Source of the DNA: Gemmatimonadales bacterium
Lineage (GTDB): Bacteria; Gemmatimonadota; Gemmatimonadetes; Gemmatimonadales; GWC2-71-9
Assembly (NCBI GenBank): GCA_039794085.1
Contig: JBDIWC010000007.1
Span: forward strand, 1-64,000
DNA: 64,000 bases
Direction of reading: 5' to 3'
Under the pieces are notes generated by a model. The model was given only the letters and a program-made list of their open reading frames with translations, ran no database searches and was not told where the DNA came from. Below, piece by piece: positions 1-64,000 of this stretch. Made by a program: the position numbers and the translations under genes. Within the stretch, counting starts at the first letter, position 1. Each line of letters starts with the position of its first letter.

Positions 1-156
1 GAAGCCGGAAGAGCCCAACCCTGAAGTGGATGGACCCGTCTGGTGAACCCGAGCCAACTTGCTCCGTGGCCAAGCGGTTGGCGTTCCCCTGGGCGAAGGC
101 CCCGGGGAACCCACGCGACCCCGACGCACCTCTGTGGTTCCGGCTCGGTCGGCTTG

Positions 157-272
157 GGGAGTAGGGAATAGGGGGGACTGGGTGTTGGGAACTGGGAACT
201 GGGAACTGGGAACTGGGTGCTGGGTCCCGGGGAACGGCCCCGCCAATGCCCAACACTCAACACCCAATACCC
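157..272. repeat. Heptamer tandem array (GGGAGTA, GGGAATA, GGGGACT, GGGTGTT, GGGAACT x4, GGGTGCT) followed by a C-rich reverse arm
   Basis: GGGAACT x4 exact at 187-214; downstream CCAATGC CCAACAC TCAACAC CCAATAC is loosely complementary. Confidence 0.85.
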
Positions 273-536
273 GCTCCTATCAGTCTCGCGTTTTACGAGG
301 CATCGTCCTATTTTGGGACAGCGCCGGAGCAACCATCAGGGTGGCGCAACCATCAATGGCAACTCAAGTCTTTTCAAGACAATGCATTACAGCCCAACCT
401 CGTGGGGCAGTGCGAGGCTTTGCGTCATAGCACGGGGCTTGCCGTACTTGCTCCCGTCCCACCGGCTCGCGCCGGACCAACGCTCGATCATACCGCGTCG
501 CCCAGATGGCGTTTTTCTCCAGCGGAGGTTTCCCCG

Positions 537-1202
537 ATGGCCCTGAGCACCCGTGTCCTGTCCACTGTTGCCCTCGCGATGCTGGCGGGTGGGAGCATCG
601 CCCACGCACAGCGGGAAGACTCGTTCCGGTGGTACCTTGGCGCACAGGGTGGCGTCTTCATCTTTGAAACGCCGTCCCAGACCAGCACGTCGATCCCCTC
701 GGCCGGCATCCAGGCGCTGATCATCGCCAAGCGAACCGGCCTCCTGATTTCGGCCGAGGAGGGTATCGGCTCCAACGAGACTTCCATTTTTTCCGACCCG
801 ACCTCCGCCACCGGAACTCGTTCCGTGGTGTTCGACGACATCCGACGTTTCTCCGCAGTGCTCATGGCCTTTCCCGTGACCGGGAAGGTGGAGCCCTACC
901 TGGGTGTGGGCGTCGGCTTGATGCATGTGGTCCGTCCCGACGTCCCCGGAGTTTTCGCATCTCCCACCGAGGCCGCAGACGCGATTGACGAGGCGGAGGA
1001 CCGGGGGAGCACCGGGTTCGGCACCGGCGTGGCGGGATTGCAGTTCTGGCTCACCCGCGGAGTGCGCGGATTCGTTCAGTATCAGATCACCACGAGCCCC
1101 TCGGACAGCAAGCTGTTCACCTCCTCCTCGCACACCATCGGGGCCGGACTGCGCTTTTCGCTGGGGAGCGCCCGCGAAGGGCCGCGGGGCGGCGGCTACT
1201 GA
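537..1202 (+). CDS. Exported outer-membrane beta-barrel-like protein
   Basis: GGAGG RBS before ATG 537; signal peptide ending AHA|Q; WYLGAQGG, VEPYLGVGVG and C-terminal GAGLRF beta-strand patterns. Confidence 0.75.
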   Translation: MALSTRVLSTVALAMLAGGSIAHAQREDSFRWYLGAQGGVFIFETPSQTSTSIPSAGIQALIIAKRTGLLISAEEGIGSNETSIFSDPTSATGTRSVVFDDIRRFSAVLMAFPVTGKVEPYLGVGVGLMHVVRPDVPGVFASPTEAADAIDEAEDRGSTGFGTGVAGLQFWLTRGVRGFVQYQITTSPSDSKLFTSSSHTIGAGLRFSLGSAREGPRGGGY

Positions 1203-1327
1203 GCCGTCTTCCCGGTGGTATCTTCCGACTCCCGCACCAGGCGGGAGTCAGGGTCCGGGGAGACTACGGAATCCATTCAGGTTCCTCCGGGTCTGGCACT
1301 CTGAAAGCCAACCGCGTTCGTGGTTGG

Positions 1328-1496
1328 AACCACGAAAAACACGAAAGACACCAACGGATCATCTTCGGAGAACCTCTGTGGTTCTTCAGGGGTGTGGCAT
1401 GGGATCACGTTCAGGGCGAGGCGGTGGAAGTGGATCGCGATGCGCCCCGCCTCACCAGGGAGTCACCTTTCGTGTTTTTCGTGTCGTTTCGTGGTT
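1328..1496. repeat. Inverted-repeat element built from CACGAAA units
   Basis: AACCACGAAAAACACGAAAGACAC at 1328 and TTTCGTGTTTTTCGTGTCGTTTCGTGGTT at 1468-1496. Confidence 0.75.
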
Positions 1497-2055
1497 GAAC
1501 TTCCAGGACGTAGCGCAGGGGCCAGTCCACCGCCTTGCTGATTCCAATTCGGGGAGTCTCCCGGATCGCTCCCGCCACCGGGAGAGACCCATCCCGCCTC
1601 ACCACCACCTCGGACGACGCCATCGGAACGCCATTGAGCGCGCGCGTGATGCCCAGGGCCTGGCAGAGTTTGCCAGGTCCTGACGTCAGGTGCCTGTCGG
1701 GCTGACCCCGGCGCCGGAGTCGCATCGTGGGGAGACCCTCCCGGGGCATCACGGCGCGCAGCAGCACGGCCGCCCCGGCGTCGGGGGGGCCGGTCACCAG
1801 ATTGCAGCACCAGTGAATGCCGTAGGAGCGGTAGACATACCAGGATCCGGGAGGTGACCAGATCCCGGCGTTGGCTGCGGTCCGCCGTCCCCTGAAGGCA
1901 TGGGAGGCGGGGTCCTCCCTCCCGAGGTACGCCTCGGTCTCCACGATCCACCCCGAGGTGGTGTCCCCTCCGCAGCGGGACACCAGCGTCATGCCGAGCA
2001 GTTCCCGCGCGATGACGGGGGCGGGCCGTTCGAAGAACCGGCGGGGTAGCGTCAT
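1411..2055 (-). CDS. mpg: DNA-3-methyladenine glycosylase (MPG/AAG family)
   Basis: IVETEAYLG, DPASHA, YVYRSYGIHWC, AVLLRA, GPGKLCQALGI, TPRIGIS motifs. Confidence 0.95.
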   Translation of the reverse strand: MTLPRRFFERPAPVIARELLGMTLVSRCGGDTTSGWIVETEAYLGREDPASHAFRGRRTAANAGIWSPPGSWYVYRSYGIHWCCNLVTGPPDAGAAVLLRAVMPREGLPTMRLRRRGQPDRHLTSGPGKLCQALGITRALNGVPMASSEVVVRRDGSLPVAGAIRETPRIGISKAVDWPLRYVLEVQPRNDTKNTKGDSLVRRGASRSTSTASP

Positions 2056-3782
2056 CCGTTCCCGGAATCAGCCGCCTTCTTCGTGACCGCCTTGGACCGC
2101 CCCCGTCCCCGGGTCCCCCGCGAGGGAGTGGGAGCCGCCTCCTTCCCCGGAGCCGCTTCCGTCTTCGGGGACGCGGCCGCCGGGCGGGAAGACTTCTTCT
2201 TGCGCGCGGGCCTTGCCGCCGTGGCTGGAGTGCTCCCCGCCGCGGCCTTTTCCCCTTCGGTCGGTGAGGCCGACCCCACCGTCTTCGTGTCGGCGCTCTT
2301 GCTCTTCCGTCCCCCCCGTTTCCGCTTGGCCTTCGCTCTGGGTGCCTCCGCTTCAGCACCGGACGCCGCCGGGGAATCGGAGGGTTCCCCGGTCGCGGGT
2401 GCCGGAGAGGAGGAGACCATGCCCACGAGAGGCACGTCGGCCAAGGATCGTGGCCCCCTCGAACCCCGCCGGAACCGGAGCGCGGCGCGTCCCTGAGTGA
2501 CGGGAGCGGAGGGAGAGGGAGAGGGAGAGGGACTCGGAGCCTCGGCCGCCGACGCTCCGGATGTCTCCGCCTCGGCCGGTGCCCTGGTGGCCGCGGGCTC
2601 GCTCGCCCGCGCGCCCCGGGAGAGCGCCGCGTCGGTCCGATGCGGGTTGACCTCGAAGCTGTCGTCCGGGGTCCGCCGTACGTCCGCCACCTCGGCATCG
2701 TTGGCTTGCCGCAGCAACCGGGAGAAACGATCCTCCTGCAGCAGGGGGTCATCACTCCCGTGCAGGTCCCGCATCCGCGACCGGAGCGCGGCTTCCGGCG
2801 CGGGGAGGTCGAGTTCACCCAGCGCGCGGGTGAGCAGATGGAAGGCACTGGCCAGACTCAACCCGCCGGGCGCGCGCGGTGGTTGTGTCGGCCGAGCCGC
2901 CGGAGCAGCGGCGGCGCGTTCCCCGTCGGCGGGGCGACGCTCCTCCTCCCCGGCACGACCCCGGCCCCGGCGGCTGCGGCTTGGACGACGGCGGCTGGAG
3001 GGCGCCTCCCCCTCCTCCTCGAGCGCGGAAGTCGACGCGGCGGCGGTGGACGCGGCCGCGGCGGGGCCTCCGGAGCGGGCCACCTCATACTGACCGTTCT
3101 CGAGGCGGGTCACCGCGATCAGCCCCTTGGTGGCGGCTTCGGTCACGAAGCGGCTGAAGCGGCTGAATCCCGCGTTCCGCTCGTCGAAGTTGGGATCGAT
3201 CTGCTGCATCACCTGCTTGAGCCGGTCGGACCGCATCACGTCCCGGTTACGGGCCATCTGGTCCACCGCCTCGACCACGAGTTCCCAGGGGTCGCGCTGG
3301 ACCGACGGCGTGTCCGCCTCGCGGGTGAGCCCGGCCAGGTCCGAGTAGCTGTAGTACTCGTCGCAATTCTGGATCAGGAGGTCGCTCGCCGACTCCCGGA
3401 TCCCGACCCCGATCACGTACTTCCCGTACTCCTTGAGCTTCAGCACCAGGGAGGAGAAGTCGCTGTCGCCGCTGAGCAGGATGATGGTGCCGATTTCGGG
3501 ACGGGTGAAGACGAGCTCGATCGCATCCACCGCGAGGCGAATGTCCGTGGCGTTCTTCTTGTTGGTTCCGAAGGCGGGGGCGAAGATCAGGTCGATGGAC
3601 GATTCGGACAGGGGCACGATGTACTGCGGGTAGCGCCGCCAGTCGGCGTAGGCCCGCTGCACCGCCACCTTCCCCTTGATGATGTCGCTGTTCAGGAGGG
3701 TGCGGAGTTCCTTGGTCAGGTCGGACCGGACACCAAGGGTGACGTTGTCGAAGTCGATGAGGAGGGCCGCATGGGGTGCCAT
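2052..3782 (-). CDS. NYN (LabA/DUF88) domain protein with LOTUS/OST-HTH domain and low-complexity basic tail
   Basis: LLIDFDNV, RAYADW, KNATDIRLAVDA, LLSGDSDF motifs; DPNFDERNAGFSRFS; start trimmed from the long ORF. Confidence 0.9.
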   Translation of the reverse strand: MAPHAALLIDFDNVTLGVRSDLTKELRTLLNSDIIKGKVAVQRAYADWRRYPQYIVPLSESSIDLIFAPAFGTNKKNATDIRLAVDAIELVFTRPEIGTIILLSGDSDFSSLVLKLKEYGKYVIGVGIRESASDLLIQNCDEYYSYSDLAGLTREADTPSVQRDPWELVVEAVDQMARNRDVMRSDRLKQVMQQIDPNFDERNAGFSRFSRFVTEAATKGLIAVTRLENGQYEVARSGGPAAAASTAAASTSALEEEGEAPSSRRRPSRSRRGRGRAGEEERRPADGERAAAAPAARPTQPPRAPGGLSLASAFHLLTRALGELDLPAPEAALRSRMRDLHGSDDPLLQEDRFSRLLRQANDAEVADVRRTPDDSFEVNPHRTDAALSRGARASEPAATRAPAEAETSGASAAEAPSPSPSPSPSAPVTQGRAALRFRRGSRGPRSLADVPLVGMVSSSPAPATGEPSDSPAASGAEAEAPRAKAKRKRGGRKSKSADTKTVGSASPTEGEKAAAGSTPATAARPARKKKSSRPAAASPKTEAAPGKEAAPTPSRGTRGRGRSKAVTKKAADSGNG

Positions 3783-4057
3783 CGGCACCGGGGACGGCAG
3801 GGGATATCGTCCCGGCCGCGAGGGAGGTACGTTCACAGGGGTGTCTTCTCTCCGGGGCGCCGACCAACTGGCATCCGGGCCCGCGTCCCGATCGGGACGA
3901 ACAGGTCCAGGACCGGCTGGGCCGGCGCCCTCACGTGTTGTAGCACCGCGGCGCCCATCGCCGCGGCGGGTGCCATTCCGATCCGGGGACATCCCGGCAG
4001 GGTGTCGGATGGCGGGTGATCCCGGCACGGGGCATGGCCCCACCGGGATCTGCGCGG

Positions 4058-5179
4058 TCAGAAGATAACAGGACGGGCCGCCAGCAGCGACTCCATCACC
4101 CGTTCCCCCGCCTTGCCGTCCCACCCCTCGGGACGCCGGAACCGGGCCGGGCCCGCCTTCCGGACCGTCTCGAATCCGGCACGCACTTCCGCCGCGGTGG
4201 AGCCGATCAGCCGGTTGGTGCCCTCGGTGATCGTCACCGGCCGTTCGGTGTTGGGGCGCGCGGTCAGGCAGGGCACGCCCAGGACGGTGGTCTCCTCCTG
4301 GAGTCCTCCCGAATCGGTGATGACCAGGGCGGCGCTCTCGACCAGGGAGATGGTTTCGAGGTAGCCCAGGGGGTCCCGCAACTGGACGGCCCCGGCCCGG
4401 GGCACCAGGTCGTGCTCCACCATCCGCTGCCGGGTCCGGGGGTGGACGGCGAAAATCACCGGCATCTGCCGCGCGATGGCCGCGAGCCCGTCGAGCAGTT
4501 CGCCGAGGACCTCGGGGTGATCCACATTGGACGGCCGGTGCAGGGTCACAAAGGCGTACCGGCCCGGTTCGACACCACAGTGAGCCGGCATGGCCAGTGT
4601 CCCGGCCCGCCCCCGGAGGGTCAGCAGGGTGTCGACCATCACGTTGCCCACGAAATGAACACGTTCGGGCGGAATGCCCTCGGCCTCCAGATTCCGGTCC
4701 GCATCGCGGCTCGGCGTGAGGAGGAGATCGGCCAGTTGATCGGTGACGATGCGGTTCAGTTCCTCGGGCATGCTCCGGTCCCGGCTGCGAAGGCCCGCTT
4801 CCACATGAGCCACGGGAACTCCCTTCTTGGCCGCCACCAGGGCACACGCCACCGTCGAGTTCACGTCGCCATACACCACGACCCAGTCGGGACGGTGCCG
4901 GTCCATCACCGGCTCGAAGCCGAGCATGATGCGCGCGGTCTGCTCGGCGTGGGTGCCGGGTCCGACCCCGAGGTGTTCGTCCGGATCGGGCAATCCAAGA
5001 TCGGCAAAGAAGCGGTCGCTCATCGCCGCATCGTAGTGCTGTCCGGTGTGCACCAGGACCTGCCGGACCCCCTCGTGAGCGCGGCCGGCCGAGAGAACGG
5101 GGGCCACCTTCATGAAGTTGGGGCGGGCCCCCACGACGTGCATGAGGGTCACGTCTTCCCCGAGGGTCGGAGGGATCAT
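4058..5179 (-). CDS. wecB: UDP-N-acetylglucosamine 2-epimerase (non-hydrolysing)
   Basis: VVGARPNFMK, HTGQHYD, HVEAGLRS, TDSGGLQEE, TERP motifs. Confidence 0.95.
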   Translation of the reverse strand: MIPPTLGEDVTLMHVVGARPNFMKVAPVLSAGRAHEGVRQVLVHTGQHYDAAMSDRFFADLGLPDPDEHLGVGPGTHAEQTARIMLGFEPVMDRHRPDWVVVYGDVNSTVACALVAAKKGVPVAHVEAGLRSRDRSMPEELNRIVTDQLADLLLTPSRDADRNLEAEGIPPERVHFVGNVMVDTLLTLRGRAGTLAMPAHCGVEPGRYAFVTLHRPSNVDHPEVLGELLDGLAAIARQMPVIFAVHPRTRQRMVEHDLVPRAGAVQLRDPLGYLETISLVESAALVITDSGGLQEETTVLGVPCLTARPNTERPVTITEGTNRLIGSTAAEVRAGFETVRKAGPARFRRPEGWDGKAGERVMESLLAARPVIF

Positions 5180-6261
5180 TCGGGGCCCTGCGCGGTCTCC
5201 GGGAGAGGCAGCGTGAAGGAGAAGCGGGTTCCTTCTCCTTCCCGGGTATCGACCAGGAGTTCGGCGCCCATGGCTTCCACCAGTTTCCGGCAGATCGAGA
5301 GGCCCAGCCCCGAGCCGGAGAAGGAGTACTCGCGCTCGCGCTGGCGGCGCCGGAACGGCTCGAACAGCATGGCCATCGCCTCGGGAGGAATGCCCCGGCC
5401 GGTGTCGCGCACCATGAAGGTGACGTCCTCTCCCGCATGCTCCTGCGCGGTGATCTCGACCCGGCCCTCATCGGTGAACTTGAGGGCGTTGGTGGCGAGG
5501 TTGAGGAGGATGCGATTGAGGGCCACCGGGTGTCCGATGCGAAAGGGCCGTGACGGGGTGACCAGGTCGACCTGCAGGCCCTTTTCCTCGGCAATAGGAA
5601 GGACGATGTCCCGCACCGCGACCAGGATGTCCCGGAGGGAGAACGGGAGGGGATCGAGGCCGACCAGACGATCCCCTCCCCGGGCCAGCTCGATCACGTC
5701 GCTGGCGACCGTGCTCAGCCCGAAGGCGGCGCTGTAGATCAGCCCCAACTGCCGTTCCTGCAGGGGAGTCACGGGGCCGCTGCGACCCCGTTGCAGCGTT
5801 TCGGCGAGAAAGAGGATCGAGGTCAGCGGGGAGCGGAGGTCATGGGCCACTTCCACCACGAGTTCGAGCCCGTCGGGGCTCTGGAGCTGGTCGGCAAATC
5901 GCTGGTCCCAGGCGGGTTCCAGCGTCGCGGAGAGAGCCTCCATGGCGCGCAAAAGGTTCAGAATATCGGCGGCGTCGGGTGGTGGCGTCAACGTGGCCGC
6001 CGCACGGACCACGGCGCGCCGCAGCAGCGTCACCAGATACCGCGACAGGGGAGTCGGGGACACCACCACTCCCTCTGGCGTCCCGGTGTCTTTGTCGAGG
6101 CCTACCAGCGTTAGACAGATACTCTCCACTGCGTGCTCCACCTCCGTCGCGGAGGCGGCATGGGATTGCACCGGGGTCCAGTCCGCGATCAAGCGTTGGG
6201 CAGCCTCGTGCAGGAGCCCCCGCAGGACCGGGGGGATGGATCGGGTGTCACTCTCCATCAC
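5176..6261 (-). CDS. Cytoplasmic sensor histidine kinase (HisKA + HATPase_c)
   Basis: AHDLRSPLTSI H-box, NLATNALKFT, DTGRGI, GSGLGLSIC; no clear TM segment. Confidence 0.93.
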   Translation of the reverse strand: MMESDTRSIPPVLRGLLHEAAQRLIADWTPVQSHAASATEVEHAVESICLTLVGLDKDTGTPEGVVVSPTPLSRYLVTLLRRAVVRAAATLTPPPDAADILNLLRAMEALSATLEPAWDQRFADQLQSPDGLELVVEVAHDLRSPLTSILFLAETLQRGRSGPVTPLQERQLGLIYSAAFGLSTVASDVIELARGGDRLVGLDPLPFSLRDILVAVRDIVLPIAEEKGLQVDLVTPSRPFRIGHPVALNRILLNLATNALKFTDEGRVEITAQEHAGEDVTFMVRDTGRGIPPEAMAMLFEPFRRRQREREYSFSGSGLGLSICRKLVEAMGAELLVDTREGEGTRFSFTLPLPETAQGPE

Positions 6262-7771
6262 CGGAGCCGGCGCGAACCACGTTGTGCTTGTCCATCAGGC
6301 GGTAGAGTGTGGTGCGGTCCACGTTGGCGAGGCGGGCGGCCTTGGACATGTTGCCCCCCGCCCGGGCCACCAGTTGCTGGAGGTACTCTCGCTCGAATTC
6401 GGAGATCACCCGTTCCTTGGCCACATGATAGGGGTCACCTGAGACGGTCACCCTGACCGCCGGACGGTCGGGGATGTCAGACGGAGAGTCGTCGTAGAGG
6501 GGGATGTCCACCGGTTCGATCACCTGGTCCGGCTCGACGAGGACGGCCACATGTTCGATGGTGTTCTGCAGTTCCCTGACGTTGCCGGGCCAGGGGCGCG
6601 ACCGAAGAAACGCGAGGGTATTCTCGCTCAAACGGGGCGCACGATCCGGCATCTGCCGGTGCCGGTGCCAGTAGTGGGTCAGGAAGTGGTTGGCCAGGAG
6701 GGGGATGTCCTCGAGGCGCCTTCTCAGGGGGGGGAGCTGGATGGGCACCACCCGCAGGCGGTAGAAGAGATCGCCCCGCAGGACGCCGCTCTCCACCGCT
6801 TCCTGCGGATCCCGGTTCGTGGCGGAGATGAACCGCACGTCCACCGTGGTGTCGTTGGATTCCGACCCGACCCGGCGCACCACCCCGTCCTGGATCACCC
6901 GGAGCAGTTTGGCCTGCAGGGTGAGCGGCATCTCGGTGAGCTCGTCGAGGAACAGGGTCCCGTTGTTGGCGGACTCCAGCAGACCCTGCTTTTCCCGGTC
7001 CGCCCCCGTGAACGCCCCCTTCCGGTGCCCGAACATCTCGGATTCGAGCAGGGGTTCCGGGAGGGCGGCGCAGTTGATCGCCACCATCGGCCGGCTGGAC
7101 CGCCGGCTGTGCTGGTGGACGAACTGGGCGATCACTTCCTTCCCGGTGCCACTCTCCCCGGAGATGAACACCGAGGCATCGGTCGGGGCCACCTTGCGGG
7201 CCAGCTCCACCGCCCGCCGGAACAGGGGCGAGATCCCGATCAACGGGAATGTGTCACTATGCGAATGGTGCTGCATCACCTGGAGCCGGAGGTCGTTCGC
7301 CTCCCGGCTCATCATCACTGCGTGCGACGCCCGTCCGATCAAGACCTGGAGATGGGTGGCCGAAAACGGCTTGGGGAGGTAGTCCCAGGCCCCGGCCCGC
7401 AACGCCTCCACACTGTTGGTGACGCTCGGATTGCCGGTCATGACCACCACAATCGTGTCCCGATGATGCTTCAGTGCGGTTCGAAGGATCTCCAGTCCGC
7501 TCACCTGAGACATATACAGATCAACCAGGATGATGTCGAAACGCTGATTGGCCGCCAGATCCCGCGCTTCCTCGCCGCGCCCCACCACCATGACCTTGTA
7601 CCCATCCATCTGCAGGACCGACGCACAACTTTCCCGGAGGGTGCGTTCGTCGTCGACGACCAGAACACGGATGCCCGCCTTGACCTCCGCTGGAATGGAC
7701 AAGGGGTCCCGCCCACCCGGGGTGCTTTCGGCTGATTCATTGGCGCCGTGGGCGCTGTCCTGTGCCGTCAC
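6248..7771 (-). CDS. Sigma54-dependent response regulator (REC-AAA+-Fis HTH), PrsR-like role
   Basis: VLVVDDE, GESGTGKE, GAFTGA, LFLDE, DLFYRL, WPGNVREL, GNMSKAARLANVDRTTLYR; start is GTG 7771 or ATG 7798. Confidence 0.95.
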   Translation of the reverse strand: MTAQDSAHGANESAESTPGGRDPLSIPAEVKAGIRVLVVDDERTLRESCASVLQMDGYKVMVVGRGEEARDLAANQRFDIILVDLYMSQVSGLEILRTALKHHRDTIVVVMTGNPSVTNSVEALRAGAWDYLPKPFSATHLQVLIGRASHAVMMSREANDLRLQVMQHHSHSDTFPLIGISPLFRRAVELARKVAPTDASVFISGESGTGKEVIAQFVHQHSRRSSRPMVAINCAALPEPLLESEMFGHRKGAFTGADREKQGLLESANNGTLFLDELTEMPLTLQAKLLRVIQDGVVRRVGSESNDTTVDVRFISATNRDPQEAVESGVLRGDLFYRLRVVPIQLPPLRRRLEDIPLLANHFLTHYWHRHRQMPDRAPRLSENTLAFLRSRPWPGNVRELQNTIEHVAVLVEPDQVIEPVDIPLYDDSPSDIPDRPAVRVTVSGDPYHVAKERVISEFEREYLQQLVARAGGNMSKAARLANVDRTTLYRLMDKHNVVRAGSGDGE

Positions 7772-7828
7772 TGTGTGCCACCTGTGGTGTACAGTCATCA
7801 AACTGTGGTACGATGTCTCTACCCCGGT

Positions 7829-7844
7829 GGCAGAAAGCGTGCCG
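7829..7844 (-). promoter_or_regulatory. Sigma54 -24/-12 promoter of the response regulator operon
   Basis: CGGCACGCTTTCTGCC, GG-N10-GC, just upstream of the start. Confidence 0.65.
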
Positions 7845-7903
7845 GGATCCGTGCACCGACCCTGTGAACCGACGCAAACATGCACCAGCAACAACTTACC
7901 ACC

Positions 7904-7940
7904 ATTGCCCAACCGCAACGAGGTGCAGCATGACCGCAAC
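7904..7940. promoter_or_regulatory. Tandem putative enhancer sites (GTTGC-N6-GCAAC-like)
   Basis: ATTGCCCAACCGCAAC (7904) and GCAGCATGACCGCAAC (7925), 21 bp apart, between divergent promoters. Confidence 0.6.
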
Positions 7941-8024
7941 ACATCGTGCAAATCGCCAGCCGATGACCGGTCTCGAGTCGATCCGACGTCCCAAAGCCCC
8001 CCTCCCGCCGGGGGTAGAGCCCCG

Positions 8025-8040
8025 CGGTCCAAGTATTGCA
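8025..8040 (+). promoter_or_regulatory. Sigma54 -24/-12 promoter of wzc
   Basis: CGGTCCAAGTATTGCA, GG-N10-GC with TTGC. Confidence 0.6.
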
Positions 8041-8146
8041 TTTGTCCGACAGGAACCCCCAAGTTACCGTGGATGCGGGCGGCAATCCTGGATCCGCGTT
8101 CCGGCACTTCGGAGGAGGCCTTCCGGCCAGCAACAAGAGAGCATTC

Positions 8147-10558
8147 ATGACGACCAGCATCATCCCGAACGACCCCGAATTTTCCCGGACACCAGCCGGG
8201 CTGGATGCAACCACGCCCGCGCTCCCGGCCAATTTCGCGGACCCGCCGCCCACGGAGCAGGGGAATGTCCTGGTCACCCGAATCCTCTCAACCATCCGCC
8301 GGTTCAAGTGGATGCTCCTGGGAGTCACAGTCCTGGGCACCGTTGGCAGTGTCGTCGCCACGCGCTTCATCCCCGCGGAGTACGAGGCGCGTGCCACGAT
8401 CTGGGTGGGAACCGATGCGGGGCGAGGCGGACCAATCCAGGCCCCCGGACTCCTCCAGGGCCTGGCCTGGCTCGAGTTGATCAACACCTACCAGGTGCGG
8501 GATCCGGTGGTCCGGCAGCTCAAGCTCTACCTGACCCCGCGGGTACCGGCGGACTCCGTTTTCTTCCGGACGTTTGATCTGGCGAACCAGTTTGCGCCGG
8601 GGGACTACGAGCTGAAGATCAATGAGAGTGGACGAGAGTGGGCCCTCGCTGGGTCCTCCGGAACGGTCATAGCGAACGGGGCCGTGGGGGACTCGATCGG
8701 CCGGGAACTCGGTTTCCGCTGGGTTCTCCAACCCGGAGAGGTCAAGCCGGGTCAGTCCGTCCGATTCTCCCTGGTGACCCCGCGTGACGCCTCCAACGCC
8801 ATTGGGGACAAGTTCCGGGCTCGCATGAACGGCGAGGACGGGAACTTCATGAACCTGAGCATGGTGGGAACGAATCCGGTCCGGACTGCCGAGACCCTGA
8901 ACGCCATTGCAGACCGCTTCGTGGCCCTGTCCGCCGAGTTGAAGAAGGAGAAGCTGACGGAGCTCTCCCGCCTGTTGTACGAGCAGGTGGAGTTGCAGGA
9001 CTCGGCCGTGAAGGCGACGGAAAGTGCCCTGGAGAGTTTCCGGATCAACACCATCACCCTTCCGAACGAGACGGCACCGATCGCCTCAGGTCTGGTCATG
9101 ACGCAGCCGACCGTGATCGGGAACTTTTTCAACGACAAGATGGCCCTCGACGCCCTCCGTCAGGATCGAATGGCCCTGCAGGCCGTGCTGGAACGGGCGG
9201 AGAGCGGGACCTTCGTGGTGGATGCGTTCCTGACGGTCGGGGCGGTGCGGAATGCTCCGGACCTCAACAACGTGCTGAAGGAGGTCTCGACTCTGGAGAC
9301 CGATCTTCGGACGCTTCGCCAGAAGTACACGGACGATTACCGTCCCGTCAAGGAGATGAAGGATCGGCTCGACACGCTCCGACTCGTCACGGTTCCCCGA
9401 TATACCCGGGCAGTCCTGGAACAGGTCCGGATTCAAGAGGAGACGCTCGACCGACGCATCAGGGATGCCTCGCGTGAACTGAGCCAGATTCCGGTGCGGA
9501 CAGCCACGGAGGCCCGGCTCCGCCGGGATGCCACGGCCGCCGCCGCTCTCTTCCAGAACCTCCAGCAGCGCTACGAGGAAGCCCGGCTCTCGGAGATGTC
9601 GGCCATTCCGGACGTCCGGACCCTGGATCCCGCCGTCGCTCCCACGCGACCGACTCGGAACACCGCTCCCCGGCTCATCTTCATGGGCTTCGGCGGAAGC
9701 CTCGCCGCGGCCCTGATGCTGGCGCTGCTCCTCGATCGCCTCGATCGGCGATTCCGCTATCCCGACCAGGTGACCCGCGAGCTTCGGCTTGGGATCCTCG
9801 GGGCGGTGCCGGCCATCCGGCGTTCCGGAGGGAACGGGCTCCTCGCCCCGGATGAGACCGCGCAGATCATCGAGGCCTTCCGTTCGATCCGACTCAACCT
9901 GGCACATTCGTTCGCCGATGGTCCGATCGTGCTCACGATTTCGAGTCCCGGACCGGGCGACGGCAAATCGCTCATCAGCTCCAACCTTGCCCTGGCGTTC
10001 GCCGAGGCGGGGTACCGTACTGTGCTGGTGGACGGGGACACTCGGCGGGGCGAAATGCACCGGACGTTCCAGACCGATCGTCGGCCTGGACTTCTGGACT
10101 ACCTCGCGGGACACGTGGAGTTTGATTCCCTCCCCCGTCCCACCTCGCACAATGGGCTCTCGTTGATCCCCGGCGGTACCCGGCGTCAGAACAGCCCCGA
10201 GTTGCTGGGATCGTCTCGCATGGGCCGGTTGATGGCCCACCTGCGGCAGACCTACGAGGTCATTCTCGTCGACTCCCCCCCCCTCGGCGTCGGCATCGAT
10301 CCCTTCGTGCTGGGAACCGTCACGGGCAACATGCTCGTGGTTCTCCGGAGCGGTGAAACCGACCGGGAAATGGCCGAGGCCAAGCTGCAGACCCTGGATC
10401 GCCTCCCGATCCGGGTTCTCGGTGCGGTGCTCAATGACATCCGTGCCGGAACCGGAGCCTACCGGTACTACTCCTACCTCTATGGCTATTCCGCAGAAAA
10501 CGAAGGCGGGGAATCCGAGTCGAAGGAGCGCGCCGGAATCCTCACGGGATCGATTTGA
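8147..10558 (+). CDS. wzc: Polysaccharide co-polymerase/BY-kinase (Wzc-like)
   Basis: Two TM helices around a coiled-coil periplasmic region; EAFRSIRLNL, Walker A PGPGDGKS, VLVDGDTRR, ILVDSPP; Tyr cluster YRYYSYLYGY. Confidence 0.93.
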   Translation: MTTSIIPNDPEFSRTPAGLDATTPALPANFADPPPTEQGNVLVTRILSTIRRFKWMLLGVTVLGTVGSVVATRFIPAEYEARATIWVGTDAGRGGPIQAPGLLQGLAWLELINTYQVRDPVVRQLKLYLTPRVPADSVFFRTFDLANQFAPGDYELKINESGREWALAGSSGTVIANGAVGDSIGRELGFRWVLQPGEVKPGQSVRFSLVTPRDASNAIGDKFRARMNGEDGNFMNLSMVGTNPVRTAETLNAIADRFVALSAELKKEKLTELSRLLYEQVELQDSAVKATESALESFRINTITLPNETAPIASGLVMTQPTVIGNFFNDKMALDALRQDRMALQAVLERAESGTFVVDAFLTVGAVRNAPDLNNVLKEVSTLETDLRTLRQKYTDDYRPVKEMKDRLDTLRLVTVPRYTRAVLEQVRIQEETLDRRIRDASRELSQIPVRTATEARLRRDATAAAALFQNLQQRYEEARLSEMSAIPDVRTLDPAVAPTRPTRNTAPRLIFMGFGGSLAAALMLALLLDRLDRRFRYPDQVTRELRLGILGAVPAIRRSGGNGLLAPDETAQIIEAFRSIRLNLAHSFADGPIVLTISSPGPGDGKSLISSNLALAFAEAGYRTVLVDGDTRRGEMHRTFQTDRRPGLLDYLAGHVEFDSLPRPTSHNGLSLIPGGTRRQNSPELLGSSRMGRLMAHLRQTYEVILVDSPPLGVGIDPFVLGTVTGNMLVVLRSGETDREMAEAKLQTLDRLPIRVLGAVLNDIRAGTGAYRYYSYLYGYSAENEGGESESKERAGILTGSI

Positions 10559-10586
10559 GGCCACCCTTCGTGGGAAATGTGACAGA

Positions 10587-10607
10587 GGGAGTAGGGAGTA
10601 GGGAGTA
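10587..10607 (+). repeat. GGGAGTA x3 heptamer tandem repeat
   Basis: Exact copies in the convergent wzc / response-regulator gap. Confidence 0.85.
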
Positions 10608-10685
10608 GGGGGAATGGAGAGTAGAGGCGAACGGCGTTCGCCCGGGGGAATGACGGGCCATGGTGGGCCCGTCAATTGGGGCTCG

Positions 10686-11609
10686 TCAGGCAGCCCGAAC
10701 CGGGGTGGCCGCGTCCGTCTCTCGCGCGGCGGCGCCGGCCCGGGCAAGAAACTGAAGGCAGTCAATCTGGTCTCCCTTGGGAGGTTCCGCCACGCAATAC
10801 CCCGCGCCAATCCTGACCTCCCCTCGTTGCGCCCCGTCCTCTCCCCGGCACGTCGCCGCCTGGAGCTGCAACTCCTGAAACGCCGTGTCCAATCGGGTCA
10901 CAAGGCGATGGACCCCCTCACTCTCCGTGCGCGGAGCCACCAAGGCGAACTCGAGGTCACCCAGGTGGCCCGCCGCATCGGCCCGTCGAGCACTGGTCTG
11001 AAGCAGCCGGGCCATGGACCCTTCCAGCGGGGCGGGATCGGGATTCCTGGTCGCCTTGCCCCCCTCCGTCACAAAGGGCCGGAGAACCACCCACGCAACG
11101 GCGTGGCCATGCCTCTTGGCGTCCGCAATCATTTCCTCCCCGCGTCGGACCAATCCGTCCACGGTATAGAGGCCTGATGACGCATCCACCATCTGGGCCC
11201 GGCGAAGTTCCCGTGCGGCCAACCGTGCACTCATGTACACCCGAAGCTTCGCCAGCAGGATGTCCCGGTCAATCGGCTGATACAGGAAGTCCCAGGCACC
11301 CGCCTCCAGCGCCTCGAGTCGGGCCTCCCGGCCCCCGGTCCCCGCGGTCGTAATGAGTACGGGAACTGTTGGGTCGAACCGGCCTCCTTCCCGTACCAGC
11401 CGGCAGACGTCAATCCCGGAAATATCGGGCATTTGGAGGTCCAGCAGTACGAGGTCCGGCGCGGTCCGGGATATGGCCTCCACGGCCTCGCTTCCGCTCT
11501 TGGCCCGGACCACCGCGTAGCCCTCGGGGAGGAGAATGCTCTCGAGGGACCGCGCGCTCCATTCATGGTCATTGGCGACCAGAATGAGTGGTGAGTGATC
11601 CTCCGGCAT
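10686..11609 (-). CDS. Response regulator with degenerate GGDEF domain
   Basis: REC (LLDLQMPDISG); DASSGLYT; RRAD-x5-GDLEF in place of RxxD-x5-GGDEF; start uncertain within 11609-11630. Confidence 0.85.
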   Translation of the reverse strand: MPEDHSPLILVANDHEWSARSLESILLPEGYAVVRAKSGSEAVEAISRTAPDLVLLDLQMPDISGIDVCRLVREGGRFDPTVPVLITTAGTGGREARLEALEAGAWDFLYQPIDRDILLAKLRVYMSARLAARELRRAQMVDASSGLYTVDGLVRRGEEMIADAKRHGHAVAWVVLRPFVTEGGKATRNPDPAPLEGSMARLLQTSARRADAAGHLGDLEFALVAPRTESEGVHRLVTRLDTAFQELQLQAATCRGEDGAQRGEVRIGAGYCVAEPPKGDQIDCLQFLARAGAAARETDAATPVRAA

Positions 11610-11906
11610 GTTGTTGAGCACGCTCAACACCTCGAATCAGTAAGGTGGGATGCTGGCGGAGATGGCATCAGACATTGCATCCGATAATATGTTGTCTCAT
11701 AAACGGTTAGATCACTCGCCACCGCCCGGAGGCCGGTCCTGTTCTCCGTCGGTCCGAGGCCATGGCACCACTCACGGCTGCCCCATCATGCAATTGTCTC
11801 GCCGAAACGGTGATCCTTTAGCACCTCCTTTCCTGAGGCTGGCATGCTTTCCCTGGGAACCCGCTCAGTCTCGACTTCCGCAGTGGACCGAGAGCCTAGG
11901 TCATCC

Positions 11907-11922
11907 GCTGCACACACGCAAC
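11907..11922. promoter_or_regulatory. Putative enhancer palindrome
   Basis: GCTGCACACACGCAAC about 100 bp upstream of the sigma54 site at 12009. Confidence 0.55.
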
Positions 11923-12008
11923 ACACGACGTTTGTCAACATGCGCTCAATTGATGGCGCAGGTCCAAGCCGGGCGTGTATTTGCGCGACAAGCGGGGTCA
12001 GGTGACTC

Positions 12009-12024
12009 TGGAACGGTTTTCGCT
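12009..12024 (+). promoter_or_regulatory. Sigma54 -24/-12 promoter of the wza-transferase-exosortase-epsI operon
   Basis: TGGAACGGTTTTCGCT; alternative CGGGCGTGTATTTGCG at 11970-11985. Confidence 0.55.
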
Positions 12025-12084
12025 GGGGGGGAGGGCATGACTTGGTCTACAGTTTCTGATTTCCCACGGTTCGGGCGGTACTCG

Positions 12085-12876
12085 ATGACAGGCGCTCCCT
12101 CCCTTTGGCTCTCCACCCTGGTGCTGTGTGGCGCACTGGCTTGGTTCCCCACCTCCGAGATCCTGGCTCAGGGGAGTGACGCCCGGCGCGCCCAGGCCAC
12201 CCGGGCGGAGCTCGAGGCATCACTGGTTGAGATTGACCAGATCCTCGCCTCCCCCGGCTACAGCGGCCGGGTCAAGAGCACTCGGCGACGGGAGGCCGAG
12301 CTGGTGCGGGAGCGGCTGGTCAAGGGCGACTTCCAGGCCGGCGACCAGGTCGGGCTCTTCGTCCAAGGTGAAACCGCCTTGACCGCCGTCTTCACCGTGC
12401 GGGCGGGGCAGATGCTGGTCCTGCCCCAGATCCCCGAGATCTCCCTGCGCGGAGTGCTGCGCTCGGAATTGAAGGATCATCTGACTCGGGAGCTCTCCCG
12501 TTTCATCCGCGATCCCCAGATCGACGTGACCGACGCGGGAGTCCGGATCGCCATTCTCGGCCAGGTGGGATCGCCGGGGTTCTACACGGTTCCCTCTGAC
12601 AAGCTCGCCAGCGAGGCGATCATGCAGGCCGGCGGACCACTCCCGACAGCCAACCTCGATGGAGTGGTGATCCGCCGAGGGGGGAAGACCATCATCGGCG
12701 AGGCGGAGCTCGGACAGGCGATCGTGTCGGGACTGACACTCGATCAACTCAATATCCATGGAGGCGACGAGCTCTACGTCCCGGGAACCAGATCAACGGG
12801 AACGAGTTTTCTGACCGGACTCCAGATTTTCAGCGGCGTCGCCCTGGCCGCCTTCTCGCTTTCCCGGATCTTCTGA
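12085..12876 (+). CDS. Polysaccharide export protein (Wza-like, Poly_export + SLBB domains)
   Basis: Signal peptide; FQAGDQV, LVLPQIPEISLRG, ILGQVGSPGFY, AGGPL, GDELYVP; C-terminal hydrophobic helix; alternative start ATG 12037. Confidence 0.85.
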   Translation: MTGAPSLWLSTLVLCGALAWFPTSEILAQGSDARRAQATRAELEASLVEIDQILASPGYSGRVKSTRRREAELVRERLVKGDFQAGDQVGLFVQGETALTAVFTVRAGQMLVLPQIPEISLRGVLRSELKDHLTRELSRFIRDPQIDVTDAGVRIAILGQVGSPGFYTVPSDKLASEAIMQAGGPLPTANLDGVVIRRGGKTIIGEAELGQAIVSGLTLDQLNIHGGDELYVPGTRSTGTSFLTGLQIFSGVALAAFSLSRIF

Positions 12877-12881
12877 TTCCC

Positions 12882-13631
12882 ATGACCCTCCCCTCCTCCA
12901 TGGAGCACGCCACTCCCACCAGGCCCGGGATCACCCGCGTCGCGGTGCGTCCCCCCGTGGGAGCGACGCGGGTGGTGGTGGCATCTGACCTCCCTCCCGA
13001 GGGACCACGACGGGTTCTGAACGTGGTCGTGGCGTTGGTGTTGCTGGTTCTGGCCGCTCCCATCATGCTCCTTCTCGCCATCGCCGTGAAGGTCACGTCG
13101 CCGGGGCCCGTTTTCTACACCCAGACCCGGATTGGCCTTGACCGACGGCGGGACCGGTCGAGCCATCACCGCCGGGTGGACGACCTGGGCGGGAAACCCT
13201 TCCTGATCTACAAGTTCCGGACGATGCGAGTGGATGCGGAGCGGTCCACCGGAGCGGTCTGGGCCACCCGGAATGATCCCCGGGTGACCTGGATCGGGCG
13301 ATTCATGCGCCTCTTCCGGCTGGATGAGTTGCCGCAACTTCTCAACGTGCTGCAGGGCGAGATGAACCTCGTGGGGCCTCGGCCGGAGCGGCCGGGAATC
13401 TTCCGGGACCTGAAGCAGCAGATCGAGGACTACCCGGCCCGGCAGCGAGTCCGACCGGGCATCACGGGCCTGGCGCAGATCAACCAGCAATACGATTCGT
13501 GCCTCGAGGATGTGAGGCGGAAGGTGGAGTACGACATCGCCTACATCGCCCATCGCCAGAGCGTCTGGGAAGACATCAAGATCATGCTGAAGACATTCCC
13601 CGTGGTGCTCTTCCGCCGCGGATCCCGGTGA
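12882..13631 (+). CDS. Priming polyprenyl-phosphate sugar-1-phosphate transferase (Bac_transf)
   Basis: SPGPVFYTQ, YKFRTM, DPRVT, RLDELPQLLNV, MNLVGPRPE, PGITGLAQI. Confidence 0.95.
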   Translation: MTLPSSMEHATPTRPGITRVAVRPPVGATRVVVASDLPPEGPRRVLNVVVALVLLVLAAPIMLLLAIAVKVTSPGPVFYTQTRIGLDRRRDRSSHHRRVDDLGGKPFLIYKFRTMRVDAERSTGAVWATRNDPRVTWIGRFMRLFRLDELPQLLNVLQGEMNLVGPRPERPGIFRDLKQQIEDYPARQRVRPGITGLAQINQQYDSCLEDVRRKVEYDIAYIAHRQSVWEDIKIMLKTFPVVLFRRGSR

Positions 13632-14515
13632 CCGTTCCGAACGCGTTGCCGCGCGTGAAGGGTATCGCCATTCCCGGACTGCCCACACTCCTCCTCACCG
13701 CGGTCGCGTTCCTCATCCTGTTTCAGCGTCCCCTGCGGCTCCTCCTTGTGGATTGGTGGACCGATCCCGACGCGGGGCACGGATTGCTCCTCGCCCCGGT
13801 GTCGATCTGGCTCGCCTGGAAATCGGGATGGCTGCCCACACGCCGTCCGGCCCCCGTCCTCGGGGGAGCCGTGCTCGTCGCCGCCGTGCTCCTGCGCTTC
13901 GCTTCCGAACTGGCGGCGGAACTGTTCACGATGCGGTTCAGCATGATGCTCGCCGGGATGGGGCTGGTAATCTTCTTTGCCGGCCTGCGCCAGCTCCGGC
14001 ACTGGTGGCTGCCCACCGCCCTGCTGGTGCTGTCGATTCCCCTCCCCGACCTGATCACCAGCACGATCGCGCTTCCTCTCCAGTTCCTGGCCTCGAAGTT
14101 CGGCGCCGCCCTCCTGACCTGGCGTGACGTCCCCGTGGCGCTCACCGGAAACATCATCATGCTCCCCGGGCACAAGCTGTTCGTATCCGAGGCCTGCAGC
14201 GGCCTTCGATCCCTGACCGCGCTGCTCAGCCTCGGTTTGATGATCGGCTGGCTCACGCTTCGGACGATGCCCACCCGGCTCACGCTGCTGCTCGTGACCG
14301 TGGGCATCGCGATCGCGATGAACGGATTCCGGGTCTTCCTGACCGGGTTCCTCGTCTACTTCGTGAATCCGGGTCTTGGGGAAGGGTTCATGCATGTCAC
14401 GGAAGGCTGGCTCCTCTTCGTGGTCTCGCTCGGGCTGGTCTGGCTCGCGGCGATGGTGATGGGCCTGGCGGAAAAGAGATTCCTGACCCCTTCGACCTCA
14501 CGGGAGGCGTCGTGA
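13628..14515 (+). CDS. xrt: Exosortase (EpsH family)
   Basis: Multi-TM protein; catalytic Cys (EACSGLRSL), Arg (NGFRV) and His (FMHVTEG); GTGA overlap with the upstream gene. Confidence 0.95.
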   Translation: MTVPNALPRVKGIAIPGLPTLLLTAVAFLILFQRPLRLLLVDWWTDPDAGHGLLLAPVSIWLAWKSGWLPTRRPAPVLGGAVLVAAVLLRFASELAAELFTMRFSMMLAGMGLVIFFAGLRQLRHWWLPTALLVLSIPLPDLITSTIALPLQFLASKFGAALLTWRDVPVALTGNIIMLPGHKLFVSEACSGLRSLTALLSLGLMIGWLTLRTMPTRLTLLLVTVGIAIAMNGFRVFLTGFLVYFVNPGLGEGFMHVTEGWLLFVVSLGLVWLAAMVMGLAEKRFLTPSTSREAS

Positions 14516-15159
14516 GAGTCACCCCCGTTGTGCCGGCGATCATCCTGGCGGCGGGGAGCCTGCTCCTGGTGGCGGCCCGTCGCCAGGAGGTGGCGGAATT
14601 GCGGGCTCCGCTTTCCACGATCCCCGCAGTTCTGGAGGGCCTGTCAGGCCGGGACCTGACCGTCTCCCCCGAGGAACAGCGGATCGCGGGGATGACGAGT
14701 TATCTGATGCGGGTCTATGAGCGCGACAGTGTGCCGCAGTTCTCTGTCTATGTGGGCTACTACGAGGCGCAACTGCAGGGCCAGAGCATCCATTCACCCA
14801 AGAACTGCCTTCCGGGGGCGGGGTGGGAGCCGGTCGCCGTGTCGAGTGTGACGATTCCGGTTCCGGGCGGAGCCCCTGCTCCCATGGTCAACCGGTACGT
14901 TCTCGAGCGCGGGGCCGACAACAGTCGTGCCCTGGTCTATTACTGGTATCAGGGCCGGGGGCGGGTGGCGTGGAACGAGTACCGCGTGAAGTGGGATCTG
15001 CTCCGGGACAAGGCGCTGGAGGGACGGAGCGAGGAGGCGCTGGTCCGGATTGTGGTTCCGGTCATTCCGGGGGGGGAAGCGACAGCGGACTCGACCGCGT
15101 CGCGGATCGCCGCAAAGTTGATTCCCGCGATCTCCACGATTCTGCCGACCCGGAGTTGA
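14512..15159 (+). CDS. epsI: EpsI family exosortase-associated protein
   Basis: YVGYY, IHSPKNCLPGAGW, LVYYWYQ, ALVRI motifs; adjacent to exosortase. Confidence 0.92.
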   Translation: MRVTPVVPAIILAAGSLLLVAARRQEVAELRAPLSTIPAVLEGLSGRDLTVSPEEQRIAGMTSYLMRVYERDSVPQFSVYVGYYEAQLQGQSIHSPKNCLPGAGWEPVAVSSVTIPVPGGAPAPMVNRYVLERGADNSRALVYYWYQGRGRVAWNEYRVKWDLLRDKALEGRSEEALVRIVVPVIPGGEATADSTASRIAAKLIPAISTILPTRS

Positions 15160-15177
15160 GCCACCACCCTTTTAGCC

Positions 15178-16320
15178 ACCTCCGCCACCTCTGTGGTGCC
15201 CCGCCCGCCACCCCGAGTGAACCACAGAGAGCACGGAGGACACAGAGGGTTGACGGTACCCGCGACACGTTCCTCGTCTCGGTTGGCAGGCATCGGCAGG
15301 ATGGGGGGCCCTTCCACCCCCCAACAACAAGACCGGATCTCAGCGCGCAAGACGTGGAGCGACGGGAATCATTCGGAGACCCTCCGCGACCTCCGTGTTC
15401 TCTGTGGTGAACCCTTCCCACCTTCCCGATCCCGGACCCCGGGCATCGGCAGGAATGGGGGCCCTTCCACCCCCAACAACAGGTCCTGATCATGGCGCAA
15501 CCTCCGTGGCCCCTGTGGTGATCCCCACCTCACCCCGAGTGAACCACAGAGAGCACGGAGGACACAGAGGGTTGACGGTACCCGCGACACGTTCCTCGTC
15601 TCGGTTGGCAGGCATCGGCAGGATGGGGGGCCCTTCCACCCCCCAACAACAAGACCGGATCTCAGCGCGCAAGACGTGGAGCGACGGGAATCATTCGGAG
15701 ACCCTCCGCGACCTCCGTGTTCTCTGTGGTGAACCCTTCCCACCTTCCCGATCCCGGACCCCGGGCATCGGCAGGAATGGGGGCCCTTCCACCCCCAACA
15801 ACAGGTCCGGATCATGGCGCAACCTCCGTGGCCCCTGTGGTGATCCCCACCTCACCCCGAGTGAACCACAGAGAACACGGAGGACGCAGAGGGTTGACGG
15901 TTCCCATGACACGCTCCTCGTCTCGCGCGGCAGGCATCGGCAGGATGGGGGGGCCCTTCCACCCCCCAACAACAAGACCGGATCTCAGCGCGCAAGACGT
16001 GGAGCGACGGGAATCATTCGGAGACCCTCTGCGACCTCCGTGTTCTCTGTGGTGAACCCTTCCCACCTTCCCGATCCCGGACCCCGGGCATCGGCAGGAT
16101 GGGGGCCCCGCCACCCCCCACAAAAAACAAGCTCCTGATCTCGGCGCGCGAGGCGTGGAGCCACGGACATCACACGGAGGACACAGAGGGTTGACGGTTC
16201 CCATGACACGCTCCTCGTCTCGCGCGGCAGGCATTGGCCGGATGGGGGGCCCTTCCACCCCCCAACAACAAGACCGGATCTCAGCGCGCAAGACGTGGAG
16301 CGACGGGAGTCGTTCGGAGA
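15178..16320. repeat. Tandem array of a 322-bp modular palindromic unit (about 3.5 copies)
   Basis: CACCCCGAGTGAACCACAGAG recurs at 15209, 15531 and 15853; each unit holds an ~31-bp inverted repeat and two GGCATCGGCAGGA...GGGGGCCCTTCCACCCCC modules. Confidence 0.95.
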
Positions 16321-16386
16321 CTCCGCCACGGGCCACGCGGGCCCTCGCGATGACGGAGGCGCCGCGATTCTTCAGGGGGGGGTGTC

Positions 16387-16872
16387 CTACGAATCGCGTT
16401 GCCGCAGCAGGACCAACCCCGCCCACAGCATCGCGACGGCGCCGATCGTGCCCGAGCCGAGGGCCCGCATCGACGCGCGCCGGAAGGCCTCCGGAGCACG
16501 CAGGTCGATGTGCTCGAGGGCCGCTGGTGCATCGAGGAGGACCACAATCGTGGCCACGCCAAGGAGCAGGCCCACCGCCATCAGCACCCCACCCCAGGAT
16601 CGCGTGCGGAGAGCTCCCACGCGAGCCCCCGCAATGGCCAGCAGGGCCACCAGCACGAGCGGGGAGACCTGGGTCGTCAGGATTTGTGCGGCAGTGGCCC
16701 GCCAAGCCACCTCCGCGGGTTGGACCGGGAGCACGGCGAGGAGATACTGGCTCACCAGGTCAAAGAGCACGATCGCCGCGACGGACAGGCACAGCAGAGC
16801 GGTCATCCGTTCGGGTGTCAGGGTCCGGCCCGACACGGGACCAGGGGAACGCCCGGGGAAAGTGTCCGTCAT
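16387..16872 (-). CDS. 4-TM membrane protein, paralog of the upstream gene (possibly HpsJ-like)
   Basis: ATGA overlap; hydrophobic helices; PVQPAEVAWR...QVSPL aligns with PFSPGAAQWR...RITPL. Confidence 0.7.
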   Translation of the reverse strand: MTDTFPGRSPGPVSGRTLTPERMTALLCLSVAAIVLFDLVSQYLLAVLPVQPAEVAWRATAAQILTTQVSPLVLVALLAIAGARVGALRTRSWGGVLMAVGLLLGVATIVVLLDAPAALEHIDLRAPEAFRRASMRALGSGTIGAVAMLWAGLVLLRQRDS

Positions 16873-17399
16873 GTGCCGTGTCCGGTCGCGGTCAGCACGG
16901 AATCCCGTTGTCCCACGATCAGCGGCCGTTTCCCTTGCGCGGGTGGCCTGGTTGACCTCAGCAATGACAGCATCCGCCATCCGGCCCACACGCTCCAGAT
17001 GACCATCGCGAGCAGCATGATCCCCACCCGGGACGCGCCCAGCAGCATCCCCAATTGCGCCTCCGGGATCAGTTGCTGACGCACCTGGATGGCGTCCAGA
17101 GCGAATCCTCCAAGAACGAGAAGGAGAACGGCGACCAGAACCAGATGCAGAAGGGCCCAGGTCCGGAGCACGGCCCTGTGTCCGAGCCACATGGCCGCGA
17201 GGATGACGGCCGTGTCGGCCAGGAGGAGCGGGGTGATCCGACCGGCGGCGAGGCCCACGGCTCCGAATCGCCATTGCGCCGCGCCGGGACTGAACGGCAT
17301 GATGCTGGAGGCCAGAATCAGGCCCTGGTCGAGGATCAATGCCACGCCGGCGAGGTAGAGCAGCCCGAAAAACGGGCGGGTTGTGGTCGAACTGGACAT
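16869..17399 (-). CDS. 4-TM membrane protein (possibly HpsJ-like, exosortase-associated)
   Basis: GGAG RBS before ATG 17399; four hydrophobic segments; own sigma54 promoter candidate. Confidence 0.75.
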   Translation of the reverse strand: MSSSTTTRPFFGLLYLAGVALILDQGLILASSIMPFSPGAAQWRFGAVGLAAGRITPLLLADTAVILAAMWLGHRAVLRTWALLHLVLVAVLLLVLGGFALDAIQVRQQLIPEAQLGMLLGASRVGIMLLAMVIWSVWAGWRMLSLLRSTRPPAQGKRPLIVGQRDSVLTATGHGT

Positions 17400-17461
17400 G
17401 GCGGTACTCCGACGGGAATGAGCCGGTTCGTCTGGTGGATCAACGGGATGTTTCAGAACCT

Positions 17462-17477
17462 TGCAGAGACCGTGCCC
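17462..17477 (-). promoter_or_regulatory. Sigma54 -24/-12 promoter
   Basis: GGGCACGGTCTCTGCA, GG-N10-GC. Confidence 0.65.
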
Positions 17478-17488
17478 GAAAGGCAAGC

Positions 17489-17516
17489 CGCCCCGGAAGA
17501 ACGATCCTCCGGGGCG
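17489..17516 (-). terminator. Hairpin after the PEP-CTERM gene (probable intrinsic terminator)
   Basis: CGCCCCGGA...TCCGGGGCG stem about 45 bp past the stop; weak U-tract. Confidence 0.6.
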
Positions 17517-17558
17517 ACGAAAGGTCCAAGGCGGCTCGGATGAGCCGTGGTCCGGGTG

Positions 17559-18407
17559 TTACTGGTTCCCGTTCTGTTCCCGGCGGCGGCGGATGTATCC
17601 CACACCGGCGAGGCTCACCAGCCCGGTGGCGAGGAGGCCCATAGTCAAGGGCTCCGGGGTGGCGGTCACGGAGATCAGGTAGTCGTTGTAGTCGGAGTCC
17701 CGGAAGAAGCCGTTCGGGAGCAACTCCAAGCCGTTGTCCTCCGCACCGACCAGATACTGGCCCAAGCCAGCGTTCACGTTGGAGGTGGAGAAGAGGGCGA
17801 ACTGCTGGAAGGGAGCGGTGGTGAATCCCCCGGTTGCGTCGGAGCAATTGGTGAACGCGGCGCATGAACTGTTGGGGTTGAAGGCATTCTTGATGAAGAA
17901 GCCCCAATCCTGCCCCGGAGCAATCGTGTAGGTCGACCCGACGGTTTTGCTGCCGAAGGCCGGGATGTTCTGGAAGGTGTAGGCCCCGGTGGACGACCTC
18001 GTGAAGATACCGATCTGGCTGGCCCGACCTGCCACGGCCCCGAGAAGCGTCAGGTTGTACCCGTCGGCGCCGGAGAACATGAAGGCGGGAGATCCGAACC
18101 CGCTGGCCCCGTTGCCCCAGTAATAGCTATAGCCGCCCTGGTTGGCGAAGGTACCGGAAGTCTGGTTGACGCAGTTGGCGTTGAAGTTTCCGGTGGCAAA
18201 GAAACCGACGTTGCAGTTGGTGGCCGCCCCGGAGTTGTCAGCACTGACATTGTCCCAGAAGGCACCGACATTCCGGGTCACATTGGCGGGCACGGCCAGG
18301 TTGGTGAACGCCCCCCCATCGCCGAGATCCAGAATCTGGGCGGTCGCCGGTGTGGCGGCCATGGCAAGGCCGAGAGCCGAAAGGGTGATGACGGAAAGTG
18401 GGCGCAT
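17559..18407 (-). CDS. PEP-CTERM surface protein with DUF4114-like motif
   Basis: Signal peptide ATA|Q; Asn/Ser/Thr/Gly-rich body; AEDNG...DSDYNDYLISV; C-terminal TPEP + TM helix + RRRR. Confidence 0.95.
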   Translation of the reverse strand: MRPLSVITLSALGLAMAATPATAQILDLGDGGAFTNLAVPANVTRNVGAFWDNVSADNSGAATNCNVGFFATGNFNANCVNQTSGTFANQGGYSYYWGNGASGFGSPAFMFSGADGYNLTLLGAVAGRASQIGIFTRSSTGAYTFQNIPAFGSKTVGSTYTIAPGQDWGFFIKNAFNPNSSCAAFTNCSDATGGFTTAPFQQFALFSTSNVNAGLGQYLVGAEDNGLELLPNGFFRDSDYNDYLISVTATPEPLTMGLLATGLVSLAGVGYIRRRREQNGNQ

Positions 18408-18519
18408 ACGTTACTCCAGAATTTCGAGTGGTCCAGCGTTTCAAGAATCTTCGGAGCAACCGGGGATCCGATGACAACGCTGGTCGTCAGGAATCTGGTC
18501 ACTGTCGAACAAAACGGCT

Positions 18520-18535
18520 CGCAACTACTGTGCCG
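18520..18535 (-). promoter_or_regulatory. Sigma54 -24/-12 promoter of the PEP-CTERM gene
   Basis: CGGCACAGTAGTTGCG, near-consensus. Confidence 0.8.
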
Positions 18536-18652
18536 GGAACCAGGATCAGGGCGTGCTTCGCAAACTACTGATAGAGAATGACTTAGGGACAATTGCCATT
18601 TCTTGCAGTCGTCGCATTACCGCTCGGGGATGTGGGGATACCACGAACCTTT

Positions 18653-18668
18653 GTGGTGTGACCGCAAC
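18653..18668. promoter_or_regulatory. Putative enhancer palindrome upstream of the PEP-CTERM promoter
   Basis: GTGGTGTGACCGCAAC (reverse complement GTTGCGGTCACACCAC); an AT-rich IHF-like tract at ~18562-18586 lies between it and the promoter. Confidence 0.55.
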
Positions 18669-18670
18669 AA

Positions 18671-19867
18671 TCACGGGGTTGCCGCCCCATTCTCCGGTCG
18701 ACGGGTCGGTTCCCAGACGGGGTCGAGCTCTCCCCGCAGGGCGCGAAACCATGCCACCAGACCTGCGACGGCCGCACTGGCCGCGAACGTGACCATGGCG
18801 ACAGGCCGGGCCAGTCTCGCCCCCCTGGCCTCCAACCACAAGCCCGCGGCGGCTACCACGACCACGATCCCCATCATTCCCCAGAGAACCCGGGCGGGGG
18901 GCCAAGCCAGGCCCAGCACCCCGAGGCCCGCAAGGGCAAGAGGCAGGGCCAGGAAAACCATCCACCGGAGGAGCTTGTGGACCAGGAGCATCCAGGCGAA
19001 CGAGCCGTACTCCCGGGGATTCAGGAGGTGTCGCTTGAACCAGAGAGTCTCGAGGCCCCGGGTCATGGTTCGCACCTTCCTCCGGTATTCCGCCCGCAGC
19101 GTGGTCGTCCGGGGAACGAGGGCCGTCGCCTTGTCGACGGACACTGATCGGAATCCATGCTCCCGCGCGATCAATGGGGACGCGAAGTCCCGGCTCAGCG
19201 CCTCTGGAAAGATGGAATCGAAGAGGCCGCGCCGGATACCATAGAAGCACCCGCTCGCCCCCACAATCGAGGAGACGCGGGTTTCCATCCGGCGCACCCA
19301 CATTTCGTAGCCCACATAGCGGGATTCCCCTCGGTTGGCATCGCGCTTCAGGGAACTCACACTGATATCCCGTCCCGAGGCCACGCCCACGGTCGGATCC
19401 CGGAAGGCCGCCACCAGGGCCTTGAGGGAACCCTGCTGGATCCGAATTGTCGCATCGGTATTGACCACGATGGTTCCCCTGAGCGCCGGGGCCACCGCGT
19501 TCTCCGCCGCGGTCTTCCCTCCCCGGCGGGGGAGCCGAATCAACCTCACTCCCCGGTCGGCGAACTCCGCCACAATGTCATCCGTGCCATCGGTGCTGGC
19601 GTCGGAAATCACGACGATGTGCCTGCGGTCGGGAGGATAGTCCAACGCCAGCAGTGATTCGAGCGTCCCCCGGATGGCCCCAGCCTCATTGTAGACCGGC
19701 ACCGAGATCGTGACCTCCGGCCACTCTTCCCCACCACTCCCGTGATTGGACGGGGGCGCGACCCGGTGCCGCGCTGGCACCAGCGCGAGCACCATGGGGT
19801 AGACCATGTAGGCCGCCGCGAAAAGGAGCACCGGCACGGAGATGAGGAGCAGGGCCACCCAGATCAT
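18671..19867 (-). CDS. Membrane GT2 glycosyltransferase
   Basis: N-terminal TM; VPVYNE, ISDASTDGT, GKTAAEN, NTDAT; C-terminal TMs; ATGA overlap. Confidence 0.92.
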   Translation of the reverse strand: MIWVALLLISVPVLLFAAAYMVYPMVLALVPARHRVAPPSNHGSGGEEWPEVTISVPVYNEAGAIRGTLESLLALDYPPDRRHIVVISDASTDGTDDIVAEFADRGVRLIRLPRRGGKTAAENAVAPALRGTIVVNTDATIRIQQGSLKALVAAFRDPTVGVASGRDISVSSLKRDANRGESRYVGYEMWVRRMETRVSSIVGASGCFYGIRRGLFDSIFPEALSRDFASPLIAREHGFRSVSVDKATALVPRTTTLRAEYRRKVRTMTRGLETLWFKRHLLNPREYGSFAWMLLVHKLLRWMVFLALPLALAGLGVLGLAWPPARVLWGMMGIVVVVAAAGLWLEARGARLARPVAMVTFAASAAVAGLVAWFRALRGELDPVWEPTRRPENGAATP

Positions 19868-20988
19868 GCGCGCGGAACTCCTGGTCGGGGCACAACATCG
19901 GTGTAGAGTGCCACATGGGAATCCAACCATTCGCTGTACCGCACGCTCCCGTCCCGGTCGGCCACCTCCCGTGCCCGGACCCGTGCGGAATCCATGTGTT
20001 CCACTGTTTCGCGAATCGCCCGGGCCAGGGCCTCGGGATCGGCTGGTGGAACCAGCACGCCGTCCTCACGGATCAGGTCGGGTACGCCGCCCACGGCCGT
20101 GGCCACGACCGGCGTTCCCGCGGCAAGCGCTTCGAGGACGATCATCGGGGTCCCTTCGGTTCGAGAACTGAGCACCAGCATGTCAAACGCCCGAAGAAGG
20201 CGGCCGGCGCCCGGCACGGCTCCGTGCCAGGTCACCCTTTCCGCCAGCCCCAGACGCCGCGATTCCGACAGGAGAAAACCCCGCTCCGGGCCATCCCCGA
20301 GAACCGATACCTGCACCGGGAGGTCGGGGACCCGGGACAAGGCCTCGAGCAGAATGTCCGCTCCCTTTTCCCGTCCCAGTCGTCCCGCCCAGCCGAGAGT
20401 GAGTCGCTCCCCCTCTATCCCGAGACTCGACCTCGCCTCCTCCCGGGAGAGAAAGGTCCCCGGAGAGAGCGCGTTCGGTATGCAGCGCAGTCCCGCCGAG
20501 GGGACCCCAGCCCGGGCCAGCCGGTCCCGAATGGCGCGAGATACCGCCACCACGCCGTCCGCCCGCCGAAGAGCGCGGAACTGGAGCCACTCGTACATCC
20601 GGTTTTTCCAATCCCCCCCCGTGAAACCGTGCACCGTGCTCACCTGGGCCCACCCGGCCCTCCGGGCAGCGATGCCTCCCACTACGTCGGAGCGATGCCC
20701 GTGGGTATGGAGCACACCTCCCCCCGGGGGCAACACACCCACGAGATCATTCACCTCCCGATCATACCGGCGACGGGGAGGGGTGATCGGCAGCACCTCG
20801 AGCCCGAGGGCTCGCGCCCGATCCACAAACGGGTGGCCCTCCGCCCCCCCCCCGTCCAGCACCGCCACCACCCGCACTCGAATTCCCCGTCCGCTCTGCC
20901 CGGCCGCCAGCCCGAGGACGACCTCCTCCAGCCCACCAAATAGGGCCGGGGCAAGGAGATGCACTACAGGCCAGTCAGACCGTTGCAT
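19864..20988 (-). CDS. GT4 glycosyltransferase
   Basis: GGLEEVV, LHTHG, GRLGREKG, SRTEGTPMIVLEALAAG, ATAVGGVP. Confidence 0.93.
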   Translation of the reverse strand: MQRSDWPVVHLLAPALFGGLEEVVLGLAAGQSGRGIRVRVVAVLDGGGAEGHPFVDRARALGLEVLPITPPRRRYDREVNDLVGVLPPGGGVLHTHGHRSDVVGGIAARRAGWAQVSTVHGFTGGDWKNRMYEWLQFRALRRADGVVAVSRAIRDRLARAGVPSAGLRCIPNALSPGTFLSREEARSSLGIEGERLTLGWAGRLGREKGADILLEALSRVPDLPVQVSVLGDGPERGFLLSESRRLGLAERVTWHGAVPGAGRLLRAFDMLVLSSRTEGTPMIVLEALAAGTPVVATAVGGVPDLIREDGVLVPPADPEALARAIRETVEHMDSARVRAREVADRDGSVRYSEWLDSHVALYTDVVPRPGVPRA

Positions 20989-21018
20989 TGATCCAACTTA
21001 CCGTTGCGACACCGCAAC
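20982..21018. promoter_or_regulatory. Tandem putative enhancer palindromes
   Basis: GTTGCATTGATCCAAC (20982) and GTTGCGACACCGCAAC (21003), 21 bp apart. Confidence 0.7.
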
Positions 21019-21092
21019 ATATCACGAGCTTCCCTTTCATCACGGAATTCAAGCCGGGTCTGGGGGATCAGGTCCACCAAGACTCGTTCAAC

Positions 21093-21108
21093 CGGCACGG
21101 GTCTGGCA
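21093..21108 (+). promoter_or_regulatory. Sigma54 -24/-12 promoter
   Basis: CGGCACGGGTCTGGCA, GG-N10-GC. Confidence 0.65.
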
Positions 21109-21173
21109 GTTCGGGAGCGATGGAAGATACGTACCACCCCGAACGCCCCTTCACTCGATTGGCAAAGCGGACC

Positions 21174-23345
21174 ATGTCTCCAGCCCACACGCTGATCACG
21201 AGGGGTCCACTGTCCATCGTCATGCTCGGCACCGTGCTCCTGGCCATCGGGGTCCTGCATCCAGTCTTCCAGTCCGCGGACGGGTTTCGCGCCGAGATCA
21301 TCCTCCCCCTGGTGGCGGGGCTGGGGTTGGTGACGATCGGAGCGACCTCCCGTTCAAGCTTCGCCCCTTGTGCACGCTGGGCCGTCCTTGGGGGTGCCGG
21401 CCATGCGGCGACCCTCCTGCTGACGAAGGCGGGGCCCGCCCTCCGGTACCAGCACCTCTCCACCTTCTCCGAACTGGTGTCCTCCCCGGAGCGCGCCGGG
21501 CTCCTGCTCATCCTGGTCACCCAGGCGCTCGTGGTGGGTTGGGCCGTTCACCGGCGTCGCGCCGGGTGGCCCACGCTCGTGACGGGATGGAGGCTGGTCC
21601 TGTTCCTCGGGATGTGGTTTCTCTCCTCCGCCACCCTCGGTCGGCCGGTCATCACGTACCCTCAGGAACTGCTGTTCGCCTTCTCTCTCCAACTCCTGCA
21701 CACCGCCACTCTCCTCCTCGCCATCCTTTCGCTCCCCGCCGACACCGCCGAGCGGCTGGCATCCTGGGTTCGGCGCGGATCCGATCCGGGGAGGGAGGAA
21801 GACCACGCGGTGTCCCCCCCGTTCCTTGACCGGTTCATACTGGGGTGCGCCCTCTTCTCCACTGTGGCCGCCGCCACACTCGCATGGTTCGTCTACGAGC
21901 GGCACCCCCACGTTCCTGACGAGGTGGCCTACCTGCTGCAGGCCCGTACGTTCGCCGAGGGCTGGCTCGCACTCCCGTCCCCTCCGGTGCCTGAGGCGTT
22001 CGAAACCTACCTCTCGGATTTCGGATTCCGAGGGTGGACCATCGCCGTGCCACCCGGGTGGCCCGCCGCCCTGGCGATCGGCGTCGCGGTCGGCGCGGGC
22101 TGGCTCGTCAACCCGCTCCTCGCGGGGGTGAACGTTGTCCTCGCGGGCCTGGTTCTGTCGCGACTCTACACCCGAGGGACGACGCGGTGGGCCGTTCTCC
22201 TCCTGGCCACCTCACCCTGGCATCTCTTCCTCGGCATGAGCTACATGACCCACATGTGGACCCTCGCCTGCGCCCTCCTTGCGACCCTCGGTGTTCTCCA
22301 GGCACGGGACACGGGGCAGGCACGGTGGACCTGGCTCGGGGGCATCGCCCTCGGCGTCATGGGGGTCACGCGACAACTCGATGCGATGATCCTGGCCCTC
22401 CTGCTCGGGATCTGGGCCCTCGGCCTGGGCGGGCGACGTCTCCGCACCAGCGCCATCGCCGGACTCGTTCTGGGCGGTGCCCTGGGGGCATCGCCCGTTC
22501 TGGCCTACAACAAGTACCTCACGGGGAATGCCCTCACCTTTCCCGTGATGGAATTCATCTCGGCGCGCTTCGGGCCGGGGGCCAACGCCTACGGATTCGG
22601 ACCGGACCGGGGAATGGGGTGGCCCCTGGACCCCCGCCCGGGCCACGACGTCCTCGATGGGCTGCTGAACACCAACCTGAATGTCACCGCGATGCACGCT
22701 GATCTCTTCGGGTGGCCGATCGGGTCGCTGGTGCTGGTGTTTCTGGTGTTGGTGACGCGCATTCGCGGATCGGACCGGCTCATGGTGGTGGCGTGTGCGA
22801 CGGTCGCGGCGGCGTACTTCCTCAATTACTTCTCGGGGGGACCGGACTTCGGAGCCCGGTACTGGCACCTGATGGCGGTTCCTCTGGCGGCCCTCACAGC
22901 GAGTGGCATCGGAATTGTGGGGCGCGGCCTTGGAGGTCCCGCGGGTGAGGGTCGGGCACACCTCGGGCTCGCTTTCCTGGTGATCAGCGGTCTTGTCCTC
23001 TTCGTCCCCTGGCGATCCCTGGACAAGTACAGGGATTTCCGGGGCATGCGTCCCGATATCCGCCAATTGGCGGGCGAGTTCTCCCCCGGACCCTCTCTGA
23101 TTCTGATCCGGGGCCGGGACATGCCCGACTATGCCTCCGCCGTCATCTACAACCCCGCGTTGGTGGCGGGCCCGGGTCCGGTGTACGCCTGGGACCGCTC
23201 TCCCGCAGTCCGATCCCGGCTGCTCGACGCCTATCCCAATCATCGCGTCTGGGTGGTCTCGGGGCCATCCGAAACCGGAGCGGGATACCGCGTGGACATC
23301 GGGCCCTTGTCTCCCAGCCAGGCCCGGGCGGTTCTGCTCCGATGA
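21174..23345 (+). CDS. GT-C fold (ArnT/PMT-like) polytopic glycosyltransferase
   Basis: Many TMs; PHVPDEVAYLLQARTFA acidic loop; PPGWPA; FGARYW; start approximate. Confidence 0.8.
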   Translation: MSPAHTLITRGPLSIVMLGTVLLAIGVLHPVFQSADGFRAEIILPLVAGLGLVTIGATSRSSFAPCARWAVLGGAGHAATLLLTKAGPALRYQHLSTFSELVSSPERAGLLLILVTQALVVGWAVHRRRAGWPTLVTGWRLVLFLGMWFLSSATLGRPVITYPQELLFAFSLQLLHTATLLLAILSLPADTAERLASWVRRGSDPGREEDHAVSPPFLDRFILGCALFSTVAAATLAWFVYERHPHVPDEVAYLLQARTFAEGWLALPSPPVPEAFETYLSDFGFRGWTIAVPPGWPAALAIGVAVGAGWLVNPLLAGVNVVLAGLVLSRLYTRGTTRWAVLLLATSPWHLFLGMSYMTHMWTLACALLATLGVLQARDTGQARWTWLGGIALGVMGVTRQLDAMILALLLGIWALGLGGRRLRTSAIAGLVLGGALGASPVLAYNKYLTGNALTFPVMEFISARFGPGANAYGFGPDRGMGWPLDPRPGHDVLDGLLNTNLNVTAMHADLFGWPIGSLVLVFLVLVTRIRGSDRLMVVACATVAAAYFLNYFSGGPDFGARYWHLMAVPLAALTASGIGIVGRGLGGPAGEGRAHLGLAFLVISGLVLFVPWRSLDKYRDFRGMRPDIRQLAGEFSPGPSLILIRGRDMPDYASAVIYNPALVAGPGPVYAWDRSPAVRSRLLDAYPNHRVWVVSGPSETGAGYRVDIGPLSPSQARAVLLR

Positions 23346-24349
23346 CAGCACCACCCGAGACGGAGTCGTGGATGACGGTGTACCGCGATGTTCCGGTCCT
23401 GATCCTCGGAGCCACCGGCTTCATCGGCCGCTGGGTGGCCAGGTATCTCACCGCCGCGGGAGCTGAGCTGCACCTGGGGGTCCGATCCAGGGAGGGATTG
23501 AAGACTCTCGAGCGGGAGTACGGGATTCGAGGACATCCCGTGGAGATGGACCTGGAGCGAGACCGATCCGTCGCAGCTACCGTGCGCGGCTGTCGACCCG
23601 CCATCGTTTTCAATCTGGCCGGGTATGGAGTGGCCCGGGAGGAGACCGATCCAGGAAAGTCACAGCGAATCAACGCGAACAGCGTGAGTCATCTGGTGTC
23701 CGACCTGGTAGGGGCGAGTTCGGCTCCGGGGTGGCCTGGTCTCCGCCTGGTTCAGGCAGGTTCCGTCCTGGAATACGGGCCGGTCGGGGGAGACCTGGAC
23801 GAGGCAACGGTGGCGCGTCCCAACACGGTGTACGGGAAGAGCAAACTGGAGGGGACCGCACACATCGTGGAGGCGGTCACTCGTGGCACCCTCGACGCCG
23901 TAGTGGCCCGGTTGTTCACCGTATACGGCCCGGGAGAGCATCCGGGACGGCTGCTCCCCACTCTTATCGCTGCGCGGAAGACCGGGGGGCCGGTGCCACT
24001 GACCCTGGGTGCTCAGCGGCGAGACTTCCTCTGGGTGGGTGATGTGGCAAGCGGTCTCCTGCGCCTGGGGGCAACACCCCCGCGCTCTCCGGCGGCGGCG
24101 ACCCCGGAGCCCATCGTGAACCTGTGCACCGGACGCCTCACCGAAGTGCGGACCTTTGTCCGAGAAGCCGCGGGGCTCCTCGGGATTCCCGAGGAGCGCC
24201 TGGGATTCGGGCTCCAATCCGACCCCCGCGTGGAACTGGAGCACGCACCCGCCACGGCCGCACGGCTTCGAGCGCGCGTTGGCTGGGTGCCGGGGACGCT
24301 CCCGAGAGAGGGAATCCGCCGCACTCTGGACTTCCTGGGGGGGTCCTGA
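23342..24349 (+). CDS. NAD-dependent epimerase/dehydratase/reductase
   Basis: GATGFIG, YGKSK, RLFTVYGPGE, RRDFLWV. Confidence 0.9.
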   Translation: MTAPPETESWMTVYRDVPVLILGATGFIGRWVARYLTAAGAELHLGVRSREGLKTLEREYGIRGHPVEMDLERDRSVAATVRGCRPAIVFNLAGYGVAREETDPGKSQRINANSVSHLVSDLVGASSAPGWPGLRLVQAGSVLEYGPVGGDLDEATVARPNTVYGKSKLEGTAHIVEAVTRGTLDAVVARLFTVYGPGEHPGRLLPTLIAARKTGGPVPLTLGAQRRDFLWVGDVASGLLRLGATPPRSPAAATPEPIVNLCTGRLTEVRTFVREAAGLLGIPEERLGFGLQSDPRVELEHAPATAARLRARVGWVPGTLPREGIRRTLDFLGGS

Positions 24350-24350
24350 C

Positions 24351-24366
24351 CGGCACGGGACTTGCT
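24351..24366 (+). promoter_or_regulatory. Sigma54 -24/-12 promoter
   Basis: CGGCACGGGACTTGCT, near-perfect consensus, starting 2 nt after the upstream stop. Confidence 0.8.
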
Positions 24367-24451
24367 CCTGAGTGTCCCGATATCGAGACCCACCCGATCC
24401 TGCAACATCCCCTCGTTGCACGGTTCGCCCCTGACCCACGGGAGCCATCGC

Positions 24452-26512
24452 ATGCTCGTGTATCTGGCCGACCTTGGGCACAATCAGGTCACCCTGAGCT
24501 CGGACATCTACCCGATCTCCGTGGCTAACTGCGCGGCCTACGCGCAGGCGAATATCCGGAGTCGCCACCGAGTGGACTTCCGCGTCTTCCGGGAACCGGA
24601 AGATCTGATCGCCGCCCTGGACGCACAGTCCCCCGACGTTCTGGGGCTGAGCAGCTTTGCCTGGAACCATAACCTCTCCCGCCACTTGGCCCGCCACGCC
24701 AAGCGCCGGTCAGCCGGGACCGTTACGCTGATGGGAGGTCCGAACTATCCCCTCACCGCACCTGAACAGCAGGAATGGCTCGCGGGGATGCCCGAGATCG
24801 ACATCGCCGTGCGGGGACCAACCTACGAGGGGGAACGGGCCTTCGTCTCCATGTTGCAGCGGCTGGTGGACGTGGACGGCCGGCTGGCGGAGGCGCGGGC
24901 CGAGCCGGTGCCCGGCAATCATTGGATCGATCCGCACGACGGACAACTGGTGTGTGGCCCGGCACTGGAGCGGATCCGGGACCTGGACGAGATCCCATCG
25001 CCCTATCTGACCGGGTGGATGGACCCCTACTACGCCAGTGGATATTTCCCCATGCTGCAGATCGCCCGGGGGTGTCCCTTCACGTGTCAGTTCTGCAACT
25101 CCTCAGTTCGGGACAACAGCAAGGTGTTTGCACATTCGGTCGAAAACGTCTGTGCCGACCTGGACCACATCGCCGCGCGGATCCGTCCGGAGATTCCCCT
25201 CTGCTTCGCGGACGACAACTTCGGGATGTATCCTCGCGACGAGGAGATCGCGGACTACCTGTCCCATTTGCAGGATCGCTTCGGGTGGCCGCGGTACATC
25301 CGGACCACGACGGGAAAGAATCAGCCCGAGAGGATCATTCGGGTCATGCGGAAGGTGCGCGGGGCGATGCCGATGACGTCGGCCGTGCAATCACTCAACC
25401 CGGTGGTTCTCGAGAACATCAAGCGTTCCAACATCAAGCTGGAGACCTACTCCGCGATCCAGGAGGAGGTCCTCGCGCAGGGGATGCAGAGTTACGGCGA
25501 GCTCATTCTGAGCATGCCCGGGGAGACCCGCGCCTCCTTCATGAAGGCCGTGGAGGCCCTTCTCGCGACGGGGGTCAAGCGGGTCTCCGCGCACCAGCTG
25601 ATGCTGCTGCATGGGGCCCCCCTGGCCAGCCGGGAGAGCCGGGAGCGGTTCGCGCTGGAGACCCGTTTCCGGCTCGTGGCCCGCAACATCGGAACCTACC
25701 TCGGAGAGGTGGTGGCGGAGGTGGAAGAGATGGTCGTGGCCACCCCCGACTTTCCGATCGAGGATTACTTCGAGGCCCGCATCTTCCATCTGCTGCTGAC
25801 GATCTTCCATTACGAAGGAAATTTCGAGGAGGCCTTTGCCCTGGCCCGGGAGAACGGGGTCAGCGCGTACGACCTCGTGGTCCGCCTGCAGCACCTCCTT
25901 CCCGAGGCTCCGGAAGCATTCCGGCGCCTGATCGCCGATTTCCGGCGGGAGAGCGAGGAAGAGCTCTTCCCCACGGCCGAGGCGTGCGAGGCCGCGGCCC
26001 GGGAGCGGTTCGCGGAGCTCCTGGATGGCAGCCTGGGAGGCAATCTGCTGAGCAAGTACTCGATGATCGGCCGGTTCTTTGTCACCCCGGACACCCTCGC
26101 GTTTCTGGAGAGCGGAGTCGCATCCGTTCTGGGCCTCACCCGCGCCTCGGAGTCACCCGAATTGGGCGACATCATGGCATACCTCCGGGCCGCGCTTCTC
26201 CACGTTCCCTTTGCCGAGGAGTTGGCCCGGACTCCCTGCTGGACCGGCCGATACGACATCGAGGCCTGGCGCGAGGACGGCTACGCCCGGCCTCTCGCAA
26301 CCTATGTCCTTCCGGATCCCGTGACCTTCGGCACCACGGTGGAATCCGGGCGGGCCGAGGCGATTCTCACGCGGCTCCGCACCTTCGGAGAGCACCCGCA
26401 GGGCATGGGAAAGTTCACTCGCACCATGTTTGCACGGGAACTGCGGCGCACCGTGACCGTCGGGGGATCCCCATCCCTCTCGGGCGAGGTACCGTCAACG
26501 CATGGAACCTGA
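24452..26512 (+). CDS. Cobalamin-binding radical SAM enzyme
   Basis: N-terminal B12-binding region (LGLSSFAWN, MGGPN, EGE); RGCPFTCQFC; ADDNFG. Confidence 0.92.
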   Translation: MLVYLADLGHNQVTLSSDIYPISVANCAAYAQANIRSRHRVDFRVFREPEDLIAALDAQSPDVLGLSSFAWNHNLSRHLARHAKRRSAGTVTLMGGPNYPLTAPEQQEWLAGMPEIDIAVRGPTYEGERAFVSMLQRLVDVDGRLAEARAEPVPGNHWIDPHDGQLVCGPALERIRDLDEIPSPYLTGWMDPYYASGYFPMLQIARGCPFTCQFCNSSVRDNSKVFAHSVENVCADLDHIAARIRPEIPLCFADDNFGMYPRDEEIADYLSHLQDRFGWPRYIRTTTGKNQPERIIRVMRKVRGAMPMTSAVQSLNPVVLENIKRSNIKLETYSAIQEEVLAQGMQSYGELILSMPGETRASFMKAVEALLATGVKRVSAHQLMLLHGAPLASRESRERFALETRFRLVARNIGTYLGEVVAEVEEMVVATPDFPIEDYFEARIFHLLLTIFHYEGNFEEAFALARENGVSAYDLVVRLQHLLPEAPEAFRRLIADFRRESEEELFPTAEACEAAARERFAELLDGSLGGNLLSKYSMIGRFFVTPDTLAFLESGVASVLGLTRASESPELGDIMAYLRAALLHVPFAEELARTPCWTGRYDIEAWREDGYARPLATYVLPDPVTFGTTVESGRAEAILTRLRTFGEHPQGMGKFTRTMFARELRRTVTVGGSPSLSGEVPSTHGT

Positions 26513-27302
26513 CGTTGTGCCGGGTGCGCCTCAGTTGTCCCTCATCGTCCCCTGCTACAACGAAGAGGAGGTCATCGGTCACACCCTCCCACGGCTCGCC
26601 GAAGCCTTTGCGGACGCGGGCATCCTGTTGGAGATGGTGGCGGTGGACAACGGATCGTCCGATCGGACCGGCGCCATCCTGCAGGATCTCGCGCGCCGGA
26701 TTCCGTCGATCCACCCCCACCGGGTCCCGATCAACCGGGGCTATGGCTATGGTGTGCTCCAGGGCATTCCGCACGCCCATGCCCCGTGGCTCGGCATCAT
26801 CCCGTGCGACGGGCAGGTAGATCCCGAGGACGTGGTCCGTCTCTTCCAGGCGGTGGCCGCCACCAACGGGAAGGTTCTGGGCAAGGTCCGGCGCCGGTTC
26901 CGGATGGACGGGCTCTCCCGAAAGGTGATTTCGGTGGCCTACAACCTGTTTGTCCGCCTGCTGTGGCCGCGCCTCGAGTCGATCGACATCAACGGCAGCC
27001 CCAAGATTCTTCCGCGCGACGTGGTTCTGGCGATGGATCTTCAGTCCCATGATTGGCTTCTGGACCCCGAGATCATGATCAAGGGACACTATGCCGGTCT
27101 GCGGGTGCTGGAGTTGAACGTGTTTGCGAGGATGCGAAGCGGGGGACGCTCGCATGTGACCGGAGGCACGGCGCTCCTCTTCGCACGGCAGCTGGTGCGA
27201 TCCCGCCTCGGGGGCGAGTGGCACGGTTCGCACTCGACACCGATCTCCGCAGGGGCGGCCGAGTCCCCACGCGGGCCCCGATCGGAGAGCTCAGCCCCAT
27301 GA
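26502..27302 (+). CDS. GT2 (polyprenol-phosphate glycosyltransferase-like)
   Basis: VPCYNEE, VDNGSSDRT, NRGYG, CDGQ, DING. Confidence 0.9.
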   Translation: MEPDVVPGAPQLSLIVPCYNEEEVIGHTLPRLAEAFADAGILLEMVAVDNGSSDRTGAILQDLARRIPSIHPHRVPINRGYGYGVLQGIPHAHAPWLGIIPCDGQVDPEDVVRLFQAVAATNGKVLGKVRRRFRMDGLSRKVISVAYNLFVRLLWPRLESIDINGSPKILPRDVVLAMDLQSHDWLLDPEIMIKGHYAGLRVLELNVFARMRSGGRSHVTGGTALLFARQLVRSRLGGEWHGSHSTPISAGAAESPRGPRSESSAP

Positions 27303-28540
27303 CGGTGCACACCCGCCGGTCGGAGTGCCGGGTGTGCCAGTCCGCCCTGCCGGCTCCTTTCCTCTCCCTGGGACCCACTCCCCTGGCCAACAGCTTCCTC
27401 CGCCGTCTCGAGGATGCCACCGGGGAGCGCTCGTTCCCCCTGGATGTCGCCTTGTGTGGCGAGTGTGGATTGGTTCAGCTTCTGGATGTCATTGATCCTG
27501 AGGTCCTTTTCCGGGATTATATCTACGTGTCGGGCACCTCCACGACGATGTCCAACCACCTCGAAGCCTACGCGCGGGATGTCACCTCGCGGCTCTCGCT
27601 CGGCCCGAACGACCTGGTGGTGGAAATCGCCAGCAACGATGGAACGCTGCTCCGGCATTTTCGCGAGGCCGGCATCCGGACCCTCGGTGTCGAGCCGGCC
27701 CGAAACATCGCGGCGATCGCCCGGGAGCGCGGCATCGAGACGGTGGAGGAGTTCTTCGACTCCCGCGTGGGCGGCCACCTGCGGGACATCCACGGGCCCG
27801 CGCGGGCGGTGCTCGCCAACAATGTGCTGGCCCACGTGGACGACCCCCGCGACTTCCTGCGCGGTGCTGCCAACCTCCTGGCGCCCGACGGCATGGTGGT
27901 CATCGAAGTTCCCTCCCTGGCTGAACTCGTGGCCCGTCTCGAGTACGACACGATCTACCACGAGCATCTGTCCTACTTCTCGATCACCGCTCTTTGCCGT
28001 CTCTGCGATGCCGTCGGGCTGCGAGTGGTTCACGTGGAGCAGGTTCCGGTGCATGGAGGGAGTCTGCGCGTCTATGCCACACTCCCCCACGGAAACAACG
28101 GTCACGCCGCCGAGGTGTGCCGACTGGCCGAGGAGGAGGTGACGGCTGGCCTGACGTCAGACAACCGCTTCGCCGCTCTGGCGCGTGATGTACAGGCCCA
28201 CCGGGAGGCGGTGCGAACCCTCCTGCAGGACCTCGCGTCCCAAGGGGCAACCCTGGCGGCCTACGGGGCACCGGCCAAGGGGAACACCCTGCTTAACTAT
28301 TGCCAGCTCGACTCCGAGTTGCTCCCCTTCACGGTGGATCGCTCTCCCTTCAAGGTGGGCACCTGGACGCCCGGGATGCACCTGCCGGTCCGCGCCGTGG
28401 AGGACCTCGATCTTGTGCAACCGGAGTACATCCTGATTCTGGCCTGGAATGTCGCGGAGGAGATCATGGCCCAATTGCCGCAACACCGTCACCGGGGGGG
28501 GCGGTTCATTCTTCCAATCCCGCACCCCCGGATCGTGTGA
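27299..28540 (+). CDS. NDP-sugar C-methyltransferase family protein
   Basis: Zn site CRVC...CGEC; EIASNDG; YDTIYHEH; HGGSLR; YGAPAKGNT; ILAWN. Confidence 0.93.
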   Translation: MTVHTRRSECRVCQSALPAPFLSLGPTPLANSFLRRLEDATGERSFPLDVALCGECGLVQLLDVIDPEVLFRDYIYVSGTSTTMSNHLEAYARDVTSRLSLGPNDLVVEIASNDGTLLRHFREAGIRTLGVEPARNIAAIARERGIETVEEFFDSRVGGHLRDIHGPARAVLANNVLAHVDDPRDFLRGAANLLAPDGMVVIEVPSLAELVARLEYDTIYHEHLSYFSITALCRLCDAVGLRVVHVEQVPVHGGSLRVYATLPHGNNGHAAEVCRLAEEEVTAGLTSDNRFAALARDVQAHREAVRTLLQDLASQGATLAAYGAPAKGNTLLNYCQLDSELLPFTVDRSPFKVGTWTPGMHLPVRAVEDLDLVQPEYILILAWNVAEEIMAQLPQHRHRGGRFILPIPHPRIV

Positions 28541-28542
28541 CG

Positions 28543-29313
28543 ATGCGCGTCGTCATTCTGGCCGGCGGGAGGGGCACCCGCCTCGCGGAGGAGTCCACCA
28601 CCAGACCGAAGCCGATGGTCGAGATCGGGGGACGTCCCATTCTCTGGCACATTCTCCAGCTCTACGCGCGTCACGGTCATCGGGATTTCGTCGTGGCCTG
28701 CGGCTATCGGGGAGAGGTGATCAAGGAGTACTTCCATGGCTACGCGATCCAGAACAGCGATTTCACCATCGACCTGGCGAGCGGGGCCACGGAGATTCTG
28801 TCCCGTCCCGCCGAGGGGTGGCGCGTCAGTGTGATCGACACCGGCTTGGACACCATGACGGCGGGGCGCATCCGCCGACTGCGGGCCCACCTTGGTGAGG
28901 AGCCCTTCATGGTGACCTATGGGGACGGTCTGGGCAGCATCGACATTTCGGCGCTGCTGGCGTTTCACCGGGCGCAGGGGAGACTCGCCACCGTCACGGC
29001 GGTGCGCCCGCCCGCGCGCTTCGGCGATCTCCTCCTGTCGGGCGGCGCGGTGACGGCCTTCACCGAAAAGCCCCAGACCGGAGCCGGGTGGATCAATGGA
29101 GGTTTCTTCGTTTTCGAGCCTGGCGTTTTCGATTACCTGACCGGTGACGATGTGAGCCTGGAACGGGAGCCGCTGGAGCGGCTGGCAGCCGATGGTCAGT
29201 TGTCCGCCTTCGAGCATCACGGTTTCTGGCAGCCGATGGACACGCTGCGGGAGAAGCAGCTTCTGGAGCAGCTCTGGGCCTCGGGGCGAGCGCCCTGGAT
29301 GGTGACACCATGA
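28543..29313 (+). CDS. rfbF: Glucose-1-phosphate cytidylyltransferase
   Basis: ILAGGRGTRL, PKPMVEIG, TYGDG, WINGGFF, FWQPMDTLRE. Confidence 0.95.
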   Translation: MRVVILAGGRGTRLAEESTTRPKPMVEIGGRPILWHILQLYARHGHRDFVVACGYRGEVIKEYFHGYAIQNSDFTIDLASGATEILSRPAEGWRVSVIDTGLDTMTAGRIRRLRAHLGEEPFMVTYGDGLGSIDISALLAFHRAQGRLATVTAVRPPARFGDLLLSGGAVTAFTEKPQTGAGWINGGFFVFEPGVFDYLTGDDVSLEREPLERLAADGQLSAFEHHGFWQPMDTLREKQLLEQLWASGRAPWMVTP

Positions 29314-30305
29314 GCAGCACAGGCTGGGATCACCGCCGGGTGTTCGTCACCGGCGCCACCGGCCTCCTCGGGAGTGCGATGACCGAAGAGCTGGTGCACC
29401 GCGGAGCCGAGGTGACCATTCTCCTCCGGGATTGGGTCCCGACGAGTCGCCTGGTCCGCACCGGATTGTTGGAACGGGTTCAGGTGGTGCATGGTGCGCT
29501 CGAGGATGCCGACACCGTGCTCCGCGCCCTCAACGAGTACGAGATCGACACGGTGTTCCACCTCGGGGCACAAACTATCGTGGGCACGGCCTCGCGGTCG
29601 GTCCTGTCCACGTTCGAGGCGAACATCCGTGGCACCTGGAACGTGATGGAAGCGTGCCGGATCTGCCAGCGCCGGGTGGAGCGGGTGCTCGTGGCCTCCA
29701 GCGACAAGGCCTATGGGTCGCACGACCAGCTCCCGTACACGGAGGAGACACCGCTGCAGGGCCGCTTTCCGTACGACGTCTCCAAGTCCTGCGCCGACCT
29801 CATCGCCCTGGCCTACTACCACACCTGGGGGGTTCCGGTGGCGGTCACCCGCTGCGGCAACCTCTACGGCCCGGGAGATCTCAACTACAACCGGCTGATC
29901 CCGGGCACGATCCGATCGGTGCTGCGCGGGGAGGCCCCCGTGATCCGGAGTGACGGGACCTTCATTCGCGACTACTTCTACGTGCGGGACGCGGTCACAG
30001 CCTATCTGGCTCTGGCCGACCGCATCCCCGGGGAGGGATTCACGGGGGAGGCCTTCAATTTCGGCAACGAAACACCGGTGTCGGTCGTCGAGGTGGTGAC
30101 GCGGATCCTGCGGCTCCTGGGACGGGAGGACCTGCACCCGGTGATCCTCAACGAAGCCACGCACGAGATACCCCGGCAGTTTCTCAACTGCAGCAAGGCT
30201 CGAACACGCCTGGGATGGCGGCCCGATCATGACCTGGATACCGGCCTGCGGCACGCCATCGAGTGGTATCGAGACGCGTGGCCCGATCCCTCGCGCGGGC
30301 CATGA
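29310..30305 (+). CDS. NDP-sugar 4,6-dehydratase (CDP-glucose dehydratase-like)
   Basis: VTGATGLLG, ASSDKAYG, YDVSK, RCGNLYGPGD; follows rfbF. Confidence 0.88.
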   Translation: MSSTGWDHRRVFVTGATGLLGSAMTEELVHRGAEVTILLRDWVPTSRLVRTGLLERVQVVHGALEDADTVLRALNEYEIDTVFHLGAQTIVGTASRSVLSTFEANIRGTWNVMEACRICQRRVERVLVASSDKAYGSHDQLPYTEETPLQGRFPYDVSKSCADLIALAYYHTWGVPVAVTRCGNLYGPGDLNYNRLIPGTIRSVLRGEAPVIRSDGTFIRDYFYVRDAVTAYLALADRIPGEGFTGEAFNFGNETPVSVVEVVTRILRLLGREDLHPVILNEATHEIPRQFLNCSKARTRLGWRPDHDLDTGLRHAIEWYRDAWPDPSRGP

Positions 30306-30871
30306 GCCATGCATCATCCGAGGGTGCCGGGCCGCGTCCCTTGTGTGTCGACCTCGATGGAACGCTGGTGGCCGGAGACCTGCTCGTCGAGTCCCTGCGG
30401 ATGGTGGCGGGTTCCCCGCGGTTCCTCCTCGGGTGTCCCCTCCACCTGGCGCGGGGACGAGCCCCTTTCAAAGCCTGGGTGGCGCGCCAGGTCCTGCCCG
30501 ATCTGGAACTCCTGCCGTGGCACCAACCATTTCTCGCGTGGCTTCGCAGCGCCCGGCAGGCGGGCCGTCCCCTCCTCCTGGCCACCGCAGCCGATTCCCG
30601 GGTGGCCCACGCCGTGGCCGAGTTTCTCGGCCTCTTCGATGCCGTCCTGGCCTCGGATGGGGTCACCAATCTCAAGGGGTCCCGCAAGGCTGCTGCCTTG
30701 GAGTCCCGCTATGGCAGTGGTCGGTACGTGTATGCGGGCAACAGTCGAGCCGACCTGCCGGTGTGGCGCTCCGCCCGCCATGCGGTGGTGGTCAATTCCT
30801 CCGCGAGGCTGCTCGCCCGCGTGCGCGCCCTCGCGGAGGTGGAGGCCGTATTCCCGCCCCCGATTCCGTGA
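30302..30871 (+). CDS. HAD-like hydrolase of the type usually fused N-terminally to UbiA prenyltransferases
   Basis: PLCVDLDGTL, LATA, ASDGVTNLKG, YAGNSRADLPVW. Confidence 0.88.
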   Translation: MSHASSEGAGPRPLCVDLDGTLVAGDLLVESLRMVAGSPRFLLGCPLHLARGRAPFKAWVARQVLPDLELLPWHQPFLAWLRSARQAGRPLLLATAADSRVAHAVAEFLGLFDAVLASDGVTNLKGSRKAAALESRYGSGRYVYAGNSRADLPVWRSARHAVVVNSSARLLARVRALAEVEAVFPPPIP

Positions 30872-30967
30872 GACCATGATCATGGCCCGCCGACCGCGCG
30901 TCACCCCAGCCACCATCCCCTTCCGACCGCGGTGGTTCGAGAAGCGTCTGCCGGACGCCCCACGCTG

Positions 30968-32431
30968 ATGCTGAAAGTTTTTCTCACCATCGGCCTTCTC
31001 CAGGTGCTCACGATGCTCGTCCAGCTCGTGAAGACCAAGTCGCTCGCCCTGCTCCTGGGTCCCGACCTGGTGGGCGTCATGGCTGTCATCGACAAGCTCC
31101 TCGCCGTCGTCGTGCAGACAGTGTCGCTGTCGCTGCCCTTTGCCGCACTGCGGTTCCTGCCCGCCCTGTGGGCAAAGAACCCGCTCGCCTTTCGCGTGCA
31201 GTTCCTCCGCATGCGGAACGTGCTGGTTGTCACAACCGTCGTCGCACTGGCGGCGACACTGTTGGTGACGGCGGTGCGGCCGGCCACATGGGGCGCCCAG
31301 CTGCTCCCCTACCGTGAGATCCTCCTGTATGCCTTGCTCGGTCTTCCGGTTCTGGCGCTGATCCCCTTCCTCCAGAATGCGATGGCGGGGCGCCTGGAGC
31401 ACAACCGCGCCATGCTCATCGCCCTGGGGCACGCATCCGTCCTCGCCGCCGCCTCGGCCGGGGTTCTGTGGAAAGGACTGTCCGGGTTCTACCTTCTGTA
31501 CGCCGGACTGGGACTCGCGCTCGTGGTGGCGGCAGGGCGTGCCGTGCTCCGCATGCCAGCGGGAACTCCGGCGTCAGCTCCCGGGGGCCCCCGGTTTCCC
31601 CTTGCGCTGCCACGACCCGTCTGGCGGTTCTCCGGGGCCCTGTTCAGTCTGGCCGTCATCGCCCCGTACGCGGCCCTCTTCGTGCATTACCGGGTCTTGC
31701 AGGATCACGGGGCCGAGACGGCGGGATGGATGGCGGCGGCCATCGGCATCGGCCTGGCGGTCCGCGGGGTCCTGGGATCGGCCCATCCGGTCTTCCTGAC
31801 ACCCCATATCAACCGTCCGGGCTCGGCCGCCGACCGCATGGCCTGGGCCAACGCCTTTCAAACCACCCTCTGTTTTCTGGCCGCCCTGGCTCTTCCACCG
31901 CTGTTGCTGTTCCCGGCCCTGGCGGTGCGGATCCTCTACTCGGGGGCGTTCGTCCCCGGCGCGGTGTTTGTGGGTCTCTTCGTCCTGACCGAGATTGTGA
32001 CGCTGCTCGCCGGCACCTATGGCGGCCTGGTGGTCGCCCTCGACGACTTGCGTTTCCACGTCATCCAGAATGTCGTCGCCCAGGTGCTGATCGTGGTAAT
32101 CGCCTTCGGGTTGGTCGCACCGTTGGGCATTCTGGGAGCGGGACTCGCCTTGCTCGCCGGACCCGTGTTCCTGCTGGGCGCGACCACAGCCTTCCTTCAC
32201 CTCCGCCACGGCATCACGGTTCCTGCGCGCGTATTCCTGCTCATGGGGCTCCTGGTGGCGAGTGTGGTCGCGGCGGGCTTCGCCGGGGCATCGTGGCCGG
32301 AGTTCACAGGGCCGGTGCTGGCCCTCAAGGCCGGCGTCTACCTGGTCGTCCTGGGGCTGTTTACCGCACTCCTGACCGCGGAGGAGCGGTCGCGCGTGCG
32401 CCTTCTGTTGTCGAAGCCACCGATCCGATGA
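30968..32431 (+). CDS. Wzx-like oligosaccharide flippase
   Basis: About 12-14 TMs; KSLALLLGPDLVGV; RILYSGAF; PLGILGAGLA. Confidence 0.8.
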   Translation: MLKVFLTIGLLQVLTMLVQLVKTKSLALLLGPDLVGVMAVIDKLLAVVVQTVSLSLPFAALRFLPALWAKNPLAFRVQFLRMRNVLVVTTVVALAATLLVTAVRPATWGAQLLPYREILLYALLGLPVLALIPFLQNAMAGRLEHNRAMLIALGHASVLAAASAGVLWKGLSGFYLLYAGLGLALVVAAGRAVLRMPAGTPASAPGGPRFPLALPRPVWRFSGALFSLAVIAPYAALFVHYRVLQDHGAETAGWMAAAIGIGLAVRGVLGSAHPVFLTPHINRPGSAADRMAWANAFQTTLCFLAALALPPLLLFPALAVRILYSGAFVPGAVFVGLFVLTEIVTLLAGTYGGLVVALDDLRFHVIQNVVAQVLIVVIAFGLVAPLGILGAGLALLAGPVFLLGATTAFLHLRHGITVPARVFLLMGLLVASVVAAGFAGASWPEFTGPVLALKAGVYLVVLGLFTALLTAEERSRVRLLLSKPPIR

Positions 32432-33207
32432 ACAGGTTCGGGCAGGGCCGGGGAAGAGAGCCCCGGCAGCGTGAGGAGGGCCCCCGGGAGGTGGTGTCCG
32501 TGACACGCCGTGTCCGATTCTTTCTCTGGATCACGATCCACAAGTGGACCGGCATCGGGATGGGAGCGGTGGTAATTGTCTGGGTCCTCAGCACGTTCGC
32601 GCTGCTCCTCGATTCCGAATCGTCCGCACCACCTCCCGCTGCCGAGCTGGTGTCCGCCCTGGTGATCTCGCCGGCGGAGGCCATTCGGCGCTCGGCGCTC
32701 CCCGAGGACACCGCTGTGGTGACCGGCCTCTCCCTCCAGCCACTCGGTGACCGTATCGTCTGGCGGGTGCAACGCCGGGGACGGCCCGCGGTCCTGGTGA
32801 ACGGGGCGACAGGCGATCCCGTCACCATGATGTCCGATCTGGCCGCGGTCGTGGCCCGGCGCGCGACTTCCGGAGAAGTGAATTCGGTGACTTTCCAGGA
32901 GACCCATTCGGCCGACTACCCCGCGGGACGGATCCCGGTGTACCGGGTGGATCTGGCAGACGGCCGGTCCGTCTTCGTCTCCGCGAGTGACGGATCCGTG
33001 GTCGTGCGACACCGGGGATTCTGGTCCCGCACCCGGATCGGCGACCTGCACACCTTCGACCCGATGCGCCTCCTTCCTCGGGGCAACGAGATCCGGGTGG
33101 GATCGCTGCTCCTGACGGGCGGGATCTCCCTCCTGCTGTCGGTAACAGGATTTGTCCTCTGGTCTCTGCGGCTTCGTCCGTTCCGACGCCGGAGGTCCAT
33201 CCGATGA
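32428..33207 (+). CDS. PepSY-associated TM protein
   Basis: IHKWTG before TM1; ISPAEA, VLVNGATG, FVSASDGSV PepSY-like repeats; DLHTFD before the final TM. Confidence 0.75.
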   Translation: MNRFGQGRGREPRQREEGPREVVSVTRRVRFFLWITIHKWTGIGMGAVVIVWVLSTFALLLDSESSAPPPAAELVSALVISPAEAIRRSALPEDTAVVTGLSLQPLGDRIVWRVQRRGRPAVLVNGATGDPVTMMSDLAAVVARRATSGEVNSVTFQETHSADYPAGRIPVYRVDLADGRSVFVSASDGSVVVRHRGFWSRTRIGDLHTFDPMRLLPRGNEIRVGSLLLTGGISLLLSVTGFVLWSLRLRPFRRRRSIR

Positions 33208-33923
33208 CCTACCGGGCATGGTTTCAGGTGCACCGCTGGATCAGCGTGGGTCTCGGTCTGCTGCTCGTGTTCTGGCTGGCCAGCGGCATGGTCATGGTCC
33301 TGCCGATGCCCGGACTCTTCTACCGTGGACCGGGAACCTCGGGCGTGACTCCCCCCTTCGACGACTATGGGATGGCCCCGGCGACCGCGGCCGACGGCGC
33401 CGGGACGATCACCGGAGAGAGTCCGGTGGGCATCACCTGGGAGCGTCTGCGGGATGGGATGGTGTACGTGGTGCGCTTTGCGGGGCATTCCCCCGTGGTG
33501 CTGGATGCAGCCACCGGAGAGCGCGTGCATCTGACGCCCGAGCTCGCCGAAGCCATTGCCCGTGATGTGCTGGGTCCGGAGGTACTACTCCGACGGATCG
33601 ACACCGTGACTCGCCAACACACGGCGTACGCCTACGGCGAGCTGCCGGCCTGGCGGCTCCAGTTTGGCGATCGGAAGGGCACAGTGGCCTACGTGAGTCA
33701 GGCCACCGGGGCGCTGCATTTCACGACCCGGGACAGCCGGTTCAAGACGTGGGCAGCCGAGTGGCATCTGGGCCGTCCCCTCACCTATGATGGCGCGCCG
33801 GAGTTCTGGCGTCAGCTTGCTCTCTGGAGCACCGGGCTCATCACTCTGGCCGGACTTGTGGCGGGAGTCGTTCTGGTGCTTCCCCGGCGCTGGTTGGGTG
33901 AGCGGCCCCGGGCCTTGGATTGA
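33204..33923 (+). CDS. PepSY-associated TM protein
   Basis: VHRWIS, WLASG, VLDAATGE, YVSQATG, EWHLG, C-terminal TM. Confidence 0.8.
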   Translation: MTYRAWFQVHRWISVGLGLLLVFWLASGMVMVLPMPGLFYRGPGTSGVTPPFDDYGMAPATAADGAGTITGESPVGITWERLRDGMVYVVRFAGHSPVVLDAATGERVHLTPELAEAIARDVLGPEVLLRRIDTVTRQHTAYAYGELPAWRLQFGDRKGTVAYVSQATGALHFTTRDSRFKTWAAEWHLGRPLTYDGAPEFWRQLALWSTGLITLAGLVAGVVLVLPRRWLGERPRALD

Positions 33924-33996
33924 CGGGGCAGATCAGTTTTGCTCCCCGGACGAGCGATCGACGTCTCAGCGCGCAGCTCCGAACGAATGGGGCGCA

Positions 33997-34012
33997 GGGC
34001 ATGACACTTGCG
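33997..34012 (+). promoter_or_regulatory. Sigma54 -24/-12 promoter
   Basis: GGGCATGACACTTGCG, 34 nt before ATG 34046. Confidence 0.65.
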
Positions 34013-34045
34013 TCTCGACAGTCTTTCACTCGCAGGCCAATCGCC

Positions 34046-35056
34046 ATGGTTCCGCCACTCGCCCAGTCGCATGTCTGCGTGGTTTGTCACGGACCACTCA
34101 CCCCCCTCCGCCGGTATCGTCGCGACGGTGGACGGGGCCGCGCCCTGTTCGGTGGAGCCCATGTGAGCCGGTGTGCCGAGTGCCTGCTGGTCCAGGTCAC
34201 CCCGCTGCCAAGTGCCGACCAACTCGAGGCCTATTACGCGCAGACCTATCGCTCCGGCGGTCGTCATGGGGCTGACGAGGCGGATCTTTCAACCTTTCCC
34301 CGCGACAACCTCTTCTTCTATCATCGCGGCCAATCGGTGGTGGACCTGGTGTCCTCCCACCTGCGGCCCCCCCCGAACCGCCCCCTCCGGGTGCTCGATG
34401 CGGGGGCCGGCTTCGGGCACACGCTGGAGGCCGTGGCCGAGCGATACCCCACCGCCACGCGAGAGGCCGTGGAAATTTCCGGAGTCTGCATCGAACACCT
34501 GCGCGCCCACGGCGTCGAGGTGCACCCCCGGCCCATCGAAGACTGGGCCGCTGACGAGTGCGCAGCCGAGGGAAGCGGGATTCGCTACGATCTCATCATT
34601 CTGTCGCATGTCCTGGAACATGTCCGCGATCCCCACCGGGTGCTGACGCTCCTCGGTTCCCGGCTCCGGGCCGGCGGGCTGCTCTTTGTCGAGGTTCCGC
34701 ATGTGCCTCTGGAGACGCTGGAGAAATACCCCGACCATCCCTGGGCCCCGCGCTGGGACGAGCCGCACCTCACGTTCTTTTCCCGATCCTCGCTGACCTA
34801 CCTCATCCGCGTGACCGGATTCGACCCCGTGCACCTCGGGGCGGCGGGACCTGCCTATCGTTTCGTTTCTGCGCTCCGATTCCACACCCCTTCCCTGCGC
34901 ACCGTCGCCCTGCGCGCCCTGCCGGCGCCCCTGGTTCGCTTTCTTCGGCGTCGGATGGTGACCCGCCCCCTCCAGACCTTCGCCGCGCGAGAGCCCTTCG
35001 ACCGCCAGGCCCCCGACGGCATCTGGTTGCGGGCCCTCCTGCGGAGCCCCTCGTGA
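34046..35056 (+). CDS. Class I SAM-dependent methyltransferase with Zn ribbon
   Basis: CVVC...CAEC; VLDAGAGFG; SHVLEHVRDP; GGLLFVEVP; HLTFF. Confidence 0.9.
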   Translation: MVPPLAQSHVCVVCHGPLTPLRRYRRDGGRGRALFGGAHVSRCAECLLVQVTPLPSADQLEAYYAQTYRSGGRHGADEADLSTFPRDNLFFYHRGQSVVDLVSSHLRPPPNRPLRVLDAGAGFGHTLEAVAERYPTATREAVEISGVCIEHLRAHGVEVHPRPIEDWAADECAAEGSGIRYDLIILSHVLEHVRDPHRVLTLLGSRLRAGGLLFVEVPHVPLETLEKYPDHPWAPRWDEPHLTFFSRSSLTYLIRVTGFDPVHLGAAGPAYRFVSALRFHTPSLRTVALRALPAPLVRFLRRRMVTRPLQTFAAREPFDRQAPDGIWLRALLRSPS

Positions 35057-36714
35057 CCCGTTTCCTGACGTCCCGAAGGGACATCCTCCCGATGGTGCTG
35101 GTGGGCGCCGGAGCTCTTCTTCCGCCCGCGGCCCTGGCCTCCTGGCTCCGCGGCGGGGAATCGCTCCCGTCACCCACCGTGGTCCTGGGCCTGTGGCTCT
35201 TCAAGGGACTCCTGATTCTGCACGGGGTGGCGGGGCTCGTCCTTCCCCGCCTGCTGCCTCACCCGTCGGCTCGGGAGGAGGCCGAGGGGGCCGTGCCCTG
35301 GCGCTGGCTTCTCGCCCTGGTTCTCGGGGGTGTCGCGCTGCGCCTTCCGGGACTCGGAGCCGGCCTCTGGTATGACGAGATCCAGACCCTGGTGCAATAT
35401 GTCCGCCAGCCGATGGGGATGCTCGTCACCACGTTCGACAGCACCAATCAGCACCTCCTCTATTCGGTGCTGGCCCGGATCTCCATTCTGGTCGGGGGAG
35501 AATCCGCGACCACCCTCCGACTGCCGGCCGTGCTCCTCGGGGCGGCGAGCCTGGCCGCCCTCGTGGTGTGGGGCCGGCGATGGCTCCCCCCGCGCGAGGG
35601 GTGGCTCGCGGCGATTCTCCTGCTCGTGTCCTACCACCACGTCTGGTTTTCCCAGAATGCGCGGGGATACACCGGTCTTCTGCTGGGCACCCTGGTCGGA
35701 ACCACCGTGTTTCTCGACCTCCTGCGTCGACCCCCCACTCCCCGGCTGGTCTGGACCTACGCCCTTATCATGGCTCTCAGCGTCCTGACCCATGTGACGG
35801 CCCTGGTCGTGGTGGCGGCCCATGCGGCCGTATGGCTCTGGCAGATCCGGACGCTGGAGCGGGGCTCCCACCGGTGGGGACCCTTCGCAGCCCTCGCCCT
35901 CTCCGGAAGCCTGGCACTGCTCTTCTACAGCCCCGTGCTCCCCCAGCTCGTGGCTGCGCTCACCACGCCGAATCCCGATCCCGTGGCGCCGCAGTGGAAA
36001 GAGGCCGGCTGGTTCGTGCGCGAAGCCATCGAAACCCTGGTGCGGGGCGTTCCGGCGGGTGTCCTGGTGGTGCCGGTCGGACTGGGCATCGGCGTCGCCG
36101 GCGTGGTGAGTTCCTGGCGACACGACCGGGTGGTTACCGCTCTTATGCTCCTGCCGATGGTGGGAATGGCGGCCCTCCTCACAGTGGCGGGGCACAACCT
36201 CTGGCCTCGGTTCTTCTTTTTCGGGGCGGGATTCGCCGTGCTCCTGGGGGTGCGAGGAACCTTCGCAACCCTCGCAGCGCTCCTTCCCGGGGCGGGCCCC
36301 CGGCTGGGTCAGACCCTCCTGGTCGGAGCGGCCCTGGCGAGCGCAACCCTGCTGCCCCGGGCCTGGGCTCCGAAACAGGACTATGTCAGGGCCGCCGCCT
36401 GGATCGCCGAGAATCGCGCGGCGGGCGATGTCGTGGCGGTGACCGACATGACCTGGCTTCCCCTCACCCAATGGCTCGGCCGCGAATGGCCCCGCGTGGA
36501 CGAGGCCGACGCCCTCCGGATCCTGGAGACCGATTCGGCCGCCACCTGGGTGCTCACCGCCTTCCCGATCCGGCTCGCCGCGGTGGCCCCCTCCCTGGGG
36601 GCCTATCTTGCAGACCGTTATACCGCCGCGACGGTGATTCCCGGAACGGTCGGGGGTGGCGCGATCACCATTCATGTCCTTCGCCCTCCCACTCGTGAGC
36701 CAGCCCATGATTGA
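35053..36714 (+). CDS. GT-C (PMT_2/GT39-like) glycosyltransferase
   Basis: LWYDEIQT acidic loop; LRLPAV; HVWFSQNARGY; many TMs; GTGA overlap. Confidence 0.88.
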   Translation: MTRFLTSRRDILPMVLVGAGALLPPAALASWLRGGESLPSPTVVLGLWLFKGLLILHGVAGLVLPRLLPHPSAREEAEGAVPWRWLLALVLGGVALRLPGLGAGLWYDEIQTLVQYVRQPMGMLVTTFDSTNQHLLYSVLARISILVGGESATTLRLPAVLLGAASLAALVVWGRRWLPPREGWLAAILLLVSYHHVWFSQNARGYTGLLLGTLVGTTVFLDLLRRPPTPRLVWTYALIMALSVLTHVTALVVVAAHAAVWLWQIRTLERGSHRWGPFAALALSGSLALLFYSPVLPQLVAALTTPNPDPVAPQWKEAGWFVREAIETLVRGVPAGVLVVPVGLGIGVAGVVSSWRHDRVVTALMLLPMVGMAALLTVAGHNLWPRFFFFGAGFAVLLGVRGTFATLAALLPGAGPRLGQTLLVGAALASATLLPRAWAPKQDYVRAAAWIAENRAAGDVVAVTDMTWLPLTQWLGREWPRVDEADALRILETDSAATWVLTAFPIRLAAVAPSLGAYLADRYTAATVIPGTVGGGAITIHVLRPPTREPAHD

Positions 36715-37603
36715 AGCCCTGGTGGAAACCCTCGCACCGCGGCCCGCACCCACGGCGGTGTCGGTCGTGGTCCCCGCCTACAACGAGGCGGCTCACATCG
36801 CCGCGGAGATGCGGACGCTGGCCGCGGCGATGGAGAAAACAGGCTGGGACTGGGAAATTGTCGTCGTCGACGACGGATCCACCGATGGGACCGCCCAGGC
36901 GGCCGCGGCGGCTGGGGTGCGGGTTCTGCGGAGAGAACAGAACCGGGGGTACGGCGCCGCCCTCAAGGCGGGAGTGCGCGCGGCAGCGCATCCCTGGATC
37001 CTCATCACCGACGCGGATGGAACCTATCCGGTCGAGGCGATTCCGGCGCTCCTCGCCGCGGCGGACACGAGCGACATGGTGGTGGGCGCCCGGACCGGAA
37101 CCACGGTCCGGATCCCTCTGGTTCGGCGACCGGCCAAGGCCTTTCTCCGGTGGCTCGCGAGCTATCTCGCGGGACGTCCCCTCCCGGACATCAACTCCGG
37201 GATGCGGCTGATGCACCGCGCGCTTATCGAGCGATACCTCCACCTTCTTCCGGACGGCTTCTCGTTCACGACGACCATCACCCTCTCGGCGGCCTGCAAC
37301 CATCACCCGGTCACCTGGCACCCGATCGATTACCGGGCCCGGCTCGGCTCGAGCAAGATCCGGCCCCGCCATGCCTTCGACTTCACCCTCCTCATCCTCC
37401 GGGTGATCGTGGTGTTCAATCCGCTCCGCGTCTTTCTGCCTCTCGGGACACTCCTGGCGGTGGGGGGCCTGGCGAAGTTCGCCTACGACATCACGCGGGG
37501 CAATCTCTCCGAAAGCGCGGTTCTGGGAATCCTCGGGGCCCTGATCGTCTGGGCCATCGGGCTGCTGGCCGATCAGAGCGCGCGGGCGATGATGCGGCCA
37601 TGA
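36707..37603 (+). CDS. GT2 polyprenol-phosphate glycosyltransferase with two C-terminal TMs
   Basis: VPAYNE, VDDGSTDGT, NRGYGAALKAG, TDADGTY, DINSG, GFSFTTT. Confidence 0.92.
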   Translation: MIEALVETLAPRPAPTAVSVVVPAYNEAAHIAAEMRTLAAAMEKTGWDWEIVVVDDGSTDGTAQAAAAAGVRVLRREQNRGYGAALKAGVRAAAHPWILITDADGTYPVEAIPALLAAADTSDMVVGARTGTTVRIPLVRRPAKAFLRWLASYLAGRPLPDINSGMRLMHRALIERYLHLLPDGFSFTTTITLSAACNHHPVTWHPIDYRARLGSSKIRPRHAFDFTLLILRVIVVFNPLRVFLPLGTLLAVGGLAKFAYDITRGNLSESAVLGILGALIVWAIGLLADQSARAMMRP

Positions 37604-38577
37604 GACTCTGGGTGCGCATTGCCATCAGTGTCACCCTGCTCGGGGTGATCCTGTGGCTCCTTCCCTGGCCGATGGTGCTGAGCGCCGTGGCGCGCCTGTC
37701 GCCGTGGCACTGGGGCGGAGTGGTGCTCGGCTTCCTCGCGGGCCATGCCGCCGGCGTGTTCAAGTGGCGGGCCTTCGTGCAGGCGGGACGGGTGACGTTC
37801 GCGATTCGCGACGCCGTGCGCTGCTACACCGCGGGACTGTTCGCCAACCTCTGCCTCCCGAGCATCGTCGGGGGAGATCTGCTGCGCCTGGTCATGGCGG
37901 GCCGCGCCACGGGACGCCCGGAGGCGGCGGTTCTTGGCGGCGTGATGGACCGGCTGACCGACACGACCGCGTTGGCCCTGCTGGCCGGAGCGGGAGCCGC
38001 GATGGCGGGGTCGACCCATGGGAGCGCCCTGGTGCGGACCGTCAGTCTCGCCCTTCTCGTCGGACTGGGTGGTGGTGTCCTGGTGATCGCGATCGCGGGA
38101 TCCCGACCCCTGGCCCGCTGGCCCGCGCGCCTCCGACGCCCGGTGGGGAGGGCTCTGGTGGGAGTGCGGCACCTGGGGCGCAGCCCCGGGCTCGCCCTGC
38201 GGGGGCTGGTGCTTTCCCTGCTCATCCAGAGCGGCTTCGTGATGCTCAACGCGGGGCTGGGACGGGCGATCGGCATCGAGGTGGCACTGGGCGCCTGGTT
38301 TCTGGCCTGGCCGCTCGCCAAGGTGGTGAGCCTGGTCCCCATCAGCCTGGGCGGACTGGCCGTACGGGAGGCGAGCATGGCCGGGTTCCTGGCGCCCTTC
38401 GGCGTTCCGCTGGCCCTCGGAGTCACGGTGTCCCTCCTCTGGCAAAGCGTCCTGATCGTCGGCGGGCTCGTGGGGGGCGGGGTGTGGCTTCTCCTCTCAC
38501 GCGGTGTTGCGCCTGCTCTCCGCCCCGGATGCACACCGGCGGGTGAGGTGCTCACGACGGGACGCTCCCATGGATAA
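37600..38577 (+). CDS. Lysylphosphatidylglycerol-synthase-TM family (flippase-like) protein
   Basis: KWR, FANLCLPSIVGGDLLR, DR, PISLGGLAVRE motifs. Confidence 0.88.
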   Translation: MRLWVRIAISVTLLGVILWLLPWPMVLSAVARLSPWHWGGVVLGFLAGHAAGVFKWRAFVQAGRVTFAIRDAVRCYTAGLFANLCLPSIVGGDLLRLVMAGRATGRPEAAVLGGVMDRLTDTTALALLAGAGAAMAGSTHGSALVRTVSLALLVGLGGGVLVIAIAGSRPLARWPARLRRPVGRALVGVRHLGRSPGLALRGLVLSLLIQSGFVMLNAGLGRAIGIEVALGAWFLAWPLAKVVSLVPISLGGLAVREASMAGFLAPFGVPLALGVTVSLLWQSVLIVGGLVGGGVWLLLSRGVAPALRPGCTPAGEVLTTGRSHG

Positions 38578-40000
38578 ACCGCACCTGATCATTCTCGGCG
38601 CGGGTCCCGCCGGACTGGGGGCCGCCTGGCGGCTGCGGCAGGAGGGGAAGGCGCGGGTCACTGTCCTGGAGCAGGGCACTGGCGTCGGGGGAAACGCGGG
38701 GAGCTTTCGCTGGAATGACCATTGGCTCGACCACGGGAGCCACCGTCTCCATCCGGCCACTGCTCCCCGGATTCTCGCCGACATCCGATCGCTGCTCGGA
38801 CCCGATCTCCTCACCCGCCCGCGTCACGGACGGATCCGGCTCCGAGGAAAGTGGGTTCACTTTCCGCTCCACCCGATGGATCTCCTCCTCCGCCTCGACA
38901 AGGGCTTTGCCGCCGGGGTCCTGCGGGACCGCCTGCGTCCGGCCCAGATCCGGGGGACGGGAGAGGAGAGTTTTGCCTCGGTGCTCCGGGCCAGCCTCGG
39001 CCCCACCATCTGCGATTCGTTCTACTTCCCCTATGCCCGGAAGATCTGGGGCGCCGATCCCGAGGCGCTCTCAGCGATCCAGGCCCGGCGACGGGTCGCG
39101 GCCGGCAGTTTCGCCAAGTTGCTGCGCAAGGTGCTCAACGCAGTGCCCGGCTTCCGGCCCCCGCTGGCGGGAACCTTCTTCTATCCCGCCCGCGGGTTCG
39201 GCCAGGTGTCCGAGGCCTATGCCGAGGCGGCCGTGCGCGGCGGAGCCGAGTTGCACCTGGGATGCCGGGTGACGGGCCTCGAGGTCCCCCCGTCCGAGGG
39301 GGATCCGTGGAGAGTGCATGCGGAGCAGGGGTCGGAGCCGACCGTGTTCGAGGGAGACCATGTCTGGTCCACGCTGCCGATCCCTCTCCTGGCGCGGATG
39401 ATCGGGGCGCAGGGCGGGCATGTCCCGGGCGCGGTTCATGCAGCGGTGGACCGGATCCGGTATCGGTCGATGGTGCTGGTCTACCTTGAGCTGGACCAGG
39501 ACCGGTTCACCGAGTTCGACGCCCACTACTTTCCCGACGCCTCGGTCCGGATCACCCGGCTCTCCGAAACCAAGAACTATGCGGCCCGGACGGAGCCCGC
39601 GGGCCGGACGGCCCTCTGCGCGGAGCTCCCCACCGGGCCCGACGAGGCGGCCTGGTCGCTCTCCGATGGTGACCTCGCGGCACTCGTGGCGGACGATCTG
39701 GCCCGGAGCGGCATCCCCCTCTCGCGTCCTCCCGTGGCCGTGACCGTGCGGCGTCTCCGCCAGGCCTATCCGATCTATGACCGGGGCTATGAGATTCCGT
39801 TTGGCGTGGTGGACCAGTGGGTTGGCACCCTTCCCCGGTTTCTCACCTACGGACGACAGGGGCTCTTTGCGCATGACAACACCCACCACGCCCTCGCCAT
39901 GGCCTATGCCGCCGCCGAGTGTTTCGGGCCCTCCGGCATCGACCGGGACCGGTGGGACACCTTTCGACAGGAGTTCGCGACCCATGTCGTGGAAGACTGA
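38570..40000 (+). CDS. FAD-dependent oxidoreductase (protoporphyrinogen oxidase/UDP-Galp mutase-like)
   Basis: GAGPAGL, VGG, DHGSHR, YARKIWG, FFYPARGFG, AYPIY, GRQGLFAHDNTHH. Confidence 0.88.
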   Translation: MDKPHLIILGAGPAGLGAAWRLRQEGKARVTVLEQGTGVGGNAGSFRWNDHWLDHGSHRLHPATAPRILADIRSLLGPDLLTRPRHGRIRLRGKWVHFPLHPMDLLLRLDKGFAAGVLRDRLRPAQIRGTGEESFASVLRASLGPTICDSFYFPYARKIWGADPEALSAIQARRRVAAGSFAKLLRKVLNAVPGFRPPLAGTFFYPARGFGQVSEAYAEAAVRGGAELHLGCRVTGLEVPPSEGDPWRVHAEQGSEPTVFEGDHVWSTLPIPLLARMIGAQGGHVPGAVHAAVDRIRYRSMVLVYLELDQDRFTEFDAHYFPDASVRITRLSETKNYAARTEPAGRTALCAELPTGPDEAAWSLSDGDLAALVADDLARSGIPLSRPPVAVTVRRLRQAYPIYDRGYEIPFGVVDQWVGTLPRFLTYGRQGLFAHDNTHHALAMAYAAAECFGPSGIDRDRWDTFRQEFATHVVED

Positions 40001-40021
40001 CCGAAGCCCCCGGGAGGCGGA

Positions 40022-41566
40022 ATGACATCCGACCGGCTGCCACCGCACTGGAGGATCCGCCTCTTCCTGACCTGCTGGGTGATCTATGTGGCCCACTTCG
40101 CCACGGATGTGGTCCGCGAACACTACCTGGTCATGAGCATGGTGGAAAACCAGACCTTCGCGCTCGATCCGTACTATGGGCTGCACGTGGACATTTTCCA
40201 GAACCCCCCGGAGGCGAAGGTGCAGGGAGCGCACCACGGGGCCAATCCCGGCATCTCGATGATCGCCGCCCTCCCCTACGCGGCCCTGCGCCCGCTGGTG
40301 GATGTCGTAGTGGCACGCGAACTGGCCAGTCGCCCTCCGGCAGACACCGTGATCTATCGGGACAACCGTCCCCGCCGGGTGGCCTTCTACGGGGAAATCC
40401 GTGAGCGCGGGCTGGATATCCGGTTCGGGCTCGTCTCGGCGATCACGCAGGTGTTCACCATGGCCCCCCTGACCGCCGCGATGGTGGTCGCCATGGCTGA
40501 CATCCTCCTGATTCTCGGAGTCACCGCTCCCCTGGTTCTCACCGGAGCCCTCCTCTTCGCCTTTGGCACTCCGGTCTTTTTCCGGGCAGCCTACCTGAAC
40601 CAGAACCTGGCCATCGCCGTTCTCGCCTTCGCGGCATTCCTGCTGTTGTGGAATCCGGGCCGCCGGGTCCGATGGGGACCGACCGGCCGAGTGGTGGTGG
40701 CCGGGTTTCTCGGCGGGCTCTGCCTGCTCAACGACTACAGCGGCGGACTCGCCCTGGCCCTCCTGGGTGCCTACGCGTGCTGGACCCGCTTCACCACCGC
40801 CTCGTTCCCTGCGGCGATCCGGACCGGCCTCTGGTACACCCTGGGCGCCCTCGGACCGATTCTGGCGCTCTGGTACTATCAGTGGGCAAGCTTCGGCCAT
40901 CCCCTCTACCCGCCCCAACACTGGATGGCACCGGTGGAATGGATCGAGGTGGGATATCAGGGGGTCGGGGGGTTCGTGCCTGACCTGTTCTTCCAGCTCC
41001 TGATCGACCCGCGATTCGGCCTCTTCGTGGTCGCCCCCGCTCTGGTCCTGGCCCTGGCCGCTCCCTTCCTGCGGCGGTTTCCGATGCCCCGGACCGAGCT
41101 GCTGTTCTGTCTCTCGATGGCGCTGGCCTTCGTGCTCTTCTTCAGCACCGTCCAGTACACGCGCCTCCAATGGGTCACCGGATTCCGGTACCTCGCCCCC
41201 ATCGTCCCCTTCCTCTTTCTCCCCGCCTTCCTGGTCGGGATGCGCCTGCCGCGACTCGTCGCCATTGCCCTGGGGATCGGCTCGCTGGGCCTGACCTGGG
41301 CTCTGGCCATGGTGCGGGATCAGGGGACGGTTTTCCGGAATCTCATGCGCCTGGTCGTGGAGGGGTTCCAGTTGCCCTGGCTCACCACCCTCGGAAAGCT
41401 CGCGGCGCAATATTCCCCCTGGTTGGAGGGACGCCCCTCCCCGTGGCCGGCGTTCGCCCTCACCTCCGTCGTGGTGGCCGCGATCTGGATGATCCGATCC
41501 CCATGGACCCCGGTGACTTCCGACCCGGCTGGTACCGAAATTGCCACCCCACCCCGGCTGGAGTAG
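40022..41566 (+). CDS. Polytopic membrane protein, probable GT-C fold
   Basis: More than 10 TMs; PGISMIA, FAFGTP, LLIDPRFGLF, GFRYLAPIVPF resemble GT-C family loops. Confidence 0.65.
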   Translation: MTSDRLPPHWRIRLFLTCWVIYVAHFATDVVREHYLVMSMVENQTFALDPYYGLHVDIFQNPPEAKVQGAHHGANPGISMIAALPYAALRPLVDVVVARELASRPPADTVIYRDNRPRRVAFYGEIRERGLDIRFGLVSAITQVFTMAPLTAAMVVAMADILLILGVTAPLVLTGALLFAFGTPVFFRAAYLNQNLAIAVLAFAAFLLLWNPGRRVRWGPTGRVVVAGFLGGLCLLNDYSGGLALALLGAYACWTRFTTASFPAAIRTGLWYTLGALGPILALWYYQWASFGHPLYPPQHWMAPVEWIEVGYQGVGGFVPDLFFQLLIDPRFGLFVVAPALVLALAAPFLRRFPMPRTELLFCLSMALAFVLFFSTVQYTRLQWVTGFRYLAPIVPFLFLPAFLVGMRLPRLVAIALGIGSLGLTWALAMVRDQGTVFRNLMRLVVEGFQLPWLTTLGKLAAQYSPWLEGRPSPWPAFALTSVVVAAIWMIRSPWTPVTSDPAGTEIATPPRLE

Positions 41567-41657
41567 GCACCTCACAGCCGGGAGGATCGGAGGGCATCCG
41601 CAGTAGTGGCTGTTCGATCTTGCCGGGTCGGGTGTCATCACTCCACGTCCATCCACT

Positions 41658-41690
41658 GTTGCGTTTATGCAACTATTGCATCAGCACAAC
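41658..41690. promoter_or_regulatory. Two GTTGC-N6-GCAAC-type palindromes next to an RBS
   Basis: GTTGCGTTTATGCAAC (41658) and ATTGCATCAGCACAAC (41675). Confidence 0.6.
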
Positions 41691-41704
41691 ACCACAGGAG
41701 CTTC

Positions 41705-42499
41705 ATGGATTCCTCGGGCCCCCGCAGCGAGACTGGAGCCTCTGACCTCAGGGTGGACCTGGTGATCCCGGTCCTCAACGAGTCCCATGTTCTCGAGCAG
41801 AGTGTGTCCACCGTCCGGGTGTTCCTCGCGGAGAACCTGCCCGGCACCCACCGGGTGGTCATCGTGGACAATGGATCGACCGATGGCACCGATCGCGTGG
41901 GTCGGCGGCTGGCCGAGACGTACCCTGACGTGCGTTTCCTGCAACTGCCGCACCGGGGCCGGGGCCGGGCGTTGCGCCACGCCTGGACCACGAGCGATGC
42001 CGACGTCATGTGCTACACCGACGTGGACCTCTCCACCGAGCTCGCGGCTCTTCCCCGGCTGGTCCATGCCATCGTCGAAGAGGGGTACCACGTGGCCACC
42101 GGGAGTCGGTTGATGCGGGCCTCCCGCACAACCCGGTCCCCGAAACGCGAGTTCATTTCCCGAGCCTACAACCTCTTCGTCAAGGCGGTCCTCTGGACCT
42201 CGTTCAGCGATGCCCAGTGCGGGTTCAAGGCGGTGAGCCGCCGGGCGGTGGCGGAGATCATTCCCGAGGTGAAGGATCAATCATGGTTCTTCGACACCGA
42301 GCTTCTGGTTCTCGCCGAGAAATGGGGCTACGGTGTGAAGGACATTCCCGTCCGGTGGACGGAGGACGACGACAGCCGGGTGAAGATTCTTCGCACCGCC
42401 TGGGACGACATCAAGGGAGTGTGCCGAGTGCGGTGGCGGCTCTGGCGCGAGGGCGTGACCGCCGGCGCTCCCGCCGCCTCCCGCCGGGCCACCCTCTGA
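41705..42499 (+). CDS. GT2 dolichyl-phosphate beta-glucosyltransferase-like protein
   Basis: AGGAG RBS; IPVLNE, DNGSTDGT, GRGRA, YTDVDLST, DAQCGFKA, WFFDTELL. Confidence 0.93.
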   Translation: MDSSGPRSETGASDLRVDLVIPVLNESHVLEQSVSTVRVFLAENLPGTHRVVIVDNGSTDGTDRVGRRLAETYPDVRFLQLPHRGRGRALRHAWTTSDADVMCYTDVDLSTELAALPRLVHAIVEEGYHVATGSRLMRASRTTRSPKREFISRAYNLFVKAVLWTSFSDAQCGFKAVSRRAVAEIIPEVKDQSWFFDTELLVLAEKWGYGVKDIPVRWTEDDDSRVKILRTAWDDIKGVCRVRWRLWREGVTAGAPAASRRATL

Positions 42500-42535
42500 C
42501 CCGCCGCCGGCCGGACCCCTCGCCCGACCGCACCC

Positions 42536-43000
42536 ATGCGTGACCAGGCGGGTCCTGACGAGCTCCTGACCCGGGAGTGTGTGCACTTCTGTCGCTACCT
42601 GGTGGACCGGGCCCCGGACGAGGCGATCCTCCAGACCTGGCGGCGGGTCCAGGCTCACCTGCCCGCGCATCCCTTCGACGGCAACCTCTCCGACCAGTGG
42701 CTCCTGCGCCTCGGACGACGTGGTGGCCTGCGACTTCGCCTGGCGGATGCCTGGTCCCGGCTCTTCTGTCCCGGAACGCTGTTGCGGCGCAAGCTGGTCC
42801 TCGCGGCGGCGGTGCTGGAATCGAGCCGCGGCACCGCTCCCCTGGTTCATGCCGGCCCCGTGACGCCGGGATGGCGGGCCCTCCCGGGAATCGGGATGGC
42901 CGGACTCTCGCTCGCGGGATGGACGGTTCTGGCCGTTCTGCTCCTCGGTCCGGTGCATCTCCTCCGCATCCGGGGCCGGAGGACGGTGGATCGTGGCTGA
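42536..43000 (+). CDS. Hypothetical protein with C-terminal TM, coupled to the GMC oxidoreductase
   Basis: Fills the operon gap; overlaps the next start; LLRRKLVLAAAVLES helix. Confidence 0.65.
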   Translation: MRDQAGPDELLTRECVHFCRYLVDRAPDEAILQTWRRVQAHLPAHPFDGNLSDQWLLRLGRRGGLRLRLADAWSRLFCPGTLLRRKLVLAAAVLESSRGTAPLVHAGPVTPGWRALPGIGMAGLSLAGWTVLAVLLLGPVHLLRIRGRRTVDRG

Positions 43001-44600
43001 CCTGCTGGTGGTGGGATCGGGGGCGTCCGGAGTCCACTTTGCTCTCACGGCACTGCAGCGGGGTCACCGTGTCACCATGCTGGATGTGGGCCATCCCCGC
43101 CCCGACATTCCAGCTCCCGACATCGCGTTCCCCGACCTCCCCGAGGCCCTCGACGATCCGGCGGCCTGGTTTCTCGGTCCGGGAGGGGAACAGGTGGTCT
43201 ATCCCGGTGACGCATCCTCCTACTACGGGCATCCCCCGAGCAAGGCCTACGTGTTCCGGCCGGTCCCGGGCACGCCCACCCGGTCTGACGCGATGGTACC
43301 TCTCTTCACCTTTGCGCGGGGGGGCTTCGCGGAGGCGTGGACGGCCGGATGCTACGCCTTCAGTCCGACCGACCTCACCGGCATGCCCGTCACCTCGGAG
43401 GACCTGCGACCCCACTACCAGGAGGTGGCCAGGCGGATCGGGATCGGCGGCGTGGAGGATGACCTCGCTCCGTTCATCCCCCTGGACGCGGAATACCTCC
43501 CTCCCCTTCCCCTCGATCCTCACTCGGCGCACCTGATGGCCCGGTACGCCCGCCGCCGTGCGATCCTGCACCGACGGCACCGGTTCTTTCTCGGGCGGTC
43601 CCGGGTGGCCACTCTCACCGGCGACCGGGAGGGACGCCGGGCCTGCAGCCAGCTCGGCCGGTGCCTCTGGGGCTGCCCCTCCCGCTCGATCTACACCCCG
43701 TCGCAGACCCTCGATCAGTGCGAAACCTTCCCGGGATTTCTCTATCGCCCCGGACTCCTCGTGCGGCGTTTCGAGTACGACGGGGACGGACGCATCGGCC
43801 GGGTCGTGGCGCAGCCGGTGGACGGGGGCCCGCTCCTCGCCGTCGCCACCGACGCCGTCATCCTGGCGGCCGGGGCGCTGGGTTCCTCCCGCATCGTGCT
43901 GGAATCCGTCGCCCACCGGACCGGTACTGCTCCCCGCCTCGAGGGCCTCATGGACAACCGGCAGATCCACATGCCCTTCGTGACCCCCGGGATGCTCGGC
44001 ACGGCGCCGATGCTGGCCGCCTATCAGTTTCACCACCTGGCCTTTGCGGTGACCCGGAACCCGGCAACCGACCACGTGCATGGCCAGATCACCACACTGA
44101 AGGCCGCGTCGGTGCATCCGATCCTGGCCGGGATCCCGGGCGACCTTCGATCGGCTCTCCATCTCTTCCAGGGGGTTCGCTCGAGTCTCGGCATCGCGAA
44201 CGTCAACCTGCACGATACCCGCCGGAGCACCAGTTACCTCACCCTTGATTCCGCCGGGGATGGCGCCCCCTGCCTCGTGGTGCACTACGACCCCGATCCC
44301 GAGGAACCGGCCCGCATGGCGGCGGCCACGCGCGACGTGCGGAGAGCCCTCCGACGGATCGGATCGTGGGTGCTTCCGGGCCTGGTGCGCGTCCTCCCGA
44401 TGGGGGCCAGCGTCCACTACGCGGGCACATTGCCGATGACCCTCGATCCCACGCCGCTCGCGGTCGATCGGTCCTGCCGGAGCTGGGACTTTCCCAACCT
44501 GCACGTGGTGGACGGCGCCGTCCTGCCCCGGCTCCCCGCCAAGAACCTGACATTCACGCTCATGGCCAACGCGGTCCGGGTGGCAACCACGGCGTTCTGA
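42993..44600 (+). CDS. GMC family FAD oxidoreductase
   Basis: VVGSGASG, GGFAEAW, CSQLGRCLWGCP, ILAAGALGS, HYAGT, NLHVVDG, KNLTFTLMANA. Confidence 0.92.
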   Translation: MADLLVVGSGASGVHFALTALQRGHRVTMLDVGHPRPDIPAPDIAFPDLPEALDDPAAWFLGPGGEQVVYPGDASSYYGHPPSKAYVFRPVPGTPTRSDAMVPLFTFARGGFAEAWTAGCYAFSPTDLTGMPVTSEDLRPHYQEVARRIGIGGVEDDLAPFIPLDAEYLPPLPLDPHSAHLMARYARRRAILHRRHRFFLGRSRVATLTGDREGRRACSQLGRCLWGCPSRSIYTPSQTLDQCETFPGFLYRPGLLVRRFEYDGDGRIGRVVAQPVDGGPLLAVATDAVILAAGALGSSRIVLESVAHRTGTAPRLEGLMDNRQIHMPFVTPGMLGTAPMLAAYQFHHLAFAVTRNPATDHVHGQITTLKAASVHPILAGIPGDLRSALHLFQGVRSSLGIANVNLHDTRRSTSYLTLDSAGDGAPCLVVHYDPDPEEPARMAAATRDVRRALRRIGSWVLPGLVRVLPMGASVHYAGTLPMTLDPTPLAVDRSCRSWDFPNLHVVDGAVLPRLPAKNLTFTLMANAVRVATTAF

Positions 44601-44644
44601 GGGGCAAGGTCCCGTAGAGGGGGTCGACCCGTGAGCCGCCGTGG

Positions 44645-45380
44645 CGCCACGCGACGCGGGAGCGATGGGATCACGCGGAGATCCTCCGTGTCCTCCGTGT
44701 CCTCCGTGTCCTCCGCGGCCTCTGTGGTGCCCCCCCACGTCACCCTGGATTGCACCACAGAGGACACGGAGGACGCAGAGGGGTGACGGCATCCGCGACA
44801 CGCTCCTCGTCTCGGATTGGCGGGCATCGGCAGGAGGGGCGCCCCGCCCCCCCCACAAGGAACAAGTTCCTGATCTCGGCGCGCGAGGCGTGGAGCCACG
44901 GACATCACACGGAGATCCTCCGTGTCCTCCGCGGCCTCTGTGGTGCCCCCCACGTCACCCTGGATTGAACCACAGAGGACACGGAGGACGCAGAGGGGTG
45001 ACGATATCCCCGACACGCTCCTCGTCTCGCTGGGCGGGCATCGGCAGGATGGGGGCCCCGCCCCGGGCCCCGCCCCCCCCCCGATTCAACCACAGAGAAC
45101 ACGGAGGACGCAGAGGGGTGACGGTATCCCCGACACGTTCCCGATCTTGCGCTCCCGGCATCGGCAAGGAGGTGGCCCCACCACCCCCAACAACAAAATC
45201 CCAGTCTCGGCGCGCGAGGCGTGGAGCCACGGACATCACACGGAGACCCTCCGTGTCCTCCGTGTTCTCTGTGGTGATTCCTTCCGACCTTGCCCGATCC
45301 CATACGCCCGGGCATCGGCAGGATGGGGCCCCTCCACCCCACAACGCCAAGGCCCTATCTCAGCGCGCGAAGCGAGGAGC
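44645..45380. repeat. Second array of the same modular palindromic repeat family
   Basis: CCTCCGTGT x3 at 44683; ACCACAGAG(G/A)ACACGGAGGACGCAGAGGG x3; 47 bp at 44868-44914 identical to 16133-16179. Confidence 0.93.
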
Positions 45381-45381
45381 G

Positions 45382-45408
45382 ACTCCCTACTCCCTACTCC
45401 CTACTCCC
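45382..45408 (-). repeat. GGGAGTA x3 heptamer repeat (minus strand)
   Basis: TACTCCC x3 at 45388-45408; contains the stop codon of the phosphoesterase gene. Confidence 0.85.
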
Positions 45409-46446
45409 TGCTTTCCGGCGTCCGATCACGACGCCGATTCCCATGGATCCGAAGATCAGCAGGGCCAGTGCGGTCAGACGGGCCGGACTGTTGATCGCCT
45501 CCCAGAGGCGTTCCAGCCGGGGGCGGGGCGGAGGGCGGAATTCGTGCACCTGGCGGTAGTGGTGCGGGGTGAAGTGACCCGACGACACCTCGCCGGTCGT
45601 TTCGACGCCCACGGTAAATGCCGGCCCCTCCACCTGGACGCGAAGGAAGGCATCGAACTGGGCGGCAAGGGTCCGGCTCGCCTCCCGGTCCCGCAGGATG
45701 CCAAGGCTCGGATCCCCTCCGATCGAGACCTGGTAGTAGGCGATGCCGTCCCGCTCCAGGTGGGAGAACTTGAGGGGGCCATGGTCTCCGGAAAAGACCG
45801 CACGCACGCCAGCCTCGCGCAGCAGCGGGTGAATCTCACGCCACCACGGTTCGTCGTCGCCCTGCCACCAGAGGAGGTGATGGAGGACGACCACCGTGTG
45901 GGCCGGCGCATCCGGGCGGGCCAGCTCCTCGCGAAGCCACCGCACCTGGGCCGAGTCGAGATCCACGCCGCGGATGTTCCGAGCGAGGGTGGTATCACCA
46001 TCCTCCGGAATCCACACGCTGTTGAGCAGCAGGAACCGCACGTTCCGCATCGTGAAAGAGCGGGGGAGTTCTCCGAACCGCTCCCGGTAGACGTCCCGGG
46101 TCACCAGATCGTTGATCTCATGGTTCCCCGGCACCTGGATTCGAGGCACCCCGACGGTGGCGAGAGCGCTGTCGAGGTCGACCCACTCCTTTTCCACCGC
46201 GGCCCGCCGTCGTGGCGCCTGACCCATGTCTCCCCAGATCTGATCACCCGCCAGGACCACGAGATCGGGTTGGAGGGTGCGGACCTCGGCGAGCAGTTCC
46301 CCCAGGCGGGGGTGGAGCGCGTTGTCCCATCCGCGGATGTGACCCAGAACCACAAAGGACCAGGGGTCGGCGTCCTGGGCACCCAGGGGTGCCACCGCGA
46401 GCATCGCGAGGAGAGCAGACAGCAGGCGCCGGGGAGGACGGGTCAT
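45394..46446 (-). CDS. Exported, C-terminally anchored calcineurin-like metallophosphoesterase
   Basis: Signal peptide LGA|Q; LGHIRG, LAGDQIWGD, PGNHE, VLHH, SGDHG; C-terminal TM + RRK. Confidence 0.85.
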   Translation of the reverse strand: MTRPPRRLLSALLAMLAVAPLGAQDADPWSFVVLGHIRGWDNALHPRLGELLAEVRTLQPDLVVLAGDQIWGDMGQAPRRRAAVEKEWVDLDSALATVGVPRIQVPGNHEINDLVTRDVYRERFGELPRSFTMRNVRFLLLNSVWIPEDGDTTLARNIRGVDLDSAQVRWLREELARPDAPAHTVVVLHHLLWWQGDDEPWWREIHPLLREAGVRAVFSGDHGPLKFSHLERDGIAYYQVSIGGDPSLGILRDREASRTLAAQFDAFLRVQVEGPAFTVGVETTGEVSSGHFTPHHYRQVHEFRPPPRPRLERLWEAINSPARLTALALLIFGSMGIGVVIGRRKAGSRE

Positions 46447-49400
46447 GGAGACTCCGGTCGAAGGGGCGGGGGCCGCTTCACGAGAAGGAGGCGATGCAGC
46501 AGCAGGTGCCCGCGTTTGAGGTCGGTGAGCCCGGTCGAGGTCTGGACCCGCTCGATGCGGTCATCGGGGATCGCGTCGAGCCGAAGGGTGCGCCAGGGTC
46601 CCGGGGGCACCGGAACCACCACCTGCTCGTACTGGGCACGGCCCGGCCGGTGGGAAAACACCACCGGCTCCCCATCACCCGACAGCGTCACCACCACCCG
46701 CTGGAGGTCGCGGCCGCCGAGATCGAGGATCAGAAGGTGTTCCTCGGTGAGGGTCCAGTCGACGTCCCGCTCCATGGCCCCCGCGCGCTGGCTCACCAGA
46801 TCGAGCAGGTCGGTGCGACGGGCCAGGCGCTCACCCTGCACCAGCCGCCATCGTTCGAGAGGGGCAAAGGACGCGCTGAAGGTCTCCTCCTCGACCGCGG
46901 GCACAGGCGGGACGGGACGCCAGTCCGGATTCCCTTCCCGCGAGACCAGCTCCGCCCCGACGATCAGGCCCAGGGCCCGATCCACCTCGGAGCGGTGGAG
47001 GCCCCCGAGGGCGAGCACCGACTCCACGGCGAGGGTATCCAGGGGACCCGGCAGGATCACGCCGGAGACCGAGTCGAGTGAGAAAGGCAGCAATCCCGTG
47101 ATTTCGACTCCGAGGACGCGGGGCCATCCGCCGCTCCCGTAGCGCCAGTTCTTTCGTTGGAGTACGAGTCCGGACCCATTGTCGAGAAGCCGGTTCCAGA
47201 GCAGCAGAGGGGTGGAGCGGTCCTTCACCTCGATGCCGCGGAAACCGCTCTCGATCGTGTTGGCCACCACCACCGGGGCGCTGGCCTCCCCGACGGAGAT
47301 CCCCTTGTCTCCCGACCCCCGGAACGTGTTCCCGGCGATCAAGGGCGAGGAGCCCATCAGGTCGATGGCATCGCCTCCACTCCCGAGAAAGCGGGAGTCG
47401 ACGATGGCCCCGGTGGACATGTCGTAATCGATCGCATCCGAATTGGCGTTCACCAGGTCGCTCCGGACCACCCGGGCCTCGCCCATCAGAACATGGAGGA
47501 GGTCATCCGACCGGACATTGTCGGCGAACCGGCTGTCCTCGAAGCCCACATTCCGGGCCGCGTGGACGTTGATCGCCCCGATGTACTCCACGCCGTCCAC
47601 GAGGGCCCCCCCGCCGCCCTCCACCTGCAGGAACCGGAACCGGCTCCCGCTGGCTCCCCGTCCCTGCAGGGCAATCGTACCCCACGGTCTCGCCGGATCG
47701 AGACGGAGCACCCGGATGGGCCGGTCCGCCGTTCCATTGGCCAGAATCGGGGCCCGGCTCACGAGGGAGACCTCGGGACCGAGCCGGATCGTGGTCCCGG
47801 GCTCGATCCGGAGGGTATCGCCGGGGGGGAGCCGCAGGGTTTCGGTGAGCCGGATATCCCCCGACCAGCGCCGGGGAGTGGAGGTCGGAACCGGAAACTC
47901 CCAGGGGCTGAAGGAGGTCCCGGGTTCGATGAGGGACCCCATCGCCCATTCCCGAGGTTCCACCGGGGTTCCGGTGATCCGGTTCTGCAGCACCGGGATG
48001 AGGTGCCGCGCACCGGCTCCCTCGACAAAGATTCGATAGTGGACCCGGCCCGCGGCAATCCCCCGCTCCGGGGTGCTCCACCCCGGAAGAAGGGCGACCG
48101 GGGTGCGCGCCAGGAAACTCCACCCCGCGCCGTCCCGCTCCCACCGTCCGGCGACTCGCCGGTCCGAACGATCGAGCACTCCATTGCGATCAGTGTCCAG
48201 AACCACGTCTCCCGGCGGTGCGCCGGCGGCGAGGCGAAGGGACACGAGGTCCGCCCCGGTCATTCCCCTGCTCTCGACATCGAGCAGGGCCAGCGACCCC
48301 GCGGATCCGCCGGCCACCACCATGTGCACATCTCCGATCCAGCGATCGAGGACCGCGAGGTTGTGGTGCAGCAGGGTGCGCGAGGAGTCCACCGATCCCA
48401 CCGGCGGAATCACCCCGGCCCGCAGAGTCTCGAAGCGGAGGTAGGGGTGGAAGCGCGCGGTCACCCCGTCGAGAATCGAGTCGGCGTGACTCGCCAGCCC
48501 CGCCTGCATCGCGTCATGCGTCCGGCGCATCGCGGCGTCCACCAGGAACGGATCGCGCAGGGCCTGCTGCCAGAACTCGTTCACGCCGATGCTCGGCCGT
48601 TCCAGGTCGAGGAGCCGAAGGTCCCACGGAAGGGGAGAGAGCAGGTTGTCGGTGGGGTCCTGGTACCAGAACTGGTTGTGGACATCATCCATGTGATAGG
48701 GGTCGCCCACCACGAGCAGGGCCGCCAGGAGCGCGCCGAGGTGGGCGGTGTCCACCACGGCCATGAGATCCCGGTGTTGGTCCGCCGTCGTTCCGCGGAG
48801 CCGTTCCAGCAGATCGAGGATCCGGGTGGGGGGGGGACCGGAGGGTCGGTCGTTCAGGGCCACCCGGTCCCAGATGTACGGATTGCGGAAGAGACTCCGG
48901 GGGAGCCCCTTGTAATACTCGCTCCGTTCCGCGGCGTCGCCGCGATAGATGTTCCCGGGCATCCGTCCCTGGAGGCGGAGCATCGATTCGTCAGCGATCT
49001 CGATCATCCGGTACAACCCGGCAAAGCGCTGGTTCACGAAGACCGGCACGATCTCCTGGCGCGACCCGGGAAGTCCGAAGGTCTGGGCCACCTGCGCCGC
49101 CAGATATTGGGGCACCACGTCCTTCACCGAGAATCCCAGGGTGCGGTATCCGCGCTGGAGGGATTCCCGGGGGGTCCGCAACGTGAAACTGACCTTGGGG
49201 CTCAGCCAGTGGATGCTGTTGTCACCGCGTTTGCGCAACCGAACCCGATCGAGCCGTCCCTGATGCACCACCGTGGCGTCGGTCCAGGCATCGAATCCCT
49301 CCTGCGGGTTGCCGGCCAGGGCGCGCCAGTCGGCGGCGGGGAGAACGAGAGTGAGCACCGCGGGATCATCCTCGTCCGCCTCGAGGTCGCGATCGATGCG

Positions 49401-49643
49401 CACCAGCGACAGGGTGTTCCTCATGACGGAGGCCCGGGCCCGGAACTCTCCCGACAGGCTGCGGGAACGGGACCAGAAATCGTCGAAGTGCAGGGCCGTC
49501 GCATAGGACGCCACGGATTGCAACAGGAGGTAGGCCCCGGCCGTGACGGGAAGCGCGGACGCGAGCACCACGTCGATGAGCCGGAGCCTCCGCCACCACG
49601 GGGCCCGGCTCCCGGGAAGCCCCCGGCGAGGAAAGCGGCTCAC
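46443..49643 (-). CDS. CotH kinase family protein fused to a right-handed beta-helix
   Basis: N-terminal TM; KRGDNS, VFVNQRFAGLYRMIE, HNQFWY, PLPWDL; LRIEPGTTI, PWG, SDAIDYD, GDAIDLM, GDKGISVGE repeats. Confidence 0.88.
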   Translation of the reverse strand: MSRFPRRGLPGSRAPWWRRLRLIDVVLASALPVTAGAYLLLQSVASYATALHFDDFWSRSRSLSGEFRARASVMRNTLSLVRIDRDLEADEDDPAVLTLVLPAADWRALAGNPQEGFDAWTDATVVHQGRLDRVRLRKRGDNSIHWLSPKVSFTLRTPRESLQRGYRTLGFSVKDVVPQYLAAQVAQTFGLPGSRQEIVPVFVNQRFAGLYRMIEIADESMLRLQGRMPGNIYRGDAAERSEYYKGLPRSLFRNPYIWDRVALNDRPSGPPPTRILDLLERLRGTTADQHRDLMAVVDTAHLGALLAALLVVGDPYHMDDVHNQFWYQDPTDNLLSPLPWDLRLLDLERPSIGVNEFWQQALRDPFLVDAAMRRTHDAMQAGLASHADSILDGVTARFHPYLRFETLRAGVIPPVGSVDSSRTLLHHNLAVLDRWIGDVHMVVAGGSAGSLALLDVESRGMTGADLVSLRLAAGAPPGDVVLDTDRNGVLDRSDRRVAGRWERDGAGWSFLARTPVALLPGWSTPERGIAAGRVHYRIFVEGAGARHLIPVLQNRITGTPVEPREWAMGSLIEPGTSFSPWEFPVPTSTPRRWSGDIRLTETLRLPPGDTLRIEPGTTIRLGPEVSLVSRAPILANGTADRPIRVLRLDPARPWGTIALQGRGASGSRFRFLQVEGGGGALVDGVEYIGAINVHAARNVGFEDSRFADNVRSDDLLHVLMGEARVVRSDLVNANSDAIDYDMSTGAIVDSRFLGSGGDAIDLMGSSPLIAGNTFRGSGDKGISVGEASAPVVVANTIESGFRGIEVKDRSTPLLLWNRLLDNGSGLVLQRKNWRYGSGGWPRVLGVEITGLLPFSLDSVSGVILPGPLDTLAVESVLALGGLHRSEVDRALGLIVGAELVSREGNPDWRPVPPVPAVEEETFSASFAPLERWRLVQGERLARRTDLLDLVSQRAGAMERDVDWTLTEEHLLILDLGGRDLQRVVVTLSGDGEPVVFSHRPGRAQYEQVVVPVPPGPWRTLRLDAIPDDRIERVQTSTGLTDLKRGHLLLHRLLLVKRPPPLRPESP

Positions 49644-50731
49644 CCGGGGACCTCGATGCGGTCGGCCACCGTCTGGTCCGGTACCACCACCACCCGGGCG
49701 GCGGACCGACGCGGGCCGTCGGGGTCGAGCCGGTTGCGGTAACTCGTCTCCACCATCGTCCAGGTCTCCTCGTCCACCGGCCGCCGGATCCGGACTTGGA
49801 AGCGGAGACGGACGCCGTCCGACGTCCCGGCCGGGACGGGCACCACCACCTCGGTTCCGGGACTGCCCGGCCCGGCGACCACGGGATCCCCCGTGGACCC
49901 TCGGGTGGTCACCGGTCCGGGAACGCCAGCCCGGAGCGGCAGATCCACCCGCACGTTCCGGATGTCGAGGGGAAATCCGGCCGTCCCCAGACGCACCGAC
50001 GAGGAGTCGGGGAAACTCCCGGTGAGGGTCACCTCATGCCAGACCCCATCCACCGGCACCACCGACCAGGTGGTACTCGTCCCGACATGCACGGCGAGGG
50101 CGAGATACTGTTGTGCCTCGAGGAAGGATTCCCACCGGGTGATCACCTCGGCGAAGGCACCGCGATCGAAATCATAGCGGAGCACCCCACGCAACGAGGG
50201 GAGATGGGTCGGGTGAATCTCCAGCACCCGGGCAAAGGCGTCTCTCGCCTCCACCGGAATGGTCCAGGTGCCCTCCAGGCGCTCCCACGCGGCGCCGAGT
50301 TCGTAGCTGTTGCGATAGTTCCGGGGGTCGTACGCCTGCGCGGCCTGGTAGGCCAGGAGGGCCCGGTTGGGGCGTCCCTGGGCCTCATAGGTGCGGGCCA
50401 GCGTGTGGAGGAGTCGCTCCCGTTCGGTGTCCCGTCGTCCGCGCGCCGTGCGGGCCGGGAAGCGGCGATCGAGGTCGAGGAGATGCGCCTCGGCCTCGTC
50501 GAGCCGACCCTCCGCCAGGAGAAGCTCCCCTCGGTCCACCGCGCGGACCCACCCCGTCTCCCGGTCCCGCAGGAGGCGCTCCACCCGCCAGAAGACCCGG
50601 TCGCGGAGGGGCGGAAGCACCAGGAGGGCGAGTCCGAGAGCCAGGAGCGCCACCCAGGCCGTGAGAAAGCGGCGTTCGTGCCGGTAGTAGAAGGTCCGCA
50701 CCGGGGAGGACTCGCCGGGATGGTTCATCAC
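49640..50731 (-). CDS. Membrane-anchored TPR protein with C-terminal beta domain
   Basis: N-terminal TM; LARTYEAQGRPNRALLAYQAAQAYDP and ARDAFARVLEIHPTH TPR-like helices. Confidence 0.8.
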   Translation of the reverse strand: MMNHPGESSPVRTFYYRHERRFLTAWVALLALGLALLVLPPLRDRVFWRVERLLRDRETGWVRAVDRGELLLAEGRLDEAEAHLLDLDRRFPARTARGRRDTERERLLHTLARTYEAQGRPNRALLAYQAAQAYDPRNYRNSYELGAAWERLEGTWTIPVEARDAFARVLEIHPTHLPSLRGVLRYDFDRGAFAEVITRWESFLEAQQYLALAVHVGTSTTWSVVPVDGVWHEVTLTGSFPDSSSVRLGTAGFPLDIRNVRVDLPLRAGVPGPVTTRGSTGDPVVAGPGSPGTEVVVPVPAGTSDGVRLRFQVRIRRPVDEETWTMVETSYRNRLDPDGPRRSAARVVVVPDQTVADRIEVPG

Positions 50732-51426
50732 ACGTTGATGTTTTCCTGGCCGACGAGAATGGCCACCTTGTGATTCCTCACCAACGGCCGGAGATCGTCG
50801 AGGAGGGTGGCCTCCGAGACCCGCGGCCTGAGCTCCACCGAGTACACGAGTTCCACCACGTCGCCCTCACCCAGGGTCTCCACGCTCAAGAGCGAGGCCT
50901 CGCGCAGATGGCGGTGGAACACCTCGGTGAAGACCGTGTGATAGTCGAGGTCGGAGGGGAGGTGCACCTTGAGGAGGGCCTCGCGACTGGTCGCCGCCCC
51001 GATCTCGAACCGGCTCAGAGTGTAGATCATCCCCCCCATCGCCAGGGCAAAGATGACGGCGGTGAGGTAGAACCCGGTGCCGGTGGCCATCCCGACGGCC
51101 ATGGCCACGAAGATGAAGGCCACGTCCCGGCTGTCCTTGACCGCATTCCGGAAGCGAATGATCGAGAGGGCCCCGACCAGGGTGAACGCCCGCGCAATGT
51201 TGCTTCCGATCACGAGCATGATAAGGGAGATGGTGACCCCCATGATGATCATGGCATGCACGAACGACACCGAGTAGGAGAGCCCGCGGTGGGAGATCCG
51301 GTACACGTACGCCAGGAGCAGGTTGAGCACGAAGCTCAACCCGAGGGCCACCACGGTTTCCCAGACGCCAAATCCCCCGACCTGCGAGGCGCCCGACGTC
51401 AACTGTCTGATGAATTCGTCCACCAC
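50728..51426 (-). CDS. DUF4956 family membrane protein
   Basis: IGSNIARAFTLVGALSIIRFRNAVKD, AVGMATGTG; soluble C-terminal domain. Confidence 0.9.
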   Translation of the reverse strand: MVDEFIRQLTSGASQVGGFGVWETVVALGLSFVLNLLLAYVYRISHRGLSYSVSFVHAMIIMGVTISLIMLVIGSNIARAFTLVGALSIIRFRNAVKDSRDVAFIFVAMAVGMATGTGFYLTAVIFALAMGGMIYTLSRFEIGAATSREALLKVHLPSDLDYHTVFTEVFHRHLREASLLSVETLGEGDVVELVYSVELRPRVSEATLLDDLRPLVRNHKVAILVGQENINV

Positions 51427-51442
51427 GCCTCCTGACAGGAGT

Positions 51443-52153
51443 TCAGGTGAGTGCGCCGCCGTACACGGCTCGATCCACGGCGGAGCAGTACTTGGACATG
51501 CGCACCATCGGTAGCCCGAGCCGGGCGATCGACTTGGTGAGCCAGAGCGGCGCCCCTCCGGTGAACTTCACTTCCATGACCGCGGTGCGGGGATCGAGCA
51601 CCGCGGCCCCGGTGTCGAAGGGGGTGACCAGATCGAACCCGGTCGTCCGGTACTGGATGCGGGTATCGAAGTTGACCCGCAGTGCCGGCTCGTAACGCCC
51701 CATGAAGGCTCGCCGCCGATACCGGATCGCGCACCGGGGCGCCAGGTTGTGACGCCGAAAGAGGGTCCAGGCCTCCCGCATCACCGGATCGGTCACATCG
51801 TCACCCGGGTGCGTTACGAACCGTTCCCGGGCCTCCGCCACCGACATCCGCAATCGGCGCTTCTGCTGGGTCCGGTCCACCCGCTGCTTGATCTCCAGAA
51901 AGAGTTCCTCGCTCCCCACATAGCGCCGGAGACGCACCTTGCGCCGGACCATGAGGCCCTCGACCTTTTCCCAGAAGAGGGAGTACTCGGGGGAATCCCA
52001 GTAGACGCTGTAGACCGCATACCCCCACTCCGGATCCCCGTGCTCATCGGCCGTGAGGTACTCGCCGAGCGCGGCCCGGATGGCCGAGACCTCCCGCGCC
52101 GCCACGAGATACTTGAGCTCATAGCGGTTCCGGGTGTCGGTCAGATGTGGCAT
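51443..52153 (-). CDS. VTC (polyphosphate polymerase, CYTH/TTM-like) domain protein
   Basis: RYELKY, YSVYWDS, RRKVRLRRY, FLEIK, YRRRAF, RVNFD, VMEVK, SKYC. Confidence 0.92.
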   Translation of the reverse strand: MPHLTDTRNRYELKYLVAAREVSAIRAALGEYLTADEHGDPEWGYAVYSVYWDSPEYSLFWEKVEGLMVRRKVRLRRYVGSEELFLEIKQRVDRTQQKRRLRMSVAEARERFVTHPGDDVTDPVMREAWTLFRRHNLAPRCAIRYRRRAFMGRYEPALRVNFDTRIQYRTTGFDLVTPFDTGAAVLDPRTAVMEVKFTGGAPLWLTKSIARLGLPMVRMSKYCSAVDRAVYGGALT

Positions 52154-52180
52154 GGCACCGCTCCCTGTCGGAACGTGCTC

Positions 52181-52196
52181 TGCATCGCAAGTCCCA
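52181..52196 (-). promoter_or_regulatory. Candidate sigma54 promoter of the VTC-CotH module
   Basis: TGGGACTTGCGATGCA, GG-N10-GC, 28 nt before the ATG. Confidence 0.5.
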
Positions 52197-52210
52197 TGCC
52201 CTCCGGGACC

Positions 52211-53632
52211 TCACACAGTCTGGGCTCCGCGCCCAGTGCGCACCAGGCGCAGTCCTCCCCCCGGAGCCAGCGCGAGCAGGTAGACCAGTGCTCCCGTGGG
52301 CACGCCGATCCACAGCGGAAGAGGAACCGCCCAGAGGACGAGGGCCATGACCCCGGCGGCGAGTGCGGCGTGCCATCCCGCCGACACAATCCGGGCCTCG
52401 TACCCTTCACGGTGGGCGCTCCGCAGCACCAGGGCTGTCCGCACCAGTTCGGTTCCGAGGGTGGCACCGGCCGCCCCGAGGAGTCCCCACCGGGGGATGA
52501 GGAGGACATTGAGGACAAGGTTGACCGCGACGCCCCGAACCGAGGCCGCAAGCACCAGCGGATGGCGGTCTGAGGCGACCAGCCCCGCCTGTCCCACGTT
52601 GCGGAGGAGGGAGATCGGCAGGGAGAGGAGCAGCAGACCGAGGGCGGGGCCGCCACGCAGATACTCGGGCCCGTACAGAGTCTGCAGGAGGGACCCGGTC
52701 ACCAGCACGCCCCCCACCGCCACGGGAATCCCGAGCGCCAGCACCTGCCGTACTCCGAGTTGGAAAGCGCTCCGATCCACTCGTCCCTCCCCGTGAGATC
52801 GGGCCAGGGTGGGGAGAAGGCTGTGATAGTACGTGACCCCGATGTTCAGGAAGAAACTGACCGGGGCGTAGACCGCCACATACACGCCCACCGCCGCCGT
52901 CCCGTGAAAGCCCCTCAGGAAGAGCACATCGGCGTTGAACATGACGAGACCGAGCAGGGCATGGAGGGCCAGGGGACGTGCCGACCGGAGAACGGGGAGG
53001 GCCCGGTTCCACCATCCTCGCCAGCGGATCGGACCGATCACACCGGCGAGCCCGATGCCGAGCGAGGCGGCCCCCGCACCCTCCGCCGCCAGCTGAAGCA
53101 AGGGCACCCGGGTCAGATCGGCGCCTCGGCGCACCAGCAGCAACACCAGGAGGAGAAAGAGGCCGTCCGCGAGGATCCGGGCCCCGGCGGCGCTCCGGGC
53201 CCGCCCCAGCCCCAGGCAGGCCCAGCGCAGGTTCAGAGCCAGGGGAATCAGGGTCAGGGAGATCAGGGCCAGGATGGTCCCATCGGGGGCCGGCAGGAGG
53301 AGAATTCCTCCGAGCGATGTCACACCAATCAGGGCGAGAGCCAGCACCACCCGGGCGATGATCAGGGCGGGAGCGGTGTGTTGGAGGAAGGTCGGGTCCA
53401 GCGCCACTCGTCGCACGCCGACCGAATCGAGTCCGCCTTCGACCAGCACCACGAGATAGAGACGGACCGTGAGGGCGAAACCGATGACGCCGAACCCTTC
53501 GGCGCCGAGGGTCCGGGCCAGCACGATGGTGGCGACAAATCCGAGAATCCGTGCCGCCACTTCCCCCGAGGCGAGCACGGAAAAAAGCCGCCCCGGGGAG
53601 GGTCCTGGGGCGGAGGCACTCGGAGAGGTCAG
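52211..53632 (-). CDS. Wzx flippase (polysaccharide biosynthesis protein)
   Basis: LARTLGAEGFG, NADVLFL, VGVY, LYGPEY, NLVLNVLLIPRWGLLGAA; start uncertain (53578-53632). Confidence 0.9.
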   Translation of the reverse strand: MTSPSASAPGPSPGRLFSVLASGEVAARILGFVATIVLARTLGAEGFGVIGFALTVRLYLVVLVEGGLDSVGVRRVALDPTFLQHTAPALIIARVVLALALIGVTSLGGILLLPAPDGTILALISLTLIPLALNLRWACLGLGRARSAAGARILADGLFLLLVLLLVRRGADLTRVPLLQLAAEGAGAASLGIGLAGVIGPIRWRGWWNRALPVLRSARPLALHALLGLVMFNADVLFLRGFHGTAAVGVYVAVYAPVSFFLNIGVTYYHSLLPTLARSHGEGRVDRSAFQLGVRQVLALGIPVAVGGVLVTGSLLQTLYGPEYLRGGPALGLLLLSLPISLLRNVGQAGLVASDRHPLVLAASVRGVAVNLVLNVLLIPRWGLLGAAGATLGTELVRTALVLRSAHREGYEARIVSAGWHAALAAGVMALVLWAVPLPLWIGVPTGALVYLLALAPGGGLRLVRTGRGAQTV

Positions 53633-53925
53633 AGCCGGTACTCGGTCAGCTTGTTGTAGACCGTCCCGATGACTCGGCCGAAGCCGTACCCCACCACGAA
53701 TCCGTACACCGCTCCGATGAGGCTCCCGGGAAAGGACACCGAATACCCGGGGAAGAAGACGGCCAGAAGCTGGAGATGCTGCCCGGCATCGGGCCCCCCG
53801 CTCCAGACCAGAAAATTGGTCGCCAGGAAGAGGACACCCGCGCACACCAACCCGAAGGCGACACCCCAGGCCCGCCCGTTGAGCCGTTGAATGACCGCGG
53901 CCACTTCGGCTTGTTCCGTCGTCAT
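53629..53925 (-). CDS. Small 2-TM membrane protein
   Basis: RBS present; LLAVFFPGYSVSFPGSLIGAVYGFVVG; paralog of the neighbour. Confidence 0.8.
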   Translation of the reverse strand: MTTEQAEVAAVIQRLNGRAWGVAFGLVCAGVLFLATNFLVWSGGPDAGQHLQLLAVFFPGYSVSFPGSLIGAVYGFVVGYGFGRVIGTVYNKLTEYRL

Positions 53926-53964
53926 GAGGTCCCCCCCTGCGGGCGCCGGATCACAAGGCCCGGC

Positions 53965-54354
53965 TCAGATGTGGTCAAGAAAATCACGAGTCCGGGCCAG
54001 CTCGGCTCGGGTCCGAATGAGGAACACCTGGGTGGCGATCACGACGTTCCGGATGAAGGCCAGGAACCATCCCGCCACGGCCCCGACCACGAATCCCCAC
54101 CCGAATCCGATGAGCGCTCCGGTCCAGGAGACGGAGTAGCCGGCAAAGTAGGCCCCGAGCAGGTCGAGGGAGAACGTCGGGTCCGTGGGCACTCCGCCCC
54201 CCTCCACGAGGAGATCGATCACGGTCAGAAGGAGAATAAGGGCACCCGTGGCCGCGCCGACGGCGATGCCGAACCGGCGCTTGTGCAGGGGAGCGAAGGC
54301 GAAGGCGATCGCCTCCAGCGCGGGGGCGTCCGAAGCGGGGCGGGCTGGTGTCAT
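53965..54354 (-). CDS. Small 2-TM membrane protein
   Basis: GAGGAG RBS; LLGAYFAGYSVSWTGALIGFGWGFVVG. Confidence 0.8.
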   Translation of the reverse strand: MTPARPASDAPALEAIAFAFAPLHKRRFGIAVGAATGALILLLTVIDLLVEGGGVPTDPTFSLDLLGAYFAGYSVSWTGALIGFGWGFVVGAVAGWFLAFIRNVVIATQVFLIRTRAELARTRDFLDHI

Positions 54355-54406
54355 GGGTCACTCCTCACGGCCGGTGGCCCAAATATGGGAGATTGTCCCG
54401 GCGTCA

Positions 54407-55546
54407 TCAACCGGACCCTCCCACGACGCCCGGACGCGACCGCCGCCGCGGCACCTGGCGCTTCGGGACCGGTGGCCAATGCTGGAGCCCCACCTCCGCA
54501 TAGGCTTGCACCCGGGCCGAGGGCTGGGGGTCACCCACCACGTGGTGGAGCATCCATCCGAAGATGGCGGAACACGCGTTCAGGGCGTAGTACAGGAAGT
54601 TGAGCGGCACCACCCGCACCGCGAACCAGAGCCCGCGTTCGCGGAAAAAGAACCGGTAGAGCGACCGGTTGAGAAACAGCATGACGGCGACGATCCCGGT
54701 GGACACCACTCCGTACCAGGAATGACCGGTGACGACCCACCCGAGGAGAAGCAGGATCAGGAAGCCCACCAGGGCGGTCTTCACCTTCTCCACCGGGCGC
54801 AGGTTGAGCGACTGGACTGTGCCGGAGCCTCCGCGGCGGATCAGGAGCCGGGTCCAGGGGACGCCGCGATCGTTGAGGTCGGAGGTCACGACATCCCGCA
54901 GGCGCCACCGTTTCAGATGGGTCCCCTGGATCTCGGGACGCAGCAGGATGATGGCCCCGAGATCCCGCAGCCGGTTGCCGAGCTCGATGTCCTCGATCTG
55001 GGGGCGGGAGAACTGCCACTCATCGTACATCCCCGCGGCGCGGAACGCCTCGGTCCGGACGGCGCCGCACCCGGCCCAGAAGGTTTCGGCCTCGCCCCGG
55101 TCCCGGGCATGGAAGTGGTGATGGAGAAGGTTCCGGTACTGGGACACGAATCCCGGCGCCCGCGGGGTGGTGTCGTAGGATCCGAAGATGGCGCTGGCTC
55201 CGGGCGACTCCGCGAAGGCCCAGGCGAAGCGACGCAACGCATCCGCATGCACGCACACATCCGCATCAACGAACACGAGGATCTCCCCTCGCGCCACCTC
55301 GGACCCGCGATTGCGGGCATAGGAAGGCCCGTGGGGATCTCCGGGAAGCCGCACGATCACATCGGCATGGGTCGCGGCAATCTCCACCGTCCGATCGGTG
55401 CTCCCGTCGTCCACGACGATCAGTTCCCAGAGGTCCCGGGGGAGATCGCTTCCCCCGAGCGCGGCCAGGCACTCCGGCAACACACGCTCCCCCTGGTACA
55501 CCGGGACGATGACGGACAGGATCGGTGCCTCCCGCGGGGACCGCAC
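54407..55546 (-). CDS. GT2 glycosyltransferase with C-terminal TMs
   Basis: SVIVPVY, VDDGSTD, GPSYARNRG, FVDADV, IEDIELG. Confidence 0.92.
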   Translation of the reverse strand: MRSPREAPILSVIVPVYQGERVLPECLAALGGSDLPRDLWELIVVDDGSTDRTVEIAATHADVIVRLPGDPHGPSYARNRGSEVARGEILVFVDADVCVHADALRRFAWAFAESPGASAIFGSYDTTPRAPGFVSQYRNLLHHHFHARDRGEAETFWAGCGAVRTEAFRAAGMYDEWQFSRPQIEDIELGNRLRDLGAIILLRPEIQGTHLKRWRLRDVVTSDLNDRGVPWTRLLIRRGGSGTVQSLNLRPVEKVKTALVGFLILLLLGWVVTGHSWYGVVSTGIVAVMLFLNRSLYRFFFRERGLWFAVRVVPLNFLYYALNACSAIFGWMLHHVVGDPQPSARVQAYAEVGLQHWPPVPKRQVPRRRSRPGVVGGSG

Positions 55547-56293
55547 TCAGCCCGCTCCCCCCCCGCTCACCGCGCGCCGTACATCGCGCAGGGCGGCGCG
55601 CCAGCGGAGACGCAGGTGAAACTCCGTCCCCCCCCACCCATGCAGGGCTCCGATGTCCCGGACATACCACATGTCGAGCCGCGGCAGGCACAGCGCATCG
55701 GTCCCGTCCCGCAGGGCGGCGTACCGGGTGGTGCACCCCACCCGGTGGACCCGGGCCGCGACGGCAGTCACCGTTTTGTTGACCTCCCCGTACGGGTAGG
55801 CGAAGGCAGTCGGACGCTGGCCGGTCCGGTGCTCCAGCTCGTCGGCCGCCCCGCGGATTTCCTCCTCCAGTTGCTCGCCGTCACACGCCGTGAGGTCGGG
55901 ATGGGTCCGCGAATGGGACCCCAGGGTGACCCCCCGGGAGGCCAGGTCCGACAAAGAGTCCCAGTCGGCCAGGGGAAGCGTCGGGATGCCGCGCACCGCG
56001 CGCCCCCCCCATTCATTGGTGCGTCCCACCGCTCCGCTGACCACGAAGGCGGTGACCGGCAGCCCGTGCTCCAGGAGCAGGGGAGCGGCGAGAGTGGCGA
56101 AGTTCTGAAAGGCGTCGTCGAAGGTGAGGGACACGGCGTCGGTGTCATCGGGCAGAGCCAGCAGCTCCTCCAGGGACACGACCTTCACCCGGCCCGACGC
56201 CAGCCACGCCACGTGCTCCCGGAACACCTCCTCCGAGACCGAAATCGGCGAACCGGATCCGTCGATCGAGTGCCAGGTCAGAATGGCGCGCAC
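55547..56293 (-). CDS. Polysaccharide deacetylase (CE4/NodB)
   Basis: ILTWH, LTFDDA, GSHSRTHPDL, FAYPYG, LPR. Confidence 0.92.
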   Translation of the reverse strand: MRAILTWHSIDGSGSPISVSEEVFREHVAWLASGRVKVVSLEELLALPDDTDAVSLTFDDAFQNFATLAAPLLLEHGLPVTAFVVSGAVGRTNEWGGRAVRGIPTLPLADWDSLSDLASRGVTLGSHSRTHPDLTACDGEQLEEEIRGAADELEHRTGQRPTAFAYPYGEVNKTVTAVAARVHRVGCTTRYAALRDGTDALCLPRLDMWYVRDIGALHGWGGTEFHLRLRWRAALRDVRRAVSGGGAG

Positions 56294-56296
56294 CGG

Positions 56297-57280
56297 TTAC
56301 CTGCCGGCTCCGGTGACGTGGAGGGTCCGCTGATCGGCCACGACATCCGCGATGATCTGCTCCAGGGAGGTCCGGGGACGGTATCCCACCACCCGTTCCA
56401 GCTTTCTCACATCGGGCACCCGTCGCTGCATGTCCTCGAAGCCGGCCGCGTACGCCTCCGCATAGGGGATGAGGCGGATCTCGGACCGGCTCTCCGCCGC
56501 GGCCCTCACCATCTCCGCCAGCTGGAGCATCGTGACCTCGCGGTCCGACCCCACGTTGAAGACCTCGCCGACCGCTCCGGGCGTTCCGATGAGCCGCAGC
56601 GTTGCCTCCACCGCATCCTGCACATGGCCAAAGCAGCGCGACTGGGTCCCGTCTCCATAGACCGTGATCGGCTCGCCCCGAACCGCCTGGGCGGCGAAGG
56701 TCGGAAGCACCATGCCATAGCGTCCGGTCTGCCGGGGTCCCACCGTGTTGAAGAAACGGGTGACAATCACCGGAACCTGTTTCTCGCGCCAATAGGCGAG
56801 CGCCAGCCACTCATCGAGCGCCTTGGAGCAGGCATAGGCCCACCGGGAGTGGGTGGTGGGGCCGAGGGTCAGGTCGTCCTCCTCGCGGAAGGGAATCCGC
56901 AGACCCTTCCCGTACACCTCCGACGTCGAGGCGACCACCACGAGCTTCCCCTTCTTGGCCGCGGCACCCAACACCACCTCGGTGGCGCGCACGTTGGTCT
57001 CGATGGTGTGCACCGGACGCTCGACGATGAGGCGCACCCCCACGGCCGCCGCGAGGTGGACCGTGACATCGCACCGGTCCACCAGTTCCGCCACCAACGG
57101 AACGTCCGTGGCCGACCCGATCCGATACTCGAATCCCGGGCGCCCGACACAGCCGGCGATATTGTCCATGCTCCCCGTCGAGAGATCGTCGAGAACGAGA
57201 ACCTGGTCCCCGCGGGCCAGCAACCGCTCCGCGAGATGACTTCCGATGAATCCGGCTCCGCCGGTCACGCACACCTTCAT
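56297..57280 (-). CDS. NAD-dependent nucleotide-sugar epimerase/decarboxylase
   Basis: TGGAGFIGSH, ASTSEVYGK, YACSK, RFFNTVGPRQ. Confidence 0.93.
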   Translation of the reverse strand: MKVCVTGGAGFIGSHLAERLLARGDQVLVLDDLSTGSMDNIAGCVGRPGFEYRIGSATDVPLVAELVDRCDVTVHLAAAVGVRLIVERPVHTIETNVRATEVVLGAAAKKGKLVVVASTSEVYGKGLRIPFREEDDLTLGPTTHSRWAYACSKALDEWLALAYWREKQVPVIVTRFFNTVGPRQTGRYGMVLPTFAAQAVRGEPITVYGDGTQSRCFGHVQDAVEATLRLIGTPGAVGEVFNVGSDREVTMLQLAEMVRAAAESRSEIRLIPYAEAYAAGFEDMQRRVPDVRKLERVVGYRPRTSLEQIIADVVADQRTLHVTGAGR

Positions 57281-58524
57281 CCAGCCTCCTGACGGCGCGC
57301 CCGCCGGGCCGCGGCGCGCGCCACAATGTCGAGATACTGCGGAATCACGGCGGCCTCCGACCAGTGGGTCAGGAAGGCCTCCCGCGCAGAAACGGCCCGC
57401 CGTTCCCGGTGCCCGGGATCGGCCTGGAGCCGGTGCAGAGCGGCGCGAAGCTCCTCCGGCGTGTCGAACAACTCTCCCCCCCCGGCTCGCTCCACGATCT
57501 CCGGAAAGGGGCCGAACCGGCGCGCCACCACGGGGACCCCCTGCCGGAACGCCTCGATCAGGATGATCCCGAAGGTTTCATAACAGACCGAGGGCACAAT
57601 CAGTGCCACCGCGTGACGATAGATGCGGGAGAGCGTCTCGGGGTCGACCCGTCCCAGGAACCGGACCTGGGGCATCCCCTCCGCCAGCTGGCGGAGGTCG
57701 GGGGCGTACTCGCCGTCTCCCGCGACCAGCAGGTCGGCATCGGGGTAGTCCCGGAAGAGGGGGATGACGTCCTGAAGCCCCTTGATCCGCTCCAGTCGGC
57801 CCACAAAGAGGAAATACGGGCGGTGATGCACAGCGGGGGACCGGTCCCCCGAGTCCGGTTCCCCTCCCTCATCAGGGAGGAAATACGGCAAGACCTCCAT
57901 CGGACGGGGAAAGCCGAATTCGGCGTGCTTCCGCCGGCTGAACTCGCTCATGGCGATGAAGGTGTCCACCTGATCCAACGCCCGCTCGAGAGTGCCGAGG
58001 CGTCGCCACCACTGCGGGGGTCTCCGATAGCTCAGTTGACAGCGAATGCAGGCACGCTCGGGACACGGCTCCCGCCCGAATCGCCACAGCACGTGCGTGG
58101 GGCAGACGAGCCAATGTTCGTGCGCCATGTACAGCTTGACCCCTCGGCCGTACCGGAAGAGCCCGGGCCCTCCCACCAGGGAGACATTGTGATAGTTGAT
58201 CACGTCGAAACGGCCCTGGTCGAGAATCCGGCGGATGCGGGCCCCGGTCAGCACCGGGCGGCCGAATTGCTGGGTGAGCAGCGGGGAGAGGGTGCCGAAA
58301 CCGCTCCGCAGCGGGATCACGTCGAGTCCCGGGGTCGGTCCCGGGCTCTCCGGGAGGGGGCCTGGATGGAGGGCCGCGAAGGCATCGACGTCGTGGATCA
58401 CGGTCACATGATGGCCGGCGCGGACCAGCCCTAAGGCCAGTCGCTCGACTCCGATCGCGTCCCCCCCGAAGTGGTAGGGGGGATAGAAGGTGGTCAGGAA
58501 GGCGAAGCGAAGAGACTCGGTCAT
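57277..58524 (-). CDS. GT4 glycosyltransferase
   Basis: FYPPYHFGG, HEHWLVCP, VGRLERIKG, PSVCYETFGIILIEAF; ATGA overlap at 58524. Confidence 0.92.
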   Translation of the reverse strand: MTESLRFAFLTTFYPPYHFGGDAIGVERLALGLVRAGHHVTVIHDVDAFAALHPGPLPESPGPTPGLDVIPLRSGFGTLSPLLTQQFGRPVLTGARIRRILDQGRFDVINYHNVSLVGGPGLFRYGRGVKLYMAHEHWLVCPTHVLWRFGREPCPERACIRCQLSYRRPPQWWRRLGTLERALDQVDTFIAMSEFSRRKHAEFGFPRPMEVLPYFLPDEGGEPDSGDRSPAVHHRPYFLFVGRLERIKGLQDVIPLFRDYPDADLLVAGDGEYAPDLRQLAEGMPQVRFLGRVDPETLSRIYRHAVALIVPSVCYETFGIILIEAFRQGVPVVARRFGPFPEIVERAGGGELFDTPEELRAALHRLQADPGHRERRAVSAREAFLTHWSEAAVIPQYLDIVARAAARRARRQEAG

Positions 58525-59687
58525 GCCCGCGCCGCTTCCCGGATCGCCCCGAGGGTGGCAGCCGCCGTCCGGTCCCACGAGAGGGCTCGCGCCCGGATCA
58601 ACGCCACGCTCGCCAGGGCCTCTCTTTCCTCCGGGTGGTCCACCAGCGTTCGGATCGCCTCGGTAAGGGCGGTTCGGTCCCCCGGGCGGACCCAGATTCC
58701 CCCACCGTCCAGGAGTTGGGGGAGCGGGCTCTCCGTGGTGGCCACAACAGGGGTGGCGCAGGCGGCGGCCTCGACGGCCGGGAGGCCAAACCCTTCCGCC
58801 TCGGAGGGGAGGATGCACGCCACAGCACCGGTGTAGAGGTGACGCAACTCTTCGTCGGGCACGAACCCGGTCCAATGAACCAGCGGACCGGTCCCGAGGG
58901 TCACGATCGACCGGAGGAGAGACTCCCGGTGCTCGTGGAACACGTCGCTCCCGACCGAGCCGACCAACAGCAGGTGCACGGGTGTGGCCCTCGTCACTGC
59001 GGCGTGGGCCTCGAGGAGGACATCGAGTCGCTTGTGGGGATTGAACCCTCCGACATAGATGATCCAGGGAGTTCCGGCCGGCACCCCTGCTGCCGCACCC
59101 GCCCGGCGGACCTCCTCGGCGGGCGAGGGAGTGAAGACCGGGGCCGGGGCTTCCGGGGCCACTCGAAGGCGATCCCGGCGGACGCCGAGCACCCGGACCA
59201 GATCCTCCGCGGCGAAGTCGGAGACGGTCAGGACCCGGGTGGCCTGGGCGAGGGCGAGGCGCACCTTGAGGGTCCAGAAGAGGCGGGCCCGGCGCCCGGG
59301 GATGGTGAGTTCGGGAAACCGTTCCACGATGGCGTCGTGGATGGTGACCACGGAGGGAAGCCCGAGAGGGAGGGGAAACCAGGTGTAGACTGTCGGCGCG
59401 AAGAAGACATCGAGGCGGGCCCGGGCCACGGCCCGGTGCATCCGGAAAAGATCGCGGGGCGACCGGTAACCCTCCGCTGACGCGGCACGGGTCGGTGCGG
59501 CCTGCAGCGGGACCTCGCGCACCTGGACGCCCGGCAAACCGGGAAAGTCCCGCCGGGACTCGGCATCGAGGAAGCAGACGAACTCCTCTCCCGGGGCGGT
59601 CCGCACCAGGCCGGGGAGCACCTGACGAAGGAAACGTCCGTACCCCCGCCCGTTGGCCCAGGAGGTGGCGTCGATCCCGATCCGCAT
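58521..59687 (-). CDS. GT4 glycosyltransferase
   Basis: MRIGIDA, VVTIHD, YVGGFNPHK, PSEAEGFGLPAVEAAACA. Confidence 0.93.
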   Translation of the reverse strand: MRIGIDATSWANGRGYGRFLRQVLPGLVRTAPGEEFVCFLDAESRRDFPGLPGVQVREVPLQAAPTRAASAEGYRSPRDLFRMHRAVARARLDVFFAPTVYTWFPLPLGLPSVVTIHDAIVERFPELTIPGRRARLFWTLKVRLALAQATRVLTVSDFAAEDLVRVLGVRRDRLRVAPEAPAPVFTPSPAEEVRRAGAAAGVPAGTPWIIYVGGFNPHKRLDVLLEAHAAVTRATPVHLLLVGSVGSDVFHEHRESLLRSIVTLGTGPLVHWTGFVPDEELRHLYTGAVACILPSEAEGFGLPAVEAAACATPVVATTESPLPQLLDGGGIWVRPGDRTALTEAIRTLVDHPEEREALASVALIRARALSWDRTAAATLGAIREAARA

Positions 59688-59693
59688 CGGGCG

Positions 59694-61188
59694 TCAGGGC
59701 GACGCGGGAACGAGGGGGGGGGGGGGCGGGCCGGTCGAGGCGCTGCTCCTCGTGATACTCGAAGTCGGTGTTGACCTCCCAGACGTCGTGGGCGGCGCCG
59801 AACATGTTCCAGACGGCCATCATCGCCGTGAGCATCGAGTGGTCCTGGTTGTTGTACTTGTGCATCCCGTTCCGGCCCACGGTGTGCAGGTTGGGAATCG
59901 GATCGATGAACCCGCGGATGGTGTCGAGATGTCCGCGATACGCGGCGTCATAAATCGGATAGGCCTTGGGCATGCGGATCACGGTGCCGTCTCTCACCCG
60001 GGAAGCGGTGGCGATGCCCAACGCATCGAGTTCCCGGGTGGCAAGCGCCACAAGGTCGGCATCGGAGGTGGTCCAGAGGCCGTCTCCCTCGAAGCAGAAG
60101 TACTCCATGCCGAGACAGGTCATCCCCGGTTCCGGAATCATGGCCCGGCTCCAGTTGTTGAAGTTCTGGATCCGCCCCACCTGGACTCCCGGGGTGTGGA
60201 TGTAGATCCAGTTGTCGGGGAAGAGATTGTCCCCTTCGAGCATGAGAGCCACCACCAGGAAGTCCCGGTAGCCGAGCCCCCGGGCCGCGGCCTGCACCGG
60301 GGCGGGCACGGCGGGCGCGAAGGAGTGTACCAGCTCCCGCACCGGCATGGTGGAAATCACATGGCGCGCCGGGAAGAGTTGTTCCCCGCCCTCCGCGTTC
60401 CGGGCCCGGACTCCCGTCACCCGTCCCTCCTCCAGTTCGAGGGCGGTGACCGGGTGCCGGAGGAGAACCGGGTTCCCCATCTCCACGATCCGGTCCCGGC
60501 AGGTCTCCCACATCTGCCCCGGACCGAGTCGGGGGTACTGGAACTCATGAATCAACGTCTTGATCGCCGTGCTACGCCGGTTGAGCGAGGTGGCAGAGAG
60601 GATCGCCCGGGCGAGCGAGAGCCCCTGGATCCGCTGGGCCGCCCACTCCGCCCGGATCTCGGTGCAGGGCATGCCCCAGACCTTCTCGGTGTAGGTCTTG
60701 AAGAAGATCTCGAAGAGCCGCTTCCCGAACCGATTGGTGACCCACTGTTCGAAGTTTTCCTCCACCGGGTGGGGACGCCAGTGCCAGCGGAGGTAGCTCA
60801 GCACCATCCGCACGGCCTCGATCACGCCGAGCCCTCGAAGCGCGTTGCCGGCCTTGAGGGGATAGTCGAAATACTTCCCATCGTAGAGAATCCGGGACAT
60901 GCGCGGCACGGAGATGAACTCGTCCCCCAGAATCTCGTTCCAGAGGTTGAGCACCGGAGTGATCTTGGTGAAGAAGCGATGCCCCCCGATATCGAAGCGG
61001 TATCCCTTGTATCGCGCGGTGCGGGAGATGCCTCCGACCATGTCGTCGGCCTCGAGCACGGTGACGGGATATCCGTCGCGGGACAGGAGATAGGCTGCGG
61101 TGAGCCCCGCAGGACCCGCACCGACCACCACGACCGGATCTCCCGGCCGGATCGGATCGACTTCCCGTGGATGCGTCGTGATTCCCAT
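59694..61188 (-). CDS. FAD-dependent oxidoreductase (protoporphyrinogen oxidase/UDP-Galp mutase-like); stop codon out of frame because of a C13 tract
   Basis: GAGPAGL, DIGGHRFF, YTEKVWG, AYPIY, GRNGMHKYNNQDHSM; with C12 it ends ...PPLVPASP* at 59694-59696. Confidence 0.88.
59714..59726. repeat. G13/C13 homopolymer tract
   Basis: 13 consecutive G on the + strand. Confidence 0.95.
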
Positions 61189-61199
61189 TCCTGTCCCCT

Positions 61200-62117
61200 T
61201 CAACAGACCTGAGAGAGAGCGGTGCCGGGCCCGCACCAGAATCCCACCATTTCACCCGCCGCCCACCCGAGGGCGAAGAGCGCCAGGAGGGGCAGTGACC
61301 GGAGCAACTCGCGGCGGTGGCGGCCTTTGTTCCAGATGGTCCTGACAATCCGCAAATAGAGTACCGGAGGGAGGGCCACCCGGGCCGCGCCGGCCACAAA
61401 GCGGGCCGCGACAGGGGTTCCCGAGGCCCGGACACCCGCCCAGGCCCGGGAATAGAGGTATCGCTGCGACAGGTACTCTCCCACAGAGTAGTGTTTCTTG
61501 TGGCCGACACGAATCTCGGGATGGGAGACCAGTACGACACCGCCTCGCTGCATGGCCGCGTGGAGGTGATCCTCCCACCGACCGGCTCGCCAGGCCTCGC
61601 GGTGGGCGAGCAGGAGTTCCCGGTCGTAGCTGGTGTTGTTTCCGGTGATCCCCGGCACCGGCCCCGCCGGAAGGGGGGGGATCAGGTGATGGTACTCGCA
61701 GAGAAATGCGGCCCAGTCCACCAGGCGCTCGGTGGCCGCATTCTCCACGGCGCCGCCCACCACCTGTTCCCCCCGGGCGTGCGCCTCGAGGTGGGCGCGG
61801 GCCCACCCGGGCGGCACGATCACGTGGTCCTCGATCACGGCCACCACGGGCGCCGTGGCCGCTTCGAAGGCGAGGGCGCGCAGATCGGGAATCGAGGTGT
61901 CCACCGGCGCGGCGAGGACCAGCACGGACGGGAACCGGCCCGCCACCTCACGCCGGAGTGCCTCACCGACCCGGTCCACCACCAGAATCTCCAGTGGCGT
62001 CCGACCCGATTCCTCCACCAGAGCAACCAGGCATCCCGCGAGATCACCCAGGCCATTGACCGAGGGCACCACGACAGAGAGCTGGGCGCCGGAAGAACCC
62101 GTCACGGGCCCGGTCAT
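61200..62117 (-). CDS. GT2-like glycosyltransferase
   Basis: LSVVVPS, ILVVD, VIEDH, VVGGAV, GNNTSY, WED; ATGA overlap. Confidence 0.85.
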   Translation of the reverse strand: MTGPVTGSSGAQLSVVVPSVNGLGDLAGCLVALVEESGRTPLEILVVDRVGEALRREVAGRFPSVLVLAAPVDTSIPDLRALAFEAATAPVVAVIEDHVIVPPGWARAHLEAHARGEQVVGGAVENAATERLVDWAAFLCEYHHLIPPLPAGPVPGITGNNTSYDRELLLAHREAWRAGRWEDHLHAAMQRGGVVLVSHPEIRVGHKKHYSVGEYLSQRYLYSRAWAGVRASGTPVAARFVAGAARVALPPVLYLRIVRTIWNKGRHRRELLRSLPLLALFALGWAAGEMVGFWCGPGTALSQVC

Positions 62118-63004
62118 CCTGCTCGCACTGTGCGGTCGGCCGTGGCATACCCCACGAACTCTCCCGCCGACCAGGCGGAGAGGAACAGCATGGTCCAGGG
62201 GAGGGCGCGCACGAACTCCCGGGGTGCTCCCCGTCCCCCCCGCCTCGCCACCCGCAGCAGCAGGACCGCCGGGAGAACCAGAGCCATGAGGGCCCGGAGA
62301 ATCCAATGCCCCCCCTCCTCGCTGAGCCGGGCCCGGGCGTAGGCACGGCCATGGTCAAACCGGTCCTTCACGAAGGGCGCCACGCCGTACGTCAGATCCT
62401 GAGCCACGACCGCATGTTCGATCCGGATCACCCGGTCGCCTCGGGCACGGAGCCGGTCGTGCACGACGTTTTCCCAGGCTCCCTCGCCCATCCACCGGGC
62501 CACGTCGTCCACGATCTCCGAGGTATAGAGCACGTTAGCTGCGGTGATCAGCCTCGGGTCGGTTCCCGCGCCTGGCGCCACCAGGCCGTACTCGGCAAAC
62601 CAGGCGCCAAGGTCGACCCCTCGCTGCCGGTGGGTCGTGTCGACCGGGCCTCCCACAGCGGCGGCGGATCCGGACGCAGCCAGAAGCCCGGCCAACCATC
62701 CCTCGCAGGCCAGGCAATGATCCTCGGTGAGGGCCACCCGCGCCCCCCTGCTCCGGGCCAGCCCCATCCCCCGTGCCCGGGGCACGCTCGGGGCCCCGTC
62801 CACGGGAACGAACACCGCCGAGGGCCAGTGGGGTGCCATTGCCTCTTCGAGCGGAGTTCCCCCCGAGTGGGCCACGACGAGCTCGGCGCCATGGCGAGCC
62901 GCCTCCGGTGCCACCGAGCGAAGGCACGCCTCGAGACGCTCGGCGCTGCGTACGGAGGCAACGACCACGGAGATCCCCGTGCGCCGATCGGTCGACTCGA
63001 TCAC
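62114..63004 (-). CDS. GT2-like glycosyltransferase (paralog of the downstream gene)
   Basis: ISVVVAS, ALTEDH, AVGGPV, ANVLY, WEN; GTGA overlap. Confidence 0.83.
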   Translation of the reverse strand: MIESTDRRTGISVVVASVRSAERLEACLRSVAPEAARHGAELVVAHSGGTPLEEAMAPHWPSAVFVPVDGAPSVPRARGMGLARSRGARVALTEDHCLACEGWLAGLLAASGSAAAVGGPVDTTHRQRGVDLGAWFAEYGLVAPGAGTDPRLITAANVLYTSEIVDDVARWMGEGAWENVVHDRLRARGDRVIRIEHAVVAQDLTYGVAPFVKDRFDHGRAYARARLSEEGGHWILRALMALVLPAVLLLRVARRGGRGAPREFVRALPWTMLFLSAWSAGEFVGYATADRTVRAG

Positions 63005-63438
63005 CCGGTTTCCGGGGGCTCGGGCCTCTCCACCCCAGCGGACCGGAGCCGCTCCAGGAGATCGGCAGTGCGTGGAGGGCATGGCTCCCAGAGGGGGGGC
63101 AGGCCGAGATGAGAACCCCGGGCGGATCCGATCTCCCGGAACACCACCACATTGCCCACGGCCCGGGCCACCCCGCGCACCCGGGGGCAGAGCCCGGCAT
63201 CCACCTCACCCTCGGGACATTCGACGACGCTCACCGGGCGAAGAACCCCCACCTGGGCGGGGAAGCGGTCGACAGGGACAATCACTTCCACGCCCGGTTG
63301 GGTTGCGAGATCCTCCAGGTGGGAGGTGACCGTGGTGGTCCACTCCACCGAAGTGGCATCGGTCAGCACAACGGACAGGGAGGGTCGGGGCCACGGTACC
63401 GCATATGGCTCCGGGACCCCGGGCATCGGCTCAGTCAC
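63001..63438 (-). CDS. Hypothetical protein, possibly a degenerate GT2 N-terminal fold
   Basis: LSVVLTD...VEVIV...RVRGVARAVGNVVVF pattern; first gene after a sigma54 promoter. Confidence 0.6.
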   Translation of the reverse strand: MTEPMPGVPEPYAVPWPRPSLSVVLTDATSVEWTTTVTSHLEDLATQPGVEVIVPVDRFPAQVGVLRPVSVVECPEGEVDAGLCPRVRGVARAVGNVVVFREIGSARGSHLGLPPLWEPCPPRTADLLERLRSAGVERPEPPETG

Positions 63439-63479
63439 TGGTCACTCGCGGAAGCGGTCATGGAGATGGAGGGAGCCGG

Positions 63480-63495
63480 AGCAAGAGGGGTGCCG
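63480..63495 (-). promoter_or_regulatory. Sigma54 -24/-12 promoter of the leftward GT operon
   Basis: CGGCACCCCTCTTGCT, near-consensus. Confidence 0.8.
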
Positions 63496-63524
63496 TCTTC
63501 AGGGAAAAAGGCGGCTCCCCAACC

Positions 63525-63562
63525 GTTGCTTGTTCACTACAGTTGTGTTGTATTATTGCAAC
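63525..63562. promoter_or_regulatory. Tandem putative enhancer palindromes
   Basis: GTTGCTTGTTCACTAC (63525) and GTTGTATTATTGCAAC (63547), 22 bp apart. Confidence 0.65.
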
Positions 63563-63602
63563 ACTGGGGTATTGTTCCATCAGTTCACCCCGACAGGTGG
63601 TG

Positions 63603-63618
63603 GGGCCCACGGCTTGCA
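63603..63618 (+). promoter_or_regulatory. Sigma54 -24/-12 promoter of the UbiA gene
   Basis: GGGCCCACGGCTTGCA, GG-N10-GC with TTGC. Confidence 0.65.
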
Positions 63619-63680
63619 GGCCGGATTGCCGGGAAGGCGCTTTCGCAATCGTTTCGGCGGTCTCACCCCGGGGGTCTTCC

Positions 63681-64000
63681 GTGGATCACGGCATCGCAGC
63701 ATCACAACCCGGGTCGGAGCTGCACGACTGGGTTGCGCTCCTCCGGCCGTCCCACTGGGTCAAGAACGGATTCATTCTGGCCCCCCTCCTCTTCTCCGGC
63801 AAGGCGGGAGACCTTGAGCTGGTGATCCGGACAGGACTCGGGGTTCTCCTCTTTGCCCTCCTGTCCAGCGGGGTCTACGCGATCAACGATGTGGTGGACC
63901 GGGAGGCGGACCGGGCCCATCCCGACAAGCGGCATCGTCCGGTGGCTCGGGGGGCCATCGCCCCGGGGAACGCCCTGGCGGCGGGCATCGGGCTGGTGGT
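63681..64000 (+). CDS. UbiA-family polyprenyl-phosphate phosphoribosyltransferase (DPPR synthase-like), truncated by the window edge
   Basis: Translated by hand (absent from the ORF track): LLRPSHWVKNGFILAPLLFSG...YAINDVVDREADRAHPDKRHRPVARG. Confidence 0.9.
   Translation, partial: MDHGIAASQPGSELHDWVALLRPSHWVKNGFILAPLLFSGKAGDLELVIRTGLGVLLFALLSSGVYAINDVVDREADRAHPDKRHRPVARGAIAPGNALAAGIGLV

Follow-up and report, generated by a model that had tools for sequence, protein, structure and literature searches.

A VTC–DUF4956–CotH gene cassette as a possible polyphosphate relay for surface glycan phosphorylation in a Gemmatimonadales bacterium

Results

In the window, a 64,000-nucleotide stretch of a Gemmatimonadales genome, we identified from the list of open reading frames and a Pfam profile search a five-gene operon encoding VTC, DUF4956, TPR, CotH plus beta-helix and metallophosphoesterase proteins (Table 1). 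The core of the cassette is VTC–DUF4956–CotH and the phosphoesterase is an extra. We tentatively propose that the cassette is a polyphosphate relay that phosphorylates a surface glycan. VTC would convert ATP into polyphosphate in the cytoplasm while docked, as predicted, on an oligomer of DUF4956 that would hand the chain over to the periplasm. There, the anchored CotH/beta-helix protein would use polyphosphate to phosphorylate a surface glycan, probably a product of the surrounding genes, with the conserved His317 acting as a base or as a phospho-His intermediate and the beta-helix holding the glycan acceptor. The role of the TPR protein would be to position the kinase, and the phosphoesterase, a lineage-specific extra, may trim or recycle the polymer.

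Table 1. Features of the window discussed in the text (residue numbers refer to the CotH/beta-helix protein)
Feature	Position	Strand	Details
Wzc, Wza-like, sugar transferase, exosortase and EpsI genes	8036..15159	+	Context, same island
Exosortase	13499-14515		
PEP-CTERM protein gene	17559..18407	-	Substrate proposed originally; TIGR02595, 18 bits against a cut-off of 16
Metallophosphoesterase gene	45394..46446	-	350 aa; PF00149 2.5e-10
CotH/beta-helix gene	46443..49643	-	1066 aa; PF08757 1e-6, Beta_helix 4.7e-10
CotH-fold kinase domain	about residues 93-439		N-terminally anchored
Right-handed beta-helix	about residues 588-874		Beta-sandwich regions also fused
TPR gene	49640..50731	-	363 aa; TPR_2 1e-8
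DUF4956 gene	50728..51426	-	232 aa; PF16316 6.6e-15
VTC gene	51443..52153	-	236 aa; PF09359 5.9e-38
Sigma-54 (-24/-12)-like promoter motif	52187..52201	-	In the 57-bp gap from flippase gene to VTC
Wzx-type flippase gene	52211..53845	-	Context, directly upstream; PF01943 1.2e-14

Operon structure and conservation of the trio

The original prediction of five co-directional, overlapping genes is borne out: VTC and DUF4956 are 16 bp apart, and the following junctions are three 4-bp overlaps (GTGA, GTGA and ATGA in gene order). The Pfam matches of all five genes exceed the cut-off, which confirms the assignments to VTC (PF09359), DUF4956 (PF16316) and CotH (PF08757), and the GC3 of the operon genes is 0.81–0.90. 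The operon had also been credited with its own sigma54-like promoter. The site upstream of VTC shows two mismatches to the consensus and is by itself at chance level, since the window holds 63 such matches against 50.5 expected, yet in 28/79 related loci, which are kin, the motif recurs ahead of VTC, against 3.6% of random windows. A locus was counted when 8 or more of the 10 consensus positions matched in the 130 nt preceding VTC; one of the 80 loci was dropped for its short flank. A sigma-70 promoter search for the operon found none.

The expected VTC–DUF4956–CotH neighbourhoods in other bacteria proved to be a strict linkage: all 19 distant CotH/beta-helix loci flanked by 2.5 kb or more on each side hold VTC and DUF4956. 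Queried from the kinase side, VTC or DUF4956 was present in 73 of 80 distant metagenome loci. That the trio lacks an assigned function holds in literature searches, though it is in print with mixed Streptococcus intermedius knockouts; the same searches, with most subscription papers outside their scope, found no paper on polyphosphate export or donor use by these genes.

The surroundings of the cassette are those of a glycan island. The Wzx-type flippase gene, whose true start probably lies within the listed ORF, has homologues in 29/80 related loci, and a flippase, glycosyltransferase or sugar-nucleotide gene occurs in 52 of 68 close loci (35 of the 39 that are at least 15 kb long). Clear glycan genes were found in only 7/17 distant loci (65 hand-picked ORFs). 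An SGNH gene is present in 11/68 close loci, mostly right after the TPR gene. The pelDEADAFG operon is not adjacent; the cassette is surrounded by Wzx, GT2/GT4, GT-C and exosortase-island genes, and the recurrent neighbour families include no outer-membrane duct gene.

The VTC protein resembles a polyphosphate polymerase

Sequence and structure models indicate that VTC is likely a soluble triphosphate-tunnel (TTM) enzyme, predicted to be a polyphosphate polymerase. Single-sequence PDB searches gave no match, either with VTC or with the CotH fusion, and profiles were required. Profile search matched VTC to Vtc4 at 5.2e-13, and the top Foldseek matches of the VTC model (pLDDT 93) are Vtc4 (E 1e-15, TMq 0.73), above YgiF (4.4e-8, TMq 0.48), so that both by profile and by fold the tunnel is nearer Vtc4 than hydrolase TTMs. 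Profile alignment pairs VTC R10, K14, R74, R76, K89, E194 and K196 with Vtc4 R196, K200, R264, R266, K281, E426 and K428, respectively; in 103 homologues all seven are invariant wherever aligned, R74, R76, K89, E194 and K196 in 103/103. Mutating R264/R266/E426 inactivates Vtc4 (PMC9911596). An invariant S220-K221-Y222 is the likely counterpart of Vtc4 K458, just short of which the HMMER alignment stops. In hydrolase TTMs, three second-metal Glu positions form an acidic patch (PMC4641920); two of these, mapped to AtTTM3 by motif and not by alignment, are Arg10 and Lys196 in VTC, which keeps Glu12 where Vtc4 has Thr198. Because the Vtc4 catalytic residues are kept and most of the acidic patch appears to be gone, we read VTC as polymerase-like, not hydrolase-like, and consider polyphosphate synthesis by this protein highly probable.

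Like the eukaryotic Vtc4/Vtc3/Vtc1 complex (PDB 3G3Q, 7YTJ, 8I6V), the cassette combines a TTM tunnel enzyme bearing the Vtc4 residues with a small membrane protein that has conserved basic residues. Unlike that complex, its VTC has no SPX domain and no Vtc1-type three-helix domains, carries Glu12 in place of Thr198, is encoded separately from the membrane part and has a kinase gene attached downstream; DUF4956 shows no homology to the Vtc membrane domain detectable by profile.

DUF4956 as a candidate polyphosphate conduit

DUF4956 appears to be an inner-membrane protein with an MgtC-like membrane part and a soluble C-terminal domain, a candidate polyphosphate conduit. Its match to MgtC/SapB is weak and far below the cut-off, and its profile found neither a solved relative nor a Vtc chain in the PDB. 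R79, R91, R93, K97 and R100 are invariant in 71/71 homologues; these basic residues may lie in cytoplasmic loops instead of a pore.

In three relatives from three genera, DUF4956 and full PPK1 share one ORF, which ties DUF4956 to polyphosphate synthesis. PPK1 also lies within 10 kb of 13/40 DUF4956 copies that are not beside VTC, and appears to stand in for VTC there. Since DUF4956 is fused to PPK1 and paired with two unrelated polyphosphate synthases, we infer that it handles the polymer physically. Commoner near these 40 copies than PPK1 is an exported kinase-like gene, found within 5 kb of 29. For the two exported proteins beside the other DUF4956 copies of this genome, the kinase label comes from motifs read by eye; one of them matches Pfam CotH at E 0.0019, and profile comparison confirmed CotH kinship for neither (probability 0.6% and 0.15%).

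Structure prediction of VTC with three DUF4956 copies scored 0.45 against 0.00 for the best control, with agreement between runs covering at least 68% of contacts and a partner pLDDT of 73 or more. The binding mark was reached by 116/157 solved pairs and 2/215 mismatched pairs; scores at the mark but no higher than 0.60 came from just 18/157 solved pairs, yet from both mismatches, so that the predicted binding lends weak support to a complex. The proposed VTC+DUF4956 oligomer thus stands in part, as a weakly predicted interaction. On balance, we think it probable, with less assurance than for synthesis, that polyphosphate is exported via DUF4956.

An anchored CotH-fold protein with a conserved His in the catalytic loop

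The model of the CotH/beta-helix protein (pLDDT 92.1, pTM 0.90) superposes its kinase domain on CotH 5jda (Z 22.3, rmsd 3.1, 321 aligned) and its beta-helix on the polysaccharide-acting fold of AlgG 4nk8 (Z 26.9, rmsd 2.2, 257 aligned). The beta-helix match is generic, the Z scores for AlgG, AlgE4 and a non-glycan autotransporter lying within 1 unit of each other. Membrane anchors of the operon proteins were assigned from hydropathy and charge. Positive charge before the anchor exceeds that after it in 112/116 kinase homologues, a pattern that places the CotH domain likely outside the cytoplasm, as had been proposed.

Kinase residues R139, G140, K150, E219, N323 and D341 are invariant in 116 homologues and, in the wider clade, D341 is found in 135/137 and N323 in 137/137. 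The catalytic loop carries a His (His317, at N-6) in 135/137 members and an Asp at N-7 to N-5 in just 2/137; the position of the canonical Asp (B. subtilis D228) is Y316 by helix register and M318 by Asn register. D314 was considered as the catalytic Asp and rejected: without gaps, helix register aligns it to the Asn of N-x-D, and its conservation is limited to this subfamily. A shifted D314 or D319 might still serve in this role. The missing canonical Asp might also point to a pseudokinase. The kinase keeps E215 and E219, whose counterparts in B. cereus CotH, an ATP user, lie around the likely hinge; a nucleotide donor is therefore possible. The original assignment as a Ser/Thr kinase is weakened: the fold, the metal Asp and the Asn are retained, whereas the canonical Asp falls out of register and its place is taken by a conserved His.

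Compared with the Bacillus spore-coat CotH (PDB 5JD9/5JDA), the fold and the Arg-Gly, Lys, Asn and Trp-Asp motifs are kept, with D341 the counterpart of the metal-binding Asp (B. subtilis D251) and N323 that of the Asn. The cassette kinase differs in being anchored, likely periplasmic, 1066 aa long and fused to a beta-helix, and in the catalytic Asp, which lies out of register (B. subtilis D228; B. cereus D224 as judged by spacing).

TPR protein and phosphoesterase

The TPR protein is likely an N-terminally anchored scaffold: TPR profiles match, and a hydrophobic anchor is present in 63/63 homologues. For its C-terminal part, the Atlas shows no named look-alike. A strict count finds TPR genes in 4/80 distant loci, an underestimate, as 5 weak TPR matches (E 2.6e-7 to 0.021) turned up among 11 upstream genes picked by hand.

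The phosphoesterase is likely an exported, C-terminally anchored, calcineurin-like accessory protein. Compared with purple acid phosphatase, its motifs are GH36xRG, GD68, GNH109 and GD221xG; it keeps GD68 and GNH, consistent with the calcineurin-like fold family. It departs from the five-motif pattern (D-x-H, GDxxD/Y, GNH, H, GHxH) in 38/38 sequences, the first Asp being His36 and GHxH being GD221xG, and canonical activity is uncertain. The gene is present in 39/80 close and 3/80 distant loci; its scarcity in distant loci and the altered metal ligands weaken the idea of a general eraser.

Exosortase and the PEP-CTERM protein

The operon had been placed inside a PEP-CTERM/EPS locus. It does share the glycan island, but adjacency does not hold, as the exosortase, Wzc, Wza and PEP-CTERM genes are 27–37 kb off. 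Exosortase was found in 34/50 carrier genomes, in 10 of them on the same contig 30–71 kb away, and among 61 relatives, which are kin and not independent, in 6/6 carriers versus 20/55 others. No exosortase was found in 7 Planctomycetota carriers, an absence weakened by the incompleteness of these MAGs, nor with two models in G082 and G100, nor in the sequence covered around 80 loci, up to 10 kb on either side. With 34/50 carriers and 0/7 Planctomycetota, co-occurrence does not appear to be obligate. The proposal that the PEP-CTERM protein is the kinase substrate is weakened, and the glycan is the likelier substrate, because no exosortase was found in 7/7 Planctomycetota carriers.

Discussion

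The nearest published counterparts are the accessory genes for CotH, a polyphosphate polymerase and DUF4956 in pel loci of Gram-positive bacteria (bioRxiv 10.1101/768473; S. intermedius SIR_1592-1594, PMC12345266). Both trios consist of the same three families, contiguous and beside exopolysaccharide genes, with a secreted CotH and no assigned mechanism. The cassette differs in belonging to a diderm, where it lies in a Wzx/exosortase-type island and has a sigma-54-like motif upstream, in adding a TPR protein and a phosphoesterase, and in its CotH, which is fused to a beta-helix where the pel CotH has FN3 and whose catalytic loop bears His at the place of Asp. The 2025 paper found no such trio outside pel loci, whereas here it occurs in many other settings. 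PMC12345266 describes S. intermedius knockouts with more Pel for DUF4956 and less Pel for CotH, and reports no aggregation defect for the polymerase knockout SIR_1593. A linear relay would not predict these phenotypes.

The opposite Pel phenotypes, with none reported for the polymerase, would suit a scheme with no polymer export, in which DUF4956 senses phosphate or energy or passes ATP, polyphosphate stays cytoplasmic and the kinase uses ATP or acts independently. The weak MgtC similarity of DUF4956 and the 29/40 non-VTC copies near an exported kinase-like gene agree with this; the PPK1 fusion and the two unrelated synthase partners, which imply physical handling of the polymer, make it distinctly unlikely. 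We also know of no exporter of ATP to the periplasm, which counts against it. Still more improbable is that VTC is a triphosphate hydrolase or another TTM enzyme and the cassette recycles envelope phosphate: Glu12 is kept and AtTTM3, similar in structure to Vtc4, is nevertheless a tripolyphosphatase (PMC4641920), but VTC is nearer Vtc4 by profile and fold, its acidic patch appears largely basic, and PPK1 seems to take its place beside other DUF4956 copies.

Polyphosphate could itself be the surface product, exported by VTC+DUF4956, with the His-loop CotH grafting whole chains onto the glycan or, as a pseudokinase, binding and presenting them, and the phosphoesterase setting their length. The canonical Asp is out of register in 135/137 clade members, the kinase is dispensable within DUF4956–PPK1 fusion ORFs, and PPX-resistant extracellular polyphosphate is reported for B. 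cereus, in which the authors find no VTC4 homologue (PMC13484657). We hold this to be unlikely, however, given that the equivalents of the kinase Arg, Lys, Asn and metal Asp are all kept and that an outer-membrane duct gene is unseen among recurrent neighbour families. Rather unlikely, too, is a protein acceptor, as first suggested for this cassette and guessed in print for pel loci: the PEP-CTERM surface protein or the periplasmic glycan-assembly machinery, with phosphorylation tuning polysaccharide output. The exosortase counts among carriers and relatives, and a Ser+Thr content of 17% in the PEP-CTERM protein versus 8–15% for other window genes, speak for it; the carriers and loci in which no exosortase was found, the beta-helix fusion and the altered catalytic loop speak against it.

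For the glycan relay, the periplasmic alginate acetylation by AlgI/AlgJ/AlgX, with AlgG and the TPR protein AlgK, is what we take to be an analogous arrangement: there, as may be the case here, a membrane step hands a cytoplasmic donor to an anchored transferase near TPR and beta-helix proteins. The proteins are unrelated and another group is transferred, so that this is analogy alone. We infer that polyphosphate is the donor of the kinase and that a glycan on the beta-helix is its acceptor. With greater reserve, we suggest that DUF4956 could be a polyphosphate translocase serving VTC or PPK1, and the large CotH/beta-helix clade a His-dependent, polyphosphate-fuelled polysaccharide kinase, which would make this a widespread, ATP-independent means of phosphorylating envelope glycans. 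The small soluble VTC, His317/D341 and R79/R91/R93 offer handles for testing each step. If true, the relay would show by what route bacteria get polyphosphate out of the cytoplasm, and on what the many exported CotH-type kinases run, given that ATP is thought to be lacking where they reside. DUF4956 would gain a function, phosphorylation would join the known decorations of periplasmic glycans, and the pel accessory genes would be explained.

A conserved cassette within a surface-glycan island

The cassette comprises five minus-strand genes separated by +16, −4, −4 and −4 bases, whose products match the Pfam VTC, DUF4956, TPR, CotH plus beta-helix and calcineurin-like phosphoesterase families, each over its cut-off; the ORF positions and spacings bear out the operon of the original prediction, and the profiles confirm its VTC, DUF4956 and CotH assignments. 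A Wzx-type flippase gene lies upstream after a gap of 57 bp, and the window forms one extensive surface-glycan island, which carries genes for Wzc, Wza, a sugar transferase, exosortase, EpsI, a PEP-CTERM protein and numerous glycosyltransferases. The proposed PEP-CTERM/EPS locus thus holds as a shared glycan island, but the PEP-CTERM gene and the exosortase are 27 kb and 31 kb away.

VTC is 94% identical in the closest related locus, also from Gemmatimonadales. In five relatives, the cassette is found four times with all five genes in order, the fifth ending at a contig edge, and its distribution is patchy, with a strong match in 6 of 61 genomes plus one weak match interrupted by a stop. Searching with the VTC profile, we recovered 80 GTDB loci. 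Most belong to Gemmatimonadota or Planctomycetota, a few to Myxococcota/Deltaproteobacteria and others. DUF4956 follows VTC in 77 of them; 68 contain the TPR gene, 57 this kinase and 39 the phosphoesterase, many of the loci being truncated. Corynebacterium glutamicum and Bacteroides thetaiotaomicron likewise gave matches to VTC and DUF4956. To avoid circularity, 39 distant CotH/beta-helix proteins served as queries in a second search, which began with the kinase rather than with VTC. The resulting 80 metagenome loci contain VTC in 68 cases, DUF4956 in 59, either one in 73 and the phosphoesterase in 3; VTC and DUF4956 are both present, in varying gene orders, in all 19 loci with at least 2.5 kb on each side. 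An anchored helical gene is often immediately upstream of the distant kinases, and 5 of 11 hand-picked ones match the TPR profile weakly. From the counts of both searches, we consider VTC, DUF4956 and the kinase as the core, TPR as common and the phosphoesterase as an extra. The cassette is a real, conserved system, and such neighbourhoods do occur in other bacteria, as had been stated. VTC-DUF4956-TPR was also seen without an adjoining CotH in five loci (L053, L060, L063, L065 and L079), three of which have a peptidase-M1-domain gene closely 3′; in L079 a kinase starts ~8 kb off.

The cassette had also been credited with its own sigma54-like promoter. Motifs scored against the sigma-54 consensus show no excess over chance in the window, but a motif matching at least 8 of 10 positions recurs upstream of VTC in 28/79 related loci, versus 3.6% of random windows. 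Since 27 of these 28 loci are from Gemmatimonadota, it is a trait of one lineage.

Features of the window and of related loci (L-numbers)
Feature	Position	Strand	Observation
Sigma-54-like motif	24351-24365	+	Same island
Sigma-54-like motif	33997-34011	+	Same island
Sigma-54-like motif	18521-18535	-	Same island
Tandem small membrane proteins	53629-53925; 53965-54354	-	Weak match to NF037947 'holin_4', below cut-off; probably not holins, since found in 10-11/80 related loci amid glycan genes
Arrays of ~115-nt intergenic repeat with palindrome	44680-45345; 15200-16250		67 blastn hits over 20 contigs of the source genome
1319-aa ORF, FAD oxidoreductase + GT4	57277-61236	-	Runs across a further GT4 gene read in another frame; genes separate in relatives, so probably open by chance; FAD oxidoreductase family near cassette in 32/80 loci, immediately upstream of VTC in many Planctomycetota
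Distant VTC-DUF4956-x-CotH cassette	L171:761-10493		PilS/PilR-like sigma-54 two-component pair directly upstream
DUF4956 + complete PPK1 in one ORF	L098:7035-10625; L099:3175-5976; L100:2453-6406		Three genera
Second DUF4956 gene of source genome (contig C60)	L094:5592-14537		Followed by outer-membrane-barrel-like protein (kinase-like motifs in N-terminal part, by eye), then CYTH-PPK1 fusion; DUF4956/barrel-like pairing within 5 kb for 12/40 copies in relatives
Third DUF4956 gene of source genome (contig C19)	L095:6545-8851		Directly followed by exported 345-aa protein with weak CotH match (E 0.0019); without VTC; pairing found for 17/40 copies

A likely polyphosphate polymerase and its candidate membrane partner

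A VTC profile of 103 sequences, compared with the PDB, matched only Vtc chains, the best being Vtc4 (5.2e-13). Residues R10, K14, R74, R76, K89, E194 and K196 align with Vtc4 R196, K200, R264, R266, K281, E426 and K428 and are invariant at every aligned position of the 103 sequences; mutating R264, R266 and E426 inactivates Vtc4, according to the available part of PMC9911596. Profile, residues and predicted structure (pLDDT 93) indicate that VTC likely synthesises polyphosphate, though a Vtc4-like fold can also belong to a hydrolase (PMC4641920, available portion).

The DUF4956 protein contains several hydrophobic segments and matches MgtC/SapB weakly; five of its basic residues are invariant in 71/71 sequences, and its profile found no relative among solved structures. 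The source genome encodes three further DUF4956 proteins and a single VTC. Across 61 genomes we counted 40 non-VTC copies over the cut-off (3 below it and 6 VTC-linked were excluded): PPK1 lies within 10 kb of 13, and one of two exported kinase-like genes within 5 kb of 29, the kinase label of both exported families not being confirmed by profile comparison. Because PPK1 occurs fused to or beside DUF4956 in addition to VTC, DUF4956 partners two unrelated polyphosphate synthases, which ties it to the polymer; its role as a channel stays a candidate one. The fusions occur with and without a CYTH domain, and two adjoin CHAD-domain genes. Modelling VTC with three DUF4956 copies gave 0.45 versus 0.00 for the best control, with at least 68% of contacts shared between runs and a partner pLDDT of at least 73. 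In calibration, 116/157 solved pairs and 2/215 mismatched pairs reached the mark, 18/157 solved pairs and both mismatches doing so at scores up to 0.60; the model therefore suggests binding weakly, and the genomic evidence on DUF4956 is stronger.

An anchored kinase with an altered catalytic loop

The 1066-aa kinase was modelled confidently (pLDDT 92.1, pTM 0.90). Residues 93-439 adopt the Bacillus cereus CotH fold (Z 22.3, rmsd 3.1, 321 aligned), and residues 588-874 form a beta-helix whose best match, AlgG (Z 26.9), is level with AlgE4 and an autotransporter, so that this fold match is generic; CBM29 was also matched weakly (E 5e-4). An N-terminal hydrophobic segment is present in 116/116 homologues, with more positive charge ahead of it in 112, which points to a periplasmic kinase and agrees with the anchored, extracytoplasmic CotH originally predicted. 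To our knowledge, the periplasm lacks ATP.

The catalytic residues of Bacillus subtilis CotH are D228 and D251 in the available text of PMC7821199, and their spacing of 23 is that of B. cereus D224/D247. In our kinase the second Asp is kept as D341, but the first is out of register, aligning with Y316 or M318 according to the register chosen. D314 is limited to this subfamily, and the D319 position is Ser in 34/50 of its members. Within this large clade (321 clusters at E up to 1e-30), a His lies six residues before the catalytic-loop Asn in 135 of 137 representatives, and an Asp at N-7 to N-5 in 2; the 137 are the 141 new identifiers from the best 150 matches, minus 4 not spanning the site. 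Since the Arg, Gly, Lys, Glu, Asn and Asp equivalents remain conserved, we read the His-loop as probably changed catalytic chemistry rather than an inactive enzyme.

The phosphoesterase clearly belongs to the calcineurin-like fold family; its first motif Asp is His36, and GHxH reads GDxG in 38/38 sequences. The role of eraser assigned to it is possible, and these altered motifs do not support it.

Glycan as the better guess for the acceptor

Flippase, glycosyltransferase or sugar-nucleotide genes accompany 52/68 close loci (those found with the VTC profile), including 35/39 of those of at least 15 kb, and clear glycan genes are found in 7/17 distant loci, recovered from the kinase side (65 chosen ORFs). 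An SGNH gene occurs in 11/68 close loci and sulfate-activation genes in 9/68, which suggests parallel glycan decoration; the latter are PAPS reductase-like, CysN-like and CysQ/APS kinase (L022, L026, L061, L078, L081 and others). Exosortase co-occurs in 34/50 carrier genomes: 10 have it 30-71 kb off on the contig of the cassette, one at 146 kb and 23 on a different contig, so that the island context is real in Gemmatimonadota, but exosortase was found in 0/7 Planctomycetota carriers (two models; genome completeness not given). The cassette therefore seems independent of PEP-CTERM sorting, which speaks against the PEP-CTERM protein as acceptor and makes the glycan the better guess. Alginate modification offers an analogy.

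Published trio and competing readings

VTC, DUF4956 and CotH adjoin Gram-positive pel operons, where CotH was guessed to control Pel via protein phosphorylation (bioRxiv 10.1101/768473, available part). In the available portion of PMC12345266, Streptococcus intermedius knockouts of DUF4956 and of CotH both aggregate less, with Pel up in the former and down in the latter, the polymerase knockout has no reported defect, and outside pel loci the authors detected no such trio. These phenotypes disfavour a simple linear relay. Our literature search found no publication proposing polyphosphate export or donor use for these genes, and the published trio has, as originally stated, no assigned function. 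The cassette differs from the pel-linked trio as a diderm variant with a His-loop/beta-helix kinase, and neither this variant nor its linkage statistics were found in print.

That polyphosphate itself is the surface product seems unlikely to us, and a protein acceptor, the kind guessed for Pel and weakened here by the carriers in which no exosortase was found, rather unlikely. Improbable, given the two synthase partners of DUF4956, is a system without polymer export. We regard it as very improbable that VTC is a hydrolase: by motif reading, Arg10 and Lys196 replace two of the three second-metal glutamates of hydrolases and Glu12 is retained, where an acidic patch tells hydrolases apart from the polymerase (Martinez 2015, PMC4641920, available portion), and structural ranking places Vtc4 (E 1e-15, TMq 0.73) far above the best hydrolase-type TTM (4.4e-8, TMq 0.48). 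The reading that we tentatively favour, as a possible one, is that polyphosphate would be relayed to the periplasmic His-loop kinase, which would in turn phosphorylate the glycan.
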